The notes below the pieces were generated by a model that was not told where the DNA came from, made no database searches, and saw only the letters and a list, made by a program, of their open reading frames with translations. A stretch of 64,000 bases of DNA from Bacteroidales bacterium. Its GTDB lineage: Bacteria > Bacteroidota > Bacteroidia > Bacteroidales > WCHB1-69. Positions 1 to 64,000 of the stretch are shown piece after piece. The position numbers were made by a program, and so were the translations under genes. The number at the start of each line of letters is the position of its first letter. Position 1 is the stretch's first letter. The stretch is from NCBI GenBank assembly GCA_028693085.1, contig JAQUWC010000002.1, positions 6,420-70,419 on the forward strand. Direction: 5' to 3'.

Positions 1-579
1 TTTTTTTATGTAGGGGTTGAAGTCATAGCCGGCGATACCGTTATTCAATATGGCAAATCATTGGGTATTGGCATTGAATCGGCAAAATACTATACCAGTT
101 TAACTTTAATAGCCATGGTAATCGGATATTTTATCGGCGTTGCTTTGATTCCGAAAGTGATTTCACAACGACATGCTTTGATAGGATGTGCAGTAACAGG
201 TATTATATGTGTGATTTGTGCGTTAAGTGTATCGTCCGAAGTCCAATTTCAATTTCCTTTTATTGACATTACTAGCTTTCGTCCTATCACTATGGTAATT
301 CCATATACCGTTTTTTTTATTACCCTGTTAGGTTTAGCCAATGCGTTGGTATGGCCGATCATCTGGCCGCTCGCTTTGGATGGTCTTGAACAACACACAA
401 AGAAAGCTTCTGCCTTGTTAATTATGGCGATAGCCGGCGGAGCCATCTTACCTTTACTATACGGTCGCTTGGCCGATATGACGAATACCCAACAAGCCTA
501 TTGGATTGCCATTCCTTGTTATATTGTCATTTTGTTTTTTTCGGTCTACGGTTATAAAATCGGCAAAAAAAACATTTAA
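1..579 (+). CDS. MFS sugar permease, FucP/GluP-like; 5' end lies outside the window
   Basis: Frame 1 is open from base 1 (FFYVGVEVIAGDTVIQYGKSLG...) straight into the 61..579 ORF, so the TTG at 61 is an ORF-caller artefact. The product is the C-terminal half of a polytopic permease, with strings (LANALVWPIIWPLAL, AIAGGAILPLLYG) typical of fucose/glucose-galactose MFS transporters. Confidence 0.6.
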   Translation, partial: FFYVGVEVIAGDTVIQYGKSLGIGIESAKYYTSLTLIAMVIGYFIGVALIPKVISQRHALIGCAVTGIICVICALSVSSEVQFQFPFIDITSFRPITMVIPYTVFFITLLGLANALVWPIIWPLALDGLEQHTKKASALLIMAIAGGAILPLLYGRLADMTNTQQAYWIAIPCYIVILFFSVYGYKIGKKNI

Positions 580-727
580 TTTTTTTTGAAAGTATGGGTT
601 TGGCACAATCATTGCACTATAATAAACAAAATTCATTTTACTATTTTTGTGAAAATACCCGCTCTCTTCCCCGAGCGGTATTTTCTTTTTATATACCTTT
701 GTTTCCGCATTAACAAGCTCTGCATAT

Positions 728-1207
728 ATGGATATTATTTTAATTGTCATAGGTATTATTCTTTTAATTGTCGGATTAGTCGGCAGCATTCTACCCATCT
801 TACCCGGCCCTCCCATCGCCTATATAGCCCTTCTTTTATTGCAATTCACACACAAACATCCTTTTTCTACTACTTTTTTGGTTTTATCTGCCGCTGTTAT
901 CATAGTGGTAAGCATTTTGGATTACATAATTCCTACCCTTGGCACAAAAAAATTCGGGGGATCTACCTACGGATCTTGGGGATGTATGATAGGAACCATA
1001 GCAGGCTTATTTTTATTTCCTCCCCTCGGCATCATTATCATGCCCTTTATAGGCGCTTTTATTGGTGAAATGATTTTTGACAATCAACCCCAAAAAGCAT
1101 TAAAAGCTGCATTCGGTTCTTTTCTCGGATTTATTAGCGGTACGCTGATGAAAATTGCGGTTTGCCTGCTTATGATTTTTGCCTTTGTGTGGGGGATGCT
1201 TTCATAG
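728..1207 (+). CDS. DUF456 family small membrane protein
   Basis: Four hydrophobic helices. The N-terminus LIVGLVGSILPILPGPPIAYIALLLL and the FGGSTYGSWG / FIGAFIGE strings match the DUF456 family pattern. Confidence 0.7.
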   Translation: MDIILIVIGIILLIVGLVGSILPILPGPPIAYIALLLLQFTHKHPFSTTFLVLSAAVIIVVSILDYIIPTLGTKKFGGSTYGSWGCMIGTIAGLFLFPPLGIIIMPFIGAFIGEMIFDNQPQKALKAAFGSFLGFISGTLMKIAVCLLMIFAFVWGMLS

Positions 1208-1276
1208 CATGGATAAAAAATAACAGCTAGGAATGCTTGCATTTTCATTCTTCAACCAAGATAAATTATATTTATG

Positions 1277-1284
1277 TATATTTG
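1277..1284 (+). promoter_or_regulatory. Bacteroidota -7 promoter box (TATATTTG, matches TAnnTTTG) for pepD
   Basis: Exact match to the TAnnTTTG consensus, 35 nt upstream of the pepD ATG. Confidence 0.4.
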
Positions 1285-1318
1285 CACTTGAATAATATAA
1301 CCTTTAAATAAAAGCAAT

Positions 1319-2773
1319 ATGAAACACGAAATTTTACAGTTAGAACCGTCTAATGTTTGGAAATATTTTTACGAAATATGTCAGATTCCCCATCCTTCAA
1401 AAAAGGAAGAGAAAATGATACATTATTTAATGGAAGTCGGTAAAAGACTTGGACTAGATACAGAAAAAGATGAAGTAGGCAATGTATTAATCCGCAAGCA
1501 GGCCAGCAAAGGGAAGGAACATATTACCCCTGTCGTGTTTCAAAGTCATATGGATATGGTATGTGAAAAAAATAATGACGTAGCTTTCAATTTCGAAACC
1601 GATGCCATTCAAGCTTACATTGATGGCGAATGGGTCAAAGCCAAAGGAACTACTTTAGGTGCCGATGACGGCATAGGAATGGCCATTGCACTTGCATTAT
1701 TGGAAGACCAAAACCTTGAACACGGTCCTATGGAATGTTTGTTTACCATTGATGAAGAAACGGGATTAACTGGGGCATTTGCATTGGAAGAAAACTGGCT
1801 GAAAGGGAAAATGTTATTAAACCTTGATTCGGAAGATGAAGGTCAATTTTTCATTGGCTGTGCCGGCGGAAAAAGTACTGTTGCCACCATAGAATATAAA
1901 AAAGAAAAACTTCCAGACAATACCACTGCCTTCGAAATTACAGTCAAAGGCTTGAAAGGAGGACACAGCGGCGACGATATCAACAAGAATTTGGGAAATG
2001 CCGTAAAAATCTTAAACCGTATCCTTTACGAAGGTACCTTTAGTTATGATATGAGCATAGCCGATATCCAAGCCGGCAATCTACACAATGCCATTGCCCG
2101 CGAAGGAAAAGCCATCGTACTGATTCCGCATTCGCATAAAGATGATTTTATAAGTTATGTACGTGCTTTTAATCAAATCGTCAAAACCGAATTGAAAGTC
2201 TCCGACCCGGGTGTTGAGATACGCATAGAAGCTTGCAAACAACCTGAATATATCATCGACGAGTATACCCAATGCGATCTGGTTGAAGCGCTGTATGCAT
2301 GCCCACACGGGGTTTTAGCCATGGCACAAGATATTGAAAATTTTGTTGAAACCTCTACGAATTTGGCTTCCGTTAAAATGGATTCCAATAAAATAGTTGT
2401 GATGACGAGTCAACGTTCCTCGGTCGAAAGTAAAAAAGAAGAAGCCTGCAACATGGTTGCTTCTGTATTCGATTTAATGAACGCCGATGTGGAACATAAC
2501 GAAGGTTATCCCGGCTGGACACCCAATCCAAAATCGGAAGTACTGAATATATTGAAGAAAGCTTATCAAAACTTATACCATAAAGAACCTTTGGTGCTTG
2601 CCATTCACGCCGGATTGGAATGCGGACTTATAGGCGAAAAATACCCTGCCATGGATATGATTTCTTATGGTCCTACCCTACGCGGTGTACACTCTCCCGA
2701 CGAACGTTTGTTGATTAAAACCGTCAAAGATGTATGGGATTTAACCGTCGAATTTCTTAGATTGCTGAAATAA
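1319..2773 (+). CDS. pepD: Aminoacyl-histidine dipeptidase (M20 family, PepD / cytosol non-specific dipeptidase)
   Basis: 484 aa. N-terminus LEPSNVWKYFYEICQIPHPSKKE, plus HMDMV, GADDGIGMA and DEETGLTG metal-site motifs characteristic of PepD. Confidence 0.9.
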   Translation: MKHEILQLEPSNVWKYFYEICQIPHPSKKEEKMIHYLMEVGKRLGLDTEKDEVGNVLIRKQASKGKEHITPVVFQSHMDMVCEKNNDVAFNFETDAIQAYIDGEWVKAKGTTLGADDGIGMAIALALLEDQNLEHGPMECLFTIDEETGLTGAFALEENWLKGKMLLNLDSEDEGQFFIGCAGGKSTVATIEYKKEKLPDNTTAFEITVKGLKGGHSGDDINKNLGNAVKILNRILYEGTFSYDMSIADIQAGNLHNAIAREGKAIVLIPHSHKDDFISYVRAFNQIVKTELKVSDPGVEIRIEACKQPEYIIDEYTQCDLVEALYACPHGVLAMAQDIENFVETSTNLASVKMDSNKIVVMTSQRSSVESKKEEACNMVASVFDLMNADVEHNEGYPGWTPNPKSEVLNILKKAYQNLYHKEPLVLAIHAGLECGLIGEKYPAMDMISYGPTLRGVHSPDERLLIKTVKDVWDLTVEFLRLLK

Positions 2774-2945
2774 GTATTGACAGAAAATTGCTGTCCGTAC
2801 CTAATTAATTTTATAGCTAAAATACCTAAGGATACAATCCCGTATAATGATAAACAAAAACTGCACATTTTTACCTTTGTTCTGACTTTGTCATTATACC
2901 ATTCAAACGAAAGGTATAATAATATCATTAATTAATAATCTCAAA

Positions 2946-2953
2946 TAAATTTG
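2946..2953 (+). promoter_or_regulatory. -7 promoter box (TAAATTTG) of the ars operon
   Basis: TAnnTTTG match 63 nt upstream of the ATG at 3016. It places the likely transcription start before the palindrome at 2982-3007. Confidence 0.4.
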
Positions 2954-2981
2954 AATTAATCATGTTATGCTGTGGCACAAT

Positions 2982-3007
2982 TATTGTTCGTAAAATGACG
3001 AACAATA
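2982..3007. promoter_or_regulatory. Perfect inverted repeat TATTGTTCGT-N6-ACGAACAATA, candidate ArsR operator (site 1)
   Basis: 10-bp perfect arms (2982-2991 and 2998-3007) lie between the -7 box and the arsR ATG. The core TGTTCGT-N6-ACGAACA recurs at 3353-3372. Confidence 0.5.
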
Positions 3008-3015
3008 TAATTCAG

Positions 3016-3336
3016 ATGAAAAATAAAAATAATCATAGCGAAGAAGTGTTGATAGCCCGTTTTGCTAAAGCCTTAGGACATCCGACACGCATAGCCATAT
3101 TACAATTTTTAGCCAAACAAGAAAGCTGTTTTTTTGGAGAAATACACGAGGAATTACCTATTGCCAAGGCAACGGTTTCACAGCACTTAAAAGAATTAAA
3201 AGATGCCGGATTGATTCAAGGTGAAATTGAAGGTCCGAAAGTGAAATATTGTATCAATCAAACAAACTGGGAAATAGCTAATAAGGCTTTTAAAAAGTTA
3301 TTCCAAGAATGTAAAATTAAAGATAATTGTTGTTAA
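3016..3336 (+). CDS. arsR: ArsR/SmtB family metalloregulator
   Basis: Winged-helix signature [13 protein letters not shown]...[16 protein letters not shown], with cysteines at ESCFFGE and a C-terminal CC. Start moved from 2962 to the ATG at 3016 because the promoter box and operator palindrome occupy 2946-3007. Confidence 0.85.
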
Positions 3337-3352
3337 TATTTTTTAATGTTTA

Positions 3353-3372
3353 TGTTCGTTGTTTTACGAACA
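3353..3372. promoter_or_regulatory. Second copy of the inverted repeat TGTTCGT-N6-ACGAACA (site 2), between arsR and the next gene
   Basis: 7-bp perfect arms with the same 6-nt spacing as site 1. Located in the 68-nt arsR-downstream spacer. Confidence 0.4.
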
Positions 3373-3404
3373 AGCAAATAAAGACAATATAAAAATTAAA
3401 AAAG

Positions 3405-3641
3405 ATGAATATAAAAATTTTAGGAACAGGATGTTCAAAATGTAAAGTACTGTATGAAAATACAGAAAAAGCCATTGCCGAATTAGGCCTGGAGGCTACC
3501 TTAGTAAAAGAAGAAGACATTGTAAACATTTTAAAGTATAACACATTAACCTTGCCGGCACTGGTGATAGATGAAAAAGTGGTTTCGTCCGGACACATAT
3601 TGTCCGTTTCACAGATAAAAGATGTATTAACCAAAAAATAA
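3405..3641 (+). CDS. Small thioredoxin-fold protein (redox-active disulfide protein 2 type, TM0996/MTH895 family); possibly ArsE-like
   Basis: 78 aa with an N-terminal GTGCSKCK CxxC motif and LPALVIDEKVV. This family is a frequent neighbour of COG0701 permeases in ars operons. Confidence 0.75.
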   Translation: MNIKILGTGCSKCKVLYENTEKAIAELGLEATLVKEEDIVNILKYNTLTLPALVIDEKVVSSGHILSVSQIKDVLTKK

Positions 3642-3648
3642 AAGAAAA

Positions 3649-4080
3649 ATGAAAAAAACCGTATTAATGGTAATGACCGCTTTATTTTTACTTTCCTGCA
3701 GTAATAAGAAGCAAGAACAAACCAAGGTAAAAGATGAAATTCAGCAAGATGGCATTGAAGTGCTTTATTTTCATGGGAAACAACGATGTAAATCCTGTGT
3801 CTCCATAGAATTACATACTAAGGAAATGTTGGATACCTATTTTTCCCAAGAAATGAAAGACGGTAGAATTGTTTTTAAAGCAATTGATATTTCATTAAAA
3901 GAAAATGAGTCCATCGCCGATAAATATGAAATTGCTTTTTCATCACTTTTATTGGTAAAACATCAAAATGGAGAAGAAACGGTCAAGAATCTTACCGATT
4001 TCGGGTTTTCCTATGCCTATAAAAATCCGGAAACATTCATAGAAGGATTGAAAGAAGAAATGGATGTTCTGTTAAAATAA
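3649..4080 (+). CDS. Thioredoxin-like lipoprotein with CxxC (ArsF-family-like)
   Basis: Lipoprotein signal (ALFLLSC) followed by IEVLYFHGKQRCKSCVSIE. Paralogous to the 5626..6018 product. Confidence 0.6.
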   Translation: MKKTVLMVMTALFLLSCSNKKQEQTKVKDEIQQDGIEVLYFHGKQRCKSCVSIELHTKEMLDTYFSQEMKDGRIVFKAIDISLKENESIADKYEIAFSSLLLVKHQNGEETVKNLTDFGFSYAYKNPETFIEGLKEEMDVLLK

Positions 4081-4085
4081 ATATC

Positions 4086-4793
4086 ATGGAATATATTCAA
4101 TTGCTATTAGAAAACAATTCGTTACCCGTAGTTGTTGCGTTTTTACTCGGCTTATTGACCGCAATAAGTCCCTGTCCTTTAGCAACCAATATTACAGCTA
4201 TAGGCTTTATAAGTAAAGATATTGAGAACAAAAATCGTATCTTTTGGAATGGAATGTTGTATACATTGGGGAGGGTGATTGTTTATACCGTATTGGGAAT
4301 CATTTTGATTATTATACTTCGGAAAGGGGCAACTGTTTTTCACATACAAAAAGCGATTGCCCATTACGGTGAAATGTTTTTAGCTCCCATATTGATAGGG
4401 ATAGGATTATTTATGCTTTTTAGCCACAAATTAAAATTAAAAGGATTTGGATATAAAGGAGAAGGAAAAAGATTGACAGGGAAAGGAAGTTGGGGAGCAT
4501 TGTTGTTGGGGATGCTATTTGCTATGGCTTTTTGTCCGACCAGTGCCATTTTCTATTTCGGCATGCTCATCCCCATGTCGGTAACTTGCAGCGGAGGTTT
4601 TTTTATGCCGGTAATCTTTGCCATCGGAACCGGATTACCCGTAATAATTGTGGCTTGGATATTATCTTACAGTGTTTCAAGTATCGGCAATTTTTACAAC
4701 AAAATACAAAGTTTTGAAAAGTGGTTTCGATACATTGTGGCAGGTTTATTTATCCTGGTAGGAATTTATTATGCTATCATGTTTTATCTATAA
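4086..4793 (+). CDS. CcdA/DsbD-like transmembrane thiol-disulfide electron transporter (the family NCBI labels ArsG-like)
   Basis: 235 aa with about 6 TM helices. Cysteines are embedded in the helices ISPCPLATN and AFCPTSAIFYF, the arrangement seen in CcdA/DsbD-beta. Confidence 0.65.
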   Translation: MEYIQLLLENNSLPVVVAFLLGLLTAISPCPLATNITAIGFISKDIENKNRIFWNGMLYTLGRVIVYTVLGIILIIILRKGATVFHIQKAIAHYGEMFLAPILIGIGLFMLFSHKLKLKGFGYKGEGKRLTGKGSWGALLLGMLFAMAFCPTSAIFYFGMLIPMSVTCSGGFFMPVIFAIGTGLPVIIVAWILSYSVSSIGNFYNKIQSFEKWFRYIVAGLFILVGIYYAIMFYL

Positions 4794-4804
4794 ATAATAT
4801 ACAA

Positions 4805-5605
4805 ATGAAAAACGAAGATTTAAAAAAGATTGTAAAAGAAAAGTACGGTGAAATAGCCGAACAAAGTAAAACGCAAAACGAAACATCCTGTTGCGGTGCG
4901 TCCTGTTGTTGCGGAACAGACTATACGGTTTTCAGTGAAAGCTACAGTCATATAAAAGGTTATAACAGCGATGCCGATTTAGGCTTAGGATGCGGACTCC
5001 CCACCGAATTTGCACAAATCAAAACCGGTGATACGGTAGTTGATTTAGGCTCCGGTGCCGGAAACGATTGTTTTGTTGCTCGTGCTCTTACCGGAGATTC
5101 CGGGAAAGTTATCGGCATTGATATGACCGAGGCTATGGTAAAAAAAGCAACAGAAAATGCTGCTAAACTTGGGTTTAAAAACATTTCTTTTGTATTAGGC
5201 GATATTGAAAACATGCCCGTTGAGGATAATACAGCCAATGTGGTTATCAGTAATTGTGTATTAAATTTAGTGCCCGATAAAGAAAAAGCTTTCCGTGAAA
5301 TATACCGAATTTTAAAAACGGGAGGACATTTGTCGGTTTCTGATGTGGTGATAAAGGGAAGCTTACCCGACGGATTAAAAAATGCTGTCGAAATGTATGC
5401 CGGATGTGTTTCCGGAGCTATTCAAACGGATGACTATCTTTCCATCATGGAAAAAGTCGGATTAAAAAACATACGTATTCAAAAAACAAAAGCTATAGAT
5501 ATCCCCGATGATATTTTGTTGAAATACATATCGGAAAAGGAGATTCTATCCTTTAAACAAAGTCAAAACGGTATTTATAGTATTACGGTATATGCCCAAA
5601 AATAA
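4805..5605 (+). CDS. arsM: Arsenite S-adenosylmethionine methyltransferase
   Basis: N-terminal Cys cluster SCCGASCCCG, SAM-binding VVDLGSGAGNDCF, and the conserved ArsM cysteines in GLGCGLP, ISNCVLNL and YAGCVSGA. Start moved from 4721 to the ATG at 4805, because the upstream extension overlaps the preceding gene. Confidence 0.9.
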   Translation: MKNEDLKKIVKEKYGEIAEQSKTQNETSCCGASCCCGTDYTVFSESYSHIKGYNSDADLGLGCGLPTEFAQIKTGDTVVDLGSGAGNDCFVARALTGDSGKVIGIDMTEAMVKKATENAAKLGFKNISFVLGDIENMPVEDNTANVVISNCVLNLVPDKEKAFREIYRILKTGGHLSVSDVVIKGSLPDGLKNAVEMYAGCVSGAIQTDDYLSIMEKVGLKNIRIQKTKAIDIPDDILLKYISEKEILSFKQSQNGIYSITVYAQK

Positions 5606-5625
5606 TCATTTAATAAAAATTTTTT

Positions 5626-6018
5626 ATGAAGAAGTTACAGGTCCTTTTCATCTTAGTAATGTTAACTACAGGAGCCATGGCTCAAAGCGGTAGTAAAAAA
5701 ATTGAAGTATTGTATTTCAAAGCTAATTTATCTTGTTGTCAAGCCAGAGCATGCCAAAATCTGGAAAAAGTAACCAAAGAAATTATTACCAATAATTTCC
5801 CTAACAATGAGGTGGTCTTTAAAACGGTAGCCTTAACCGATGAAGCCAATAAAGAATTAGTAGATACCTACAATGCTAAATCGCAAACTCTTATCATTCT
5901 TAACAATAAGAAAAAAAAATTCGTTAATCTTTCCGCTGCATTAGCAAAATATGCAAGAGACAACGACAAAACTGCCTATGAAAAAGAACTTATAGCCAAT
6001 ATCAAAAAATTGAAATAG
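5626..6018 (+). CDS. Secreted thioredoxin-like protein, divergent paralogue of the 3649..4080 product
   Basis: Type I signal peptide (GAMAQ). IEVLYFKANLSCCQARACQNLE aligns by eye with IEVLYFHGKQRCKSCVSIE, and the VVFKTV / IVFKAI and LIIL / LLLV blocks are retained. Confidence 0.5.
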   Translation: MKKLQVLFILVMLTTGAMAQSGSKKIEVLYFKANLSCCQARACQNLEKVTKEIITNNFPNNEVVFKTVALTDEANKELVDTYNAKSQTLIILNNKKKKFVNLSAALAKYARDNDKTAYEKELIANIKKLK

Positions 6019-6035
6019 GGAAAACAACTTAAAAC

Positions 6036-7358
6036 ATGGAATTAAAAAAGGAAATTAAAATCCTGTTTTGGATAGTCCTTGTATTTTTAGGGATATTTTT
6101 TCTACCGATTCAAAGTCCGGTATTTAATACTGCTGTGGATGCAACCTTCGATTTAGCCAAATGGTATGCACGCGAACATGTGGTTTTGTGCTTATTGCCG
6201 GCATTTTTGATCGCAGGGGTAATATCGATATTTGTCAGCCAGGCATCGGTAATCAAATATTTCGGAGCAAAAGCTAAAAAGTGGGTAGCCTATACGGTGG
6301 CTGCCGTTTCGGGAACTATATTGGCGGTATGTTCTTGCACTATATTACCTTTGTTTTCAAGCATACACAAGCGAGGAGCCGGATTAGGACCTGCCATTGC
6401 CTTCCTTTATTCCGGTCCGGCTATTAACATATTAGCCATTATATTAACAGCTCGTATATTAGGCTTTGAAATGGGAGTGGCTCGTGTCATAGGAGCTGTA
6501 TTCTTTAGTGTAATTATCGGTTTAATCATGGCATTCATTTATCGCAAGGAAGAAAAAATAAAAGCGGAAGAACAAATGAATTTTCCGGATGTACCCGAGA
6601 AACGTCCCATTTGGCAAACAATGATACACTTCTTTACTTTGGTGTTGATATTGGTTTTTGCTAATTGGGGAAACCCTTCTGCAGAAGATACGTCAAGTCT
6701 ATGGTTTTATATTTGGTCTTATAAATGGTATATAACGGGAGCCTTTGGTTTGGTGTTGGTATATTCAATGATATATATCTTAAAACTTAAACCTTGGCAT
6801 GTGTTAACCGGAGCTGCTTTGACAGCATTGAGTGCTTTTCTATTTGGCAATCCAATGATTAGCATAGTAATAGCTATTACTGCCGTGAGTGTGATTTCTT
6901 TATTGGATAAAAAAGAAGAAAACGACAACAAAGCATGGATACTCTCCTCCTGGGGTTTTACCAAACAAATCGTTCCTTTATTGGCTATAGGTGTTGTCAT
7001 TGCGGGATTTCTGTTAGGTTCCACCCATGATAACACTTCTATTGCCGGTGTAATTCCCAATGCATGGATTAGTGCATTGGTAGGAGGTAATTCAATATTT
7101 TCTAATTTCTTTGCCTCTATAGTAGGGGCTTTTATGTATTTTGCCACTTTAACAGAAGTTCCCATTATACAAGGCTTATTGGCATCAGGAATGGGTAAAG
7201 GTCCTGCTTTGGCATTATTATTGGCAGGTCCCTCCTTGTCGTTACCTAATATGTTAGTGATACGTGGAATTATGGGTACACAAAAAACAATCGTATATAC
7301 CCTTTTAGTTATTTTATTATCGACAATAGCCGGATTAATTTTCGGTTACATTGTATAA
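6036..7358 (+). CDS. COG0701/DUF318 permease, ArsP-like (putative organoarsenical efflux permease)
   Basis: 440-aa polytopic protein with an intramembrane AVCSCTILPLF cysteine pair, plus LYSGPAINILAI and LLAGPSLSLPNM repeat-half motifs typical of this permease family. Confidence 0.7.
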   Translation: MELKKEIKILFWIVLVFLGIFFLPIQSPVFNTAVDATFDLAKWYAREHVVLCLLPAFLIAGVISIFVSQASVIKYFGAKAKKWVAYTVAAVSGTILAVCSCTILPLFSSIHKRGAGLGPAIAFLYSGPAINILAIILTARILGFEMGVARVIGAVFFSVIIGLIMAFIYRKEEKIKAEEQMNFPDVPEKRPIWQTMIHFFTLVLILVFANWGNPSAEDTSSLWFYIWSYKWYITGAFGLVLVYSMIYILKLKPWHVLTGAALTALSAFLFGNPMISIVIAITAVSVISLLDKKEENDNKAWILSSWGFTKQIVPLLAIGVVIAGFLLGSTHDNTSIAGVIPNAWISALVGGNSIFSNFFASIVGAFMYFATLTEVPIIQGLLASGMGKGPALALLLAGPSLSLPNMLVIRGIMGTQKTIVYTLLVILLSTIAGLIFGYIV

Positions 7359-7377
7359 AAATAAATAAGCTAATCCT

Positions 7378-7791
7378 ATGAAAATACTTATTTTATGTAC
7401 AGGTAACAGTTGCCGCAGTCAAATGGCACAAGGCTTTTTACAATCCTTTGATAAAAATCTGGAGGTGCATTCGGCAGGTACCCATCCTGAAAAACAAGTC
7501 AATCCCAATGCGGTGAAAGTTATGGCTGAACTCGGAATCGACATTTCTCATCATGTACCGAAAAATGTGGCTATGTATACAGGAGAATCATGGGATTATG
7601 TAATTACCGTTTGTGATAATGCCAAGGAAAGTTGTCCGGTTTTTATAGGAGAAGTAAAACATCGTTTACACGTGGGATTTGAAGACCCAGCTAAAGCAAA
7701 GGGTGAAGCCGAATATGTATTGAATGTATATCGAAAAATCAGAGATAAAATCAAGCATACATTCTCTGAATTTGCAATATCTATCCTTTAA
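7378..7791 (+). CDS. arsC: Arsenate reductase, LMW-PTP (thioredoxin-coupled) type
   Basis: P-loop ILCTGNSCRSQMA, VITVCDNAKESCP and FEDP, which is the Cys10/82/89-type arrangement. Confidence 0.9.
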   Translation: MKILILCTGNSCRSQMAQGFLQSFDKNLEVHSAGTHPEKQVNPNAVKVMAELGIDISHHVPKNVAMYTGESWDYVITVCDNAKESCPVFIGEVKHRLHVGFEDPAKAKGEAEYVLNVYRKIRDKIKHTFSEFAISIL

Positions 7792-7984
7792 CTATACGCG
7801 TATATAATCAAAGATCACCGGCGAACATTCATACATTATTTACCTATTCTTTTTTTTCTATTCATTCAAAAATTAGCAAAATATTATACTTTTATGTGGC
7901 TGTGTAATAAGCGGATTCAAAATAATTTCAATAAAAAATACTTAATTAACTCATAAAAAAATTGTATAATAAAAAAATAAAGAT

Positions 7985-7992
7985 TACCTTTG
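7985..7992 (+). promoter_or_regulatory. -7 promoter box (TACCTTTG) for the NifX-Trx / MarR / CoADR unit
   Basis: TAnnTTTG match 39 nt upstream of the ATG at 8031, within a 240-bp spacer after arsC. Confidence 0.4.
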
Positions 7993-8030
7993 CGCCGTTA
8001 TTTGGAAAATTCAAAACTAAACTATTCAAC

Positions 8031-8756
8031 ATGAAAATTGCCATTCCAACCAAAGATAACATGGTTGATGAACATTTTGGAGACGCAGAGCAATACACTA
8101 TATATACCATTGACAATCAAAGTAAGATTGTATCTCAAGAAAATTTAGCTTGTAAGGAAGGATGTGGTTGTAAAAGCAATATAGCCACTACTCTTCATAA
8201 GCTGGGAGTTGAAATCATTTTAGCCGGAAATATGGGAGATAATGCCAAAAACATACTTGAGGACAATCAAATGAAAGTAATCCGCGGATGTAAAGGAAAT
8301 ATCGATGACCTTATCCAAGCTTATCTTGTAGGAAACGTATCCGACAATGGAGAAGGATGTCATCACAAGCATTCATCCCACGATTGTGGTTCAGCGCAAA
8401 TCTCTACTCCCATTGTATTAGATAAAGCTTCGTTTTTATCCAAAGTTTTTAATTACGAAGCCCAAGCTGAAAAGTGGGTTTACGAGGGAGATAAACCTGC
8501 CATCATTGACTTTCATGCCACCTGGTGTGCCCCTTGTAAATCAGTGTCACCTATTTTAGAAGACCTTGCCAAAGAATATGCCGGTCAGCTTTATATTTAT
8601 AAAATTGATATTGACCAAGAGCAAGAATTAGCCGCCGTTTTTGGAATACAAAGCGTTCCCACCTTTCTATTTATACCCTTAAACGATACCCCTAAAATGG
8701 CTTCAGGTGCACTTTCCAAAGAAAACTTTTTAAAAATTATTAAAGATTTAATATAA
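8031..8756 (+). CDS. Fusion protein: NifB/NifX-like (dinitrogenase FeMo-cofactor-binding fold) domain + Cys/His-rich linker + thioredoxin
   Basis: The N-terminal part, MKIAIPTKDNMVDEHFGDAEQYTIYTI...ILAGNMGDNAKNIL, resembles the Nitro_FeMo-Co fold. The linker is GEGCHHKHSSHDCG. The C-terminal part is a canonical thioredoxin (FHATWCAPCK...VPTFLFI). Start moved from 7962 to 8031 on promoter position. Confidence 0.75.
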   Translation: MKIAIPTKDNMVDEHFGDAEQYTIYTIDNQSKIVSQENLACKEGCGCKSNIATTLHKLGVEIILAGNMGDNAKNILEDNQMKVIRGCKGNIDDLIQAYLVGNVSDNGEGCHHKHSSHDCGSAQISTPIVLDKASFLSKVFNYEAQAEKWVYEGDKPAIIDFHATWCAPCKSVSPILEDLAKEYAGQLYIYKIDIDQEQELAAVFGIQSVPTFLFIPLNDTPKMASGALSKENFLKIIKDLI

Positions 8757-8760
8757 GAAA

Positions 8761-9132
8761 ATGGAAAAGAAATATAAGTCATTAAGTTATATCCGTGAAT
8801 TATATCAAGCTATTGTTGATTTCGAAATGGGATTTCAACAAATGTATGATATGACTTTTAATGAAGGTGTTGTATTATGTGCGTTGAAAAGAACTCCTTT
8901 ATCCTCCGGAGAATTAGCGAAGGAATTGAAGCTATCCGCTTCCAATACTTCAAAAGTCATTAAATCTGTCGAAGACAAAGGATTTATTGAAAGATATATG
9001 GGACAAAAAGATCGCCGAAAAATGTATTTTTCCTTAACCGAAAGTGGAAAAGTAAAAGTCAATTCTTTAAAATGCGATGAATCCCAAATGCCTGCCAAAT
9101 TGAGAGACATTCTTCGTGAAATTGAAAAATAA
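8761..9132 (+). CDS. MarR family transcriptional regulator (two cysteines)
   Basis: 123 aa with the winged-HTH pattern LSSGELAKELKLSASNTSKVIKSVEDKGFIER...DRRKMYFSLTESG. Confidence 0.8.
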   Translation: MEKKYKSLSYIRELYQAIVDFEMGFQQMYDMTFNEGVVLCALKRTPLSSGELAKELKLSASNTSKVIKSVEDKGFIERYMGQKDRRKMYFSLTESGKVKVNSLKCDESQMPAKLRDILREIEK

Positions 9133-9150
9133 AAAAAATTAAAATTAATT

Positions 9151-11601
9151 ATGAAACACATTATTATCGGTGGCGTTGCCGGCGGGGCAACGGCTGCTGC
9201 TCGAATTAGACGAAACGATGAATCTTGCGAGATTCTTCTTTTTGAAAAAGGGAAATATATCTCCTATGCCAATTGTGGTTTGCCCTATTACATAGGAGGT
9301 GTCATTAACGATAGAGAAAAACTTTTCCTTCAAACTCCTCAATCCTTTGGCACACGCTTTCATGTAGATGTAAGGGTTGAACAAGAAGTCATTGCTATCG
9401 ACAGTACGCATAAAACCATTACGGTACGTAAAGCAAACGGAGATCAATACTCCGAAACTTACGATAAGTTGTTGCTATCACCGGGTGCGAAACCTTTTTC
9501 GCCTCCTATTCCGGGCATAGATGAAGAAGGAATTTTTACCCTCAGAAATGTCAGCGATACCGATGCCATCAAACAGTATATTCAAACACACGATATCAAA
9601 AAAGCTGTTATCGTAGGAGCCGGTTTTATCGGACTCGAAATGGCCGAAAATCTGCATCACATAGGTGCCGAAATTAGCATAGTCGAAAAACTTGAACAAG
9701 TAATGGCCCCCATGGATTATTCCATGGCCGCAATCATACATGAGCATCTCCAACTGAAAGGAGTAAATCTCTATTTGGGTAAATCTGTTACTGCTTTTCA
9801 TCGCACTAACAATCAAATAGAAATCAGCCTCGATTCCAACGAAACCCTTAGCAGCGACATGGTTATTTTATCCATAGGGGTACGTCCCGAAACACAATTA
9901 GCCGTCGATGCCGGACTTAAAATTGGCGAAACCAAAGGAATATGGGTCGATGAATATTTGCAAACATCGCAAGAGGATATTTATGCTGTAGGCGATGCCA
10001 TTGAATTTCCCCATCCTATTACCGGTAAACCCTGGCTTAATTATTTAGCCAATCCGGCCAACCGTCAAGGACGTTTGGTAGCCGATAATATGGTATTCGG
10101 CAACAAAGAAAAATACGAAGGAGCCATTGGAACTTCGATTGCTAAAGTGTTTGATATGACAGCCGCTGCTACCGGTCTTTCCGCAAAATATCTACGTAGT
10201 ATGAACATCCCCTATAAAAGTTCTACTACTCACTCCGGTTCTCATGCAGGCTATTACCCCAATGCATTTAACATCACAATTAAAATTACCTTTCATCCGG
10301 AAACCGGACGTTTATACGGTGGACAATGCATCGGCATAGAAGGAATTGATAAAAGAATCGACCAATTGGCCCTACTGATTAAAACCGGGGGAAGCATTTA
10401 TGATTTAATAAAACTCGAACATGCCTATGCCCCTCCTTTCTCTTCCGCTAAAGATCCTATAGCCATTGCCGGTTATGTAGCCCATAATATTATCAGTGGC
10501 AGAATGCCTGTTATTTATTGGAGAGATATTCTGAATACCGAGCCTTCTTCTTATACGTTAATAGATGTCAGAACTAAAGAAGAATTTAAATTAGGTGCTA
10601 TCCCCAATGCCATTAACATTCCTGTTGACGATCTCCGCTCCCGTTTGAATGAAATACCAAGCGATAAACCCATTTATCTCTATTGTAAAATCGGATTAAG
10701 AGGCTATCTGGCTCAACAAATCCTAATAGGAAACGGCTTTAAAAATGTATATAATCTCGTAGGAGGTTATACGACTTTCAAACCTGCCACTACGGATTTC
10801 CTACATTGTCAGCCAAAGACTATCAAGAACAGCCCCCAATATGCAGCCAAACCGGCCGAAAGCATCCTGCTTAAAAACATCGTAAAAATCGATGCCTGTG
10901 GTTTACAATGCCCGGGACCTATTTTAAAATTAAAAAATAAAATTGACGAAATAAAGGAAGGCGAACGATTAGAAGTCGTTTCGACCGACCCGGGATTTTC
11001 TCGCGATGCAGAAGCCTGGTGTAATATGACCGGAAATACCTTGATATCAAACACCAATGAAAAAGGGAAGTACACCGTTATCGTCGAAAAAAACGCACCT
11101 AAAAATTGCACGGCGACAACATCTTGCGATGCCAAAGGAAAAACATTAATACTTTTCAGTCAGGAATTAGATAAAGCCTTGGCTACTTTCGTCTTGGCAA
11201 ACGGTGCCGCTGCAACCGGTCAAAAAGTAACGATTTTCTTCACTTTCTGGGGCTTGAACGTTATTAAAAAAGTTGAAAAACCGAAAGTCAACAAAGATAT
11301 CTTCGGAAAAATGTTTTCAATAATGTTGCCCTCCAGTTCACTCAAACTCAAACTTTCAAAATTCAATATGTTTGGCATGGGCAGCGCCATGATGCGCTAC
11401 ATTATGAAATCAAAAGGCATTGATTCACTGGAATCTTTACGTCAACAAGCATTGGATAACGGCGTTGAATTTATTGCATGCCAAATGTCAATGGATGTGA
11501 TGGGGGTAAAAAAAGAAGAATTAATAGATAATGTTACCATCGGCGGCGTGGCCACCTACATGGAAAAAGCCGACCAAGCAAATATTAATTTATTTGTCTA
11601 G
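9151..11601 (+). CDS. Four-domain sulfur-trafficking oxidoreductase: CoA-disulfide/persulfide reductase + rhodanese + TusA-like + DsrE/DsrF-like
   Basis: FAD site IIGGVAGGATAAARIRR and the CoADR active site SYANCGLPYY (Cys42). Rhodanese domain IDVRTKEEF...YLYCKIGLRG. TusA motif DACGLQCPGPILKLK. C-terminal DsrE-like region ILFSQELDKALATFVLANGAAATG...FIACQMSMD. Confidence 0.85.
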   Translation: MKHIIIGGVAGGATAAARIRRNDESCEILLFEKGKYISYANCGLPYYIGGVINDREKLFLQTPQSFGTRFHVDVRVEQEVIAIDSTHKTITVRKANGDQYSETYDKLLLSPGAKPFSPPIPGIDEEGIFTLRNVSDTDAIKQYIQTHDIKKAVIVGAGFIGLEMAENLHHIGAEISIVEKLEQVMAPMDYSMAAIIHEHLQLKGVNLYLGKSVTAFHRTNNQIEISLDSNETLSSDMVILSIGVRPETQLAVDAGLKIGETKGIWVDEYLQTSQEDIYAVGDAIEFPHPITGKPWLNYLANPANRQGRLVADNMVFGNKEKYEGAIGTSIAKVFDMTAAATGLSAKYLRSMNIPYKSSTTHSGSHAGYYPNAFNITIKITFHPETGRLYGGQCIGIEGIDKRIDQLALLIKTGGSIYDLIKLEHAYAPPFSSAKDPIAIAGYVAHNIISGRMPVIYWRDILNTEPSSYTLIDVRTKEEFKLGAIPNAINIPVDDLRSRLNEIPSDKPIYLYCKIGLRGYLAQQILIGNGFKNVYNLVGGYTTFKPATTDFLHCQPKTIKNSPQYAAKPAESILLKNIVKIDACGLQCPGPILKLKNKIDEIKEGERLEVVSTDPGFSRDAEAWCNMTGNTLISNTNEKGKYTVIVEKNAPKNCTATTSCDAKGKTLILFSQELDKALATFVLANGAAATGQKVTIFFTFWGLNVIKKVEKPKVNKDIFGKMFSIMLPSSSLKLKLSKFNMFGMGSAMMRYIMKSKGIDSLESLRQQALDNGVEFIACQMSMDVMGVKKEELIDNVTIGGVATYMEKADQANINLFV

Positions 11602-11866
11602 TTAGACATTTTGAAGATTTTAAATTTCATTAAATTAGCATATATGGTTGATAGATTTATGTACAAATAGTATATTTCCATTTTTGATAAAATTTTAATA
11701 CTAAGATAGTTTAGGTAATTAGGACAAGTTCATATCTTTTTAAAACTAATCATTTTCATTATGCAAGTATACTAATTTTACATTATTGTCCGGTAAAAAC
11801 ACGTTATTAGTAACAGATTCTTCGGACATTAGTGAAACTTTATAAACTTGACAAATTTTCAACGTA

Positions 11867-12370
11867 TTAACTCTCCGATATTCTTCTTTCAGTTTCGAAC
11901 ACTTCCAAATTTTCGGGCATATGTTGTATGAAATCAAAACGCAAAAAAGTGATATAAGAATGGAAGCCTTCTCGACCGGCAGCTCCGGGATTGATGTAAA
12001 GTAAGTGGTGGGTTTGATCATACTTGATACGTAAAATATGGGAATGACCGCATACAAAAATGGAAGGTTGATGGATATGTATCAAACGCAATGCACGAGG
12101 ATTATATTTGTTAGGATAGCCTCCAATATGCGTCATCAATACTTTTGTTTCGTTTAGATAAAATATTTCATTTTCTTTACATTGACTTCTTATTTCAGCA
12201 CCATCGATATTACCGTGTACGGCACGTAAGGGTTTGAAGTTTTGCAATTGAATGAAGGTTTCTTTACGTCCAATATCGCCACAATGCCAGATTTCATCAC
12301 AAGGGGCAAAAAAAGTAAATAGTTCAGGATGCAAAAAAGAGTGAGTGTCGGATAAAATACCTATTTTCAT
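11867..12370 (-). CDS. YfcE/MJ0936-type metallophosphoesterase
   Basis: MKIGILSDTHS, HCGDIG, GNID and VCGHSH metal-ligand motifs in the canonical order. Confidence 0.8.
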   Translation of the reverse strand: MKIGILSDTHSFLHPELFTFFAPCDEIWHCGDIGRKETFIQLQNFKPLRAVHGNIDGAEIRSQCKENEIFYLNETKVLMTHIGGYPNKYNPRALRLIHIHQPSIFVCGHSHILRIKYDQTHHLLYINPGAAGREGFHSYITFLRFDFIQHMPENLEVFETERRISES

Positions 12371-12529
12371 ATGTCAAACTTATATTGTTTCATTAACCCA
12401 AAGCAGTGATCGCCTTGATATAAATCATACTAATACGCATTGGCAAATTTACATGAAATTATCCAATTACACACAGACGGATAAAAATATATTTTAAAAT
12501 TTATAGAGGAAAAGTACATGATTTTTTTA

Positions 12530-12537
12530 TACTTTTG
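12530..12537 (+). promoter_or_regulatory. -7 promoter box (TACTTTTG)
   Basis: TAnnTTTG match 49 nt upstream of the ATG at 12586. It lies inside the ORF-caller's N-terminal extension, which argues for the downstream start. Confidence 0.35.
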
Positions 12538-12585
12538 CGAATAATATATTTTATATATATCAATTATCAGCAACCCTACAACATC

Positions 12586-13719
12586 ATGCATATGGATACA
12601 AACATACATATCAAAGAGGTTGAAAGCAAGAAAGATCTACAAACATTTATCCGCTTCCAACGATCATTATACAAAAATTGCCCCCATTATGTACCTCCTT
12701 TAGACCGGGAACAAAAAATGGCACTACAAAAACATCCGGCCCTATCGTTTTGCGAACGTAGGCTGTGGTTAGCCTATAAGGACTCGCAAGTAGTAGGTCG
12801 TATTGCCGGCATCATAAACCATAAATACAATGCCTTAAAAAATAAAAAGCGAATTCGTTTCGGATGGTTTGACATGATTAACGATGTATCGGTAGCCCAC
12901 GCCCTTATAAGTGCCGTTGAAGACTGGGGCAGGCAAGAAAAGCTCAACGAAATCAGCGGGCCTTCCCGTTATTCGAATATGGAAAAACAAGGCATGCTTA
13001 TCGACGGATTTGATGAAACACCCTCGGTTTCGGCCGAATATAATTATGCTTACTATCCGACTATAATTGAAGCCCTTGGATTTCATAAAGAAGTGGATTA
13101 TATTCAATACAAAGTGAAAGTGAAAGAAGTGCCCGATAAAATCAAAAATTTAAATACCTACATCTCAAATAAATATAATATAAAAATAAAAGAATTTAAG
13201 CATAAAAAAGAATTAAAAACCTACGGAAAAGCATTGCTTAAAGCACTGAACGAAAGCTACGTAAACATTTATAATTTCATCCCTTTAAACGACGAAGAAA
13301 TTGATTTTCATATAAAAAACAATCTTTATTTAATCCAAAAAGACTTGGTTAATGTGTTAGTAGACGAAAATAATAGCTTGGTTGGATTCAGTTTATGTGT
13401 GCCTTCTTTGACTACTGCCCTACAAAAAGCAAAAGGCTCACTATTCCCTTTTGGCTGGTATTACATTCAAAAAGCATTAAAGAAAAACACAAGGGTCGAT
13501 ATGTATCTAACCGGTGTGCTGCCCAAATGGTCCGGAAGTGGCATACACATAATGTATCACTGCAAATTAAACGAAATATTTATCCGAAAAGGATATCAAT
13601 ACGCCATCACCAACCAACAATTGGAATACAATAAAGCCAATCGTATCTGGGAAAAATACGATGCCGAATTATTGTTTACACGGCGATGTTACCTAAAAAA
13701 TTTGTTTTTAAATGAATGA
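12586..13719 (+). CDS. Conserved Bacteroidota protein, probably GNAT-fold acyltransferase-like; function unknown
   Basis: 377 aa. The N-terminus IKEVESKKDLQTFIRFQRSLYKNCPHYVPPL...LAYKDSQVVGRIAGIIN resembles a widespread Bacteroidota family usually annotated as GNAT/hypothetical. This is recognition only. Confidence 0.45.
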   Translation: MHMDTNIHIKEVESKKDLQTFIRFQRSLYKNCPHYVPPLDREQKMALQKHPALSFCERRLWLAYKDSQVVGRIAGIINHKYNALKNKKRIRFGWFDMINDVSVAHALISAVEDWGRQEKLNEISGPSRYSNMEKQGMLIDGFDETPSVSAEYNYAYYPTIIEALGFHKEVDYIQYKVKVKEVPDKIKNLNTYISNKYNIKIKEFKHKKELKTYGKALLKALNESYVNIYNFIPLNDEEIDFHIKNNLYLIQKDLVNVLVDENNSLVGFSLCVPSLTTALQKAKGSLFPFGWYYIQKALKKNTRVDMYLTGVLPKWSGSGIHIMYHCKLNEIFIRKGYQYAITNQQLEYNKANRIWEKYDAELLFTRRCYLKNLFLNE

Positions 13720-13877
13720 ACCTACGGACTAATCAAAAAAAGCTAGCTTTCACAGGAGGATTTTTGGTTTTATTAAAAATATATTGTTGATAAAAAGTCC
13801 TTTTTTTTATGATTTTTGTTAGTAAGTACGTTAACTTTGTAGACAAAATTTCATCTTTTAACATAAAGACCGTTAAA

Positions 13878-16800
13878 ATGCAACTAATCGATAGTAAGAA
13901 AATTAGATATGTAATTATCTTTGCTTTTATAGTATGTACCGGTATAAGTCATGCGCAAAAAAATAAAACATATTCCTTTCCCGACAGAGAATATAATTCG
14001 GCCATTGAATTATTTGCTTTAGAGCAATATGGTGCAGCCAAAAAAATGTTTAAACTTGTTTACGATGTCATTCCTCAAAAATACGACATTCGTAAGGAAC
14101 AATCCCATTACTATATGGGAATTTGTGCTTGTTTACTGTATCATAAAGATGCCGAGACACTTATTTTATCGTTTATGGAAGCCTATCCCGAAAATGCCTG
14201 CCTCGACAGATTATGGTTTTATTTAGGAAATTATTATTTCAATCAATCTTCTTACCGCAAAGCCTTACATGCTTACGAAAAAATTGATCTTCGCTTGCTT
14301 CCTCATGAATGCATCAACGAGTATGAGTTTAAATTAGGATATGCTTATTTTACACACGAAAACTATAAAGAGGCCAAACCTCTCTTATCGAAAGCCAAAG
14401 AAAAAGACAGTCAATATACCTCCAAAGCTTTGTTTTACTATTCACACATTCAATACCTCGAAAACAATTACCATTCGGCACTCATGGGTTTTGAAAAATT
14501 AGCCCACGAACCCTCCTACAGCAGCATCGTTCCATTTTACATCTCACACATTTACTTTGCATTGGGCGACTATGAGAAAATCATACAACAAGCCGAAGAC
14601 TTATTAGCCAAAAGCACACAAAAGAGATGGCCTGAAATAAATCGTATCATTGCCCAATCCCATTATCAATTAAAACAGTACGACAAAGCGATTCCGTATT
14701 TTACAGCCTATACCGAAAAAACAGCTGTACTCAGCTGCGATGATTTTTATGAAATCGGCATTTGCTATTATAAAAACAAACAATACGAACAAGCTATTGA
14801 TCTTCTTACAAAATCCTTTTGTAAAGACAACGACAGCATCAATCAATATGTGTATTTTTCGTTAGGCGATTGCTACTTACAAACAAACCAAAAAGAATTT
14901 GCCTCCAATGCCTTTCTTTCTGCCTACGAACTAAGGAAAAATCCCATCATTATGGAAGATGCTTTATATGCCTATGCTAAACTACAATATGAGTTAACAA
15001 GCAATCCTTTTGTTCCTTCCATAGCAGCATTCGAAAAGTTTTTAAACGAATTTCCTCAATCCAATTATAAAAACGAAGCCGAACATTTTCTAAGCAGTAT
15101 TTATTTGACAACCAAAAATTACAAAGCGGCTATTGCCTCATTGGATAAAATAGAACATAAAAGCATTACTTTACTGAAAGCCTACCAACGAGTACTGTAT
15201 TATAGGGGCATCGAACTCTATAACAACAAAGCCTATCAAGAGGCGGAAAAACACTTTAATTTAGCCATAGAAAACAATTACAATCCCCTTATTTATGCCC
15301 AAAGCTTATATTGGAAAGGCGAAATATACTATCGAGATAAGGATTACGACCAAGCCATAAACTATTATAATCTTTTCCTCTCATCACGAAATGCCTCGCC
15401 TAAAACCGATGAATATGCCATGGCATATTACAACCTGGGCTATGCCCAATTTAAAAAGAAACAATATCCTTTGGCCTTAAAAAGCTTCTTATCCTTTTTC
15501 CAGGAAGATGTCAATCTATACGATAAGAAGATAATAGCCGATGCTTATAACCGCACCGGCGATTGTTATTATATGTCGTCCGCATTACAAAACGCCATCG
15601 AAGCCTATGATAAAGTCATAACCTTACAGTCATATGATGTGGATTACGCTTTATATCAGAAAGCACAATCGCAAGGCGGACTTCGTTTATACGATACTAA
15701 AATCGCTACACTCGAAACTTTATTGAAAGAATATCCCAAATCAAATTATAGTATCGATGCACACATCGAAATGGCAAATACCTATATGCTGACAGGGAAC
15801 AATGCAAAAGCCGAAGAATGCTATGCAAATTTCATCCAAAACAATCCTTCCAGTCCACTTTTAAAAACCGCTTTATTAAAACTCGGCTTGATTTATTTCA
15901 ATACCGAACAAGATGAGAAAGCATTGGATGTCTTTAAGAAAATCGTAAAAAATTATCCCAAATCAGAAGAAGCAGCGACTGCATTGAAAAATATAGAAAC
16001 CATATATTCTACCGGTGGCAACATTGAAGAATTCTTTCTTTACGTAAAAAATGTTTCTTTCGCCAATATAACGGTCGAAAATCAAGATACAATCATGTAT
16101 AATGCCGCTTCTGAAAAGTATTTCACCAAACAATTTGATGATGCCGCTAAAGGATTTACCGCTTATCTGGATCGTTTTCCCAAAGGAGTGTTTACCACTC
16201 AAGCTCATTTTTATAACGGAGAATGTGCCATGAGAAAATCCGATTTCGACAAAGCTTTGCTAAACTATGAATATGTGATTCAAAATCCCATGGATCCTTT
16301 TGAAATCACAGCTCTACAAAATGTCGCTGATATTTATTATCGAAAAGGAGACTATGAAAAATCCCTCACTTATTTTACATTATTACATAAAAAGACAACA
16401 CTCCCCTCACAAAAAACACAAGCACTATTGGGAATAACACGTTCATCTTATTTCAATAAAGCTTATAGCAATGCCATGGCTATGTCGGAAATGCTTTTGG
16501 AAGAACCTAAAATAAGCACCGAACAAAAAGAGGAAGCACATCTCATCATTGCTCGCTCCGCTTTGGAATTAAATGATTTGAAAAAATCTCTTCAAGAATA
16601 CACTTTATTGTCAAAATCATCCAAGCCCGATTATGCCTCCGAAGCTTTGTATTATATCGCTTACATCATTTACAAACAAGACAATCTGCTTGAAGCCGAG
16701 AAGAAAATCTTTGAAATCCTAACCAATATATCCAACGACTACTGGCTGGCTAAAAGCTATATCTTGTTAGGGGACATTTACCTACAAAAGGGAAATTCAT

Positions 16801-16976
16801 TCCAAGCCAAACATACATATATGAGTATCATTGAAAATTACGACGGAGAAGACCTGCGCCAAATGGCAAAAGAAAAATATGATGCTATCATTCAACAAGA
16901 AGAAGCACTGGAAAAACAGCGAATCGAAGCCTTAAAACAAACGGAAGAAACAAAAACACCCGAAACCATAGAATAA
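13878..16976 (+). CDS. Large secreted tetratricopeptide-repeat (TPR) protein
   Basis: Signal peptide after the ATG at 13878. The body is dominated by repeated W/Y-x-x-G-x-x-Y-x-x-x-x-Y-x-x-A patterns (for example YYMGICACLLY, YWKGEIYYRDKDYDQAINYY). Confidence 0.8.
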   Translation: MQLIDSKKIRYVIIFAFIVCTGISHAQKNKTYSFPDREYNSAIELFALEQYGAAKKMFKLVYDVIPQKYDIRKEQSHYYMGICACLLYHKDAETLILSFMEAYPENACLDRLWFYLGNYYFNQSSYRKALHAYEKIDLRLLPHECINEYEFKLGYAYFTHENYKEAKPLLSKAKEKDSQYTSKALFYYSHIQYLENNYHSALMGFEKLAHEPSYSSIVPFYISHIYFALGDYEKIIQQAEDLLAKSTQKRWPEINRIIAQSHYQLKQYDKAIPYFTAYTEKTAVLSCDDFYEIGICYYKNKQYEQAIDLLTKSFCKDNDSINQYVYFSLGDCYLQTNQKEFASNAFLSAYELRKNPIIMEDALYAYAKLQYELTSNPFVPSIAAFEKFLNEFPQSNYKNEAEHFLSSIYLTTKNYKAAIASLDKIEHKSITLLKAYQRVLYYRGIELYNNKAYQEAEKHFNLAIENNYNPLIYAQSLYWKGEIYYRDKDYDQAINYYNLFLSSRNASPKTDEYAMAYYNLGYAQFKKKQYPLALKSFLSFFQEDVNLYDKKIIADAYNRTGDCYYMSSALQNAIEAYDKVITLQSYDVDYALYQKAQSQGGLRLYDTKIATLETLLKEYPKSNYSIDAHIEMANTYMLTGNNAKAEECYANFIQNNPSSPLLKTALLKLGLIYFNTEQDEKALDVFKKIVKNYPKSEEAATALKNIETIYSTGGNIEEFFLYVKNVSFANITVENQDTIMYNAASEKYFTKQFDDAAKGFTAYLDRFPKGVFTTQAHFYNGECAMRKSDFDKALLNYEYVIQNPMDPFEITALQNVADIYYRKGDYEKSLTYFTLLHKKTTLPSQKTQALLGITRSSYFNKAYSNAMAMSEMLLEEPKISTEQKEEAHLIIARSALELNDLKKSLQEYTLLSKSSKPDYASEALYYIAYIIYKQDNLLEAEKKIFEILTNISNDYWLAKSYILLGDIYLQKGNSFQAKHTYMSIIENYDGEDLRQMAKEKYDAIIQQEEALEKQRIEALKQTEETKTPETIE

Positions 16977-16986
16977 TTTATGACAT

Positions 16987-18753
16987 ATGAATCCATATAA
17001 GAAAATGCTAAGGCATATGAAAACATATCAAGCAATTATAATTTTAAGTACACTGATTGGCACTACGAATCTACTGGGACAATCTCAATACGATGTCGTG
17101 GTAAGTTCATCCTTTACTCCTTCCATCAAAGATGCTCAGGAGAAAATCATGAAAGCGGCCGTCTTTGTTGATACAACCAACATAGAAACGAAAGTAGAAT
17201 ATAATATTGAAGATTTGGTATATACTTTTGAGTACCGCCCCGAACCCATCAAAGCGCCTAAAGTAGGGAAAGACCAAATTACACGCTTATATCGAAATTA
17301 CGTCAAAGCAGGTTTTGGATGGATGGAACCTTATGTAGAATTTAGTCATAGCAATCTACGATCAAAAAATTATGCCTATGGATTGAATGTGAAACACCAT
17401 TCTTTCTTTGGTAAACTCAAAAGTTTCGGACCGGCTTCCTTCAGTCAATCCAACATTGATATGTATGGACAAATGTTTCTGAACAACTATATTATCAATG
17501 CCAATGTTGACTATCAACATCATTTCGTTCATAGTTACGGATATAATACCGATTCCTTGAAAAAAATATTCGGTATAAGCGATATATACTTTCCAAAAGC
17601 CAAAGAAATCGCCCGTCACTATCAAACAGCGCATGCCAATGTAAGTGCCATGAGTAATTACGGAACACGTTCTAACAAATTAACCCAAATCTATTCATTA
17701 GATTACGATTTCCTTTTCGACAATTTTTCATCCTATGAACATCAACTCCAAGCCAAAAGCACCTTGTTTCAAAAAATAAACATAGCCAGACTGGATATGG
17801 CAAAATTGGGAGGCAATATGGATGTGAATTATTATCATAACAAATGGGCACTTCAAGACATCAAAAAAGACCGTTGGTTGTTCAACCTCCGACCTAACTT
17901 ACAATTTGCCTATCATAATTTCTCTTTCCGTATAGGATTTGATCTTGCCATGCGTTTACAAGACAGTGCTAAATTTGCTATTTATCCCAACATAGAAGCA
18001 TTGTTAAATGTGGTCCCCAATATTTTGACTTTCTATGTAGGTGTTGATGGAGGCATGAAACACTACTCCTATCTTGAAAGCATGCGTTTAAATCCGTTTT
18101 TATCGGATTATCTCGACTTAGGATTCGTAAATCAACACATCCGTTTGTATGCCGGCACCAAAACCAACCTTTCTCATTCCTTATTTTTTGGAGCCGGAGC
18201 CTCCTTGTCGCTCAACGACGATATGCCATTTTTCTTTAACGACACATCCTCTCGTTTTTCGCTAAACGACACGACGGCCGTTAATTTATACAATACATTT
18301 TTATTGGTAAAAAGTCAATCCATACACACCAACGCTCACCTCAATTTGACCTATACGTATAAGAATATATTTAACATCGCTTTATCTTTCGAATACAACC
18401 TTTATTCCACTGATTCAATCAAGAAAGCATGGTATAAACCATTATTTATTAGTTCTTTGGAAGCAAATTATAATCTAAAAGATAAATTCTTGTTCTCTTT
18501 CGATTTCTATATACACAGCGGGGCCTATTATCCCTCCATGCAAGCTGATGCCAGCATCAAATCGGAAGTCATGAAGTCGGTATTCGACTTTAACATCGGC
18601 TGTGAATATCGTTGGAATAAACGTTTATCCTTTTTCTTAGACCTAAATAATTTTGCCGCTCAACGAAATTATTTTTATTACAACTATCCCTCTGAACGTA
18701 TCAACTTCTTATTGGGCGTTAAATATATTTTCGGAGGAGAACTTACCAACTAA
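16987..18753 (+). CDS. Putative outer-membrane beta-barrel protein (porin-like)
   Basis: Signal peptide, alternating aromatic/polar beta-strand pattern, and a C-terminal region NFLLGVKYIFGG. It starts 10 nt after the TPR gene. Confidence 0.5.
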   Translation: MNPYKKMLRHMKTYQAIIILSTLIGTTNLLGQSQYDVVVSSSFTPSIKDAQEKIMKAAVFVDTTNIETKVEYNIEDLVYTFEYRPEPIKAPKVGKDQITRLYRNYVKAGFGWMEPYVEFSHSNLRSKNYAYGLNVKHHSFFGKLKSFGPASFSQSNIDMYGQMFLNNYIINANVDYQHHFVHSYGYNTDSLKKIFGISDIYFPKAKEIARHYQTAHANVSAMSNYGTRSNKLTQIYSLDYDFLFDNFSSYEHQLQAKSTLFQKINIARLDMAKLGGNMDVNYYHNKWALQDIKKDRWLFNLRPNLQFAYHNFSFRIGFDLAMRLQDSAKFAIYPNIEALLNVVPNILTFYVGVDGGMKHYSYLESMRLNPFLSDYLDLGFVNQHIRLYAGTKTNLSHSLFFGAGASLSLNDDMPFFFNDTSSRFSLNDTTAVNLYNTFLLVKSQSIHTNAHLNLTYTYKNIFNIALSFEYNLYSTDSIKKAWYKPLFISSLEANYNLKDKFLFSFDFYIHSGAYYPSMQADASIKSEVMKSVFDFNIGCEYRWNKRLSFFLDLNNFAAQRNYFYYNYPSERINFLLGVKYIFGGELTN

Positions 18754-18766
18754 ATAACATATAATT

Positions 18767-19522
18767 ATGATAGCTTATATTACAGGTGCAAGCAGCGGTT
18801 TTGGTAAAGCCATTGCCCTCAAACTTGCCGAAAACAAGTATGACCTTATTATTACCGGCCGACGTGAACATTTATTACGTGCCTTAGAAAAGGAAATCAA
18901 AGAAACCTATCAACGCGACGTTCTCGTATTGGCCTATGATGTGAGGAACCGTCAACAAACGTTCCATATGAACGAAAACCTACCCGATAAATGGAAAGCA
19001 ATCGATGTATTGGTAAACAATGCTGGATTAGCAGCCGGAATGGACCATATCCAAGAGGGCAATATCAACGACTGGGAACAAATGATCGATACCAATCTGA
19101 AAGGATTATTATACGTCACCCGCAGCATAGCTCCTTATATGGTGGCACGTAAAAAAGGACATATCTTTAACATAGGCTCCATTGCCGGAAAAGAAGTATA
19201 TCCGAAAGGAAACGTATATTGTGCAACAAAATTTGCCGTGGATGCTCTTACCAAAGCCATGCGCATAGACATGCTACATTCAGGTATTAAAGTAACACAA
19301 TTGGCCCCCGGTGCTGCCGAAACCGAATTCTCATTGGTTCGCTTTAAAAACGATAAAGAAGCCGCCGACAATGTATATAAAGGTTACACTCCGCTCTACG
19401 CCGACGATATTGCACATATCATTTCCTTTGTGCTATCACTCCCCGATCATGTGTGTATCAATGATATGGTCATTACTTGTAAAGCGCAAGCATCTGCCAC
19501 ACAATTCCATAAAGAGCTGTAA
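18767..19522 (+). CDS. Short-chain dehydrogenase/reductase (YdfG-like NADP-dependent SDR)
   Basis: ITGASSGFG cofactor site, NNAG, and the catalytic S...YCATK motif. Confidence 0.85.
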   Translation: MIAYITGASSGFGKAIALKLAENKYDLIITGRREHLLRALEKEIKETYQRDVLVLAYDVRNRQQTFHMNENLPDKWKAIDVLVNNAGLAAGMDHIQEGNINDWEQMIDTNLKGLLYVTRSIAPYMVARKKGHIFNIGSIAGKEVYPKGNVYCATKFAVDALTKAMRIDMLHSGIKVTQLAPGAAETEFSLVRFKNDKEAADNVYKGYTPLYADDIAHIISFVLSLPDHVCINDMVITCKAQASATQFHKEL

Positions 19523-19708
19523 TCTAAATTCCTATATTTTATAATACACGCCTACGCTACCTAAAAATAAGATTTATATTGCTTCCATAATCAAAAGGAA
19601 ACATATTCGCTTTTTGTATTGTTTCATGTATATGATACGATTCAAATAATAGCTCTTTCAAAAATATAGGAGCTTTTCTGTTCTTTGTGGAAACTAAAAA
19701 TAAAAGTG

Positions 19709-19716
19709 TAATTTTG
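19709..19716 (+). promoter_or_regulatory. -7 promoter box (TAATTTTG)
   Basis: TAnnTTTG match 28 nt upstream of the ATG at 19744. Confidence 0.35.
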
Positions 19717-19743
19717 CATTTATTTTCATTAAATACAAAAATC

Positions 19744-21135
19744 ATGTTTGACAAAAACACCTATATTCAAAGACGTAATGCATTAAAAAAAACCGTAAAA
19801 GACGGCATTCTACTTTTTTTGGGAAACAACGAAGCTCCCATGAACTATCCATCAAACACTTATCATTACCGCCAAGATAGTCATTTTATATATTTTTTCG
19901 GAATACAATTGGATCATTTAGCGGCTGTAATCGATCTGGATGAAGATAAAGAAATTATTTTTGGGGATAATTATACCATCGACGATATCATATGGATGGG
20001 TAATCAACCAACCATCGAAGCATTGGCAGGGCAATGCGGAGTAACACACACTCAATCTTTGGCTAACTTAATTAACTATTTGCAAAAGGCTCAATCATCG
20101 GGTCGAAAAATTCATTATTTACCCCCTTATCGGGATGACAACAAAATATTTTTACATCATACCCTGGGTATTGCTTTTGATGCATTGAAACAAAAGGCTT
20201 CCATTGAATTTATCAAAGGGGTAGTTTCCTTACGTGAAGTAAAAGACGACGAAGAACTTCAAGAAATGGAAAAAGCCTGTAACCTGGGTGTCGATATGCA
20301 TATGGCGGCCATGCGTTATTGCAAAGTCGGTAAATTGGAAAGAGAACTTTCGGGTATGATTGAAGGCATAGCTCTTTCGGGCGGAAACGGGGTTTCTTTT
20401 CCGGTTATATTATCTCAAAACGGCGAAACCTTACACAACCACAATCATGAACAAAAATTAGAAAATGGGCGCATGTTGTTGGTAGATGCCGGAGCCGAAT
20501 TAAAAACAGGCTATTCTTCAGATTACACACGCAGTTTTCCCGTTTCGGGTAGATTCACTCAAAAACAAAAAGAAATTTACGAAATCGTATTGAAAGCTAA
20601 TTTGGAAGCTATTGCTATGGCTAAACCCGGACTAAATTATTTCGACGTTCATTTACACGCTACTACGATTATCGCAAAAGGATTAACCCAGTTAGGTTTA
20701 ATGAAAGGCAATGCCGAAGAGGCAGCAAAAGTGGGAGCTCATGCTTTATTTATGCCACACGGATTGGGGCATATGCTTGGATTGGATGTACACGATATGG
20801 AAGATCTGGGCGAAAACTATGTAGGTTATACCGAATACATACAACGCAGTAGCATCTTCGGTCATGGCAGTTTACGTTGCGGCAAAACATTGAAAAAAGG
20901 ATTTGTCTTAACGGTTGAACCCGGCATATACTTTATCCCACAATTAATCAGCATATGGGAAAAAGAAAATAAATTCGTGGAATATATTAATTACGATAAA
21001 GTAAAATCATATATAGGTTTTGGCGGCATCAGAATTGAAGACGACATCGTCATTACCGATACGGCTTGTCGCGTCATCGGACGACCTCTCCCTAAAAAGG
21101 TAACCGAAATAGAATCTCTTATGAATCTATCCTAA
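19744..21135 (+). CDS. Xaa-Pro aminopeptidase (M24B, aminopeptidase P family)
   Basis: Pita-bread metal-ligand pattern LVDAGAE...YSSDYTRSF, HGLGHMLGLDVHD, VLTVEPGIY and GGIRIEDD. Start moved to 19744. Confidence 0.85.
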   Translation: MFDKNTYIQRRNALKKTVKDGILLFLGNNEAPMNYPSNTYHYRQDSHFIYFFGIQLDHLAAVIDLDEDKEIIFGDNYTIDDIIWMGNQPTIEALAGQCGVTHTQSLANLINYLQKAQSSGRKIHYLPPYRDDNKIFLHHTLGIAFDALKQKASIEFIKGVVSLREVKDDEELQEMEKACNLGVDMHMAAMRYCKVGKLERELSGMIEGIALSGGNGVSFPVILSQNGETLHNHNHEQKLENGRMLLVDAGAELKTGYSSDYTRSFPVSGRFTQKQKEIYEIVLKANLEAIAMAKPGLNYFDVHLHATTIIAKGLTQLGLMKGNAEEAAKVGAHALFMPHGLGHMLGLDVHDMEDLGENYVGYTEYIQRSSIFGHGSLRCGKTLKKGFVLTVEPGIYFIPQLISIWEKENKFVEYINYDKVKSYIGFGGIRIEDDIVITDTACRVIGRPLPKKVTEIESLMNLS

Positions 21136-21186
21136 GATATAGATTCTAAAACTAATAGAGATACAAAAACAACAAGCGCAAAACGT

Positions 21187-21738
21187 ATGGATGTTACCTC
21201 AATCATTTTTATTGCCATCGGATTAGCCATGGATAGTTTTGCTGTGAGCATTTCTATTGGCAGCTGTTCTTCCTTATTTCGCTACAAACAAGCCTTCTTA
21301 ACCGCTTTTATCATGGGAGCCTTTCAAGCTCTTATGCCTGTAGTAGGATGGGCATTAGCTTTCCACTTTGCTGAATCTATTTCCGATTTCGACCACTGGA
21401 TCGCTTTTATCCTTTTATCCTATTTAGGTGGTAAAATGATATATGAATCGTTTCAGAAAAAAGATAAACCTTGCATTATCTTTTCATTAAAAACATTACT
21501 TATACTGGGAATTGCTACCAGTATCGATGCTTTAGCCATTGGAATTAGTTTTGCTTTTCTGAATATAAATATTATCTTACCGGTGATTATTATCGGACTC
21601 ATTGCTTTCTTGTTTTCTTTTGCTGCTGTCTTTATCGGATTTCGTTTTGGTAAATTGAAAATCATGAGAGTTGAACTCATTGGAGGCCTCATATTGATAG
21701 CTATTGGCACTAAAATACTGATAGAACATATGTTTTAA
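21187..21738 (+). CDS. mntP: Manganese efflux pump MntP
   Basis: 183 aa with 6 TM helices and duplicated GLAMDSFAVS / ATSIDALAIG motifs (DUF204/MntP). Confidence 0.85.
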   Translation: MDVTSIIFIAIGLAMDSFAVSISIGSCSSLFRYKQAFLTAFIMGAFQALMPVVGWALAFHFAESISDFDHWIAFILLSYLGGKMIYESFQKKDKPCIIFSLKTLLILGIATSIDALAIGISFAFLNINIILPVIIIGLIAFLFSFAAVFIGFRFGKLKIMRVELIGGLILIAIGTKILIEHMF

Positions 21739-21757
21739 GCCTTGTAATCAAATCAAC

Positions 21758-22660
21758 ATGCAGCAATATAGAAGTTATGTATTACCGTTTGCTATTATAT
21801 TGGGACTCTTGTTTCATTCCTATATTATCTTACTGTCGAGCGCTGTTCCAATTTTAATATTCTTGATGTTATTTTTTACCTATAGTTCTATCCACGTGAG
21901 CAAAATGCGGATTGGCAATTTTGACTTGTATTTACTTCTTTTTCAATTAGTAGCAAGTATTCTATCTTATATTTTGTTATACACTTTCGACCATGAACTT
22001 GCACAAGGAGCTTTGGTATGTATATTAGCCCCAACAGCAACTTCAGCCGTTGTCATTGCCGTCATGTTGGGAGGCAACCTAACCACTATGGGAGTATACA
22101 CTTTATTAAGTAATTTGGTTGTTGCTTTTATGGCTCCTATCTATTTTTCGTTCATAGGAGGCTGCGCGAAACTATCTTTTTGGGAATCGTTCGGATTGAT
22201 ATTTGCAAAAATAGCTCCGGTATTAATACTCCCGTTTATTTTAGCCGTAAGCATTCAAAAGTTCTCTCCTACACTAAATACCAAAATCTTAAAATTGCAA
22301 TTTATTTCGTTTTATTTATGGGCATTGGCATTGACCGTCGTCATTGCAAAAATCATTAATTTCATTTTAAATCAACAAGGAATTAGCCTTTGGTTTATGA
22401 TAGGCGCCGGTATATTAGCCCTGATCATATGTATTATACAATTCGCATTGGGTAAATATATCGGCAATCGTTACGGAGATAAAGTTGCAGGTGGTCAATC
22501 TTTGGGACAAAAAAATACCGTTTTAGCCATTTGGATGTCCCAAACCTATTTGAATCCCATAAGTTCAATCATTCCAGCCATCTATGTGATATTACAAAAT
22601 GTATATAACAGTTATCAACTTTGGAAACAAGACACTAACCACCGTAAACAGCATGGATAA
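21758..22660 (+). CDS. Polytopic membrane transporter, possibly bile acid:Na+ symporter (BASS)-like
   Basis: 300 aa with about 9-10 TM helices. CILAPTATSAVVIAVMLGGN resembles the BASS core helix. Assignment is weak. Confidence 0.45.
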   Translation: MQQYRSYVLPFAIILGLLFHSYIILLSSAVPILIFLMLFFTYSSIHVSKMRIGNFDLYLLLFQLVASILSYILLYTFDHELAQGALVCILAPTATSAVVIAVMLGGNLTTMGVYTLLSNLVVAFMAPIYFSFIGGCAKLSFWESFGLIFAKIAPVLILPFILAVSIQKFSPTLNTKILKLQFISFYLWALALTVVIAKIINFILNQQGISLWFMIGAGILALIICIIQFALGKYIGNRYGDKVAGGQSLGQKNTVLAIWMSQTYLNPISSIIPAIYVILQNVYNSYQLWKQDTNHRKQHG

Positions 22661-22841
22661 GTACTATCTTATCATCGTTTTGTAAAATGGTGTTTTCCCA
22701 TTCCACGCGGGCTATCACTTTATTATTGATTGCAACCGCCAAGCGTTTATCTTCTTCCCGATGTAAAATTTTCATTAAATCCATAAGCGAAGAAGCCACT
22801 TCGATTTGTTGTTCACGATTATTCACAAACACTTGTATCAT
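22635..22841 (-). CDS. thiS: ThiS-family sulfur carrier protein
   Basis: 68 aa with a ubiquitin-like beta-grasp pattern and a C-terminal YGG. A 4-nt overlap with thiD suggests translational coupling. Confidence 0.8.
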   Translation of the reverse strand: MIQVFVNNREQQIEVASSLMDLMKILHREEDKRLAVAINNKVIARVEWENTILQNDDKIVLIHAVYGG

Positions 22842-23674
22842 ACATTCCTTTTTTTAATAATTTTTAATTTTTGAGGATTAAAACCATGATTTAACGGCCC
22901 GTGTCCATGCCCCAAAACAAGATCCTTTCCTTGCATAATAGCCATAAAGACATATTTTTTCGCTAAATCTACTGCTTCAGGCAATGCATATCCTAAGGCT
23001 AAATAACTGGCTATTGCCGACGACAGGGTACAACCTGTACCATGTAAATTATTGGTTTCTATATAATCTGAACTAAACGTAAGCGGATTTTCATCTCCTT
23101 GTATCCATAGCACATCCGTCATGCTCTTTGTTTTTAAATGCCCCCCTTTTACCAATACAGCCTTACAACCGTAAGACAGAAGGTCATAAGCTGCCTGTTT
23201 CATCTCATCAACTGTTTCTAAAGATTTGTTTACAAGCAAAGAAGCTTCTTTTAAATTGGGAGTAATGATTGTAGAAAGTGGAAATAAGTTTTTCTTCATA
23301 CTTTCAATCGTTGAATGTTGTATGAGAGAATCTCCGCTTGTAGCCACCATGACCGGATCAAGCACAATATATTTTGGCTTATATGTTAGCAAAGCTTGCG
23401 TCAACACCTCCACAACTTCCGGACTATGTAACATACCGATTTTAACAGCGTCGATGTGAAAATCATCCATGACCGCTTGCAATTGCTGTCGAAAAACATC
23501 CATCGTTACCGACTGAATGCCTTTGACTCCTAAGGTGTTTTGAGCGGTAATCGCCGTGATGACTGTAGCAGCATAAAGCCCTAAGGAAGAGATGGTTTTT
23601 ATATCCGCTTGAATGCCCGCTCCACCTCCGCTATCCGAACCGGCAACACTGACTACTACAGGATATGTTTTCAT
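22838..23674 (-). CDS. thiD: Hydroxymethylpyrimidine/phosphomethylpyrimidine kinase
   Basis: VAGSDSGGGAGIQADIKT, DPVMVATSGD and HGTGCTLSSAIA motifs. Confidence 0.9.
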   Translation of the reverse strand: MKTYPVVVSVAGSDSGGGAGIQADIKTISSLGLYAATVITAITAQNTLGVKGIQSVTMDVFRQQLQAVMDDFHIDAVKIGMLHSPEVVEVLTQALLTYKPKYIVLDPVMVATSGDSLIQHSTIESMKKNLFPLSTIITPNLKEASLLVNKSLETVDEMKQAAYDLLSYGCKAVLVKGGHLKTKSMTDVLWIQGDENPLTFSSDYIETNNLHGTGCTLSSAIASYLALGYALPEAVDLAKKYVFMAIMQGKDLVLGHGHGPLNHGFNPQKLKIIKKRNV

Positions 23675-24741
23675 TTTTTTACCTTAATAATTTCTTCTTG
23701 TATTTTGATGGTTTCTTCATGCAAAACCTCCATGAGTTTTTGCATAAAATCCTTATTTAAATGCCAATAATCACTTTGTTGCAATACGTGATCAATAACT
23801 TCTTGCCAACGATTAATTTGCAACAAAGAAATATTCTTCTCTTTTTTGTAGTATGCAATCTTCTCCACAATTTCCAAACGTCTGGCCAGGAGTGCGCATA
23901 AATCTTTATCCAGCTCATCAATCATATCACGGTATGTTTTCAACTGTTTGTCTTTTTTTTCTGTCAGAGAAGGAATGCGTAATTGTGTGATTAAATTAAA
24001 GAATTCAGTCGGTTTTAGTTGTTGACTTCTATCACTCAAAGCCTGAGTAGGATCAACATGCACTTCAATCATCAAGCCATTTACATCCATATACAAAGCT
24101 TTTTGAGCAATTTCGAAAATAAAATCCTTATTTCCTGCCATGTGGCTTGGATCGCAGAGCATGGGGATTTCGGGATGCCGGCGTTTGAATTCTATGGGAA
24201 TATTCCATAAAGGATTGTTTCTATATATGGAATGTTCATAGGTAGAAAATCCTCTGTGTATGGAAGCCATTTTTTTTATTCCGGCTTTGGCCAAGCGCTC
24301 AAAAGCTCCTATCCATAAATGTAAATCGGGCGAAATAGGATTTTTAATCATGATGCTAACATCACTGCCTTTAGCAGTATCGGCTATAGCCTGTACCATG
24401 AAAGGATTAACGCTCGTTCGTGCACCTATCCAAAAATACCGTATATTATGTTTTAAAGCGATTTCGAGATGTTGAGGTATGGCTATTTCAATACAAGTCG
24501 GGATATGATAGCTTTGTTCAACCTCTTGCAACCAGGATAAAGCTTGTTCCCCACACCCTTCAAAACTATGAGGTGATGAACGAGGCTTCCATACGCCACA
24601 ACGAAACAAGGATATCATGGGTTTTTCCGAAAGCTGAAGAGCAGTCTCTAACACCTGCTCTCGCGATTCGGCACTGCATGGCCCTGCTATAAGTAAGGGT
24701 GTGTGGTTTTGTGATGATACTAACGGTTGAATGTCAAACAT
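23671..24741 (-). CDS. Bifunctional 3-deoxy-7-phosphoheptulonate (DAHP) synthase / chorismate mutase type II
   Basis: KDO8P/DAHP-synthase I-beta core (AGPCSAES, FRCGVWKPRSSP, CDPSH) followed by a C-terminal helical chorismate mutase domain (RDMIDELDKDLCALLARRLEIVEKIAYYKK). Confidence 0.85.
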   Translation of the reverse strand: MFDIQPLVSSQNHTPLLIAGPCSAESREQVLETALQLSEKPMISLFRCGVWKPRSSPHSFEGCGEQALSWLQEVEQSYHIPTCIEIAIPQHLEIALKHNIRYFWIGARTSVNPFMVQAIADTAKGSDVSIMIKNPISPDLHLWIGAFERLAKAGIKKMASIHRGFSTYEHSIYRNNPLWNIPIEFKRRHPEIPMLCDPSHMAGNKDFIFEIAQKALYMDVNGLMIEVHVDPTQALSDRSQQLKPTEFFNLITQLRIPSLTEKKDKQLKTYRDMIDELDKDLCALLARRLEIVEKIAYYKKEKNISLLQINRWQEVIDHVLQQSDYWHLNKDFMQKLMEVLHEETIKIQEEIIKVKK

Positions 24742-24960
24742 ACCTTTTAATTATCAGAATTTTGATGCCTGTATACAGAATTAGTACTGCTCTGCAAAAG
24801 TAATCTTTATTTCAAAACAAAAAAATGAAACCTACCTTATTTAGGTGCCTTTCTATGGACAAAAAGAGGGTTTTTATTAACATAATACTGTGAAATACTT
24901 TTGTAAAGATATTTTCATAATGTAATAAGGTTATATAATTTTGTAACATTATAAAACGAC

Positions 24961-26166
24961 ATGTATAAAAATATAAAACAAATAGTATATTTCATACTAG
25001 TTGTCTGTCTATCATTAGGCAGCAGCCATACTTTATGGAGTCAAACCAGCAAAGAAGCCCTAACCAAAGAAAAAAAACAACTCGAAAAAGAACTAGCACA
25101 ACAAAAAAAACTCTTAGAAGAAACCCGTCGAAACAAAACAGCCTCCCTGCGGGAAATTCAATTAATCACTAATCAAATAAAAAACAGGGAAAAGCTTATT
25201 CAAACCATCAACGAAGAACTTTCCTATATAGACGTCGAAATAGAGGAAGTAACCAAAGAAATTACCCAATTACAAACTAAACTCGATGAATTGATTGATG
25301 CCTATAGAAAAGCAATCTACATAGCCTATAAACACCGAAACATGCTTGACAAAGCAAATTTCATTATATCCTCGGAAAACATTCATCAAGCGGTAAAACG
25401 CATGCGCTATTTACAAGAATATTCCAATGCACTCAATCGCCATGTCTTAATTATTCAACAAACACAAGCAACCAAGAAAGAAAAAGAAAAAGTGTTGATG
25501 CAAAACAAACAAGAAAAAATGAACCTCTTGGAGCATAAAAACCAAGAAAAAACAAACTTAGTAAAACAACAACGGGACAAAGATCAAGTAGTATCAACCT
25601 TAAAAAAGAAAGAAAGTCAGATAAATACAGAAATCAATCGTAAAATCAAACGTCAAAAAGCCATTGATAATCAGATAGCCAAAATCATTGAAGCCGAATT
25701 AGCCAAAGCCAAAAAATCGGTTTCTCCAAAAGTAGAAGCAGCCAATGTAGCATTGTCGGCCGACTTTGCAAATAATCAGGGAAAGCTCCCATGGCCTGTC
25801 GATAAAGGAAATATCATTACAAACTTTGGTACTTACTCTCATCCGGAAGTATCATCGGTATTGATAACAAATAATGGCATTAACATTTTAACAGATAGAG
25901 CGGCCTCCGTACGTTCCATTTTCAACGGAAAAGTATCGACCGTGAGTATCATTGACGGAGCAAATGTGGTTATTATTAGCCACGGTGCCTATCTAACCGT
26001 ATATAGTAATTTAGGAAGCGTCTGTGTAAAGCCCGGCGATGTAGTCAGCACCCGACAAGTTATCGGAAACATGAAATCAGATCCTAACGACAGCAAAGCG
26101 GAACTGCATTTTGAAATACGCAAAGAACGTACACCCCTTAATCCAACTTCCTGGATTAAACAATAA
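24961..26166 (+). CDS. M23 peptidase-domain murein hydrolase activator (EnvC-like)
   Basis: Signal peptide and a long K/E/Q-rich coiled coil, then a C-terminal LytM/M23 domain (GINILTDRAASVRSIFNGKV...HGAYLTVYSNL...LHFEIR). Confidence 0.8.
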   Translation: MYKNIKQIVYFILVVCLSLGSSHTLWSQTSKEALTKEKKQLEKELAQQKKLLEETRRNKTASLREIQLITNQIKNREKLIQTINEELSYIDVEIEEVTKEITQLQTKLDELIDAYRKAIYIAYKHRNMLDKANFIISSENIHQAVKRMRYLQEYSNALNRHVLIIQQTQATKKEKEKVLMQNKQEKMNLLEHKNQEKTNLVKQQRDKDQVVSTLKKKESQINTEINRKIKRQKAIDNQIAKIIEAELAKAKKSVSPKVEAANVALSADFANNQGKLPWPVDKGNIITNFGTYSHPEVSSVLITNNGINILTDRAASVRSIFNGKVSTVSIIDGANVVIISHGAYLTVYSNLGSVCVKPGDVVSTRQVIGNMKSDPNDSKAELHFEIRKERTPLNPTSWIKQ

Positions 26167-26261
26167 GGGTTAAATCACATTCATATAATTTTTTACTTCT
26201 ATTTTTATAATTTTTTTGTTCTTATCACGTTGTTTTGTATATTTCTTAAAATTCAAACAAC

Positions 26262-27779
26262 ATGGCTCTAACCTTAGAGAACATCCTTTTACTTGGCTCT
26301 ATATTATTATTTATAAGTTTATTAGCAGGTAAAACAGGATACAAATTAGGAGTCCCTACTTTGTTGCTATTCCTTTTGTTGGGCATGATTACCGGTACAG
26401 ATGGATTAGGAATAGAAGTAAACAATCCAAATTCAGCATTAGCGATAGGGACGGTTGCCTTGTGCAGCATTTTGTTTTCCGGTGGAATGGACACTCACTT
26501 AAACGACATCAAACCCATAGCCGCACAAGGAGTGGTTTTGGCCACCTTAGGAGTTTTGTTGACAGCTTTTTTTGTCGGAGGATTCATATATATTATTAGC
26601 AACTATTTTTCTATAGGCATTCATTTCACTTTTCTAGAGTCTATGCTCCTGGCATCGATTATGTCATCGACCGATTCAGCTTCGGTATTTTCCATACTAA
26701 GGGCTAAAAGCTTACGATTAAAACATAATTTAAAACCTACCTTAGAATTGGAAAGTGGAAGTAACGATCCCATGGCCTTCATGCTTACTATTGTTTTCAT
26801 TCAACTTATTCAAAGCCCTTTAGCACATAGTATAGGTCATGCCGTACTAGACTTTTTTATGCAAATGTCTATCGGTGCCTTGGGAGGATATGCTTTGGGC
26901 AAAATCTCCATATGGATTATCAATAGAATTGAACTCTTCAACGATTCTTTGTATTTGGTATTTATCGTTGCATGTGCCTTCTTCATTTATTCATTTATAA
27001 ATTTCATACATGGAAATGGATTTTTAGCGGTATATGTCGGTGGATTGATTATTGGAAATCATAAATTCGTACACAAAAAATCTATTATTAAATTCTTCGA
27101 CGGCTTAACATGGTTAGCCCAAATCGTTTTGTTTTTGACCTTAGGATTATTGGTGAATCCCACTGAATTATTAAATCCGGAGGTATTTATCACCGGTCTG
27201 TTGGTAGGATTCTTCATGATTATTTTTGGCCGACCTTTATCTGTCTTGATATCCTTATTGCCCTTTCGGAAAATCCCATTCAATGCACGCATGTATATTT
27301 CTTGGGTAGGATTAAGAGGAGCCGTTCCCATCGTATTTGCCATGTACCCTTGGATTGCAGGCTTAGAGAATGCAAAATTAATTTTCAATATTGTCTTTTT
27401 TATCACCATCATATCTTTAATCGTACAAGGAACAAGCGTGCCTTCTATGGCAAAAGTACTCCGAATTTTCGATCGCACAAAAGTGCCTAAACCCATTGAT
27501 TTCCTCGATACAGACTTCTCTGATGCCACCAAATCCAGTTCTTGCGAAATTATTATTGATGAAAATGTATTGAAATTAGGTCATCGCATCATGGATATAC
27601 CCTTCCCCGAAAAAACACTGGTAGTGATGCTTAAACGTGGAGAACATTATTTTATCCCTAACGGGAAAACAGAACTACATAAAGACGACAAACTTCTCAT
27701 CATCACCGACGATAGAGATGCTGTATTAGAAACTTATCGACAGATAGGATTACAAAATGAGATTCCTCCTTTAGATTAA
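26262..27779 (+). CDS. K+/H+ (cation/proton) antiporter, CPA1 NhaP2/CvrA type with a C-terminal TrkA-C domain
   Basis: Polytopic N-terminus with SSTDSASVFSIL and ELESGSNDPMA motifs. The soluble C-terminal part (VVMLKRGEHYFIPNGKTELHKDDKLLII) is RCK_C-like. Confidence 0.85.
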   Translation: MALTLENILLLGSILLFISLLAGKTGYKLGVPTLLLFLLLGMITGTDGLGIEVNNPNSALAIGTVALCSILFSGGMDTHLNDIKPIAAQGVVLATLGVLLTAFFVGGFIYIISNYFSIGIHFTFLESMLLASIMSSTDSASVFSILRAKSLRLKHNLKPTLELESGSNDPMAFMLTIVFIQLIQSPLAHSIGHAVLDFFMQMSIGALGGYALGKISIWIINRIELFNDSLYLVFIVACAFFIYSFINFIHGNGFLAVYVGGLIIGNHKFVHKKSIIKFFDGLTWLAQIVLFLTLGLLVNPTELLNPEVFITGLLVGFFMIIFGRPLSVLISLLPFRKIPFNARMYISWVGLRGAVPIVFAMYPWIAGLENAKLIFNIVFFITIISLIVQGTSVPSMAKVLRIFDRTKVPKPIDFLDTDFSDATKSSSCEIIIDENVLKLGHRIMDIPFPEKTLVVMLKRGEHYFIPNGKTELHKDDKLLIITDDRDAVLETYRQIGLQNEIPPLD

Positions 27780-27801
27780 GGTTTTGATTAATAAGCTTTT
27801 T

Positions 27802-30800
27802 ATGGCTAAATCAACTGTTTATAATATCCTCTTAATCCTTTTGGTATTAACCGGATTTATGAATATACATTCTACAAAAGCTCAATCACTTTCTAATCAA
27901 GGCGTGAAACACATCGTTTTTGAATCGGATACTTTATACATAGATTCTTTGTCAATTGTACCCGGCAGCTTCCAAATAATGGAATTAGATACAAATGACT
28001 ATGTGTTATATGAATCGAAAGCTTTATTGATTTTAAAAAATAAATCTTACATCGGCAAACCTCTCCTGATAACCTACCGGCGACTGCCCTATCGTATTCA
28101 TAAAACATTTGTGCATAAGGATACAAGCATGATTGAGGCTGATTTATATGATCCGGTAAATCCATTTATGGTAAACGAGATAGGCAATGACCCGTTATTA
28201 CAATTTTCGGATGCTTCTCTGCAAAGTTCAGGTAGTTTATCCCGAGGCATTTCGATAGGAAATAATCAAGACATGGGCATACAATCCAATTTAAACTTGC
28301 AATTAGCCGGCAAGCTTTCTGAAGAAGTAGAAATTCTAGCTAACATCACCGACCAAAACATCCCTTTTCAACCGGAAGGAAATACGCGACAGATTCAGGA
28401 ATTCGATAAAATTTTTATCCAACTTAACTACAAAGATCGCCTTACTTTGTGGGCCGGCGACATTGAAGACAAATCAAAAGGAAGCTATTTTATGCGTTTT
28501 ACTAAAAAAGGACAAGGCTTAATGGGCGACGTCTTTGCCACATCTGAAACAAAAAAGAAAGATACCCTATCCTATCACGTACACTTCAGCGGGGCCGTGG
28601 CTAAAGGAAACTTTCGCAGACAGTCTCTGCTTGCCATTGAAGGGAATCAAGGCCCCTATCAACTCTATGGAGAAAATCAAGAGAGTTTTATTATTATCCT
28701 TTCCGGTTCGGAACGTATATATATTGATGGCAAATTGTTAACACGGGGACAAGATGCCGATTATGTCATTAATTATAATTCGGGAGAAATCACCTTTACA
28801 GCTAAACAACCCATCACCAAAGACAAACGTATCGTAGCCGAATTCGAATACTCCGACCAAAACTATATACGCACTTTATCACATATAGGGACTGAAATCA
28901 ATCATGAAAAGTGGAATGCTTATTTTCACTTTTACAATGAACAAGATATGAAATACCAATCTAATCAATTAGACTTAAATAACGAGAACATCACCTTTTT
29001 AAAACAAATAGGCAATCAGATTAACAATGCCTATTATCCGTATATGGACAGCGTGGGATTTCAAGCTCATGAGGTAATGTATAAACAAGTCGATACCTTG
29101 ATTAATGGCATATTATACGATTCTGTATACGTTTATTCCACCCATCCCGACAGTGCGGTGTATCGTTTAAAATTTACCTTGGTCGGCGAAGGCAAAGGAA
29201 ATTATGTTCTCACCCAATCTTCTGTAAACGGTAGGGTTTATGCTTGGGTAGCACCGATAAACAACCAAGCACAAGGAAATTATGAACCAATTATCTTGTT
29301 AATTACACCCAAACGTACACAAATGTATAATGCCGGTTTTAATTATACTTTCGCTAAAAACACTTCCATACATTTCGAAACAGCCCTCTCTAATAACGAC
29401 CTTAACACCTTTTCACACATAGGCAATACACAAAACATAGGCTTGGGAATGCGTTTGGCTTTAAAAAACACTCTTTTATTTCCTGCTAAAAATAAACTCT
29501 TACCCATAGAAAAAAGATGGAAACTCCACTCTTCCTTATATTATGAAACCAAAAACAAATGGTTCGATTATATTGAAAACTACCGTGATGTAGAATTTGT
29601 CCGTAATTTCAATCTGGCAGATTCCATGCTGCATGCCACGGAACATTATTGCGGTATCAATTTTACTTTTTCACAGCTCAAAACAGGACATATCGGATGG
29701 ACAAGCAATGTGTTTTTTATCCCGGAATACAAATGGCACGCCATTCAAAACCAACTTATCAGCAATTTAAGGCTAAAAGCTTATATCCTACAGATTGATG
29801 CCTCACTCTTACATACAACATCACTGAACGATAAATCGGTGTTCTTGAAGCATCGAGAAGTCGTTAGCCGTAGGTTCCCCTATTTCGAAATCGGGTTACA
29901 GGAACAAATGGAATACAATCAATTCACTCATCAGGATACAATCTCGGCTATGAGTCACGCATTTAATGAAATCGCATTGTTTATAAAGCAAAACGATAGT
30001 CTAAGCCGCAACTTTAAATATATATTGCAGTACAGCAACCGTATAGACCATGCTGTCATCAACGAGCACTTCGGGGTTTCGGCCATAGCCAATCATCTAA
30101 CAGCAGGCATAGACTTTTTGAAATATGCCAACCATCCCTTGCGTTTTACTTTATCATATAGAAATTTACACTATAAAGACAGCTTAGCCGTCACACAAGC
30201 ACCCGAAAATACTTTGCTGGCAAACGTGGATTATCAAGGTCAATTCTTGAATGGAGCCCTGGTTTTGGGGGTGTTCTATGAATTAGGCTCGGGCATGGAA
30301 CAGAAAAATGCTTACACCTATATTAAAGTTGCCAATCAACAGGGCAGATATCAATGGATAGATTACAACGGGAACGGTATAGAAGAATTAGATGAATTTG
30401 AAATAGCTATTTACAAAGATCAAGCAAATTATGTACGCATATGGCTAATTTCCAACGAATATATCAAAACATATACAAATAAACTCACTCAAAACCTGCA
30501 TCTCCGTCCGGCAGCCATTTGGTATAATAAAAAAGGATTTAAAAAATTTATGTCTCGTTTTTCCAACCAAACAACCTATCAAACCCAGTTAAAACAAACT
30601 GCTTCTGATTTTATTTCAACCATGAATCCTTTTTATTCGAATTTGAACGATACTTCCTTGGTATCTACCATGATGCATTTCAGAAATGCTTTTTCATTCA
30701 ATCAGAGCGATGCCATATGGGGCTTAGACCTTATTTATACCCAAAGCAAAAATAAAATATTAAGTGTTAACGGATTCGAATCTGCAGAGGGTAAAGAATG

Positions 30801-31308
30801 GCAATTTTCCGGACGTTGGCGAATCATCCCTGATGTTACCTTAAAACTCACCTATTACCATGCCCTGAATGGGAAAAACACCGTATACTTCGCACTTAAA
30901 AATTACCGTATATTGAGCAATACATTGGAACCCATCCTAAGCTATCAATATAACAATCGCTTAACGACTAGTATTACCTATGCATATATACAAAAAATAA
31001 ACACCTTAGGTGTTGAACGAAGTTTTACGCATAAACTGTCAACCGAAGTCAATTATCGCATGCCCAAACGAGGCTCTTTCCTCACACAACTCAGCTATTA
31101 TCACATCCGATATAAAGGAGAAACTTCCGCTCCGGCTGCTTTTGAAATGCTCCAAACATTACAAAACGGACACAATGGAGTGTGTAACATCACCTATCAA
31201 ACCACTTTACTTAAAAACTTGCAGTTAAATGTTATGTATGAAGGAAGAATCTCATCAAACCTTCCGATGATACATAGCGGAAGCCTCGAAATAAGAGCCT
31301 ATTTTTAA
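27802..31308 (+). CDS. Very large (1168 aa) uncharacterised secreted protein, probably an outer-membrane beta-barrel
   Basis: Signal peptide from the ATG at 27802 (MAKSTVYNILLILLVLTGFMNIHSTKAQ). The C-terminal two-thirds are rich in alternating aromatic strands and end in the terminal aromatic signature LEIRAYF. I recognise no family. Confidence 0.5.
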   Translation: MAKSTVYNILLILLVLTGFMNIHSTKAQSLSNQGVKHIVFESDTLYIDSLSIVPGSFQIMELDTNDYVLYESKALLILKNKSYIGKPLLITYRRLPYRIHKTFVHKDTSMIEADLYDPVNPFMVNEIGNDPLLQFSDASLQSSGSLSRGISIGNNQDMGIQSNLNLQLAGKLSEEVEILANITDQNIPFQPEGNTRQIQEFDKIFIQLNYKDRLTLWAGDIEDKSKGSYFMRFTKKGQGLMGDVFATSETKKKDTLSYHVHFSGAVAKGNFRRQSLLAIEGNQGPYQLYGENQESFIIILSGSERIYIDGKLLTRGQDADYVINYNSGEITFTAKQPITKDKRIVAEFEYSDQNYIRTLSHIGTEINHEKWNAYFHFYNEQDMKYQSNQLDLNNENITFLKQIGNQINNAYYPYMDSVGFQAHEVMYKQVDTLINGILYDSVYVYSTHPDSAVYRLKFTLVGEGKGNYVLTQSSVNGRVYAWVAPINNQAQGNYEPIILLITPKRTQMYNAGFNYTFAKNTSIHFETALSNNDLNTFSHIGNTQNIGLGMRLALKNTLLFPAKNKLLPIEKRWKLHSSLYYETKNKWFDYIENYRDVEFVRNFNLADSMLHATEHYCGINFTFSQLKTGHIGWTSNVFFIPEYKWHAIQNQLISNLRLKAYILQIDASLLHTTSLNDKSVFLKHREVVSRRFPYFEIGLQEQMEYNQFTHQDTISAMSHAFNEIALFIKQNDSLSRNFKYILQYSNRIDHAVINEHFGVSAIANHLTAGIDFLKYANHPLRFTLSYRNLHYKDSLAVTQAPENTLLANVDYQGQFLNGALVLGVFYELGSGMEQKNAYTYIKVANQQGRYQWIDYNGNGIEELDEFEIAIYKDQANYVRIWLISNEYIKTYTNKLTQNLHLRPAAIWYNKKGFKKFMSRFSNQTTYQTQLKQTASDFISTMNPFYSNLNDTSLVSTMMHFRNAFSFNQSDAIWGLDLIYTQSKNKILSVNGFESAEGKEWQFSGRWRIIPDVTLKLTYYHALNGKNTVYFALKNYRILSNTLEPILSYQYNNRLTTSITYAYIQKINTLGVERSFTHKLSTEVNYRMPKRGSFLTQLSYYHIRYKGETSAPAAFEMLQTLQNGHNGVCNITYQTTLLKNLQLNVMYEGRISSNLPMIHSGSLEIRAYF

Positions 31309-31378
31309 ACCCAGTTTAATCATCTCCGAAAATTTTCAACTACGACTCGAACATAAAAATTCGATTCCGATTTGGATT

Positions 31379-32149
31379 ACTGACTTCTTTAAGGTATTTC
31401 TATATTTTGTTAATGCAAATACGGGTTATGCAGCCGGATTTGATGTAGACAATGATGCTGTTTTAATGAAAACTACCGATGGGGGTGAAAATTGGGTATC
31501 GAAAACATCAGGAATCGGTGGTTATCTTAATTCCGTGTATTTTCTGAACGCTGATACTGGTTATGTCGTTGGATTTAATGATTTTAATTCTTCAGGCATT
31601 ATTTATAAAACTGTTAACGGGGGAAATAATTGGACATTACAAAAAAGTATGGAAGAAACATACTTATGGGATGTGAAATTTCCCGAGACGAACATAGGAT
31701 ATGCGGTCGGTTCCAATGAAAACGGCAACGGATTAATATTAAAGACGATAGATGGTGGACTTAATTGGGTTCAACAAAATTGTGAAAGTGATGAGGAACT
31801 CTTATCCGTTTGTTTTGTTAATAAAAACATAGGTTATACGGTAGGTTATGAATCGAAGGTTTTTAAAACCACCAACGGTGGGGGAGCTCCTGATAACATC
31901 CAATCCCATATGGAAGAAGCCATAAATATATATCCCAATCCTGCAAGTAATCAATTAACGATAGAAAATACAAACTCTCTGATTCGAAGCATCCGACTCT
32001 ACGACCTCTCTGGAAAAACCATACAAAAGGTATCGAATATTAACCAATATCAAATTACCATTCCCTTATCCGAAGTTCAGCAAGGACTTTACTTCATCAG
32101 TGTTACTTGCGATGAAGGTGTTTTAACAAAGAAGGTGATTGTTCGATAA
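31379..32149 (+). pseudogene. 5'-truncated gene for a T9SS cargo protein with Ycf48/BNR-like beta-propeller repeats and a Por_Secre_tail C-terminal domain
   Basis: Repeat units x-GY-x-xG-(10-14 aa)-KT-x-(D/N)GG-x-NW occur at least four times. The same frame upstream of the annotated ATG (31466) reads ...VFLYFVNANTGYAAGFDVDNDAVL|MKTTDGGENW, which is another partial repeat with no start codon and no signal peptide. The C-terminus IYPNPASNQLTI...GLYFISV...KKVIVR is a typical T9SS CTD. Confidence 0.6.
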
Positions 32150-32154
32150 AACAT

Positions 32155-33057
32155 TTAAGTTTTCATTCTCAATTTCAATGCCGAAAAAATGGTGTCGGGA
32201 TTGAGATGAAATACACTGGCCATTTCACCGGCCATGCAATAACCGCAGTATTCACAGATATTCAAAGCCTCGAGCGGACAGCCTTCCACACGAGTCTTGT
32301 CGGGAAGTATAAAATTCGTTATCCAGCAGTATTTCTTAAATATATTGGTTTTCATCTTCTTTAATCCAGAAACGGAATTCATAACGGGATATCCGGCTTT
32401 CTTCATACCTATGATAAGGTCGATTACTTCCTTTCGTTTGTTCCAATCTAAAAACAAAGGGTCGGGTGCTAAGGAAGAAGGGGTATAAAAATTCAAGGAG
32501 ATGGAATGTATATGTGGATTTTCTTTGGTAAAACGAATGGTTTCTTCTACAGAATTATAATTCTTGCTATTAATAACCATATTTACACTTAAAGCTTTCT
32601 GTTTGCTTTCAGCTATATTTTTACACAAACGCTCGAAAACTCCTTTTCCGCGTATTTCATCGTGATAGGCTCCCAAACCGTCGAGGCTTACCCATATGGA
32701 ATCGGCTTTCAGGTGGGTAAAGGTAAATTGTGCGTTGGTGGTAACGGTAGTAGAAAAGAAACCGATTTCTTTTGCCAAATCTATTAAATCGTTGATATTG
32801 TATTGGCCGTCATTCCACATCATGGGTTCACCCCCCTCAAAATCAACGAAACGAGAACCTAAACGGTGGGAATACCTTAATTCATCTTCGATTTCTTTAT
32901 AGGTTTTCCGCCGGGGTTGGGCATGATTGTATACCGCACAATGTTTACAGGATAAATTACATTCGTCGGTAATAAAAAGAACGGTCTGCAAAGGACGTTT
33001 TCTTCCGAAAAACCTCGCTTTTATATACCAAAATCCCAAATAAATCAATTGTTTCAT
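32155..33057 (-). CDS. Radical SAM enzyme with a Cys-rich C-terminal auxiliary-cluster region; substrate unknown
   Basis: CNLSCKHC (CxxxCxxC) at residues 33-40, an FEGGEP glycine-rich SAM motif, and six C-terminal cysteines (CWITN...GCPLEALNICEYCGYC). Confidence 0.8.
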   Translation of the reverse strand: MKQLIYLGFWYIKARFFGRKRPLQTVLFITDECNLSCKHCAVYNHAQPRRKTYKEIEDELRYSHRLGSRFVDFEGGEPMMWNDGQYNINDLIDLAKEIGFFSTTVTTNAQFTFTHLKADSIWVSLDGLGAYHDEIRGKGVFERLCKNIAESKQKALSVNMVINSKNYNSVEETIRFTKENPHIHSISLNFYTPSSLAPDPLFLDWNKRKEVIDLIIGMKKAGYPVMNSVSGLKKMKTNIFKKYCWITNFILPDKTRVEGCPLEALNICEYCGYCMAGEMASVFHLNPDTIFSALKLRMKT

Positions 33058-33150
33058 CTTATAAATATATATGTTGCAAAGGTAGTAAATAAATAAAACA
33101 TAGCAGGTGTAAAACGAAAACGATTCAATATGTAGATATCAAATTTTGTG

Positions 33151-33158
33151 TAAATTTG
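33151..33158 (+). promoter_or_regulatory. -7 promoter box (TAAATTTG) for comEC
   Basis: TAnnTTTG match 41 nt upstream of the ATG at 33199, embedded in an imperfect inverted repeat AATTTTGTG...CACAAATTT. Confidence 0.4.
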
Positions 33159-33198
33159 CACAAATTTATTTGAAATTATGAATTAAAACGAACGCACT

Positions 33199-35301
33199 AT
33201 GTTTTCGTGGAGTAAATATCCCTTTTTAAGGATATTTAGTATGTATGTTTGTGGTATTCTACTTGCTTTTACGTTTTGTAGAACACTCACGATTCCCCCA
33301 TTTGCCGGTATCATTATTAGCCTGAGTGGTTTATGTTTACTGTTATTGTTTCATACTAAAACATCCTATAAACATCGATTTCGTTACGGGTTCCTTCTTT
33401 ACATACTTATGGTTTGGATGGGATATCATAATACGCAAACGTGTATCCATCATTGCCTTCCGCCTTCCTCTTTCGGGGAAACTACACACAAAGTGGCCAT
33501 CCTAACCCAAGTAAAAGAAATCCCGTTCTTAAAAGAAAATTCGATTAAATTATGCCTGAATGTTGAACATTATAACATTGATACAACATGGCATCTTGCT
33601 AACTTTTCAATGATTATATATGTACAGCGCGACGAAGATGCTGAAAATCTGCAGTATGGCGACCGCGTGCTCTTTTACGTAGATCCAAACTTTATTCATT
33701 CGCCTAAAAATCCGGAAGAGTTTAACTATAAGCGCTATTTAGCCACTAAAAATATATATTTACATGCCTATGCTTCGAAAAATGATTGGCAACTCCTCAG
33801 TCGTAAACACGGCAATCGATTAAAATATCACGCAGCACAACTTCAAAAAAAAATGTTACACATACTGGATAGCAGCCTTCTTCAACACGATGAAAAGGCA
33901 ATCATTGCAGCTATTTTACTAGGAGCTGACGATAAAATGGATGCCGAACTAATACAATCTTTTACAACTGCAGGACTGAATCATGTGTTATGTGTATCGG
34001 GTTTACATGTCGGTATAATCTATATGATATTTAACTATCTGCTATTTTTTTTACGTAAAAACAGAGGACAAAAGACTGTTAAAGCTTGCCTAATCTTAGG
34101 TATAATTTGGTTTTATGCTTGTCTGACAGGTTTATCTCCATCTGTGATTAGATCAGCAAGTATGTTTAGTTTTTTTACATTCGCTCAAATTATTCAAAGA
34201 AAAGCAAATACATACAACAGTTTATTATCATCACTCGTACTCCTTACCTTAGGCAATCCTTTGGTTATTTTTGATATGGGCTTGCAATTATCTTATTTAG
34301 CGGTGTTTGGCATACTCTATCTACACAGTACAATCAGCACAATTTTGCCAATAAAAAACAAAGTTCTAAGCTATTTTTGGAATATAATTGGCGTATCCAT
34401 AGCCGCTCAACTGTTTACATTTCCCCTATCGATATATTATTTTCATCAATTTCCTACTTATTTCCTATTAGCTAATCCGTCCATTATTTGTATTATCCCG
34501 ATTCTCATTGGAATGAGTATACTATTGTCGGTATTTTCTTTCTGGCCGTGGGCCTATGATGGGTTGGCAAAACTGTTACATATATTGCTTTCTTATATGA
34601 ATACTTTGATTCATACGATAGAATTATTTCCTTTTGCGAGTTTGCAAATATATCTATCCTTTGGGCAAATGCTTTGTTTATACCTAATAATTATTGTCTT
34701 TTTATCCGGTATATGGTATAAAAATAAAACAGCATTAGGCATAGTTTTAAGCGGATTGATAGTCTTTTCTACCGTGGACCTTATACAATATACTATTAAT
34801 CTACGTCATAAAGAAATTATTTTTTACTCTCTCCCTGAAGGGATACTTATCGACTGTATAGACGGACAACATTGCTACGTAATGGGTGATAGTTTGGCCT
34901 TGACACATAAAAAAAACATGAATTATCATGTACAAAACCATCGCATCAAACATCGTATTAAAAGTTACACCCCTATAAACTCCCATACTGAAAGTAAGAT
35001 TTATTGGAAATTCAACAACTTTATCTCCTTTGGAGGAAAAAATATCTTAATTATTAATGATAAAATCTATCAAATAAATTACGATAGTACTTCTCTAAAG
35101 ATCAACTATCTACTTATTGATGATAATCCGTCTATACAAATAAAAAAGTTATCAAGCTATATTAACCCTGAATGCATTATCTTTAGCCCTCGTAATTCGG
35201 CTTATCGCATACAAGCTTGGGAAAAAGAATGCATGGCACTGCATCAAGCGTTTCATTCCTTACAACAAGGAGCATTAAAAATCCCTCTTGAGCAGCCATA
35301 A
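33199..35301 (+). CDS. comEC: ComEC/Rec2 family DNA-internalisation channel protein
   Basis: N-terminal DUF4131-like region, then a competence domain with TTAGLNHVLCVSGLHVGII and GLSPSVIRSASMF. The C-terminal ~160 aa is soluble and lacks an HxHxDH motif. Confidence 0.85.
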   Translation: MFSWSKYPFLRIFSMYVCGILLAFTFCRTLTIPPFAGIIISLSGLCLLLLFHTKTSYKHRFRYGFLLYILMVWMGYHNTQTCIHHCLPPSSFGETTHKVAILTQVKEIPFLKENSIKLCLNVEHYNIDTTWHLANFSMIIYVQRDEDAENLQYGDRVLFYVDPNFIHSPKNPEEFNYKRYLATKNIYLHAYASKNDWQLLSRKHGNRLKYHAAQLQKKMLHILDSSLLQHDEKAIIAAILLGADDKMDAELIQSFTTAGLNHVLCVSGLHVGIIYMIFNYLLFFLRKNRGQKTVKACLILGIIWFYACLTGLSPSVIRSASMFSFFTFAQIIQRKANTYNSLLSSLVLLTLGNPLVIFDMGLQLSYLAVFGILYLHSTISTILPIKNKVLSYFWNIIGVSIAAQLFTFPLSIYYFHQFPTYFLLANPSIICIIPILIGMSILLSVFSFWPWAYDGLAKLLHILLSYMNTLIHTIELFPFASLQIYLSFGQMLCLYLIIIVFLSGIWYKNKTALGIVLSGLIVFSTVDLIQYTINLRHKEIIFYSLPEGILIDCIDGQHCYVMGDSLALTHKKNMNYHVQNHRIKHRIKSYTPINSHTESKIYWKFNNFISFGGKNILIINDKIYQINYDSTSLKINYLLIDDNPSIQIKKLSSYINPECIIFSPRNSAYRIQAWEKECMALHQAFHSLQQGALKIPLEQP

Positions 35302-35330
35302 AAAAAGGAACCATTCTTTCGAATGATTCC
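35301..35330 (-). terminator. Rho-independent terminator-like hairpin (reads GGAATCATTC-GAAA-GAATGGTTCC-TTTTTT on the minus strand)
   Basis: 10-bp stem with one mismatch and a 4-nt loop, followed on the minus strand by a T6 run. It lies between the convergent comEC and EEP genes and could also stop comEC transcripts, but with no T-tract on the plus strand. Confidence 0.5.
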
Positions 35331-35502
35331 CAAACAAACAAATTATACAAACCTAATTTTTATGAGTCTTTATTTTCTCTATATATATTTACAATAACCT
35401 TGCCAAACAAAGCTTTTTTCAAAAACAACTTTTAATTATTCAATCGTCATAATCTGCACTATTCAAATTGTTTAAAAAATATTTTAATTATTTTTAAGTT
35501 TA

Positions 35503-36570
35503 TTATTGGCAAAACACATCCAAATAGACCGGCAAATGATCCGAAAACCCCTGCTGAAATTTCATGCCATGATAGCTTCGATAGGGTTTCACTCCCATAT
35601 ATTTCTCATCCGTTTGAAGCAAAAAGGGGGCATCAAAAATTAGTGCTTTTCTTTTGATTTGCCATGCATTCTGCTTTGATAACATAGCAGACGAAACCAT
35701 AATTTGGTCGAATATACTCCAATGTTGAGCATATTTATGCGTACCTATATTATTTTGTGAAACATAAGGATACATCATATTTAACAATTCATTCGTCCTT
35801 AAAGAATCGGGATGAAAGCGTATTTTTAAATAGGTAGATACACTTTCATCGCGAGGTTCGTCGTTAAAATCGCCCATGACAACAATGGCCGCATGCGGAT
35901 TCATAAGCAAGATGGAGTTCAAATGTGAATACAATAATTTGGCTACATTTATTCTTTTTATTTGACTTTCTGCATACCCGGAATAACGGGAAGGCCAATG
36001 ATTCACAAACAAGTGTAAAGTATCCTTTCGTTTATGAGGCAACACTCCCTTGATGTATAGAATATCTCGTGTAGGTATCGGCCTTAAAAAAGTATCAACA
36101 ACGGCTATGGCTTGCGTATATACGATGTCGAACTTATCGGGACGATACAATAAAGCAACATCAATGCCTCTTTCATCTGGCGAATCGAAATGTATGTATG
36201 CATAGGTATAACTTGCTAAGGGAGAATCATACACTAACTTCTTGATTACATTTTCATTTTCTACTTCGCACACGCCTACTAATTCAGGCGCTTCCCACCC
36301 TCCCATGGCTAATATGACTTTTGCCAACTGAGCTATTTTGATATGTAACCTACTTTTATACCAACGCCTAATTCCATCGGGCGTAAACTCATCATCCATA
36401 GTTAAACTATCGTTCTCAGGATCAAACAAGTTTTCGAGATTATAAAAACACAAACGCAAGGTATTTTTGTTTCTTTCCCTGTCGTCGAAATCTGTTTGTG
36501 CCAAGGAAATGGGAAATACTATGGCAACAAGTACCGTAATTAATATGATTTGCAGTTTCTCCTTTTTCAT
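35503..36570 (-). CDS. Secreted endonuclease/exonuclease/phosphatase (EEP) family protein
   Basis: Signal peptide. LCFYNLENLFD at the start of the domain, and GDFND and SDHLPV at the end, are the EEP catalytic signatures. Confidence 0.8.
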   Translation of the reverse strand: MKKEKLQIILITVLVAIVFPISLAQTDFDDRERNKNTLRLCFYNLENLFDPENDSLTMDDEFTPDGIRRWYKSRLHIKIAQLAKVILAMGGWEAPELVGVCEVENENVIKKLVYDSPLASYTYAYIHFDSPDERGIDVALLYRPDKFDIVYTQAIAVVDTFLRPIPTRDILYIKGVLPHKRKDTLHLFVNHWPSRYSGYAESQIKRINVAKLLYSHLNSILLMNPHAAIVVMGDFNDEPRDESVSTYLKIRFHPDSLRTNELLNMMYPYVSQNNIGTHKYAQHWSIFDQIMVSSAMLSKQNAWQIKRKALIFDAPFLLQTDEKYMGVKPYRSYHGMKFQQGFSDHLPVYLDVFCQ

Positions 36571-36702
36571 GTTTTAAAATTTCAAAGTTTTGGCAAAAGT
36601 AGTCAATTTTTATTATTCGGAAAATCTCTATTTTGAAAATCTCCATAATCCGATAATGATAAAACGAATCTTCTATATGATCAGCAGCTTATAATTACTC
36701 TT

Positions 36703-39168
36703 TTAGTAGGGATCGACATCTATTTGAATACGTACCGATGTAAATACAGCCTTGTCTTTTATTTGCTTAATCATAGTTTTCGCTGTAAGTAATGATTTGG
36801 AAAGAGGAATTTTTATAATGATGTCCTTTTGATACAGATTTTTTATTTTAATGATAGGAGGGTATTCAGGACCAAGGACATGATTAGGAAATGTTTTTTT
36901 TAAATCTCCTGCCATTATGCCGGATAGTTTATCAAGCACAACTTGGTTTTTATGTTTTAAGGTAATTTTAATCAATCGACACAAAGGCGGATAATGAAAT
37001 TTGTTTCTTTCCTCTATGCTATTATAAAACAAGCTTTGATAGTCATTGCATAAAACAAGTTGAAAAATAGGATGGTTGGGATTAAACGTTTGGATGAGTA
37101 CATGTCCTTGTTTGTTTTTTCTTCCAGCTCTCCCACTAACTTGTGACAACATTTGAAAAGCCCGCTCAAAAGAACGGAAATCAGGATAATACAACATATT
37201 ATCAGCATTGAGAATACCTACTGTACTTACATTATCAAAATCTAATCCTTTGGTTACCATTTGTGTTCCAACCAAAATATCGATTTTTCGTCTTTCAAAA
37301 TCGGATATGATTTGTTGGTAAGCACTCTTACTGCGTGTACTATCGTAATCCAAACGTTTTATTTTAGCATTCGGGAAAAACATATATAGTTCTTCTTCTA
37401 CTTTTTCGGTACCTACCCCTCTCATTTCCATATGTGGGTTATGGCACATATCACAGGCATGGGGAACTGCCTCTTTGTAACCACAATAATGACATCGCAA
37501 TTCATTGTTTTGTTTATGATAAGTCAAAGTAACATCACAATGTTTACAGCTAGGGATATAATTACATAAACCGCATTCCAAATGCACGGAGAATCCTCTT
37601 CTATTTTGAAACAAGATAATTTGTTCATTCTTTTGCAATGCTTGGGTAATAGATTCCAATAATGATTTGGAATAGAGTGTATAGTTTTGTTTTTTTCGGT
37701 TTTCTTTTCGCAAATCGACAATTTTTATTTCCGGCAATTCAATTCCACCGTAACGTTGCAATAATTGCACTAAGCCGTATTTTTTCCTTACTGCATTAAA
37801 ATAGGTTTCTATGGCAGGAGTAGCCGAACCCAGTAAAGTTTTAGCTCCATGTAATTTAGCTAATACGATAGCCGTATCACGTGCTTGATAATGAGGAGCA
37901 GGTTCAAACTGTTTATAGGACATATCATGTTCTTCGTCAACGATAATCAAACCCAAATTATGAAAAGGAAGAAATAATGACGAGCGAGCTCCTATGATAA
38001 TTTGATAATCATTTGTATGCTTATCGCTGACATGATGCCAAATTTCAACCCTTTCGTAATCGTTAAATCGAGAGTGATACACTCCTACCTTATTGCCGAA
38101 ATAGGTTCGTAAGCGTTGAATGATTTGGGTTGTCAAGGCTATTTCCGGTAAAAGATAAAGAACTTGCTTACCTTCGTCGAGCGTTTCTTGAATTAATTTC
38201 ATATAAACTTCCGTTTTTCCACTTCCGGTAACGCCGTGAAATAAAACGGTATTGAAACTTTCAAATTGTTTTTTAATTTCTTGTAAAGCTGTTAATTGTA
38301 AGGGAGATAGGGTTAAATCGCTTAGCTGTTTTTCTGCTTCAAAAGTCTGTAAACGACTAACGACTTGGAAGTGCTTTTCTAAAATTTCCTTTTTAATTAA
38401 AGCTTGCAACTGATTATCAATCACTTTTCCGGATGACACTATTTCTGATTTCTTAACAAAGCCATCTTTTTTTTGCTTCACTAATGACAAAAAGTAAAGC
38501 AAAGCATCTGATTGTTTTTGAGTTTTTCTTGATTTTTCGAGCGTATCAAACACTTCCTGTAAGCTGTTTTTATCGTTTTTATATTTCTGTGTCAGACATA
38601 TAAAAGTTTCTGTTCGCGCTTTATATTTGGTGTCGATTTCTTCCGAGACATATATAATTTGCTTATCCATTAAGTTTTTAATATATGGCAAGATCTTAGT
38701 TTGTCCTGTAATCTTCTCAATTTGTTTGATGGTCAATCCCTGATTATCGACCAAAGATTCTACTACACGAATCTCTTTGTGTGAAAGATGAGAAATGTCA
38801 CCATCATAATCGGGATGTAAAGCGATGCGCGTTTCGCTTGCCAATTTGAAGGCTGATGGCAGAGCCACCGACATCACTTCTCCGTATGTACACAGATAAT
38901 AATCGGCTATCCAAATCCACAAAGCCAATTGTTTTTCATTGACTAAAGGGCACTCATCCAACACACTTAGTATACCTTTAGTCGTATAATTTGCCGGTTT
39001 ATGTTGATGTAGACTATATACAATGGCTGAATAAAATTTATGCCTACCAAATGGCACCAACACTCTTTTACCCACAGTCACTTCACTTTGCAAAGATGCA
39101 GGCACGGCATAAGTGAAAAAATTAGGTAATGGTAGTGGCAATAATACATTAATATATAATTCTTCCAT
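36703..39168 (-). CDS. priA: Primosomal protein N' (replication restart helicase PriA)
   Basis: Walker A HGVTGSGKTEVY, DEEHD, the zinc-binding Cys cluster CGLCNYIPSCKHCDVTLTYHK...LRCHYCGY...CDMC, and GTQMVTKGLDF. Confidence 0.9.
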   Translation of the reverse strand: MEELYINVLLPLPLPNFFTYAVPASLQSEVTVGKRVLVPFGRHKFYSAIVYSLHQHKPANYTTKGILSVLDECPLVNEKQLALWIWIADYYLCTYGEVMSVALPSAFKLASETRIALHPDYDGDISHLSHKEIRVVESLVDNQGLTIKQIEKITGQTKILPYIKNLMDKQIIYVSEEIDTKYKARTETFICLTQKYKNDKNSLQEVFDTLEKSRKTQKQSDALLYFLSLVKQKKDGFVKKSEIVSSGKVIDNQLQALIKKEILEKHFQVVSRLQTFEAEKQLSDLTLSPLQLTALQEIKKQFESFNTVLFHGVTGSGKTEVYMKLIQETLDEGKQVLYLLPEIALTTQIIQRLRTYFGNKVGVYHSRFNDYERVEIWHHVSDKHTNDYQIIIGARSSLFLPFHNLGLIIVDEEHDMSYKQFEPAPHYQARDTAIVLAKLHGAKTLLGSATPAIETYFNAVRKKYGLVQLLQRYGGIELPEIKIVDLRKENRKKQNYTLYSKSLLESITQALQKNEQIILFQNRRGFSVHLECGLCNYIPSCKHCDVTLTYHKQNNELRCHYCGYKEAVPHACDMCHNPHMEMRGVGTEKVEEELYMFFPNAKIKRLDYDSTRSKSAYQQIISDFERRKIDILVGTQMVTKGLDFDNVSTVGILNADNMLYYPDFRSFERAFQMLSQVSGRAGRKNKQGHVLIQTFNPNHPIFQLVLCNDYQSLFYNSIEERNKFHYPPLCRLIKITLKHKNQVVLDKLSGIMAGDLKKTFPNHVLGPEYPPIIKIKNLYQKDIIIKIPLSKSLLTAKTMIKQIKDKAVFTSVRIQIDVDPY

Positions 39169-39179
39169 TTGTATAATTT

Positions 39180-41174
39180 TTAGCGGTAGGTTACTCCCAA
39201 TACTTTTTCTATTTCACAAATGATGGTGTTTATTTCTGATATTTTCGACAGATACATCAATGATTCATCCTCACTGTTGGCTAATTTCAGCATTTTTTCA
39301 TAATTGCTCTTAATAGCGGTAAGTTTAATTAAGCGCAACATTTGTAAGGTGCGCACTACTTCCTCGTGCAACTTTTCAGCGTTATTATAAATGGTATTAA
39401 TAAAACTTTTTATTTTACTACTTTCCCATAACGGACTGGGAGTAGGATTGATTTCGACCAAAGAAAAGTAAAGTTTATTGATTTCCACATCGGGATTATG
39501 CTGCAATTTATTTGAAATATCAATTGGATTTTCCTCAATTAATTCAACATAAACATTGAAAAACTTTTGATATAAAGGAGTTTCAAAGCTTAATTCATCA
39601 CTTTTGAGGTTATCGAAGATAAATTGATCTACTCTGGTTTCTATTGTTTTTTCCTTTGACATCGAATCCTCATTGGGCAAATATAAGGATTGATTACCAT
39701 AATTTACCAACAAGGTTAAAATTCTCTTTTCTACATCAACAAGGCTTAAGGGTGTTGATTCAATGATCACTTGTTTTGTAGAATCTGGCTTACTTATTTC
39801 AGGTAGATTGTTTTGATCAATCGTTTGTTTTTCTTTCTCTTTTTTATAATTTTTTATTCTGATTTTATTGACGGCTCTATAAAGTATATTTTCTTCTATT
39901 TGCATCAAAGCACTGCATTGTTTTACGAAAATAGACACTTTTATGATGTCGGGAATCAAGGCGATATCGGCTGCAATTTGATTGATAAAATCAGCCCTTT
40001 TCACCGGGTCCTTTTCAACGTCTTTTAAAAGTAAACTTATTTTAAAGCCTAAAAAATCCTGTTCGTTTTCATGGAAATAATCTCTTATCGCATTCGTATC
40101 GTTTGAACGGGCAAAAGAATCGGGGTCATCGTCGGGAGGAAGGACAATGACACGAATATTTAAATTCTCTTTCAATAACATTCCTACAGCACGCAAGGCG
40201 GCATGTATTCCTGCTTTATCCCCATCATACACGATGCTAATATTATCTGTAAGTTTATTGAGGAGTTTGATTTGCCCGGTCGTTAAAGACGTTCCTGACG
40301 AAGCCACAACATTTTCTATCCCGGACTGATGCAAAGAAATTACATCGGTATAACCTTCCACTAAATAACATTTATCTTCTTTTTTTATAGCATTCTTAGC
40401 TTGAAAAATACCATATAACACATCGCTTTTATGGTAAATGGATGTCTCTGGTGAATTGATATACTTTGCGTTATGTTTATCTACATTTCCCAATATTCTT
40501 CCCCCAAAGGCAATGATTTTACCCGAAAAATTATGAATTGGGAATATGACTCGTTCGGTAAATCGGTCGAAGACATAGTCTCCTCCTTGATTTTCTTTCA
40601 CAATAATCAATCCGGCTTTTTCTAAATTTTCTTGGGTATATCCTTGTTTTAAAGCATGCTTATAGAGGGCATCCCGTTGTTTAAGGCTATACCCCAATGC
40701 AAATTTAGTCATGCTTTCTTCGCTAAAACCTCTTTCTTTGAAATAGGCTAACCCTATACTTTTTCCCTCTTCATGTTCATACAACATTTTCGAAAAAAAT
40801 TCACTGGCAAAAGCTGTAACAGCAAATAAGGATTCACGTTCGTTGATTCGTTGAATCTCTTCGGTGGTTTGTGCGGTTTCTTCTATTTGAATGTTATACT
40901 TTTTAGCCAAATAACGTATGGCTTCGACATAAGAATAGTGTTCATGTTTGATAATAAAGCCAACCGAATCGCCGGCTTCGCCACAACCAAAGCATTTAAA
41001 AATACCCTTTGCCGGACTTACGGTAAAAGAAGGTGTCTTTTCGGTATGAAAGGGACATAAGCCTATGTAATTCACCCCACGTTTTTGTAAACGCACAAAA
41101 TCGCCTACCACTTCTTCTATACGACAGGCTGTAAGAATTTCATCTATGCTTTCTCTTTTTATCATTGAATACAA
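39180..41174 (-). CDS. dnaG: DNA primase DnaG
   Basis: Zinc ribbon GLCPFHTEKTPSFTVSPAKGIFKCFGCG and a TOPRIM domain YLVEGYTDVISL...IVYDGDKAG. The start could be the second ATG at 41165. Confidence 0.9.
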   Translation of the reverse strand: MYSMIKRESIDEILTACRIEEVVGDFVRLQKRGVNYIGLCPFHTEKTPSFTVSPAKGIFKCFGCGEAGDSVGFIIKHEHYSYVEAIRYLAKKYNIQIEETAQTTEEIQRINERESLFAVTAFASEFFSKMLYEHEEGKSIGLAYFKERGFSEESMTKFALGYSLKQRDALYKHALKQGYTQENLEKAGLIIVKENQGGDYVFDRFTERVIFPIHNFSGKIIAFGGRILGNVDKHNAKYINSPETSIYHKSDVLYGIFQAKNAIKKEDKCYLVEGYTDVISLHQSGIENVVASSGTSLTTGQIKLLNKLTDNISIVYDGDKAGIHAALRAVGMLLKENLNIRVIVLPPDDDPDSFARSNDTNAIRDYFHENEQDFLGFKISLLLKDVEKDPVKRADFINQIAADIALIPDIIKVSIFVKQCSALMQIEENILYRAVNKIRIKNYKKEKEKQTIDQNNLPEISKPDSTKQVIIESTPLSLVDVEKRILTLLVNYGNQSLYLPNEDSMSKEKTIETRVDQFIFDNLKSDELSFETPLYQKFFNVYVELIEENPIDISNKLQHNPDVEINKLYFSLVEINPTPSPLWESSKIKSFINTIYNNAEKLHEEVVRTLQMLRLIKLTAIKSNYEKMLKLANSEDESLMYLSKISEINTIICEIEKVLGVTYR

Positions 41175-41225
41175 GGTGCGTTTTATGTCATCGGATAAGC
41201 GTGAGATTTGCTCATTCTATGTTTG

Positions 41226-41233
41226 CAAAACTA
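41226..41233 (-). promoter_or_regulatory. -7 promoter box (TAGTTTTG on the minus strand) for dnaG-priA
   Basis: TAnnTTTG match about 50 nt upstream of the dnaG start. Confidence 0.35.
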
Positions 41234-41359
41234 CAATTTTAACGTCTGTTTTTACCTTTTATTTCTATGTTTCGCATTCTTTTCGGTAATACTATGACAT
41301 TCACTTTTTGTATCCTTACAATTCTAAGAGCATTGAAAGGATGTAATCTATTTATAGAC

Positions 41360-41395
41360 AAAAAAAGTCTTTTGCTTCCAAAATATAACAAGACT
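41360..41395 (-). terminator. Weak terminator-like hairpin downstream of atpC
   Basis: On the minus strand, AGTCTT...AAGACT (6-bp stem, long loop, partly extendable) is followed by T7. It lies 30 nt after the atpC stop. Confidence 0.35.
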
Positions 41396-41424
41396 CCAAA
41401 GGACTAACAGCAAAAAATAGTCTT

Positions 41425-41663
41425 TTAGACTTTATCCGTTAAAATAACGATTTTATTTTTCAAGACTTCAACCACTCCCCCACATATGGGATAAAAACAT
41501 TCATTATTATTTTGAATAATTTTAGCCTTACCCTTTGCCAGTGTTGCAATGAGAGGAGCGTGATTCTTTAATATTTCGAATAATCCATCACTTCCCGGTA
41601 ATTGAATTAAGGAAACATCATCAAACACTTCTTGATTATTGGGTGTTATTATTTCTACTTTCA

Positions 41664-41664
<1 letters not shown>
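41425..41664 (-). CDS. atpC: F1 ATP synthase epsilon subunit (short form lacking the C-terminal helical hairpin)
   Basis: 79 aa, beta-sandwich domain only (LIQLPGSDGLFEILKNHAPLIA). It abuts atpD with a 1-nt overlap. Confidence 0.8.
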
Positions 41665-43223
<1,559 letters not shown>

Positions 43224-43463
43224 TTAAATTAAAGTTACAAAGAAACGAAATTTCCTTTTATAATTTAGATTTTTCTTATTTTTTTTTTAACAAATCATAG
43301 CGTATTCTCTATCTGTAATATAGAAAATATTAAGCCATATTCCTTAATTTATTTTTGTGTTTCATTAATCTTTTTCCACTCAACTTTGTTGTATTAAATG
43401 GCATAATTTTATAATATTTTGCCATGTTTTTGAATATTATTAAAATAAATATTAAAAAGACTC

Positions 43464-43493
43464 GTTTACTTTTGATAATTTAGTTTACTTTTG
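43464..43493 (+). repeat. Tandem direct repeat GTTTACTTTTG (x2, 19-bp period), each copy containing a TAnnTTTG -7 box, upstream of queA
   Basis: Identical 11-mers at 43464-43474 and 43483-43493. The queA ATG is at 43552. Confidence 0.4.
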
Positions 43494-43551
43494 CAAACTG
43501 CACGTAGTATATATTATTTGTTGATTTTAAGAATTTTACATCTTTCACATT

Positions 43552-44604
43552 ATGAAACTTTCGCAATTTAAATACTTTTTGCCACAAGATCTAATTGCTA
43601 GTTATCCCCAAGAAGACCGCAATGAAGCTCGATTAATGATTATTGATCGTAAAAAGAAAACGATCGAACATAAGGTTTTCAGAGATATCATTGATTATTT
43701 TGATGATGGTGATATTCTTGTCATCAACAACACCAAAGTATTTCCGGCTATACTCGAAGGAGAGAAAGAGAAAACACAAGCTAAGATCAATGTTTTCTTG
43801 TTAAGAGAGTTGGATATTGAAAGTAAATTGTGGGACGTTTTGGTAGATCCTGCTCGTAAAATCCGAATCGGCAATAAAATATATTTCGACAATGGAGAAT
43901 TAATTGCCGAAGTTATCGATAATACAACCTCTCGTGGCCGAACATTACGTTTTTTATTCGATGGTACACATGAGGAATTTAAAAAGAAACTCTTTTCCTT
44001 AGGTCGTATGCCTATCCCCGAACCCATTCAACAACTTAGGGATATATCTGAAGAAGATGAGCAATATTATCAAACCATCTATGCCAAAGCAGAAGGTGCC
44101 GTAGTTGCTCCTGCAGCCGGCTTCCATCTCAGCAGAGAAATGATTAAAATGCTCGAATTAAAAGGCATTCTTTTCTCTGAAATCACTTTACACGCCGGAA
44201 TTGGTAATTTTAAAACCATAGATGTAGAAGATTTGGCAAAGCACAAAACCGATTCCGAAGAAATGGAAATTACCGAATCAACTGCCGAAGTTATCAACGA
44301 AGCTAAACGGAATAACAAAAGCATATGTGCCGTAGGGACAACGAGTTTAAAAGCCTTGGAATCGTCCGTCTATATTTCGGGATTAATTAAACCTTTCCAA
44401 GGATGGACTAATAAATTTATCTTTCCACCCTATGATTTTATATCGGCCAACAAATTAATTACTAATTTTCATCCTTCTCAATCGTCTATGTTGATGTTAG
44501 TTTGTGCTTTCGGGGGTTATGATTTAATTATGAAAGCCTACAAAGAAGCCATTAACGAAAGATATCGTTTCCTTACTTACGGCGATGCTATGTTAATAAT
44601 ATAA
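43552..44604 (+). CDS. queA: S-adenosylmethionine:tRNA ribosyltransferase-isomerase
   Basis: [38 protein letters not shown] and [11 protein letters not shown] motifs. Confidence 0.9.
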
Positions 44605-44614
44605 TGATAACATT

Positions 44615-45355
44615 TTGAATACGCTGATACTTGATTTCGGAAATACGCATCAAAAGGCAGCCATTGTTGACAATGGAAAGATTATTTTTTTTTCCAAATA
44701 TTCATCTTTCGACCTTAAAACGCTTTCTAAAATAGAAGATGAATATGATTTCGAGAGAGTGATTCTATCATCTGTTATCAAAGAAGACACTCTATTAGAT
44801 ACCTATTTACACTATAACTATTATTTTTTAAAGTTGTCTGAAGACACTCCTTTACCTATCCGTAATCGATACAACACTCCTCATACATTGGGATACGACC
44901 GCATTGCCTGTGCGGTAGCGGCAAATCACTTATTTACAAAAAAAAACGTATTGAGTATTCAGATGGGGACGTGCATTACGTATGACTTTATTAACGCTAA
45001 GAATGAATATGTAGGAGGAAGTATTTCTCCGGGTCTTCAAATGAGATACGATGCTTTAAATCATTACACCCAACAATTACCTTTGCTTACTTACCAAGTT
45101 ATTGATTATTTAAGTGGGACTACGACAGAGACTTGTATACATTCAGGCGTAATCAATGGCATTATTAATGAATGTAAGGGAATTATCCATGCATATCGTA
45201 CACAATACCCCGACATTGAAATCATCCTAACGGGAGGTGACATGCCTTATTTTGAAAAAAAACTTATCGATGAAATAAACACCTATCCTAATTTAGTTAT
45301 CTTAGGATTATCATTAATACTAAACTATAATGCTCAATATAAAAATCAACATTAG
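44615..45355 (+). CDS. coaX: Type III pantothenate kinase
   Basis: LDFGNTHQK N-terminal phosphate-1 motif, GYDRIA and GGDMPYF. Apparent TTG start. Confidence 0.85.
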   Translation: MNTLILDFGNTHQKAAIVDNGKIIFFSKYSSFDLKTLSKIEDEYDFERVILSSVIKEDTLLDTYLHYNYYFLKLSEDTPLPIRNRYNTPHTLGYDRIACAVAANHLFTKKNVLSIQMGTCITYDFINAKNEYVGGSISPGLQMRYDALNHYTQQLPLLTYQVIDYLSGTTTETCIHSGVINGIINECKGIIHAYRTQYPDIEIILTGGDMPYFEKKLIDEINTYPNLVILGLSLILNYNAQYKNQH

Positions 45356-46601
45356 CCTTCTACTCACTCTTTTCAGTTTGAGTATGATAGAAGTAACGGC
45401 TCAAAATCATTTAAGTTCTCCTTATTCCCGTTTTGGAATGGGAGAAATGAATAAACGCATGTCGTCGATGAATGCTTCCATGGGAGGAGTCTCTTATGCA
45501 TTTCATAGTCCGACGACGATAAATTTTACTAATCCGGCATCCTATGCTGCTTTCGATTCATTATCCAGTATCATTGATGCCACTTTCTCCTATAAATACC
45601 ACAGCTTGCAAGAATCAACTCGTAAACAAAGCGGATCTACCATTAATTTTGATTACTTATCCTTAGGGTTTTCTCTGGGCTCATTTTGGAAAACGGCCAT
45701 AGGATTTCAACCGTATAGCTTTATCAATTACACCATAAATCAATACACTCCATTCAATGATACGGCTGAAATTAAAAATGCTTTTAATGGAACCGGAGGA
45801 ATTTATGAATTGTATTGGGGAAATGCTTTTAAAATAGGGAAAAACCTTTCCTTTGGATTAAATGCTTCTTATCTATTTGGTTATTATAACAAATATCAAG
45901 CTGTAGAATTTCCGGACAATCAATTTTTGAACTTTAAAAAAGACAATGAATTTCAAATCAACGGAGCATTATTCTCTTTAGGCGCACAATATTTTATTCC
46001 TATAAAAGAAACTTTTCTTGGATTAGGTATTGTATATACTCCTTCCATTCCTACGCTTTATGCAAAAAAGACACAATATCTCTTAACCTATCAAAACACT
46101 TCTTACAATGAAACAATCGTTGATTCCTTGTATTGGAAAGGCACTAAAAACATTGCCATAAGCCTACCGCAAACTCTGGGAGGAGGCGTTTCATGGTCGT
46201 CCGAAAAATATTTTCTAGGATTTGACTTTACATGGACGGATTGGAGTCAATTCGAAATGGAAGAATCGCTTGATACATTAAACGATGCCTATAAGTTTTC
46301 TTTAGGTGGAAGTTTCACTCCCAATCTGACGAGTGCTAAGTATATTTCGAAAATTACTTACAGCGCCGGATATTTTTATGAATTCACATCACTATATCTG
46401 AAAGATAGACAAATTAATAAATTTGGCATAAATTTTGGCTTTTCTTTTCCCATGAAAAAAAGTAAAACACGCTTTAACATACATTTTGAATATGGACAGT
46501 GGGGTACATTACAGAACAAATTATTACAAGAACGCTATTTGTTAGTTTCATTCAATCTTGCATTGCATGAAAAATGGTATCAAAGAAGAATATTAGATTA
46601 A
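45330..46601 (+). CDS. Uncharacterised outer-membrane beta-barrel protein
   Basis: Signal peptide (SMIEVTAQ), N-terminal SPYSRFGMGE motif and alternating beta-strand pattern. Overlaps coaX by 26 nt. Confidence 0.5.
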   Translation: MLNIKINISLLLTLFSLSMIEVTAQNHLSSPYSRFGMGEMNKRMSSMNASMGGVSYAFHSPTTINFTNPASYAAFDSLSSIIDATFSYKYHSLQESTRKQSGSTINFDYLSLGFSLGSFWKTAIGFQPYSFINYTINQYTPFNDTAEIKNAFNGTGGIYELYWGNAFKIGKNLSFGLNASYLFGYYNKYQAVEFPDNQFLNFKKDNEFQINGALFSLGAQYFIPIKETFLGLGIVYTPSIPTLYAKKTQYLLTYQNTSYNETIVDSLYWKGTKNIAISLPQTLGGGVSWSSEKYFLGFDFTWTDWSQFEMEESLDTLNDAYKFSLGGSFTPNLTSAKYISKITYSAGYFYEFTSLYLKDRQINKFGINFGFSFPMKKSKTRFNIHFEYGQWGTLQNKLLQERYLLVSFNLALHEKWYQRRILD

Positions 46602-46623
46602 TAAAATAAAAAGTATTTAACAG

Positions 46624-48075
46624 ATGAAAAAAAGAAATCAAATTTTATTATCCGCATCCTTACTCATTTTCTCTATTACGGCAAGTGCCCAATGGACAGG
46701 CCCTAAATACGGAGAAGATAGTGTAGAATGTATAACAAACATGTCGTTATACAGGGAGTCATTCAAGCAAAGAAATTATGCTGAGGCTTATATCCCTTGG
46801 AAAAAAACCATACAAAACTGCCCGATATCGTCGAAAAATAATTTCACCAACGGACCGGTTATACTGGAGTATTTAATTAAAAATGAGAAAGATTCCGCAC
46901 AAAAAGAAGCATACATCCAAGAATTATTTGATTTATATCAATTACGCATTCAATGTTATCCCGAGGATGAAGCCTATGCTTTGGGTCAAATAGCTGTCAA
47001 TACAATGCGTTTCAGAGCCTATGAATGGGAAAAAGCTTATGAGACTTTCAACAAAGCCATTGATTTAGGTGGAAAAACAACCTCTCCCCAGGTATTAGAT
47101 GTGTTTTTTATTACGGCAGAGCGATATATGATTAACAAACAACTCACGACCGAAGTAATGATTGATGCCTATGATAAAATCACTGAAATTTTAGACGAAA
47201 TAACCGATGAGAGTGAAATCGCTTTCGATAAAGCGATGCGTAAAATTTATCTTTTACAAAATAAATTGGATAGCCAACTGATTTCAAAAGATGAATACGA
47301 AGTGAGGTATGAAGATCTTGCACAAGATTCGGCTCGAACAGGTAAAATATTTGAACAATACCAAAAGGTTGCTAAAAATATGGATATTCGTTTTTCCAAT
47401 TATGCCAAATGCGAAGATCTAATCCAAATTTACGGTAAAAAATTAGAACAGAATAAAGATGAACGTATCTTAAGACAAATCATTAAGTTCTTTGTCAAAG
47501 AAAATTGCACTGATAACAACATTTACACTTCCGCCGTAGAAGAACTTCATAAAATTCAACCGACCGCCAAGACCGGGTTAGCCATGGCAACCGTAAGCTA
47601 CAGAAATGGAGCTTATCAAGACGCCATCAATTATTGTAAGGAGACTCTACCTTTATTGGAAAAAGAATCCGATAAAATTAGTACGTATATTTTACTTGCC
47701 GAAAGTTATAAACAAATCGGTCAATATACGGCAGCTCGCGAAAGTGCCTATAATATATTAAAATCCAATCCCAACGATGCACGTGCCTATGTAGTCATCG
47801 GCGATCTATATTATAGCTCTGCCGGTGCTTGCAGCTCCCTGGAATTGCCGGCCGCTGTGTATTGGGCTGCCGCCGACAAATACAGTAAAGCCATATCCAT
47901 GACTGCCGGTAAAGAAGACGACAACCAAAAGAAAATTTATAGTGACGCACAAACCAAATTAAACAGTGCTGCAAGATTGTTTCCTAAAATCGAAACCTAT
48001 TTCCAATTAGGACTCACCAAAGGTCAATCCTATCGGGTAGGTTGCTGGATCAGCGAAACGACAAGTGTACGTTAA
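46624..48075 (+). CDS. Secreted helical-repeat (TPR-like) protein, function unknown
   Basis: Signal peptide (ITASAQ) and TPR-like segments near the C-terminus (YRNGAYQDAINYCKE, AESYKQIGQYTAARESAYNILKSNPND, VIGDLYY). Confidence 0.5.
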   Translation: MKKRNQILLSASLLIFSITASAQWTGPKYGEDSVECITNMSLYRESFKQRNYAEAYIPWKKTIQNCPISSKNNFTNGPVILEYLIKNEKDSAQKEAYIQELFDLYQLRIQCYPEDEAYALGQIAVNTMRFRAYEWEKAYETFNKAIDLGGKTTSPQVLDVFFITAERYMINKQLTTEVMIDAYDKITEILDEITDESEIAFDKAMRKIYLLQNKLDSQLISKDEYEVRYEDLAQDSARTGKIFEQYQKVAKNMDIRFSNYAKCEDLIQIYGKKLEQNKDERILRQIIKFFVKENCTDNNIYTSAVEELHKIQPTAKTGLAMATVSYRNGAYQDAINYCKETLPLLEKESDKISTYILLAESYKQIGQYTAARESAYNILKSNPNDARAYVVIGDLYYSSAGACSSLELPAAVYWAAADKYSKAISMTAGKEDDNQKKIYSDAQTKLNSAARLFPKIETYFQLGLTKGQSYRVGCWISETTSVR

Positions 48076-48076
48076 C

Positions 48077-48634
48077 ATGTCGACTTATGTAAAATACATC
48101 CTAAGGATAGTCGTTGTTTCAGCGACTATCCTTTGTTTTACCTCCTGTAAAAATGACATTGCAGTAGTTAACCAACTATTGCAAGGAGATACCATCCCCG
48201 ATGAAATTGCTAAAAATATACATATGTATATCAGCGAAGGAGGTATCGTTACACATGAATTTAAAGCAGCTGTACTTTACACTTACCACAAACATAAAAC
48301 CTATCAAGAATGTCCCAAAGGATTTGAAATTATCACTTTCAAAAACAAAAATAAACAATCAAAGCTAACGGCGTTGTATGGTATCAACTATGAAGATGAA
48401 AAAAAAATGGAAGCTAAACGTAAGGTTGTCATAACGAATTTCGAAACCGGCGAAATAATCGAAACCGAACACCTGATATGGGATATAGAAAAAAAACTAA
48501 TTTATTCTAATACTCAAATAAAACAAACAAAATCTGACGGCTCCATTTATATGGGCGAACGGTTCGAATCAGACGAAGCCCTAAGTAAATATGTAATTTA
48601 TAATGCACGCTTAGTGTTTTACGAAAATGAATAA
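48077..48634 (+). CDS. lptC: LPS export periplasmic protein LptC (lipoprotein-anchored Bacteroidota form)
   Basis: Lipobox ILCFTSC. The C-terminal EHLIWDIEKKLIYSNTQIKQTKSDGSIYMGERFESDEALSKY resembles Bacteroidota LptC. The ATG at 48077 is preferred over the GTG at 48065. Confidence 0.65.
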   Translation: MSTYVKYILRIVVVSATILCFTSCKNDIAVVNQLLQGDTIPDEIAKNIHMYISEGGIVTHEFKAAVLYTYHKHKTYQECPKGFEIITFKNKNKQSKLTALYGINYEDEKKMEAKRKVVITNFETGEIIETEHLIWDIEKKLIYSNTQIKQTKSDGSIYMGERFESDEALSKYVIYNARLVFYENE

Positions 48635-48649
48635 GCACCGTATTTATTT

Positions 48650-49447
48650 CTATACAAAATAGTAAATAATAGTAAAAACAGCCACTAATAAACAGTAAAT
48701 GGCAAAATAAATTAATTTTCCTTTCTTGACCACATTTATCATCCATTTACAGGCAAAACAGCCCGTAATAAAAGCGGCTAAAAATCCAGAGAACAAAGCA
48801 ATACCACTCATTCCCAAACCGGCCCCTTCTTGTGTGATATAATCCTTTATGTCAAGAAATGCTTCTCCCAATATGGGGACAAGCACCATAAGAAAAGAAA
48901 ACTTTGCCACCGATTCTTTTTTATTTCCCAACAATAATCCGGTGGCTATCGTACTGCCTGAACGTGACAATCCGGGTAAAACGGCAAATGCTTGTGCTAC
49001 ACCTATCAAAAAGGCATCGAACCAAGTGATTTTTTCTTTCTGTCGTGGTTTGGCAAAATAAGCAAAACTCAAAAGTAAAGCTGTTAATAATAATGATACA
49101 CCCACGATCAACAAGCCCGAACCAAATATTTCTTCCACAACATCTTTAAAAAATAAGCCTACTATCATGACCGGTATCATCGAAAGGGCAATTTTAGAAA
49201 GATAAACTGTTTCATCGTTCCATGTAAAAGAAAATAGACCTTTGAATAAACCCGCTATTTCTTTCCACAGCACGACGATTGTACTTAAAACGGTAGCGGC
49301 ATGCACAGCCACAGTAAAAGTGAGTGTTTCTGTTGTTTGCACTCCCAATACAGCACTTCCTATCACCAAATGACCACTACTGCTTATAGGCAGAAATTCA
49401 GCCAGTCCTTGTACAATCCCAAGGACAATCGCTTCCCATATTTCCAT
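48650..49447 (-). CDS. uppP: Undecaprenyl-diphosphate phosphatase (BacA/UppP)
   Basis: [17 protein letters not shown] and [10 protein letters not shown] motifs. Confidence 0.9.
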
Positions 49448-49453
49448 CGTTAA

Positions 49454-49789
49454 TTATTGTTTTTCGGTCGGATTTTCTTCTTCTTTTACTTTCGGACGAT
49501 ACATGATCGCAACTAATTCGACCAAAAAGCCTATAATTAGAACGATAGGGGCAACGTACAATCGTCGTGTATCAAAAATAGCTTCACTAAATTCAGTCGG
49601 ATCGTCGGTGCCTCCACCCGATAATAAATAATATCCTATAATAAGAATGAGGATGCCTGCTAACATCAAGATGTAATTGATCTTTCGAAAGGGCATTCCC
49701 AATGCCCATACAGGCTGTTGTTTTTGGGGAACTCCTTTTTTAGTTTGCTTTTTCACCAGTTTTTTATTTCCGCTTGCTGTTGTTGCCAT
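49454..49789 (-). CDS. DUF3098 small membrane protein
   Basis: 111 aa with two TM helices and a basic N-terminus. It sits in the conserved Bacteroidota position between ftsX and uppP. Confidence 0.65.
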   Translation of the reverse strand: MATTASGNKKLVKKQTKKGVPQKQQPVWALGMPFRKINYILMLAGILILIIGYYLLSGGGTDDPTEFSEAIFDTRRLYVAPIVLIIGFLVELVAIMYRPKVKEEENPTEKQ

Positions 49790-49802
49790 GTGTTATATGT
49801 TT

Positions 49803-50678
49803 TTAAAAATAAAGTTTATCAATTTTCATTTTTATGTATTTTCGTACAGAGAAAAAGGTCGAAAGCCAGGTAAAAAATACACCTATGAGTATTAAAATTC
49901 CAAATAAGTATCCATAGTACAATGGTTCGTTTATTTCGATAAGACCCGGTATTCGTGTATAAGCCACATAAATAACTCCACCCAATATTAAAATTGCAAA
50001 GATGGAAGCCCATATTCCCTGCATAATCCCTTTAAAGATAAAAGGTTTTTGAATGGTCATACGTTTTGCCCCAACCAATAGCATGCTTTTGATTAGAAAT
50101 CGTTTGGAATAAATGGATAATCGTATGGTATTATTGATTAATGTAATCGCAATAATTAGAAATACAGCACTTATGATTAACATTATCAAACTGATTTTAT
50201 AGATATTTTCATTGATATTTTCGACATAGGTTCGTTGATATTGTATATCGGTAACATTGGGTTCCAAATGTATCGCTTTTTCAATTTTTTCCAAACTGTC
50301 GATGGATGTATACTGAGAATGGATTTTTAATAATATAGAAGGAGGAAGAATATCCCCTACTATTTCACGAAAATCATGTCCCAACATATTAATCGTTTCT
50401 TGGGTAGCTTCTTCTTTACTGATAAAGCGTGCCGATTTAACATAGGGTTCTGCTTCCAAGCGTTTTTGAAACGCCAATATATCTCCTTGTTTGGTATCGG
50501 GAAGCAACATGATTTCAAAGCTGATATTTTCCCTTGTTTCTTCTGATATACGTTGTGCATTGATGATAATAACTCCTAACAATCCTATCATAAATAACAC
50601 CAAGGTAATACTAAGAACCGTAGAAATCCAGGAAGAAGCTAAACGGTATTTCGTTATTTTATCTATTTGTTCCGTCAT
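49803..50678 (-). CDS. ftsX: Cell division permease-like protein FtsX
   Basis: N-terminal TM helix, a periplasmic alpha/beta domain, then three C-terminal TM helices. Size and topology are typical of FtsX. Confidence 0.8.
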   Translation of the reverse strand: MTEQIDKITKYRLASSWISTVLSITLVLFMIGLLGVIIINAQRISEETRENISFEIMLLPDTKQGDILAFQKRLEAEPYVKSARFISKEEATQETINMLGHDFREIVGDILPPSILLKIHSQYTSIDSLEKIEKAIHLEPNVTDIQYQRTYVENINENIYKISLIMLIISAVFLIIAITLINNTIRLSIYSKRFLIKSMLLVGAKRMTIQKPFIFKGIMQGIWASIFAILILGGVIYVAYTRIPGLIEINEPLYYGYLFGILILIGVFFTWLSTFFSVRKYIKMKIDKLYF

Positions 50679-50746
50679 AAAGCATACGATATTTGTTATT
50701 CAAACATTTATATTAACTATGAAATGTAGATTTTAGTATATAAATT

Positions 50747-52654
50747 TTATAATTCATCCTGTCCATTGTCTAAAGTCATATACACCGAATTCTGACTTTT
50801 GAATTCGGGTATTATTTTTTTCATTTGTTTTACTATAGCAAAATCATCTTCTTGATAAATCATCTGAATCAAGGCATTTATTTCTTCTTTCACAAAATCG
50901 AAATCATAGGTAATGACTTTGGCTATTTTTATTTTTTGATGTTTTGTTACAATCGTATTTTCGTTGTTATTTAACAATTCTTCGTGGAGTTTTTCACCTG
51001 GACGCAATCCGGTAAATACAATTTGAATATCTTTTCCCAATTCCAATCCGGATAATAGCACCATTTTTTTTGCAAGATTAAGAATTTTAATGGAACTACC
51101 CATATCGAAGATATAAATTTCGCTGCCATTACTCATGGCACCTGCATGCAATACCAATTCACAAGCTTCGGAAATAGTCATGAAATAGCGTGTGATTTCG
51201 GGATGAGTAATGGTAATGGGGCCTCCTTCTTCTATTTGCTTCTTTAAAATTGGAATGATCGATCCATTCGATCCCAACACATTTCCAAAACGAGTGGTTA
51301 TAAACTTACATTCCTTATATTTTTCCCCTAAGGTCTGCACATAGATTTCGGCTATCCGTTTGGAAGCACCCATCACATTGGTAGGATTAACCGCTTTATC
51401 AGTCGAAATCATAATAAATTTCTTAACCCCATGAGCCACACTTAAATCAGCTAATATCTTTGTACCTAACACATTTACTTTGACCGCTTGCATAGGATTT
51501 TTTTCCATAAGCGGCACGTGTTTATAGGCAGCGGCATGATAAACGACATCCGGTTGATATTTTTGAAAGATATTCGTCATATATGTTTTATCACAGACAT
51601 CGCCAATAAAAGTTTCAAACGATTTTCGTTTACAAGATTCACTTAAGGACATTTCAAGATAAAACATAGGCGATTCAGCATTGTCGATCAATATCAAATG
51701 CTTGAAATCATATTTCATGACTTGTTGAACAATTTCGCTGCCTATCGAACCGGCGGCACCGGTAATTAAGATAGTTTTATTTAATAAATCTTTGCGGACA
51801 ACATTCCCATCTAAATGTATAGGATCTCTCTCTAAAAATTCTTCAATTTTTATCTTTTTGATTTGCTTAAAACTCAACTGACCGTTAATCCATCGGTCAA
51901 CCGGAGGAACTACCAACACCTTGGTTTTATACTCCAAACACATCTCGGTAATCTGACTGCTCTTGGCTAATGAAAGATCTTTAATGGCAATGATAACATG
52001 GGCTATGCTTTTCCTTTCCAGTAATTTTTTTAAATCTTTAAATGAATAAATAGTAAGGTTATCGATTTTTTTTCCCACTTTTTTGTGATCATCATCCACA
52101 AAGCCGATGACATTGTATTTATTAGAAATATCTTGATAAATAGACCGCTTGGTTGTAAATCCTAATTCTCCGGCTCCGTAAATAACCACATCCTTCTTTT
52201 CTTTAGGGGTATTAATGTATTCGAAATATATAATCTTTGTAAATAATCTGTAAAAGATCATCATAAATGTCGATACAATAAACTCCAGTATCACTATGGA
52301 GAACGGAACCAAAAACTTTTGATTGATCGCATAATAAAAAAACACATTTCCTATACAAATTATCACAGAGCCTATTAAATTCACAATAAAAATACGCGTA
52401 ATATCCTTGGTGCCCGTATAGCGCAACATGGACAAATGTATTTTAAAAGCAAGAAACATAATCAATCGTATGCCTAAGGTAAGCCCGAAAATGATCATAA
52501 TTTCATTGTAATTGAAAGCTGCGGGGTTTTTAAAATTCATACGCAGTATCATCACCAATCCTATTGAGCAAGCTACAATAAACAGGTCAACAAGGAGAAT
52601 CAACCAACTGGGAACGGTATTGTTTTTATTATTGAGATAAATTGCTTTTTTCAT
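50747..52654 (-). CDS. Membrane-anchored polysaccharide biosynthesis protein, CapD/WbpM/PglF-type NDP-sugar 4,6-dehydratase
   Basis: Four N-terminal TM helices, the Rossmann motifs YGAGELG and ITGAAGSIGSE, and HAAAYKHVP. Confidence 0.85.
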   Translation of the reverse strand: MKKAIYLNNKNNTVPSWLILLVDLFIVACSIGLVMILRMNFKNPAAFNYNEIMIIFGLTLGIRLIMFLAFKIHLSMLRYTGTKDITRIFIVNLIGSVIICIGNVFFYYAINQKFLVPFSIVILEFIVSTFMMIFYRLFTKIIYFEYINTPKEKKDVVIYGAGELGFTTKRSIYQDISNKYNVIGFVDDDHKKVGKKIDNLTIYSFKDLKKLLERKSIAHVIIAIKDLSLAKSSQITEMCLEYKTKVLVVPPVDRWINGQLSFKQIKKIKIEEFLERDPIHLDGNVVRKDLLNKTILITGAAGSIGSEIVQQVMKYDFKHLILIDNAESPMFYLEMSLSESCKRKSFETFIGDVCDKTYMTNIFQKYQPDVVYHAAAYKHVPLMEKNPMQAVKVNVLGTKILADLSVAHGVKKFIMISTDKAVNPTNVMGASKRIAEIYVQTLGEKYKECKFITTRFGNVLGSNGSIIPILKKQIEEGGPITITHPEITRYFMTISEACELVLHAGAMSNGSEIYIFDMGSSIKILNLAKKMVLLSGLELGKDIQIVFTGLRPGEKLHEELLNNNENTIVTKHQKIKIAKVITYDFDFVKEEINALIQMIYQEDDFAIVKQMKKIIPEFKSQNSVYMTLDNGQDEL

Positions 52655-52658
52655 ATTC

Positions 52659-53429
52659 TTATTTCTTTTTTGATTCTTCCCATATCACGTTCATTTGTTT
52701 CAAATCAACGGCATCGAAGCTTTTATTTTGTGCGTGTAATTGATTTTCGAGATAAGCAAAGCGTTTAATAAACTTTTGATTTGTACGTTCCAAGGCATCT
52801 TCGGGATTAATAGAAAGAAAACGGGCATAATTGATTAAGGCAAACAAAATATCGCCAAATTCTTCTTCCATACGGGATGTATCTTGTTGATCTTTTTCAT
52901 GTTCAAATTCATCTATTTCTTCCTTTACTTTCTCCCAGACTTCAGTCGCATTTGACCAATCAAAACCTACTCCTCTCACCTTTTCTTGTATGCGATATGC
53001 TTTTACCATTGCGGGCAAGGACTGTGGCACTCCTTCCAACACCGATTTGCGTCCCTCGGTGAGTTTTATCTTTTCCCAATTGGCTTTGACCTCTTCGGCA
53101 TTGTTTACACTCACATCTCCAAATACATGGGGGTGACGCTTAATAAGTTTTTCACATAAACCATTGACCACATCCGCAAAATCAAAGACCGCTTGCTCGG
53201 AAGCTATTTTGGCATAAAACACTATATGCAATAAAATATCGCCCAATTCTTTTTTGATTTCTCCCATATCGTTTTTTAAGATGGCATCCGACAACTCATA
53301 GGTCTCTTCTATCGTTAGATACCTGAGACTATCCATGGTTTGTTTTCTATCCCAGGGACATTTTTCTCTTAATTCGTCCATAATGCTTAACAAACGATCT
53401 ATAGCAGCATGATTCCTCTTATTTGGCAT
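52659..53429 (-). CDS. mazG: Nucleoside triphosphate pyrophosphohydrolase MazG
   Basis: CPWDRKQT and tandem MazG EExxE/D motifs (EETYELSDAI, EEFGDILFAL). Confidence 0.9.
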   Translation of the reverse strand: MPNKRNHAAIDRLLSIMDELREKCPWDRKQTMDSLRYLTIEETYELSDAILKNDMGEIKKELGDILLHIVFYAKIASEQAVFDFADVVNGLCEKLIKRHPHVFGDVSVNNAEEVKANWEKIKLTEGRKSVLEGVPQSLPAMVKAYRIQEKVRGVGFDWSNATEVWEKVKEEIDEFEHEKDQQDTSRMEEEFGDILFALINYARFLSINPEDALERTNQKFIKRFAYLENQLHAQNKSFDAVDLKQMNVIWEESKKK

Positions 53430-53967
53430 CCGGTATGATATATTTTTTCTTTTTTAAGAATATACAAACACGCAATTAGTTGATTATATATGATGATAAT
53501 CGACTGATTATATAATATTTTTTCTCTGCGAAAATATGAAAAAATAAGATGTAATCTCCTGTTCTTTCCCTTTTTTATTTACATTTAATTGTGGATAAGG
53601 AAAAAGTCATCATAATAATAGTATGCCCCCTTTTCGAGTGCAAGCCTTGCGATATACCTTGTTTTGCTCCGCTTATCCCGAAAGCTGCTGCCGGATTTCC
53701 TAAAGCTGTCAGGAAAATCTTCCTATATGTTGACAAAAATAACATTAATGTAATTTGAAATAACATCCATGAAAATTAGCATACGGTCTATGTAAGATGA
53801 AAGGAGTGTTTTAAAGGAGGTATAAAAGAATTAGTCAGAAAAAACGTAAAACATCTTCTTTGTTAACACATTTTAATATATCTTTGCGTGAAATTATTAT
53901 TTCAAGGTAATATTCTAATATTTAATTGTATATCATATTATTATATGATAATATAAATACATTTTCT

Positions 53968-55743
53968 ATGCAAAAACAAAAATATTTTAATCTATTTACT
54001 ATAGGACTAAGCTTGTGGATATGTTTTTCATCCTTGGGATTATCTGCACAACAAACAGATAATTTTCAATTGAATCAGCAAAAAATGGGAAGATTCTTAC
54101 AATTTTTAAAATTTTTCTATGTCGATACGGTTGATTTTGACAAAATAGTTGAAAAAGGAACCATTGAGATGTTAAAAGAATTAGATCCTCATTCGATTTA
54201 CATTTCAAAAAAGGATGTTACCCGCACCAACGAACCTTTGCAAGGAAATTTTGAAGGCATCGGCATTCAATTTCAAATTATAAAAGATACCATTGTTGTC
54301 GTACAACCTATTAAAGGGGGCCCCTCCGAACAAGTAGGCATCTTAGCGGGCGATAAAATCATTCAAATTGATGACACGGTGGCAGTAGGTAAAATTTGTA
54401 CTAACGAATGGGTTTATACTAAATTACGAGGGAAAAAAGGCACAAAAGTAAAACTTGCTATTAAAAGAGGAAAAGAAGATAAACCCTTAGTGTTTACCGT
54501 TATTCGTGATAAAATACCCATCAATTGCATCGAAGCTTATTTTATGATAGATAAGGAAACGGGCTATATTAAATTAGAGCGATTTTCACAAACCACGAAA
54601 GATGAATTTCTATCGGCAATTTCCGAATTGAAAGCCCAAGGGATGCAACATCTTATTTTTGACCTTAGGGGAAATTCAGGCGGATTCTTAAGTGCAGCCA
54701 TTGATATGGTGGAACAATTTATTGAAGCTAATAAATTAGTGGTTTATACACAAAACAATCAAACACAAAATAGAATTACTTATAACACACGAGGAAAAGG
54801 CAGTTTTCAAAAAGGAAAATTGGTGATTCTTATTGATGAATATTCCGCATCTGCATCGGAAATTGTTTCGGGAGCTGTACAAGATTGGGACAGAGGCATT
54901 ATAATAGGAAGGCGTTCATTTGGGAAGGGATTGGTACAAACACCAACCATGCTCCCCGACAGCTCAATTATTCGCCTTACCACCTCGCGTTACTACATCC
55001 CCAGCGGAAGATGTATTCAAAAACCCTATGAAGGAGTGGAAGATTACGGACAGGAATTGATTAATCGCTACAATGCCGGAGAGTTAACCCATGCCGACAG
55101 CATACATTTTCCCGATTCCCTTAAGTATTATACCGAAAACAAACGAATTGTATACGGTGGCGGAGGTATTATGCCCGACATATTTATCCCCATGGATACC
55201 ATTAAAGTATCAGACTATTATTGGCAACTTTTCCGTCATAACCTTTTTAATCAATATGTTCTTCGCTATTTAGAAACAGAAAAACAACATTTACTGAACA
55301 ATTATCCTACTTTCGAAACTTTTAACGAAAATTTTGAAATTGACAGTGCATTTCTATCCCATTTTTATGATTATGCCTATAAAGAAAATGTAAAAGATAC
55401 GCTCTTATTTGATTTCAGCGCTATGCTTACCCATTTCACCCAAACATACAAAGATTCTTTAAATGTATTATACCCATCTCAGGACGATTTCTGTCAAGAC
55501 ACTGTCTTACAGTCTATGATTCAAAAGTATATTCACGATGAGATGGAAGCCTATATCCATCGTCAAAAGAATTTCGATACCGAAAAATACATCAAACGTC
55601 AAATAAAAACCTTGTTAGCTCGTAGTTTGTATGACCCCAATAAAGCTACAAAAATATGGTTGGAAGATGATAATACCTATCAAAAAGCCATTGAGGTTAT
55701 TAACAATACGTCGATGTTTAAAAAAATGAAAATCCATTACTAG
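53968..55743 (+). CDS. S41 family C-terminal processing peptidase with a PDZ domain
   Basis: Signal peptide after the ATG at 53968. PDZ domain (GGPSEQVGILAGDKIIQID), LIFDLRGNSGG, and SASASEIVSGAVQD...GRRSFGKG (Ser/Lys dyad region). Confidence 0.85.
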   Translation: MQKQKYFNLFTIGLSLWICFSSLGLSAQQTDNFQLNQQKMGRFLQFLKFFYVDTVDFDKIVEKGTIEMLKELDPHSIYISKKDVTRTNEPLQGNFEGIGIQFQIIKDTIVVVQPIKGGPSEQVGILAGDKIIQIDDTVAVGKICTNEWVYTKLRGKKGTKVKLAIKRGKEDKPLVFTVIRDKIPINCIEAYFMIDKETGYIKLERFSQTTKDEFLSAISELKAQGMQHLIFDLRGNSGGFLSAAIDMVEQFIEANKLVVYTQNNQTQNRITYNTRGKGSFQKGKLVILIDEYSASASEIVSGAVQDWDRGIIIGRRSFGKGLVQTPTMLPDSSIIRLTTSRYYIPSGRCIQKPYEGVEDYGQELINRYNAGELTHADSIHFPDSLKYYTENKRIVYGGGGIMPDIFIPMDTIKVSDYYWQLFRHNLFNQYVLRYLETEKQHLLNNYPTFETFNENFEIDSAFLSHFYDYAYKENVKDTLLFDFSAMLTHFTQTYKDSLNVLYPSQDDFCQDTVLQSMIQKYIHDEMEAYIHRQKNFDTEKYIKRQIKTLLARSLYDPNKATKIWLEDDNTYQKAIEVINNTSMFKKMKIHY

Positions 55744-55745
55744 GC

Positions 55746-56912
55746 ATGATAAAATATGATTTCGACAAAACCGTCGACAGGAAAAACACAAATTGTGTCA
55801 AACACGATTTAACTTCTTTGTTTTTTGGATGTACTGATTTACTACCCATGTGGATAGCCGACATGGATATCGCCATCCCCGATTTTATTTGTGAAGCCGT
55901 AAAAAACCGTGCCGAACATCCTGTATACGGTTATTCCTTTTTCGGAGAATCGTATTATGCTAATTTTATTCATTGGATGTACAAACGTCATGGCTTAAAA
56001 ATTGAAAAAGAATGGATTTGTTTTTCACCGGGTGTGGTTCCTGCATTAAACATGTCGGTACTTACTTTCTCAAAACCAAATGACAAAGTAGTTATCCAAC
56101 CACCCGTTTATCCTCCTTTTTTTAATGCCGTTAGCGATCACGATCGGCAGTTAACACAAAATCATTTACGCTTAGAGGGTACTGCCTATACCATGGATTT
56201 CGATGATTTGGAAAGCCAAATAGATGCCAATACCTCCATGCTCATTCTTTGCAATCCTCACAATCCTATAGGACGTGCATGGACCGAAAAAGAATTATTG
56301 ACGTTAGTAGGCATTTGCGAAAAAAACAACATCTGCCTTGTTTCAGATGAAATTCATAGCGATTTTATTCGTCCACCGCACAAACATAATAGCCTACTTT
56401 CATTAACAGATAAAACCATTGCATGTTTCTCGCCAAGTAAAACTTTTAACTTAGCCGGCATGTCGACTTCGATGATTGTAATTCCCGATCAAACATTACG
56501 TGAAAAATACCTCCATACCTTAAACGGATTACACATAGCCTTTGGGAATTTATTTGGAAGTATTGCAACCGAAGCTGCCTATGGGCAAGGAGAAGAATGG
56601 TATAAACAGCTTTGGGACTATTTACAAGCAAATATTGATTATGTGGTGCAGTTTTGTAAAGCCAACATTCCGCAAATTAAAGTTATGCCATCCGATGCAA
56701 GCTATTTATTGTGGCTGGATTGTCGTGGATTGTCCGCAAATGGAGAAAAATTACAAGAAATTTTTACTGAAAATTTAAAGTTGGGCTTAAACAACGGAAG
56801 CGAATTTGGAAAAAACGGCGAAGGTTTTATGCGTATGAATGTAGCTTGCCCACGCAAAACTTTGGAAGAAGCCATGCAACGTTTACGCTGTTTAGCGAAT
56901 TTTATAGCATAA
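55746..56912 (+). CDS. PLP-dependent C-S lyase, MalY/PatB family (cystathionine beta-lyase-like)
   Basis: YDFDKTVDRKNTNCVKHD N-terminus, LCNPHNPIGRAW and SPSKTFNLAG (PLP lysine). Confidence 0.85.
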   Translation: MIKYDFDKTVDRKNTNCVKHDLTSLFFGCTDLLPMWIADMDIAIPDFICEAVKNRAEHPVYGYSFFGESYYANFIHWMYKRHGLKIEKEWICFSPGVVPALNMSVLTFSKPNDKVVIQPPVYPPFFNAVSDHDRQLTQNHLRLEGTAYTMDFDDLESQIDANTSMLILCNPHNPIGRAWTEKELLTLVGICEKNNICLVSDEIHSDFIRPPHKHNSLLSLTDKTIACFSPSKTFNLAGMSTSMIVIPDQTLREKYLHTLNGLHIAFGNLFGSIATEAAYGQGEEWYKQLWDYLQANIDYVVQFCKANIPQIKVMPSDASYLLWLDCRGLSANGEKLQEIFTENLKLGLNNGSEFGKNGEGFMRMNVACPRKTLEEAMQRLRCLANFIA

Positions 56913-56967
56913 ATTTACATTTGCACGCGTAAAAAGATTTTATTTACATTTGTAAAAAATTCTTTGG

Positions 56968-57408
56968 ATGGATACGTTTATACACTTTGGCTATGTGGGA
57001 TTGTTCTTGTCGTCATTTTTAGCATCGACCATCGTACCTTTAAGTGCTGATGTAGTTTTAACGGCCCTTGTTCTGCTTAAATTTAATCCATGGGTATGTT
57101 TAATTATTGCTACCGGAGGAAATTTCTTAGGAGGTCTTACTTCTTATGGTTTAGGATATATAGGCAAATGGGAATGGCTGGAGAAATATTTCAAAGTAGA
57201 TAGACAGAAGGTAGAAAATTTTCAAAAAAAAATTACGCAGTACGGGATTTTTGCCGCTGCTTTTGCGTGGTTGCCTTTTGTAGGTGATTTGATTGCCATT
57301 TCTTTGGGTTTCTTTAAAATTCGTCCTACCTGGGTTTTTATTCTAATGCTCACAGGTAGATTTTTACGTTTTTTTGTTATCATACTGGTAACCTTATATT
57401 TTATATAA
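56968..57408 (+). CDS. YqaA/DedA-related small membrane protein
   Basis: 146 aa with 4 TM helices. The FLASTIVPLSADVVL motif is typical of the YqaA family. Confidence 0.7.
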   Translation: MDTFIHFGYVGLFLSSFLASTIVPLSADVVLTALVLLKFNPWVCLIIATGGNFLGGLTSYGLGYIGKWEWLEKYFKVDRQKVENFQKKITQYGIFAAAFAWLPFVGDLIAISLGFFKIRPTWVFILMLTGRFLRFFVIILVTLYFI

Positions 57409-57557
57409 GGATATTTCCTTTCCGGATCTTTCTTATTGAATAACCGGACAAAGAGGAATTAAAAAAGAGTGAAGACTTTATATAGATTTTATATATTTTT
57501 GCATCACATTAAAAAAGCATACAATAAAATATAAGAAGTTTATTAGAAATTCAAGGC

Positions 57558-58670
57558 ATGAGAGCTGATCAAGTGGAAAGAAACATCTGTATACAAGATT
57601 ATAATACTTATACTTTTTATAGTACATCGGCAGAATGGTATGAGGATTTAATTCTTGATATACAAAAAGCTGTTTCATTTATTTACATTGAAACCTTTCG
57701 TATGATGAACGATATCATAGGCGAAAAGATATGCAATGCATTGATTGAAAAGGTGAAACAAGGCATACGAGTAAGGTTATTAGTCGATTGGTGGGGAACT
57801 AGGACTTCGAATGTACACATCAAAAACCTTTCGGAAGCCGGAGGTGAAGTACGTTACTTTCAGAAATTTGTATTTAGTATTGCATTGTTTTCCCGCAACC
57901 ATATGCGCGATCATCGCAAAATCGTAGTAATTGACAATGAAATTGCTTATATCGGGTCTGCCAATTTCAGCCATTATTCTACTCAATGGCGTGAGTCTAT
58001 ATTGAGAGTCAAAGGGAATGTAGCTGCTATATTGAAGAAAATATTTATGGACAATTATAAAATTTACAACAAAGATATTTTTCATCCCTGGGTTAAAAAG
58101 GCATTTAAGCGCACTATCCTTTTCGATAATTTTTACTTCATACGCGAAGTTCCTTCTGTACTTAGTCAACGTATTAAAAAGAATTATGTGCTTTTAATTC
58201 AAAGAGCAAAAAAGTCGATTATCATTGAGACTCCTTATTTTATTCCAGGTTATAGAATTTACAAAGAACTTATCAATGCCGCCAAAAGAGGGGTAAATGT
58301 CAAAATCATAGTGCCAAAATCATCCGATTTAAAAACCATTGACTACCTTCGTGATGCCATCTGGGATAAGCTATATAAAAAAGGTATACATATCTTTTTC
58401 TATACCAAAAGCAACCTACATTCTAAACTCATGCTTATTGATAATAAAACGTTTTCGATAGGTTCTGCAAATTTCGACCATCGTAGTTTTAAATATATGT
58501 TTGAAATTGCTATGATTAGCGATAATGTAAATGTAAAAACCCTTATTAAAAATCATATCGATGAAACCTTGAACAATACTATTGCATTCGATTTGAATGA
58601 GTGGAAAAAGCGTCCGTTTTTAAAAAGAATATTGGCTTTGTTGTTTATGCCTATACGTCATTTATTATAG
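57558..58670 (+). CDS. Phospholipase D family protein (soluble ClsB-like cardiolipin synthase)
   Basis: Two HKD motifs: HRKIVVIDNEIAYIGSANF and HSKLMLIDNKTFSIGSANF. Confidence 0.85.
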   Translation: MRADQVERNICIQDYNTYTFYSTSAEWYEDLILDIQKAVSFIYIETFRMMNDIIGEKICNALIEKVKQGIRVRLLVDWWGTRTSNVHIKNLSEAGGEVRYFQKFVFSIALFSRNHMRDHRKIVVIDNEIAYIGSANFSHYSTQWRESILRVKGNVAAILKKIFMDNYKIYNKDIFHPWVKKAFKRTILFDNFYFIREVPSVLSQRIKKNYVLLIQRAKKSIIIETPYFIPGYRIYKELINAAKRGVNVKIIVPKSSDLKTIDYLRDAIWDKLYKKGIHIFFYTKSNLHSKLMLIDNKTFSIGSANFDHRSFKYMFEIAMISDNVNVKTLIKNHIDETLNNTIAFDLNEWKKRPFLKRILALLFMPIRHLL

Positions 58671-58973
58671 ATAATAGGTAACCTAACAAGTAAACCAAAA
58701 GATAAAGTCAGCGGGGGTAAGATCGCAAGTAAAAAAAACAATTACGAAAAGAATTATGAATTGTCTTTCGTTCCGAAAAATTAAGAGGTTGCGTGATGTG
58801 TGAACCTCTGTGGTTCTTTGGTCTAAAACCTTGTAAACTACCTTTTTTCATTTTCAAGAATTTATGCGTTAGAAAATTCCGGGAGGCGTTATCTTGTTAG
58901 AGGGAATCAAATCCTATGGAAAATAATTTTTTTAATTCTACAAATTCTGTAATTCTGTTAAAAGAAAAAATAA

Positions 58974-58981
58974 TACCTTTG
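58974..58981 (+). promoter_or_regulatory. -7 promoter box (TACCTTTG) upstream of the giant histidine kinase gene
   Basis: TAnnTTTG match 126 nt upstream of the ATG at 59107, implying an unusually long leader. Confidence 0.3.
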
Positions 58982-59106
58982 CAAAACGAAATTATAGAGA
59001 TGAATGGGAACAATCAGAGAAAGAGGGTGCAAGATGTTGGAATAAGGAAAGAAACAATAAATAAAATCTATAATACATAGTCACCTAAGAATAATGCCCT
59101 TACAGT

Positions 59107-62100
59107 ATGCTTGCTAAACATAAATCCATATTATTTTTTGGATCAGCTTTTTTGGCGTTCGTTTTATGTATTTACATAACACATAATAACATAACAAAAA
59201 CAAAACCCGAAAAAGCTTGCGTTTATCTACAAAAAAAGTTTCTACAAAAAGAAAATCTACTACAAAACTACGTAGATTCCATTAACAAACAGGGCATAGA
59301 TAATATTAGCGATTTACTCCTATTCTGCCAAAAGCATAAAATTCATGAAAATGAATTTATCTTTTATATTTATCAAGATAGTGTACTAAAAGCATGGTCA
59401 TCCAATCAAATCAATCTCCCCAACATATTAACACAAAAACCTATAAGTCAGAATACATTTTCATTAGAAAGGGATTATGTGTATCATATTAAAGCTGAAG
59501 ATGACTCATTATGTATAATGGGTTTTTATATGATAAAGAAATGGAAAAACGATGACCGAAGTTTTTTATCCTTACATAATTTTACGCCTAACAGTTCTTC
59601 TCAGCAAATTGATGTCAGTGTAGATGAAGGAAAATATAATATTTTCAATAATAAAGGGTCCATTGCCTTTTCAATAATCTTCCCCGACGATATAGTTGTT
59701 CCCGATAACATTGCTTTTATAGAACTCATTGCATGGATTTTTGCTTTTTCGTTGTTTGTATTAGGCATATTCTGGCTGATGATGAGTATACCTCTTTTTG
59801 TAGAAAACAAAAACTTGATTTGGATTGTATTATGTTTTATTATAGCCATAATTACTAATTTTCTTAACATCCCTGCTTCTTTATATCATTCCAATTTATT
59901 CAGTTCTTTATACTATGCTTCTTTTTATTCTTCTTTAGGCATTTTGTTTATTCAATCTTATGCCATATTAATCATTGCTTTACTACTCAACCAATGCTTT
60001 ACTCTTCAACTCAAAAACATAAAAAACAGCCGGTTCAACTATTTTCTGGCATGTTTACTCATTATAATAGCATTTATTTTTTATATTTTAGTGTTTATTA
60101 TTCAACACAGTATTGCCAATGATTCAACTATAACCATAACCCCTATTTTGCTTTATAATTATAATGGATTGAGTATAATTATTATTGCTTCTATTTGTTC
60201 CTTGTATTGTGCTTTATTATTTGTTTTTCGAAAATTATTGGAGGAAAGTTATAAACTACTGGGATCGCTTCGTTCATTTATTTTCATCCTTAGCATTATC
60301 GTTTTATTTTTTATCATAATTACTACTCTATTTTATTTTTACAATTATGCTGTTCGGCCTAATTATTATATTTATCTAATTATATTTCTTTTGTTTGTTA
60401 TATTTATCGCCTTACATATTATATATCCCAAACATTTTTCCAGCGTTTTAACCCATACCCTTGCTTTTGCATTATTTAGTTTTACGGTATTTTTTATTAC
60501 TGAAAATGCCAATAATAAAAAAGTAGAACGTCACAAAGATGATTTTGCACAAAATCTTCTGTTAACAGAAGATCCCTTGATGCTATTCGACTTATGTGAG
60601 ATGGAAGATAATATTCGAAAAGATAATAAAGTATATTATTACCTGCGTAATGATAGCATTTCAAAAGACAGTATCATAAATTACATTCACAATCAATATT
60701 TGATCAAATACATCGATTCTTATCGAAAGAATATATCTTTAAGTATATTATCTACACCTAACGATAAAATCATATATGAAACTAAAAAGAAATTATTTAA
60801 TCAAGCAGATAAATTCTCAAACGACAAAAACATAGCTTTTTTTCAAGCAGGAATGGGCAAGTCAAACTATATGATTCATATCCCTATACCTTATTACAAA
60901 CAACAAACGATTGATACCGCCATATTGTTTATAGAAATGGAATCCTTATCGGATTATACCCGACCCCATATCAATAAAACAACCCATCGTATAGAATCTG
61001 AAATTGCGCAATTGTCGTATGCCGAATATATCAACGACACCCTAAAATCATACAAAGAATCCACTGCTCCTTATAAGCTTTTTCTAAGTGAATACAATTT
61101 AGATACTCTTTTTAATGGATTAGTGTTTTTTGCCGATGGATACAACCATACCATGTATTTAGACTCCCCCGATAAAGTTTTATTAATGTCAACGTATAAA
61201 GATTCATTATTCAAACAGCTGTCATCGGTATCTTTTATATTACTTATATTTTTATTTTATAGCATATTTCCTAATATGATGTTATTCTTTTTTGGAAAAA
61301 AACGGGTATACATTAGTTTTAAAGGGCAAATTCAACGGATGACCGTTTATTTATTATTAGGTTCTTCCATTGTAGGAGGAATATTATTTGCTCGCTATAC
61401 CATTGCCACGAATAAAACACAATTAACTAACCAATCCATTAATCGAATTAATACTGTGGATCAGGTCATATTATCTGCATTGGAAGATACCTCGATTTGT
61501 ATTGAAAATCTAAATATAGCCAATATAGCCCATTTGCAATATGATTATATAAATGACATCAATATATTTAATCTTAAAGGTGAACGCATCAATATTCATA
61601 AAAACAAAGCCACTTATCTACAAAGTAGATTTATGCGGATAGAGCCCCAAGCATTACAAGCCATAGGCGAAGAGAAAAACTCGTTGTTTATGCATGAGGC
61701 TATCATCGGTAACAATAAATATGTTATTTTATACAAACCCATGAGAGATCAAGTCGGCGAAATTATAGCCTATCTATCCTATTCGACAGTAACACGGCAA
61801 AATCGTATGGATTATCAGTTAACATCTTTCTTTTCTACTTTCTTAAGTTTATATGGATTATTTATTTTAATAGCGTTAGGTATTGGAAGTTTGGTTACTC
61901 AATACATATCTGCTTCTTTGACAGAAATATCAAAACGTTTAGCTAAAATTAAATTAAAATCTATCAATGAAAAAATTGAATGGAAGCGAGACGATGAAAT
62001 CGGAGCATTGATAGAAGAATACAACCGATTAATCGACGAATTGGAATTAAGTGCCGAGCTACTGGCTCATTCAGAACGGGAATCAACCTGGAAAAACATG

Positions 62101-62769
62101 GCCAAACAAGTGGCTCACGAAATAAAAAATCCATTAACTCCGATGAAAATAAGCACACAACAGCTGCAAAAGGAAATCATGGACGGAAAAATAAATATTG
62201 ACAAACTCAAAGCATATACCGGTATGCTGTTGGAGCAAATTGATATTTTAAATGACATAAGCTCCTCTTTCTCTTCCTACGCAAAAATGCATCATGGAGA
62301 AGGAACACAAGAAAACTTGACTCAAATTATTGAAAACTTACTAACGCTCCATGTCAATCAAAATAACTATGAAATTTCTTTTGTTAATAAAGTCACATCC
62401 AAGCATGCCTTTGTATTTATTAATAAAACACAATTGATTCGAGCACTAAATAATTTAATACGAAATGCCATCCAAGCATCAAAACCCAACGAAAAACAAA
62501 AAATCATCATTGAATTGACTGATTATGGGCAACAAATGTGGCAAATATTAGTTCAAGACTTTGGAATCGGTATGGATGCAAGCACTAAAAATTTAGCCTT
62601 TACCGCTCATTTTTCGACAAAAACAAGCGGAATGGGATTAGGATTAGTTATGGTTAAAAATATAATTACCGATTGGAACGGTAGTATTTCCTTAGAATCA
62701 GCCCCTAATATCGGGTCTACTTTCTCTATCCTTTTACCTAAAGCAAATCAGCAAAATATTTCAGTTTAG
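59107..62769 (+). CDS. 1220-aa polytopic sensor histidine kinase with an NtrY-like HAMP-HisKA-HATPase C-terminus
   Basis: At least 12 predicted TM segments interleaved with three extracytoplasmic-sized soluble regions. H-box AHEIKNPLTPM, N-box LIRNAIQAS, G-boxes DFGIGM and GMGLGL. There is no response regulator in the window. Confidence 0.85.
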   Translation: MLAKHKSILFFGSAFLAFVLCIYITHNNITKTKPEKACVYLQKKFLQKENLLQNYVDSINKQGIDNISDLLLFCQKHKIHENEFIFYIYQDSVLKAWSSNQINLPNILTQKPISQNTFSLERDYVYHIKAEDDSLCIMGFYMIKKWKNDDRSFLSLHNFTPNSSSQQIDVSVDEGKYNIFNNKGSIAFSIIFPDDIVVPDNIAFIELIAWIFAFSLFVLGIFWLMMSIPLFVENKNLIWIVLCFIIAIITNFLNIPASLYHSNLFSSLYYASFYSSLGILFIQSYAILIIALLLNQCFTLQLKNIKNSRFNYFLACLLIIIAFIFYILVFIIQHSIANDSTITITPILLYNYNGLSIIIIASICSLYCALLFVFRKLLEESYKLLGSLRSFIFILSIIVLFFIIITTLFYFYNYAVRPNYYIYLIIFLLFVIFIALHIIYPKHFSSVLTHTLAFALFSFTVFFITENANNKKVERHKDDFAQNLLLTEDPLMLFDLCEMEDNIRKDNKVYYYLRNDSISKDSIINYIHNQYLIKYIDSYRKNISLSILSTPNDKIIYETKKKLFNQADKFSNDKNIAFFQAGMGKSNYMIHIPIPYYKQQTIDTAILFIEMESLSDYTRPHINKTTHRIESEIAQLSYAEYINDTLKSYKESTAPYKLFLSEYNLDTLFNGLVFFADGYNHTMYLDSPDKVLLMSTYKDSLFKQLSSVSFILLIFLFYSIFPNMMLFFFGKKRVYISFKGQIQRMTVYLLLGSSIVGGILFARYTIATNKTQLTNQSINRINTVDQVILSALEDTSICIENLNIANIAHLQYDYINDINIFNLKGERINIHKNKATYLQSRFMRIEPQALQAIGEEKNSLFMHEAIIGNNKYVILYKPMRDQVGEIIAYLSYSTVTRQNRMDYQLTSFFSTFLSLYGLFILIALGIGSLVTQYISASLTEISKRLAKIKLKSINEKIEWKRDDEIGALIEEYNRLIDELELSAELLAHSERESTWKNMAKQVAHEIKNPLTPMKISTQQLQKEIMDGKINIDKLKAYTGMLLEQIDILNDISSSFSSYAKMHHGEGTQENLTQIIENLLTLHVNQNNYEISFVNKVTSKHAFVFINKTQLIRALNNLIRNAIQASKPNEKQKIIIELTDYGQQMWQILVQDFGIGMDASTKNLAFTAHFSTKTSGMGLGLVMVKNIITDWNGSISLESAPNIGSTFSILLPKANQQNISV

Positions 62770-64000
62770 TAAGCATGGAAATTTTCTATCTTTTTCCATA
62801 AATGCACACGATCAAATCCTCCTACATTATGACCATGAGTAGGATAAATAAAGTAATCCACTTGTTTTTGAGCTTTGATACTTTTATCAATAAATTGAAG
62901 GGTGTTTTGCCAAACAACGGTAGGGTCGAGTGCTCCATGAAATATCAACAATTTTCCTTCCAGACTATCAACATAATTTAACAAGGAAGCTTTTTTATAG
63001 CCGTCGGGATTTTCTTGGGGTGTATCCATATAACGTTCCCCATACATGACTTCATAATATTTCCAATCGATTACCGGACCTCCGCAACTGGCACGATTAA
63101 ACACTCCGGGATGTCTTAAAAACATCGACATCGTCATAAAACCGCCATAACTCCATCCATCTATTGAAAGACGATTGGTATCCACAAAATCTAAGGATTT
63201 TAAATAAGTAACTCCACACATTTGGTCTTCTACTTCTAGATCACCCAAACGACGATGAATGCAACTCTCGAACTCAAATCCGCGATAATTGGTGCCACGA
63301 TTATCCAAAGTGAAAACAATATAGCCTTTTTGTGCCATATAATGCAAAAACCATCCTCCCGATAACCATGAATTGGTTACCATTTGAGAATGCGGGCCTC
63401 CATATACATATATAAATACCGGATATGTTTTGGTGGAATCAAAAGCGGAAGGTAAAATCATACGACAATATAAATCATCCTTATTTTTGTTTTGTATTGT
63501 AAAGATGCTTGTTTGAGGCAAAGCATATTCATTCAAATGATTCTTATTAGGAAGTAATAAGGCTTTTTCTTTACCATATTTATCTTTAATTTTTATCTCA
63601 TTAGCAATCTGTAGGCTATTGTAAGCATCCAAAAAATACTTTCCATCGTAATCGGCGCTTACTTTATGAACTCCTAATTCTTGTGTAATACGTGTTATCT
63701 TTTGATTTTTAATTTGTAAACTATAAAAATGATTTCCCGTTATTTCATCCTTATTCGCATAGAAAAACATTGTCTTTCCCGATTTATCAAAACCGACAAT
63801 GTCTTTCACTTCCCAAGTTCCCCGAGTTAATTGCTTCATTAATTTACCGGAGATATCGTATAAATACATATGATTCCATCCGTCACGTCGACTTAACCAC
63901 ACAAATTGATTGGAATTGTCAGGGAGAAAAAATAAAGGATGACAGGGTTCCACATATCGAGAATTACTTTCTTCAAACAAAGTCTTCATAAAAGCACCTG
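62766..64000 (-). CDS. S9 family serine peptidase, dipeptidyl-peptidase IV-like; N-terminal part outside the window
   Basis: Catalytic GWSYGG (Ser), a C-terminal D...H region (HGALDPTV, YPTHGHNV), and a beta-propeller region upstream. The reading frame stays open to the window edge. Confidence 0.85.
   Translation of the reverse strand, partial: GAFMKTLFEESNSRYVEPCHPLFFLPDNSNQFVWLSRRDGWNHMYLYDISGKLMKQLTRGTWEVKDIVGFDKSGKTMFFYANKDEITGNHFYSLQIKNQKITRITQELGVHKVSADYDGKYFLDAYNSLQIANEIKIKDKYGKEKALLLPNKNHLNEYALPQTSIFTIQNKNKDDLYCRMILPSAFDSTKTYPVFIYVYGGPHSQMVTNSWLSGGWFLHYMAQKGYIVFTLDNRGTNYRGFEFESCIHRRLGDLEVEDQMCGVTYLKSLDFVDTNRLSIDGWSYGGFMTMSMFLRHPGVFNRASCGGPVIDWKYYEVMYGERYMDTPQENPDGYKKASLLNYVDSLEGKLLIFHGALDPTVVWQNTLQFIDKSIKAQKQVDYFIYPTHGHNVGGFDRVHLWKKIENFHAY

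Follow-up and report, generated by a model that had tools for sequence, protein, structure and literature searches.

The window, by which we mean the whole 64,000-nucleotide stretch of Bacteroidales DNA that was analysed, carries on its forward strand an open reading frame of 816 amino acids (9151-11601) in which Pfam domains for a CoA-disulfide reductase (CoADR), a rhodanese, TusA and DsrE follow one another in that order. The initial annotation, which described this fusion beside a small MarR gene, is borne out by the open reading frames and the Pfam matches, and every motif that it quoted is present: SYANC42GLPYY, YC512KIGLRG, C583GLQC587PGP and IAC777QMS in the enzyme, and VLC40AL and LKC105DE in the regulator. 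The genes, modules and candidate regulatory sites are collected in Table 1.

Table 1. Genes, enzyme modules and candidate regulatory sites at the fusion locus, in window coordinates.
Feature	Position	Strand	Remarks
-7 promoter box TACCTTTG	7984..7991	+	matches TAnnTTTG; in the 240-nt gap from arsC to nifX-trx
nifX-trx, 241 aa, first gene of the unit	8031..8756	+	Nitro_FeMo-Co domain, Cys/His-rich linker with CxxCxC, WCAPC thioredoxin
Degenerate operator copy TTTCCAAAGAAAA	8713..8725	.	1 mismatch; 36 nt 5' of the marR ATG, within the trx 3' coding end
marR, predicted BmoR-family winged-helix repressor, 123 aa	8761..9132	+	Pfam MarR_2/MarR 4e-10; Ser9, Cys40, Cys105
CoADR module, residues 1-445	9151..10485	+	Pyr_redox_2 and dimerisation domains, Pfam E 2e-63; FAD/NAD(P)H, redox Cys42
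Rhodanese, residues 467-544	10549..10782	+	Pfam 4e-17; Cys512 in C-X4-R loop (C512...R517)
TusA, residues 579-647	10885..11091	+	Pfam 3e-21; CPxP Cys587, also C583 and C624
DsrE-like (DrsE_2), residues 664-816 and stop codon	11140..11601	+	Pfam 664-815, 4e-58; Cys777

Residues 2-547 of the fusion align end to end with the CoAPR, CoADR-RHD and Npsr enzymes of B. anthracis (PDB 3ICR, 1.9e-165), Shewanella (3NTA, 5e-164) and E. faecalis (CoAPR, 8A56, 9e-153). The spacing of C512 and R517 in the rhodanese loop equals that of C508 and R513 in E. faecalis CoAPR (PMC9405070), and the Cys42 active site also matches. Enzymes of the CoAPR type end after the rhodanese, at about 550-575 amino acids, whereas the window fusion adds TusA and DsrE domains. 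The cut-offs of the plain CoADR equivalog models (TIGR03385, NF007123) were missed, with 477.2 bits against a cut-off of 578.8 for TIGR03385, and 380.8 against 458 and 352.4 against 394 in the other comparisons. The C-terminal part of the protein has the domain order rhodanese-TusA-DsrE, which is also that of CstA, the multidomain sulfurtransferase of S. aureus for which PMC5480029 cites Higgins et al. 2015; here it occupies residues 467-816 with an active-site cysteine in each domain, and the module (~450-816) is joined to a flavoprotein reductase. Free-standing Rhd-TusA-DsrE proteins of 357-378 amino acids share 37-45% identity and the identical domain order, and the DsrE part of the fusion matches PDB 3pnx, a "putative sulfurtransferase DsrE", at 2e-27.

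C42, C512, C587 and C777 are each invariant in 81 of 81 aligned fusion homologues, and the motifs of the fusion are therefore not chance occurrences. The side cysteines of the TusA domain are found in 80 (C624) and 71 (C583) of the 81. Identity to 80 Bacteroidales orthologues ranges from 62% to 77%; the relatives P0002-P0004 are 85% identical. Relatives of the fusion are encoded in at least 587 species genomes, and the four-domain architecture is also found in Thermoanaerobacterium. In its own genome, which is 97% complete, the fusion is the sole CoADR homologue.

The neighbouring regulator belongs to the MarR family. Its AF2 model, which is of the monomer, has the MarR fold with a pLDDT of 93.7, and the top hits in Pfam and among structures are likewise MarR proteins; a match to the ArsR HTH_5 domain was marginal (1e-4). 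Among PDB entries SarZ is the best match to the window protein, and AbfR is second-best to the profile of its family. In the family alignment Cys40 is invariant, Cys9 is present in 57 of 59 relatives, and S61, S64, K65 and E71 of the recognition helix are also invariant. The initial annotation spoke of a two-cysteine MarR, and both C40 and C105 are indeed there; Cys105, however, occurs in just 17 of the 59 relatives and is not conserved family-wide. The pair that it singled out, C40 and C105, differs from the conserved pair of the family, which is C9 and C40, and the window protein lacks C9. Position 9 is serine (codon AGT) in the window protein and in two sister genomes of the same genus (G004 and G007), that is, in three species, and the gene with Ser9 is under purifying selection (dN/dS 0.073, G004 versus G007).

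The MarR fold is common to the window protein and OhrR, SarZ, MgrA and AbfR, but these carry a reactive cysteine close to the N-terminal end of helix 1 where the window protein has Ser9; the latter is also shorter (123 aa), and the invariant helix-2 Cys40 of its family is missing in them. Cys9 of the family would lie within ±1 residue of SarZ C13, MgrA C12, OhrR C15 and AbfR C13, an equivalence that is extrapolated only, because the HMM alignments to OhrR, SarZ and AbfR stop short of the N-terminal cysteine. The persulfide sensors CstR (CsoR family), SqrR/BigR (ArsR) and FisR (sigma-54) have folds other than that of the window MarR. CstR is the regulator of CoAPR, whereas the neighbour of the fusion is a MarR, and within positions 1-16000 of the window we found no SQR, no CstB or persulfide dioxygenase, and no CstR.

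Pairing of the two genes is widespread. A homologue of the window MarR lies beside the fusion gene in 58 of 80 loci, on the same strand in all of them (E 1e-16 to 1e-54); when Bacteroidales loci with flanks of at least 1.5 kb are considered, the count is 45 of 58. In the window marR lies 5' of the fusion gene, versus 3' in 53 of 58 loci. Most fusion-bearing genomes of the window's own taxonomic family show no such MarR. The order arsC-nifX-trx-marR-fusion is kept in sister genome G004 and, as far as its locus extends, in G007.

The gene heading the unit, nifX-trx, joins a Nitro_FeMo-Co domain (Pfam 1e-21) to a thioredoxin (4e-23); both values were scored on a longer reading frame with a TTG start, the ATG lying at 8031. 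Thioredoxin orthologues with 51-60% identity adjoin the marR or fusion gene in approximately 17 other loci. NifX-like genes occur unfused in loci L042 and L054, and the fused form is found in both sister genomes. An RNA contig from metatranscriptome data (8024-10753) bridges nifX-trx, marR and the fusion gene, although it cannot prove a single transcript because assembled contigs can contain DNA. RNA contigs from two studies start at 8024, and other contigs, also from two studies, start at 8755 or 8757; a candidate transcript end lies near 9107. In four RNA runs no contig covered 7795-8023, the flanking contigs ending at 7794 and beginning at 8024. Neither uncovered stretches nor the ends of contigs offer more than weak hints, and it is at that strength that the start at 8024 may be taken to mark the start of transcription.

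To the BmoR-type family belongs a palindrome, TTTCC-N3-GGAAA, which is perfect in 28 of 47 upstream regions of relatives and has at most one mismatch in 33 of the 47. The canonical palindrome is absent from the window promoter (7792-8030), and the sister genomes likewise are without it. The site at 8708-8730, which contains the degenerate copy listed in Table 1, is the top match of the position weight matrix in the 64-kb window, but it scores 10.1 bits versus 15.8-28.5 for bona fide sites, and nine matches with at most one mismatch were found in the window versus 5.0 expected. The degenerate copy coincides with conserved codons (ALSKENF), and the match may thus reflect constraint on the coding sequence. 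Across the genome (G000) four exact operator sites were found, versus four in a reversed control, all in open reading frames and with no sign of a regulon.

The candidate -7 box between arsC and nifX-trx agrees with the Bacteroidetes -7 promoter consensus, TAnnTTTG. A sigma-70 promoter scan of the window performed at chance (34 hits, 33.3 expected), as did predicted terminators (6, with 6.8 expected). Inverted repeats in the window promoter were confined to trivial AT-rich palindromes, and its alignment with the G004 and G007 promoters was too AT-rich to inform.

The closest described system is that of B. fragilis (Teixeira et al. 2018, PMC6158253), which resembles the window locus in the four domains of the enzyme, as given in Table 3 of that paper, and in a co-directional small MarR neighbour. 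There BmoR, a MarR protein, represses the adjacent four-domain gene BF638R_0572, the expression of which rises 50-fold when bmoR is mutated; EMSA shows binding of BmoR to the BF638R_0572 promoter, and a TTTCC inverted repeat is present in that promoter (PMC6158253). A mutant in BF638R_0572 is sensitive to diamide, and the authors proposed CoASH as the low-molecular-weight thiol of B. fragilis (PMC6158253). The bmoR mutation also derepresses a doxDA (thiosulfate:quinone oxidoreductase)-trxP operon, dependent on BF638R_0572 (PMC6158253). In a Bacteroides-group locus (L047, B. hominis) the MarR beside the fusion gene is 38% identical to that of the window (E 7e-28). The window differs from the BmoR operon in that marR lies upstream rather than downstream and an extra gene, nifX-trx, heads the operon, and from the BmoR-type family in its promoter without TTTCC-N3-GGAAA and in the serine that replaces the conserved N-terminal cysteine.

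The window locus is thus one more instance of an operon known from B. fragilis and common across Bacteroidales, and the pairing of its two genes is ordinary. The initial annotation had presented the fused four-domain relay as a novelty; such an enzyme was already published (PMC6158253) and is widespread, as shown above. Its further suggestion, that the MarR represents a new regulatory solution, was anticipated by the report of BmoR for the B. fragilis fusion (PMC6158253) and by a review that already covers the sulfane-sulfur-responsive MarR-type proteins MarR, MexR and OhrR (PMC11211675). With the fusion and the MarR beside it both on record, the locus adds little as a discovery. What is new here is local detail: the loss of the presumed sensor cysteine, the missing canonical operator and the fused NifX-thioredoxin partner.

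We consider it probable, at approximately 0.6, that nifX-trx, marR and the fusion gene form a three-gene thiol and sulfane-sulfur redox operon of the B. fragilis BmoR/BF638R_0572 type. Judged from its sequence, the fusion most likely serves the NAD(P)H-driven reduction of persulfides and disulfides of CoA and proteins. Homology to CoAPR/Npsr and to CstA suggests a flavoenzyme of the CoA-persulfide-reductase type (CoADR plus rhodanese) that carries a CstA-like TusA-DsrE relay. The mechanism of CoAPR-type enzymes has been described, and the rhodanese cysteine is required (PMC9405070). By this model, electrons would pass from NAD(P)H to FAD and reduce a mixed disulfide of Cys42 with CoA, after which the tightly bound CoA would swing to Cys512 of the rhodanese and take up sulfane sulfur as CoA-persulfide; attack on the CoA-persulfide by Cys42 would then release H2S. 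Low-molecular-weight compounds or proteins may act as donors of persulfide or thiosulfonate sulfur, which Cys777 of DsrE and Cys587 of TusA would gather and hand on to Cys512, and the same reductase core might also keep CoA reduced. The literature searched yielded no enzyme assay of any four-domain fusion of this type, no report on the substrate of the enzyme or the signal of BmoR-type regulators, and no later work on BF638R_0572 or a Bacteroides persulfide reductase.

By orthology, the MarR would be an autoregulated repressor whose family, with a cysteine in each of helices 1 (Cys9) and 2 (Cys40), is predicted to bind TTTCC-N3-GGAAA over the transcript start. Analogy with the orthologous B. 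fragilis operon makes it reasonable to suppose that a thiol-based MarR controls a persulfide or thiol reductase in the window as well. With Cys9 replaced by serine and the canonical operator missing from the promoter, regulation in the genus of the window is probably altered, and for the same two reasons regulation deduced from orthologues may not transfer. The window protein probably switches through Cys40 alone or through Cys40 and Cys105, at a weak or diverged site. A fuller version of this idea, which we put forward tentatively, is that a BmoR-type repressor was rewired in this genus through loss of Cys9 and the operator, and now acts on a diverged site by way of Cys40 alone, Cys40/Cys105 or a ligand bound non-covalently, with the fused NifX-thioredoxin acting as a dedicated reductant or as a sulfur or metal-cluster carrier for the enzyme.

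The fusion could instead be a housekeeping CoA-disulfide reductase that meets disulfide or oxidative stress in an anaerobe without glutathione, with an accessory tail (for example, for thioredoxin or protein-disulfide exchange) and a MarR that senses general oxidants. Since oxygen and diamide were used in B. fragilis, not sulfide, this plain disulfide-stress role fits the phenotypes found on oxygen exposure and diamide treatment equally well, and the proposal of CoASH as the thiol agrees with it (PMC6158253), as do the lack of any other CoADR homologue in the genome and the thioredoxin in the operon. We nonetheless regard it as unlikely: the invariance of C512, C587 and C777 argues for a catalytic role of these residues, the nearest solved rhodanese-tailed enzymes are persulfide reductases that need the rhodanese cysteine (PMC9405070), and the scores for plain CoADR equivalogs fall under the cut-off. 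Mobilisation of sulfur, rather than its detoxification, seems to us more doubtful still. DsrE and TusA would then bind sulfur derived from thiosulfate or tetrathionate, as do DsrE3A and TusA of Metallosphaera, or feed biosynthesis, while the flavoprotein recycles carrier thiols. Members of both families carry sulfur in pathways of oxidation and of biosynthesis, and the doxDA-trxP response to the bmoR mutation through BF638R_0572 is consistent with such a role (PMC6158253), but the operon and the neighbouring loci inspected contain no sulfur-oxidation or doxDA genes, the host is an anaerobe from digesters with a small genome (2.15 Mb), and the attachment of these modules to an NAD(P)H-dependent reductase suggests that sulfide is released reductively.

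Arsenic genes lie upstream (arsR ... arsM, an ArsP-type permease and arsC, 2962-7791), and the persulfide sulfur of the relay might be used to make or handle thio-arsenicals. The gene order shared with the sister genomes, which includes arsC, is in keeping with such a coupling, yet homologues of ArsC or ArsP lie near the fusion in 0 of 80 other loci, between the ars genes and nifX-trx there is a gap of 240 nt that holds a separate promoter box, and most of that gap is the stretch without RNA contig cover in the four runs; we consider the coupling very improbable. The thiol and sulfane-sulfur redox operon remains the reading that we prefer.

The four-domain enzyme occurs in hundreds of Bacteroidales species; among them are commensals of the gut, organisms from digesters and the oral pathogen Tannerella. 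The C9 and C40 pair and the TTTCC-N3-GGAAA operator provide ready hypotheses for B. fragilis, and the natural Ser9 variant of the MarR could serve as a point of comparison.

The locus belongs to the BmoR/BF638R_0572 system, which is on record and widespread. The Bacteroides fragilis protein BF638R_0572 has exactly the four domains of the fusion enzyme, and its gene shares an operon with that of BmoR, a MarR regulator (Teixeira et al. 2018, PMC6158253). Deletion of bmoR derepressed BF638R_0572 50-fold, purified BmoR shifted its operon promoter in EMSA, that promoter holds a TTTCC-containing inverted repeat, and a mutant in the oxidoreductase showed raised sensitivity to diamide (PMC6158253). 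No later paper on BF638R_0572 or on a Bacteroides persulfide reductase was found in the literature searched. Sulfane-sulfur sensing by the MarR family (E. coli MarR, MexR, OhrR and MgrA) has already been reviewed (PMC11211675). The initial annotation called both reading frames and interpreted the four domains correctly. Its observation is confirmed because every motif it quoted was found and C42, C512, C587 and C777 are invariant (81/81) in an alignment of the window fusion with 80 homologues, in which C624 occurs in 80 and C583 in 71 of the 81 sequences. Its further proposals, that the fused relay and its control by a MarR protein were new, fall because the B. fragilis operon and the sensing review are published; relatives of the fusion are also widespread. 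The interest of the system is modest and attaches to the unassayed enzyme and to two family-wide features defined in the present analysis, the C9/C40 pair and the operator, not to the window locus.

Features of the locus, and copies of a membrane protein gene in related loci (L numbers, Bacteroidales loci carrying the fusion gene)
Feature	Position	Strand	Basis or remark
ars-type cluster	2962-7791		co-directional; upstream of the nifX-trx operon
nifX-trx: NifX-like Nitro_FeMo-Co, Cys/His-rich linker, WCAPC thioredoxin	8031-8756		Pfam; ends 4 nt before marR
marR, 123 aa	8761-9132	+	ORF call; Pfam MarR_2/MarR
Fusion gene, 816 aa	9151-11601	+	ORF call
Pyr_redox_2 and Pyr_redox_dim	fusion residues 1-445		Pfam
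Rhodanese	fusion residues 467-544		Pfam
TusA	fusion residues 579-647		Pfam
DrsE_2	fusion residues 664-815		Pfam
Membrane protein	L003:4902-5108		
Membrane protein	L008:8569-8778		
Membrane protein	L009:8457-8672		
Membrane protein	L026:8462-8659		
Membrane protein	L049:2600-2827		

At least 8000 matches to the fusion were present in the protein database, the best 120 all having the identical Pfam set and a length of ~813-817 aa, and a scan of one genome per species placed relatives in at least 587 species. The best 80 loci of these are all from Bacteroidales, including Bacteroides, Phocaeicola, Prevotella, Parabacteroides, Tannerella and Odoribacter. In 58 of the 80, the fusion gene has a homologue of the window MarR next to it on the same strand, downstream in 54 and upstream in 4 (L001, L003, L007 and L018); among the 58 loci with at least 1.5 kb of flank on either side of the fusion gene, 45 have one. 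The spacing is 18 nt in the window, and in Bacteroides hominis (L047) the MarR gene starts 7 nt past the fusion gene and its product shares 38% identity with the window MarR (E 7e-28). The pairing is patchier in the window's taxonomic family: among 30 relatives, the four-domain gene occurs in ten and a two-domain CoADR-RHD in four, one of which has both, and the four genomes in which this MarR was found all belong to the window's genus.

Solved CoADR-rhodanese enzymes match residues 2-547 of the fusion from end to end: B. anthracis CoADR-RHD (3ICR, E 1.9e-165), Shewanella Npsr (3NTA, E 5e-164) and E. faecalis CoA-persulfide reductase (8A56, E 9e-153). Residues 662-816 match the DsrE-like 3PNX. 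CoAPR needs both C42 and the rhodanese C508; its bound CoA is proposed to move between the two, ferrying sulfane sulfur to C42, which frees it as H2S (PMC9405070). The window fusion has C42 and C512, with a Cys-X4-Arg spacing identical to that of CoAPR. Judged from sequence, the enzyme most likely uses NAD(P)H to reduce CoA- and carrier-bound persulfides as well as CoA disulfide; DsrE and TusA would pass sulfur to the rhodanese cysteine. The fusion probably also keeps up the CoA pool, since it is the sole CoADR homologue in the 97%-complete genome. Rival explanations are a plain disulfide-stress reductase and a role in sulfur mobilisation. A simple CoADR identity was rejected because the fusion scores below the cut-offs of the NCBIfam plain CoA-disulfide-reductase equivalogs (477 vs 578.8 bits; others likewise).

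Coupling to arsenic metabolism is a further rival. The upstream cluster encodes ArsR, a thioredoxin-like lipoprotein, a CcdA/DsbD-like membrane protein, an ArsM-like methyltransferase, a 130-aa lipoprotein paralogue, an ArsP_1 permease and a LMW-PTP ArsC; no ArsB, Acr3 or ArsA was seen in the window stretch examined. Its adjacency is kept in sister genomes and is absent from all 80 other fusion loci, and the cluster appears to be transcribed separately from the nifX-trx-marR-fusion operon.

A search of 1.84 billion representatives with the C-terminal 366 residues, ordered rhodanese-TusA-DsrE, recovered stand-alone proteins of 357-378 aa (37-45% identity, order kept) and many proteins of 800-870 aa in which the CoADR module precedes this part, with identity down to 35%. 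One such cluster contains an 822-aa "CoA-disulfide reductase" of Thermoanaerobacterium xylanolyticum, and the architecture is therefore not restricted to Bacteroidota.

Transcript evidence consists of assembled contigs, not reads, from four RNA runs. One contig (8024-10753) covers nifX-trx, marR and the fusion gene. Contigs of two studies start at 8024, 7 nt before the nifX-trx ATG and downstream of a TACCTTTG box at 7984-7991; in the four runs no contig covers 7795-8023, and an arsC contig stops at 7794. Taken together, the contigs fit a unit distinct from ars, and perhaps an internal start ahead of marR, but prove neither. Contigs of two studies (runs X16 and X18) start at 8755/8757, 4-6 nt before the marR ATG and ~30 nt downstream of a degenerate operator-like palindrome, which hints at a possible internal promoter inside the final part of the trx reading frame. 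Contigs of two studies (X17 and X18) end at 9107, ~25 nt before the marR stop, and continue as Illumina adaptor. The shared end may be coincidental, or may mark an RNA 3' end or a processing site between marR and the enzyme gene.

The regulator is predicted from its sequence to be a BmoR-type repressor, but here it is without the helix-1 cysteine and the canonical operator of its family. The two cysteines first proposed as a sensor fared differently: among 59 aligned MarRs (window numbering) Cys40 is conserved in 58 and Cys105 in only 17, and the family partner of Cys40 is Cys9 (57/59). Position 9 of the window MarR is serine (AGT, one step from TGT), as it is in sister species G004 and G007; G006, the fourth species of the genus, retains Cys9 (TGT), and C40 and C105 are found in all four. 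Purifying selection acts on the Ser9 genes: between G004 and G007, dN/dS is 0.073 for marR (enzyme 0.083, NifX-Trx 0.075). An AlphaFold model of the window protein is a compact MarR fold (pLDDT 93.7) in which helices 1 and 2 hold position 9 and Cys40, respectively, residues 60-72 form the recognition helix and Cys105 sits in the loop preceding the last helix. The thiol sensors SarZ and AbfR are among the closest PDB sequences. Family Cys9 would fall within one residue of SarZ C13, MgrA C12, OhrR C15 and AbfR C13, a placement we infer by ungapped extension because the alignments end short of that residue.

In relatives, a palindrome TTTCC-N3-GGAAA with AT-rich flanks lies upstream of the fusion gene, in agreement with the TTTCC repeat described for BmoR. 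Of 47 upstream regions, 28 hold a perfect copy and 33 a copy with at most one mismatch; often there are two copies, ~52 nt apart. No such site occurs in the window's 240-nt promoter region (7792-8030), and the canonical operator is absent from the sister genomes. There are 4 exact sites genome-wide, every one within an ORF, and a reversed control also gives 4. The best weight-matrix match in all 64 kb, at 8708-8730 (TTTCCAAAGAAAA), lies 36 nt upstream of the marR ATG, overlaps conserved thioredoxin codons and scores 10.1 bits, vs 15.8-28.5 for the training sites. The missing operator is at odds with the recognition helix of the MarR, which is conserved (S61, S64, K65 and E71 are invariant). 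A loose likeness, no more than an impression, links GTTATTTGGAAAA at 7996-8008 to the Bacteroides operator, in its left flank and one half-site.

The MarR beside the fusion gene of an uncultured Bacteroides (L037:3246-3635) is without both family cysteines (His9, Tyr40), and a perfect TTTCC-N3-GGAAA lies upstream of that fusion gene. In B. faecis (L029) and B. xylanisolvens (L034) a perfect operator, GTTATTTCCATAGGAAACTATTT, lies 32 nt upstream of the fusion gene start with no MarR homologue within 6 kb of the gene; the regulator may be encoded elsewhere.

The NifX-like domain of nifX-trx has an insert, CKEGCGCK, and is joined to the thioredoxin by a Cys/His-rich linker (GEGCHHKHSSHDCG), a composition suggestive of a bound metal or cluster. 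Fusion of the two was observed in the window's genus only; other loci carry NifX-like and thioredoxin genes separately. Orthologous thioredoxins (51-60% identity) adjoin marR or the fusion gene in ~17 other loci, and separate NifX-like genes do so in L042 and L054; the fused protein thus unites two recurrent partners. A SAM methyltransferase is another recurrent neighbour in relatives. In several Bacteroidales the interval from the fusion gene to the thioredoxin/marR genes also holds a gene for a predicted membrane protein of ~66-76 aa, marked by a conserved GC-x-(S/N)G-x-CPITSSP motif; the window operon has no such gene.

The organism has a 2.15-Mb Bacteroidales genome, and its nearest named relative is a Lentimicrobiaceae MAG. 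Full word share of the window stretch was recorded in metagenomes of anaerobic digesters, sludge, bioreactors and one soil, drawn from at least eight studies, and in six metatranscriptomes (runs X1-X20); the organism is therefore a common digester inhabitant.
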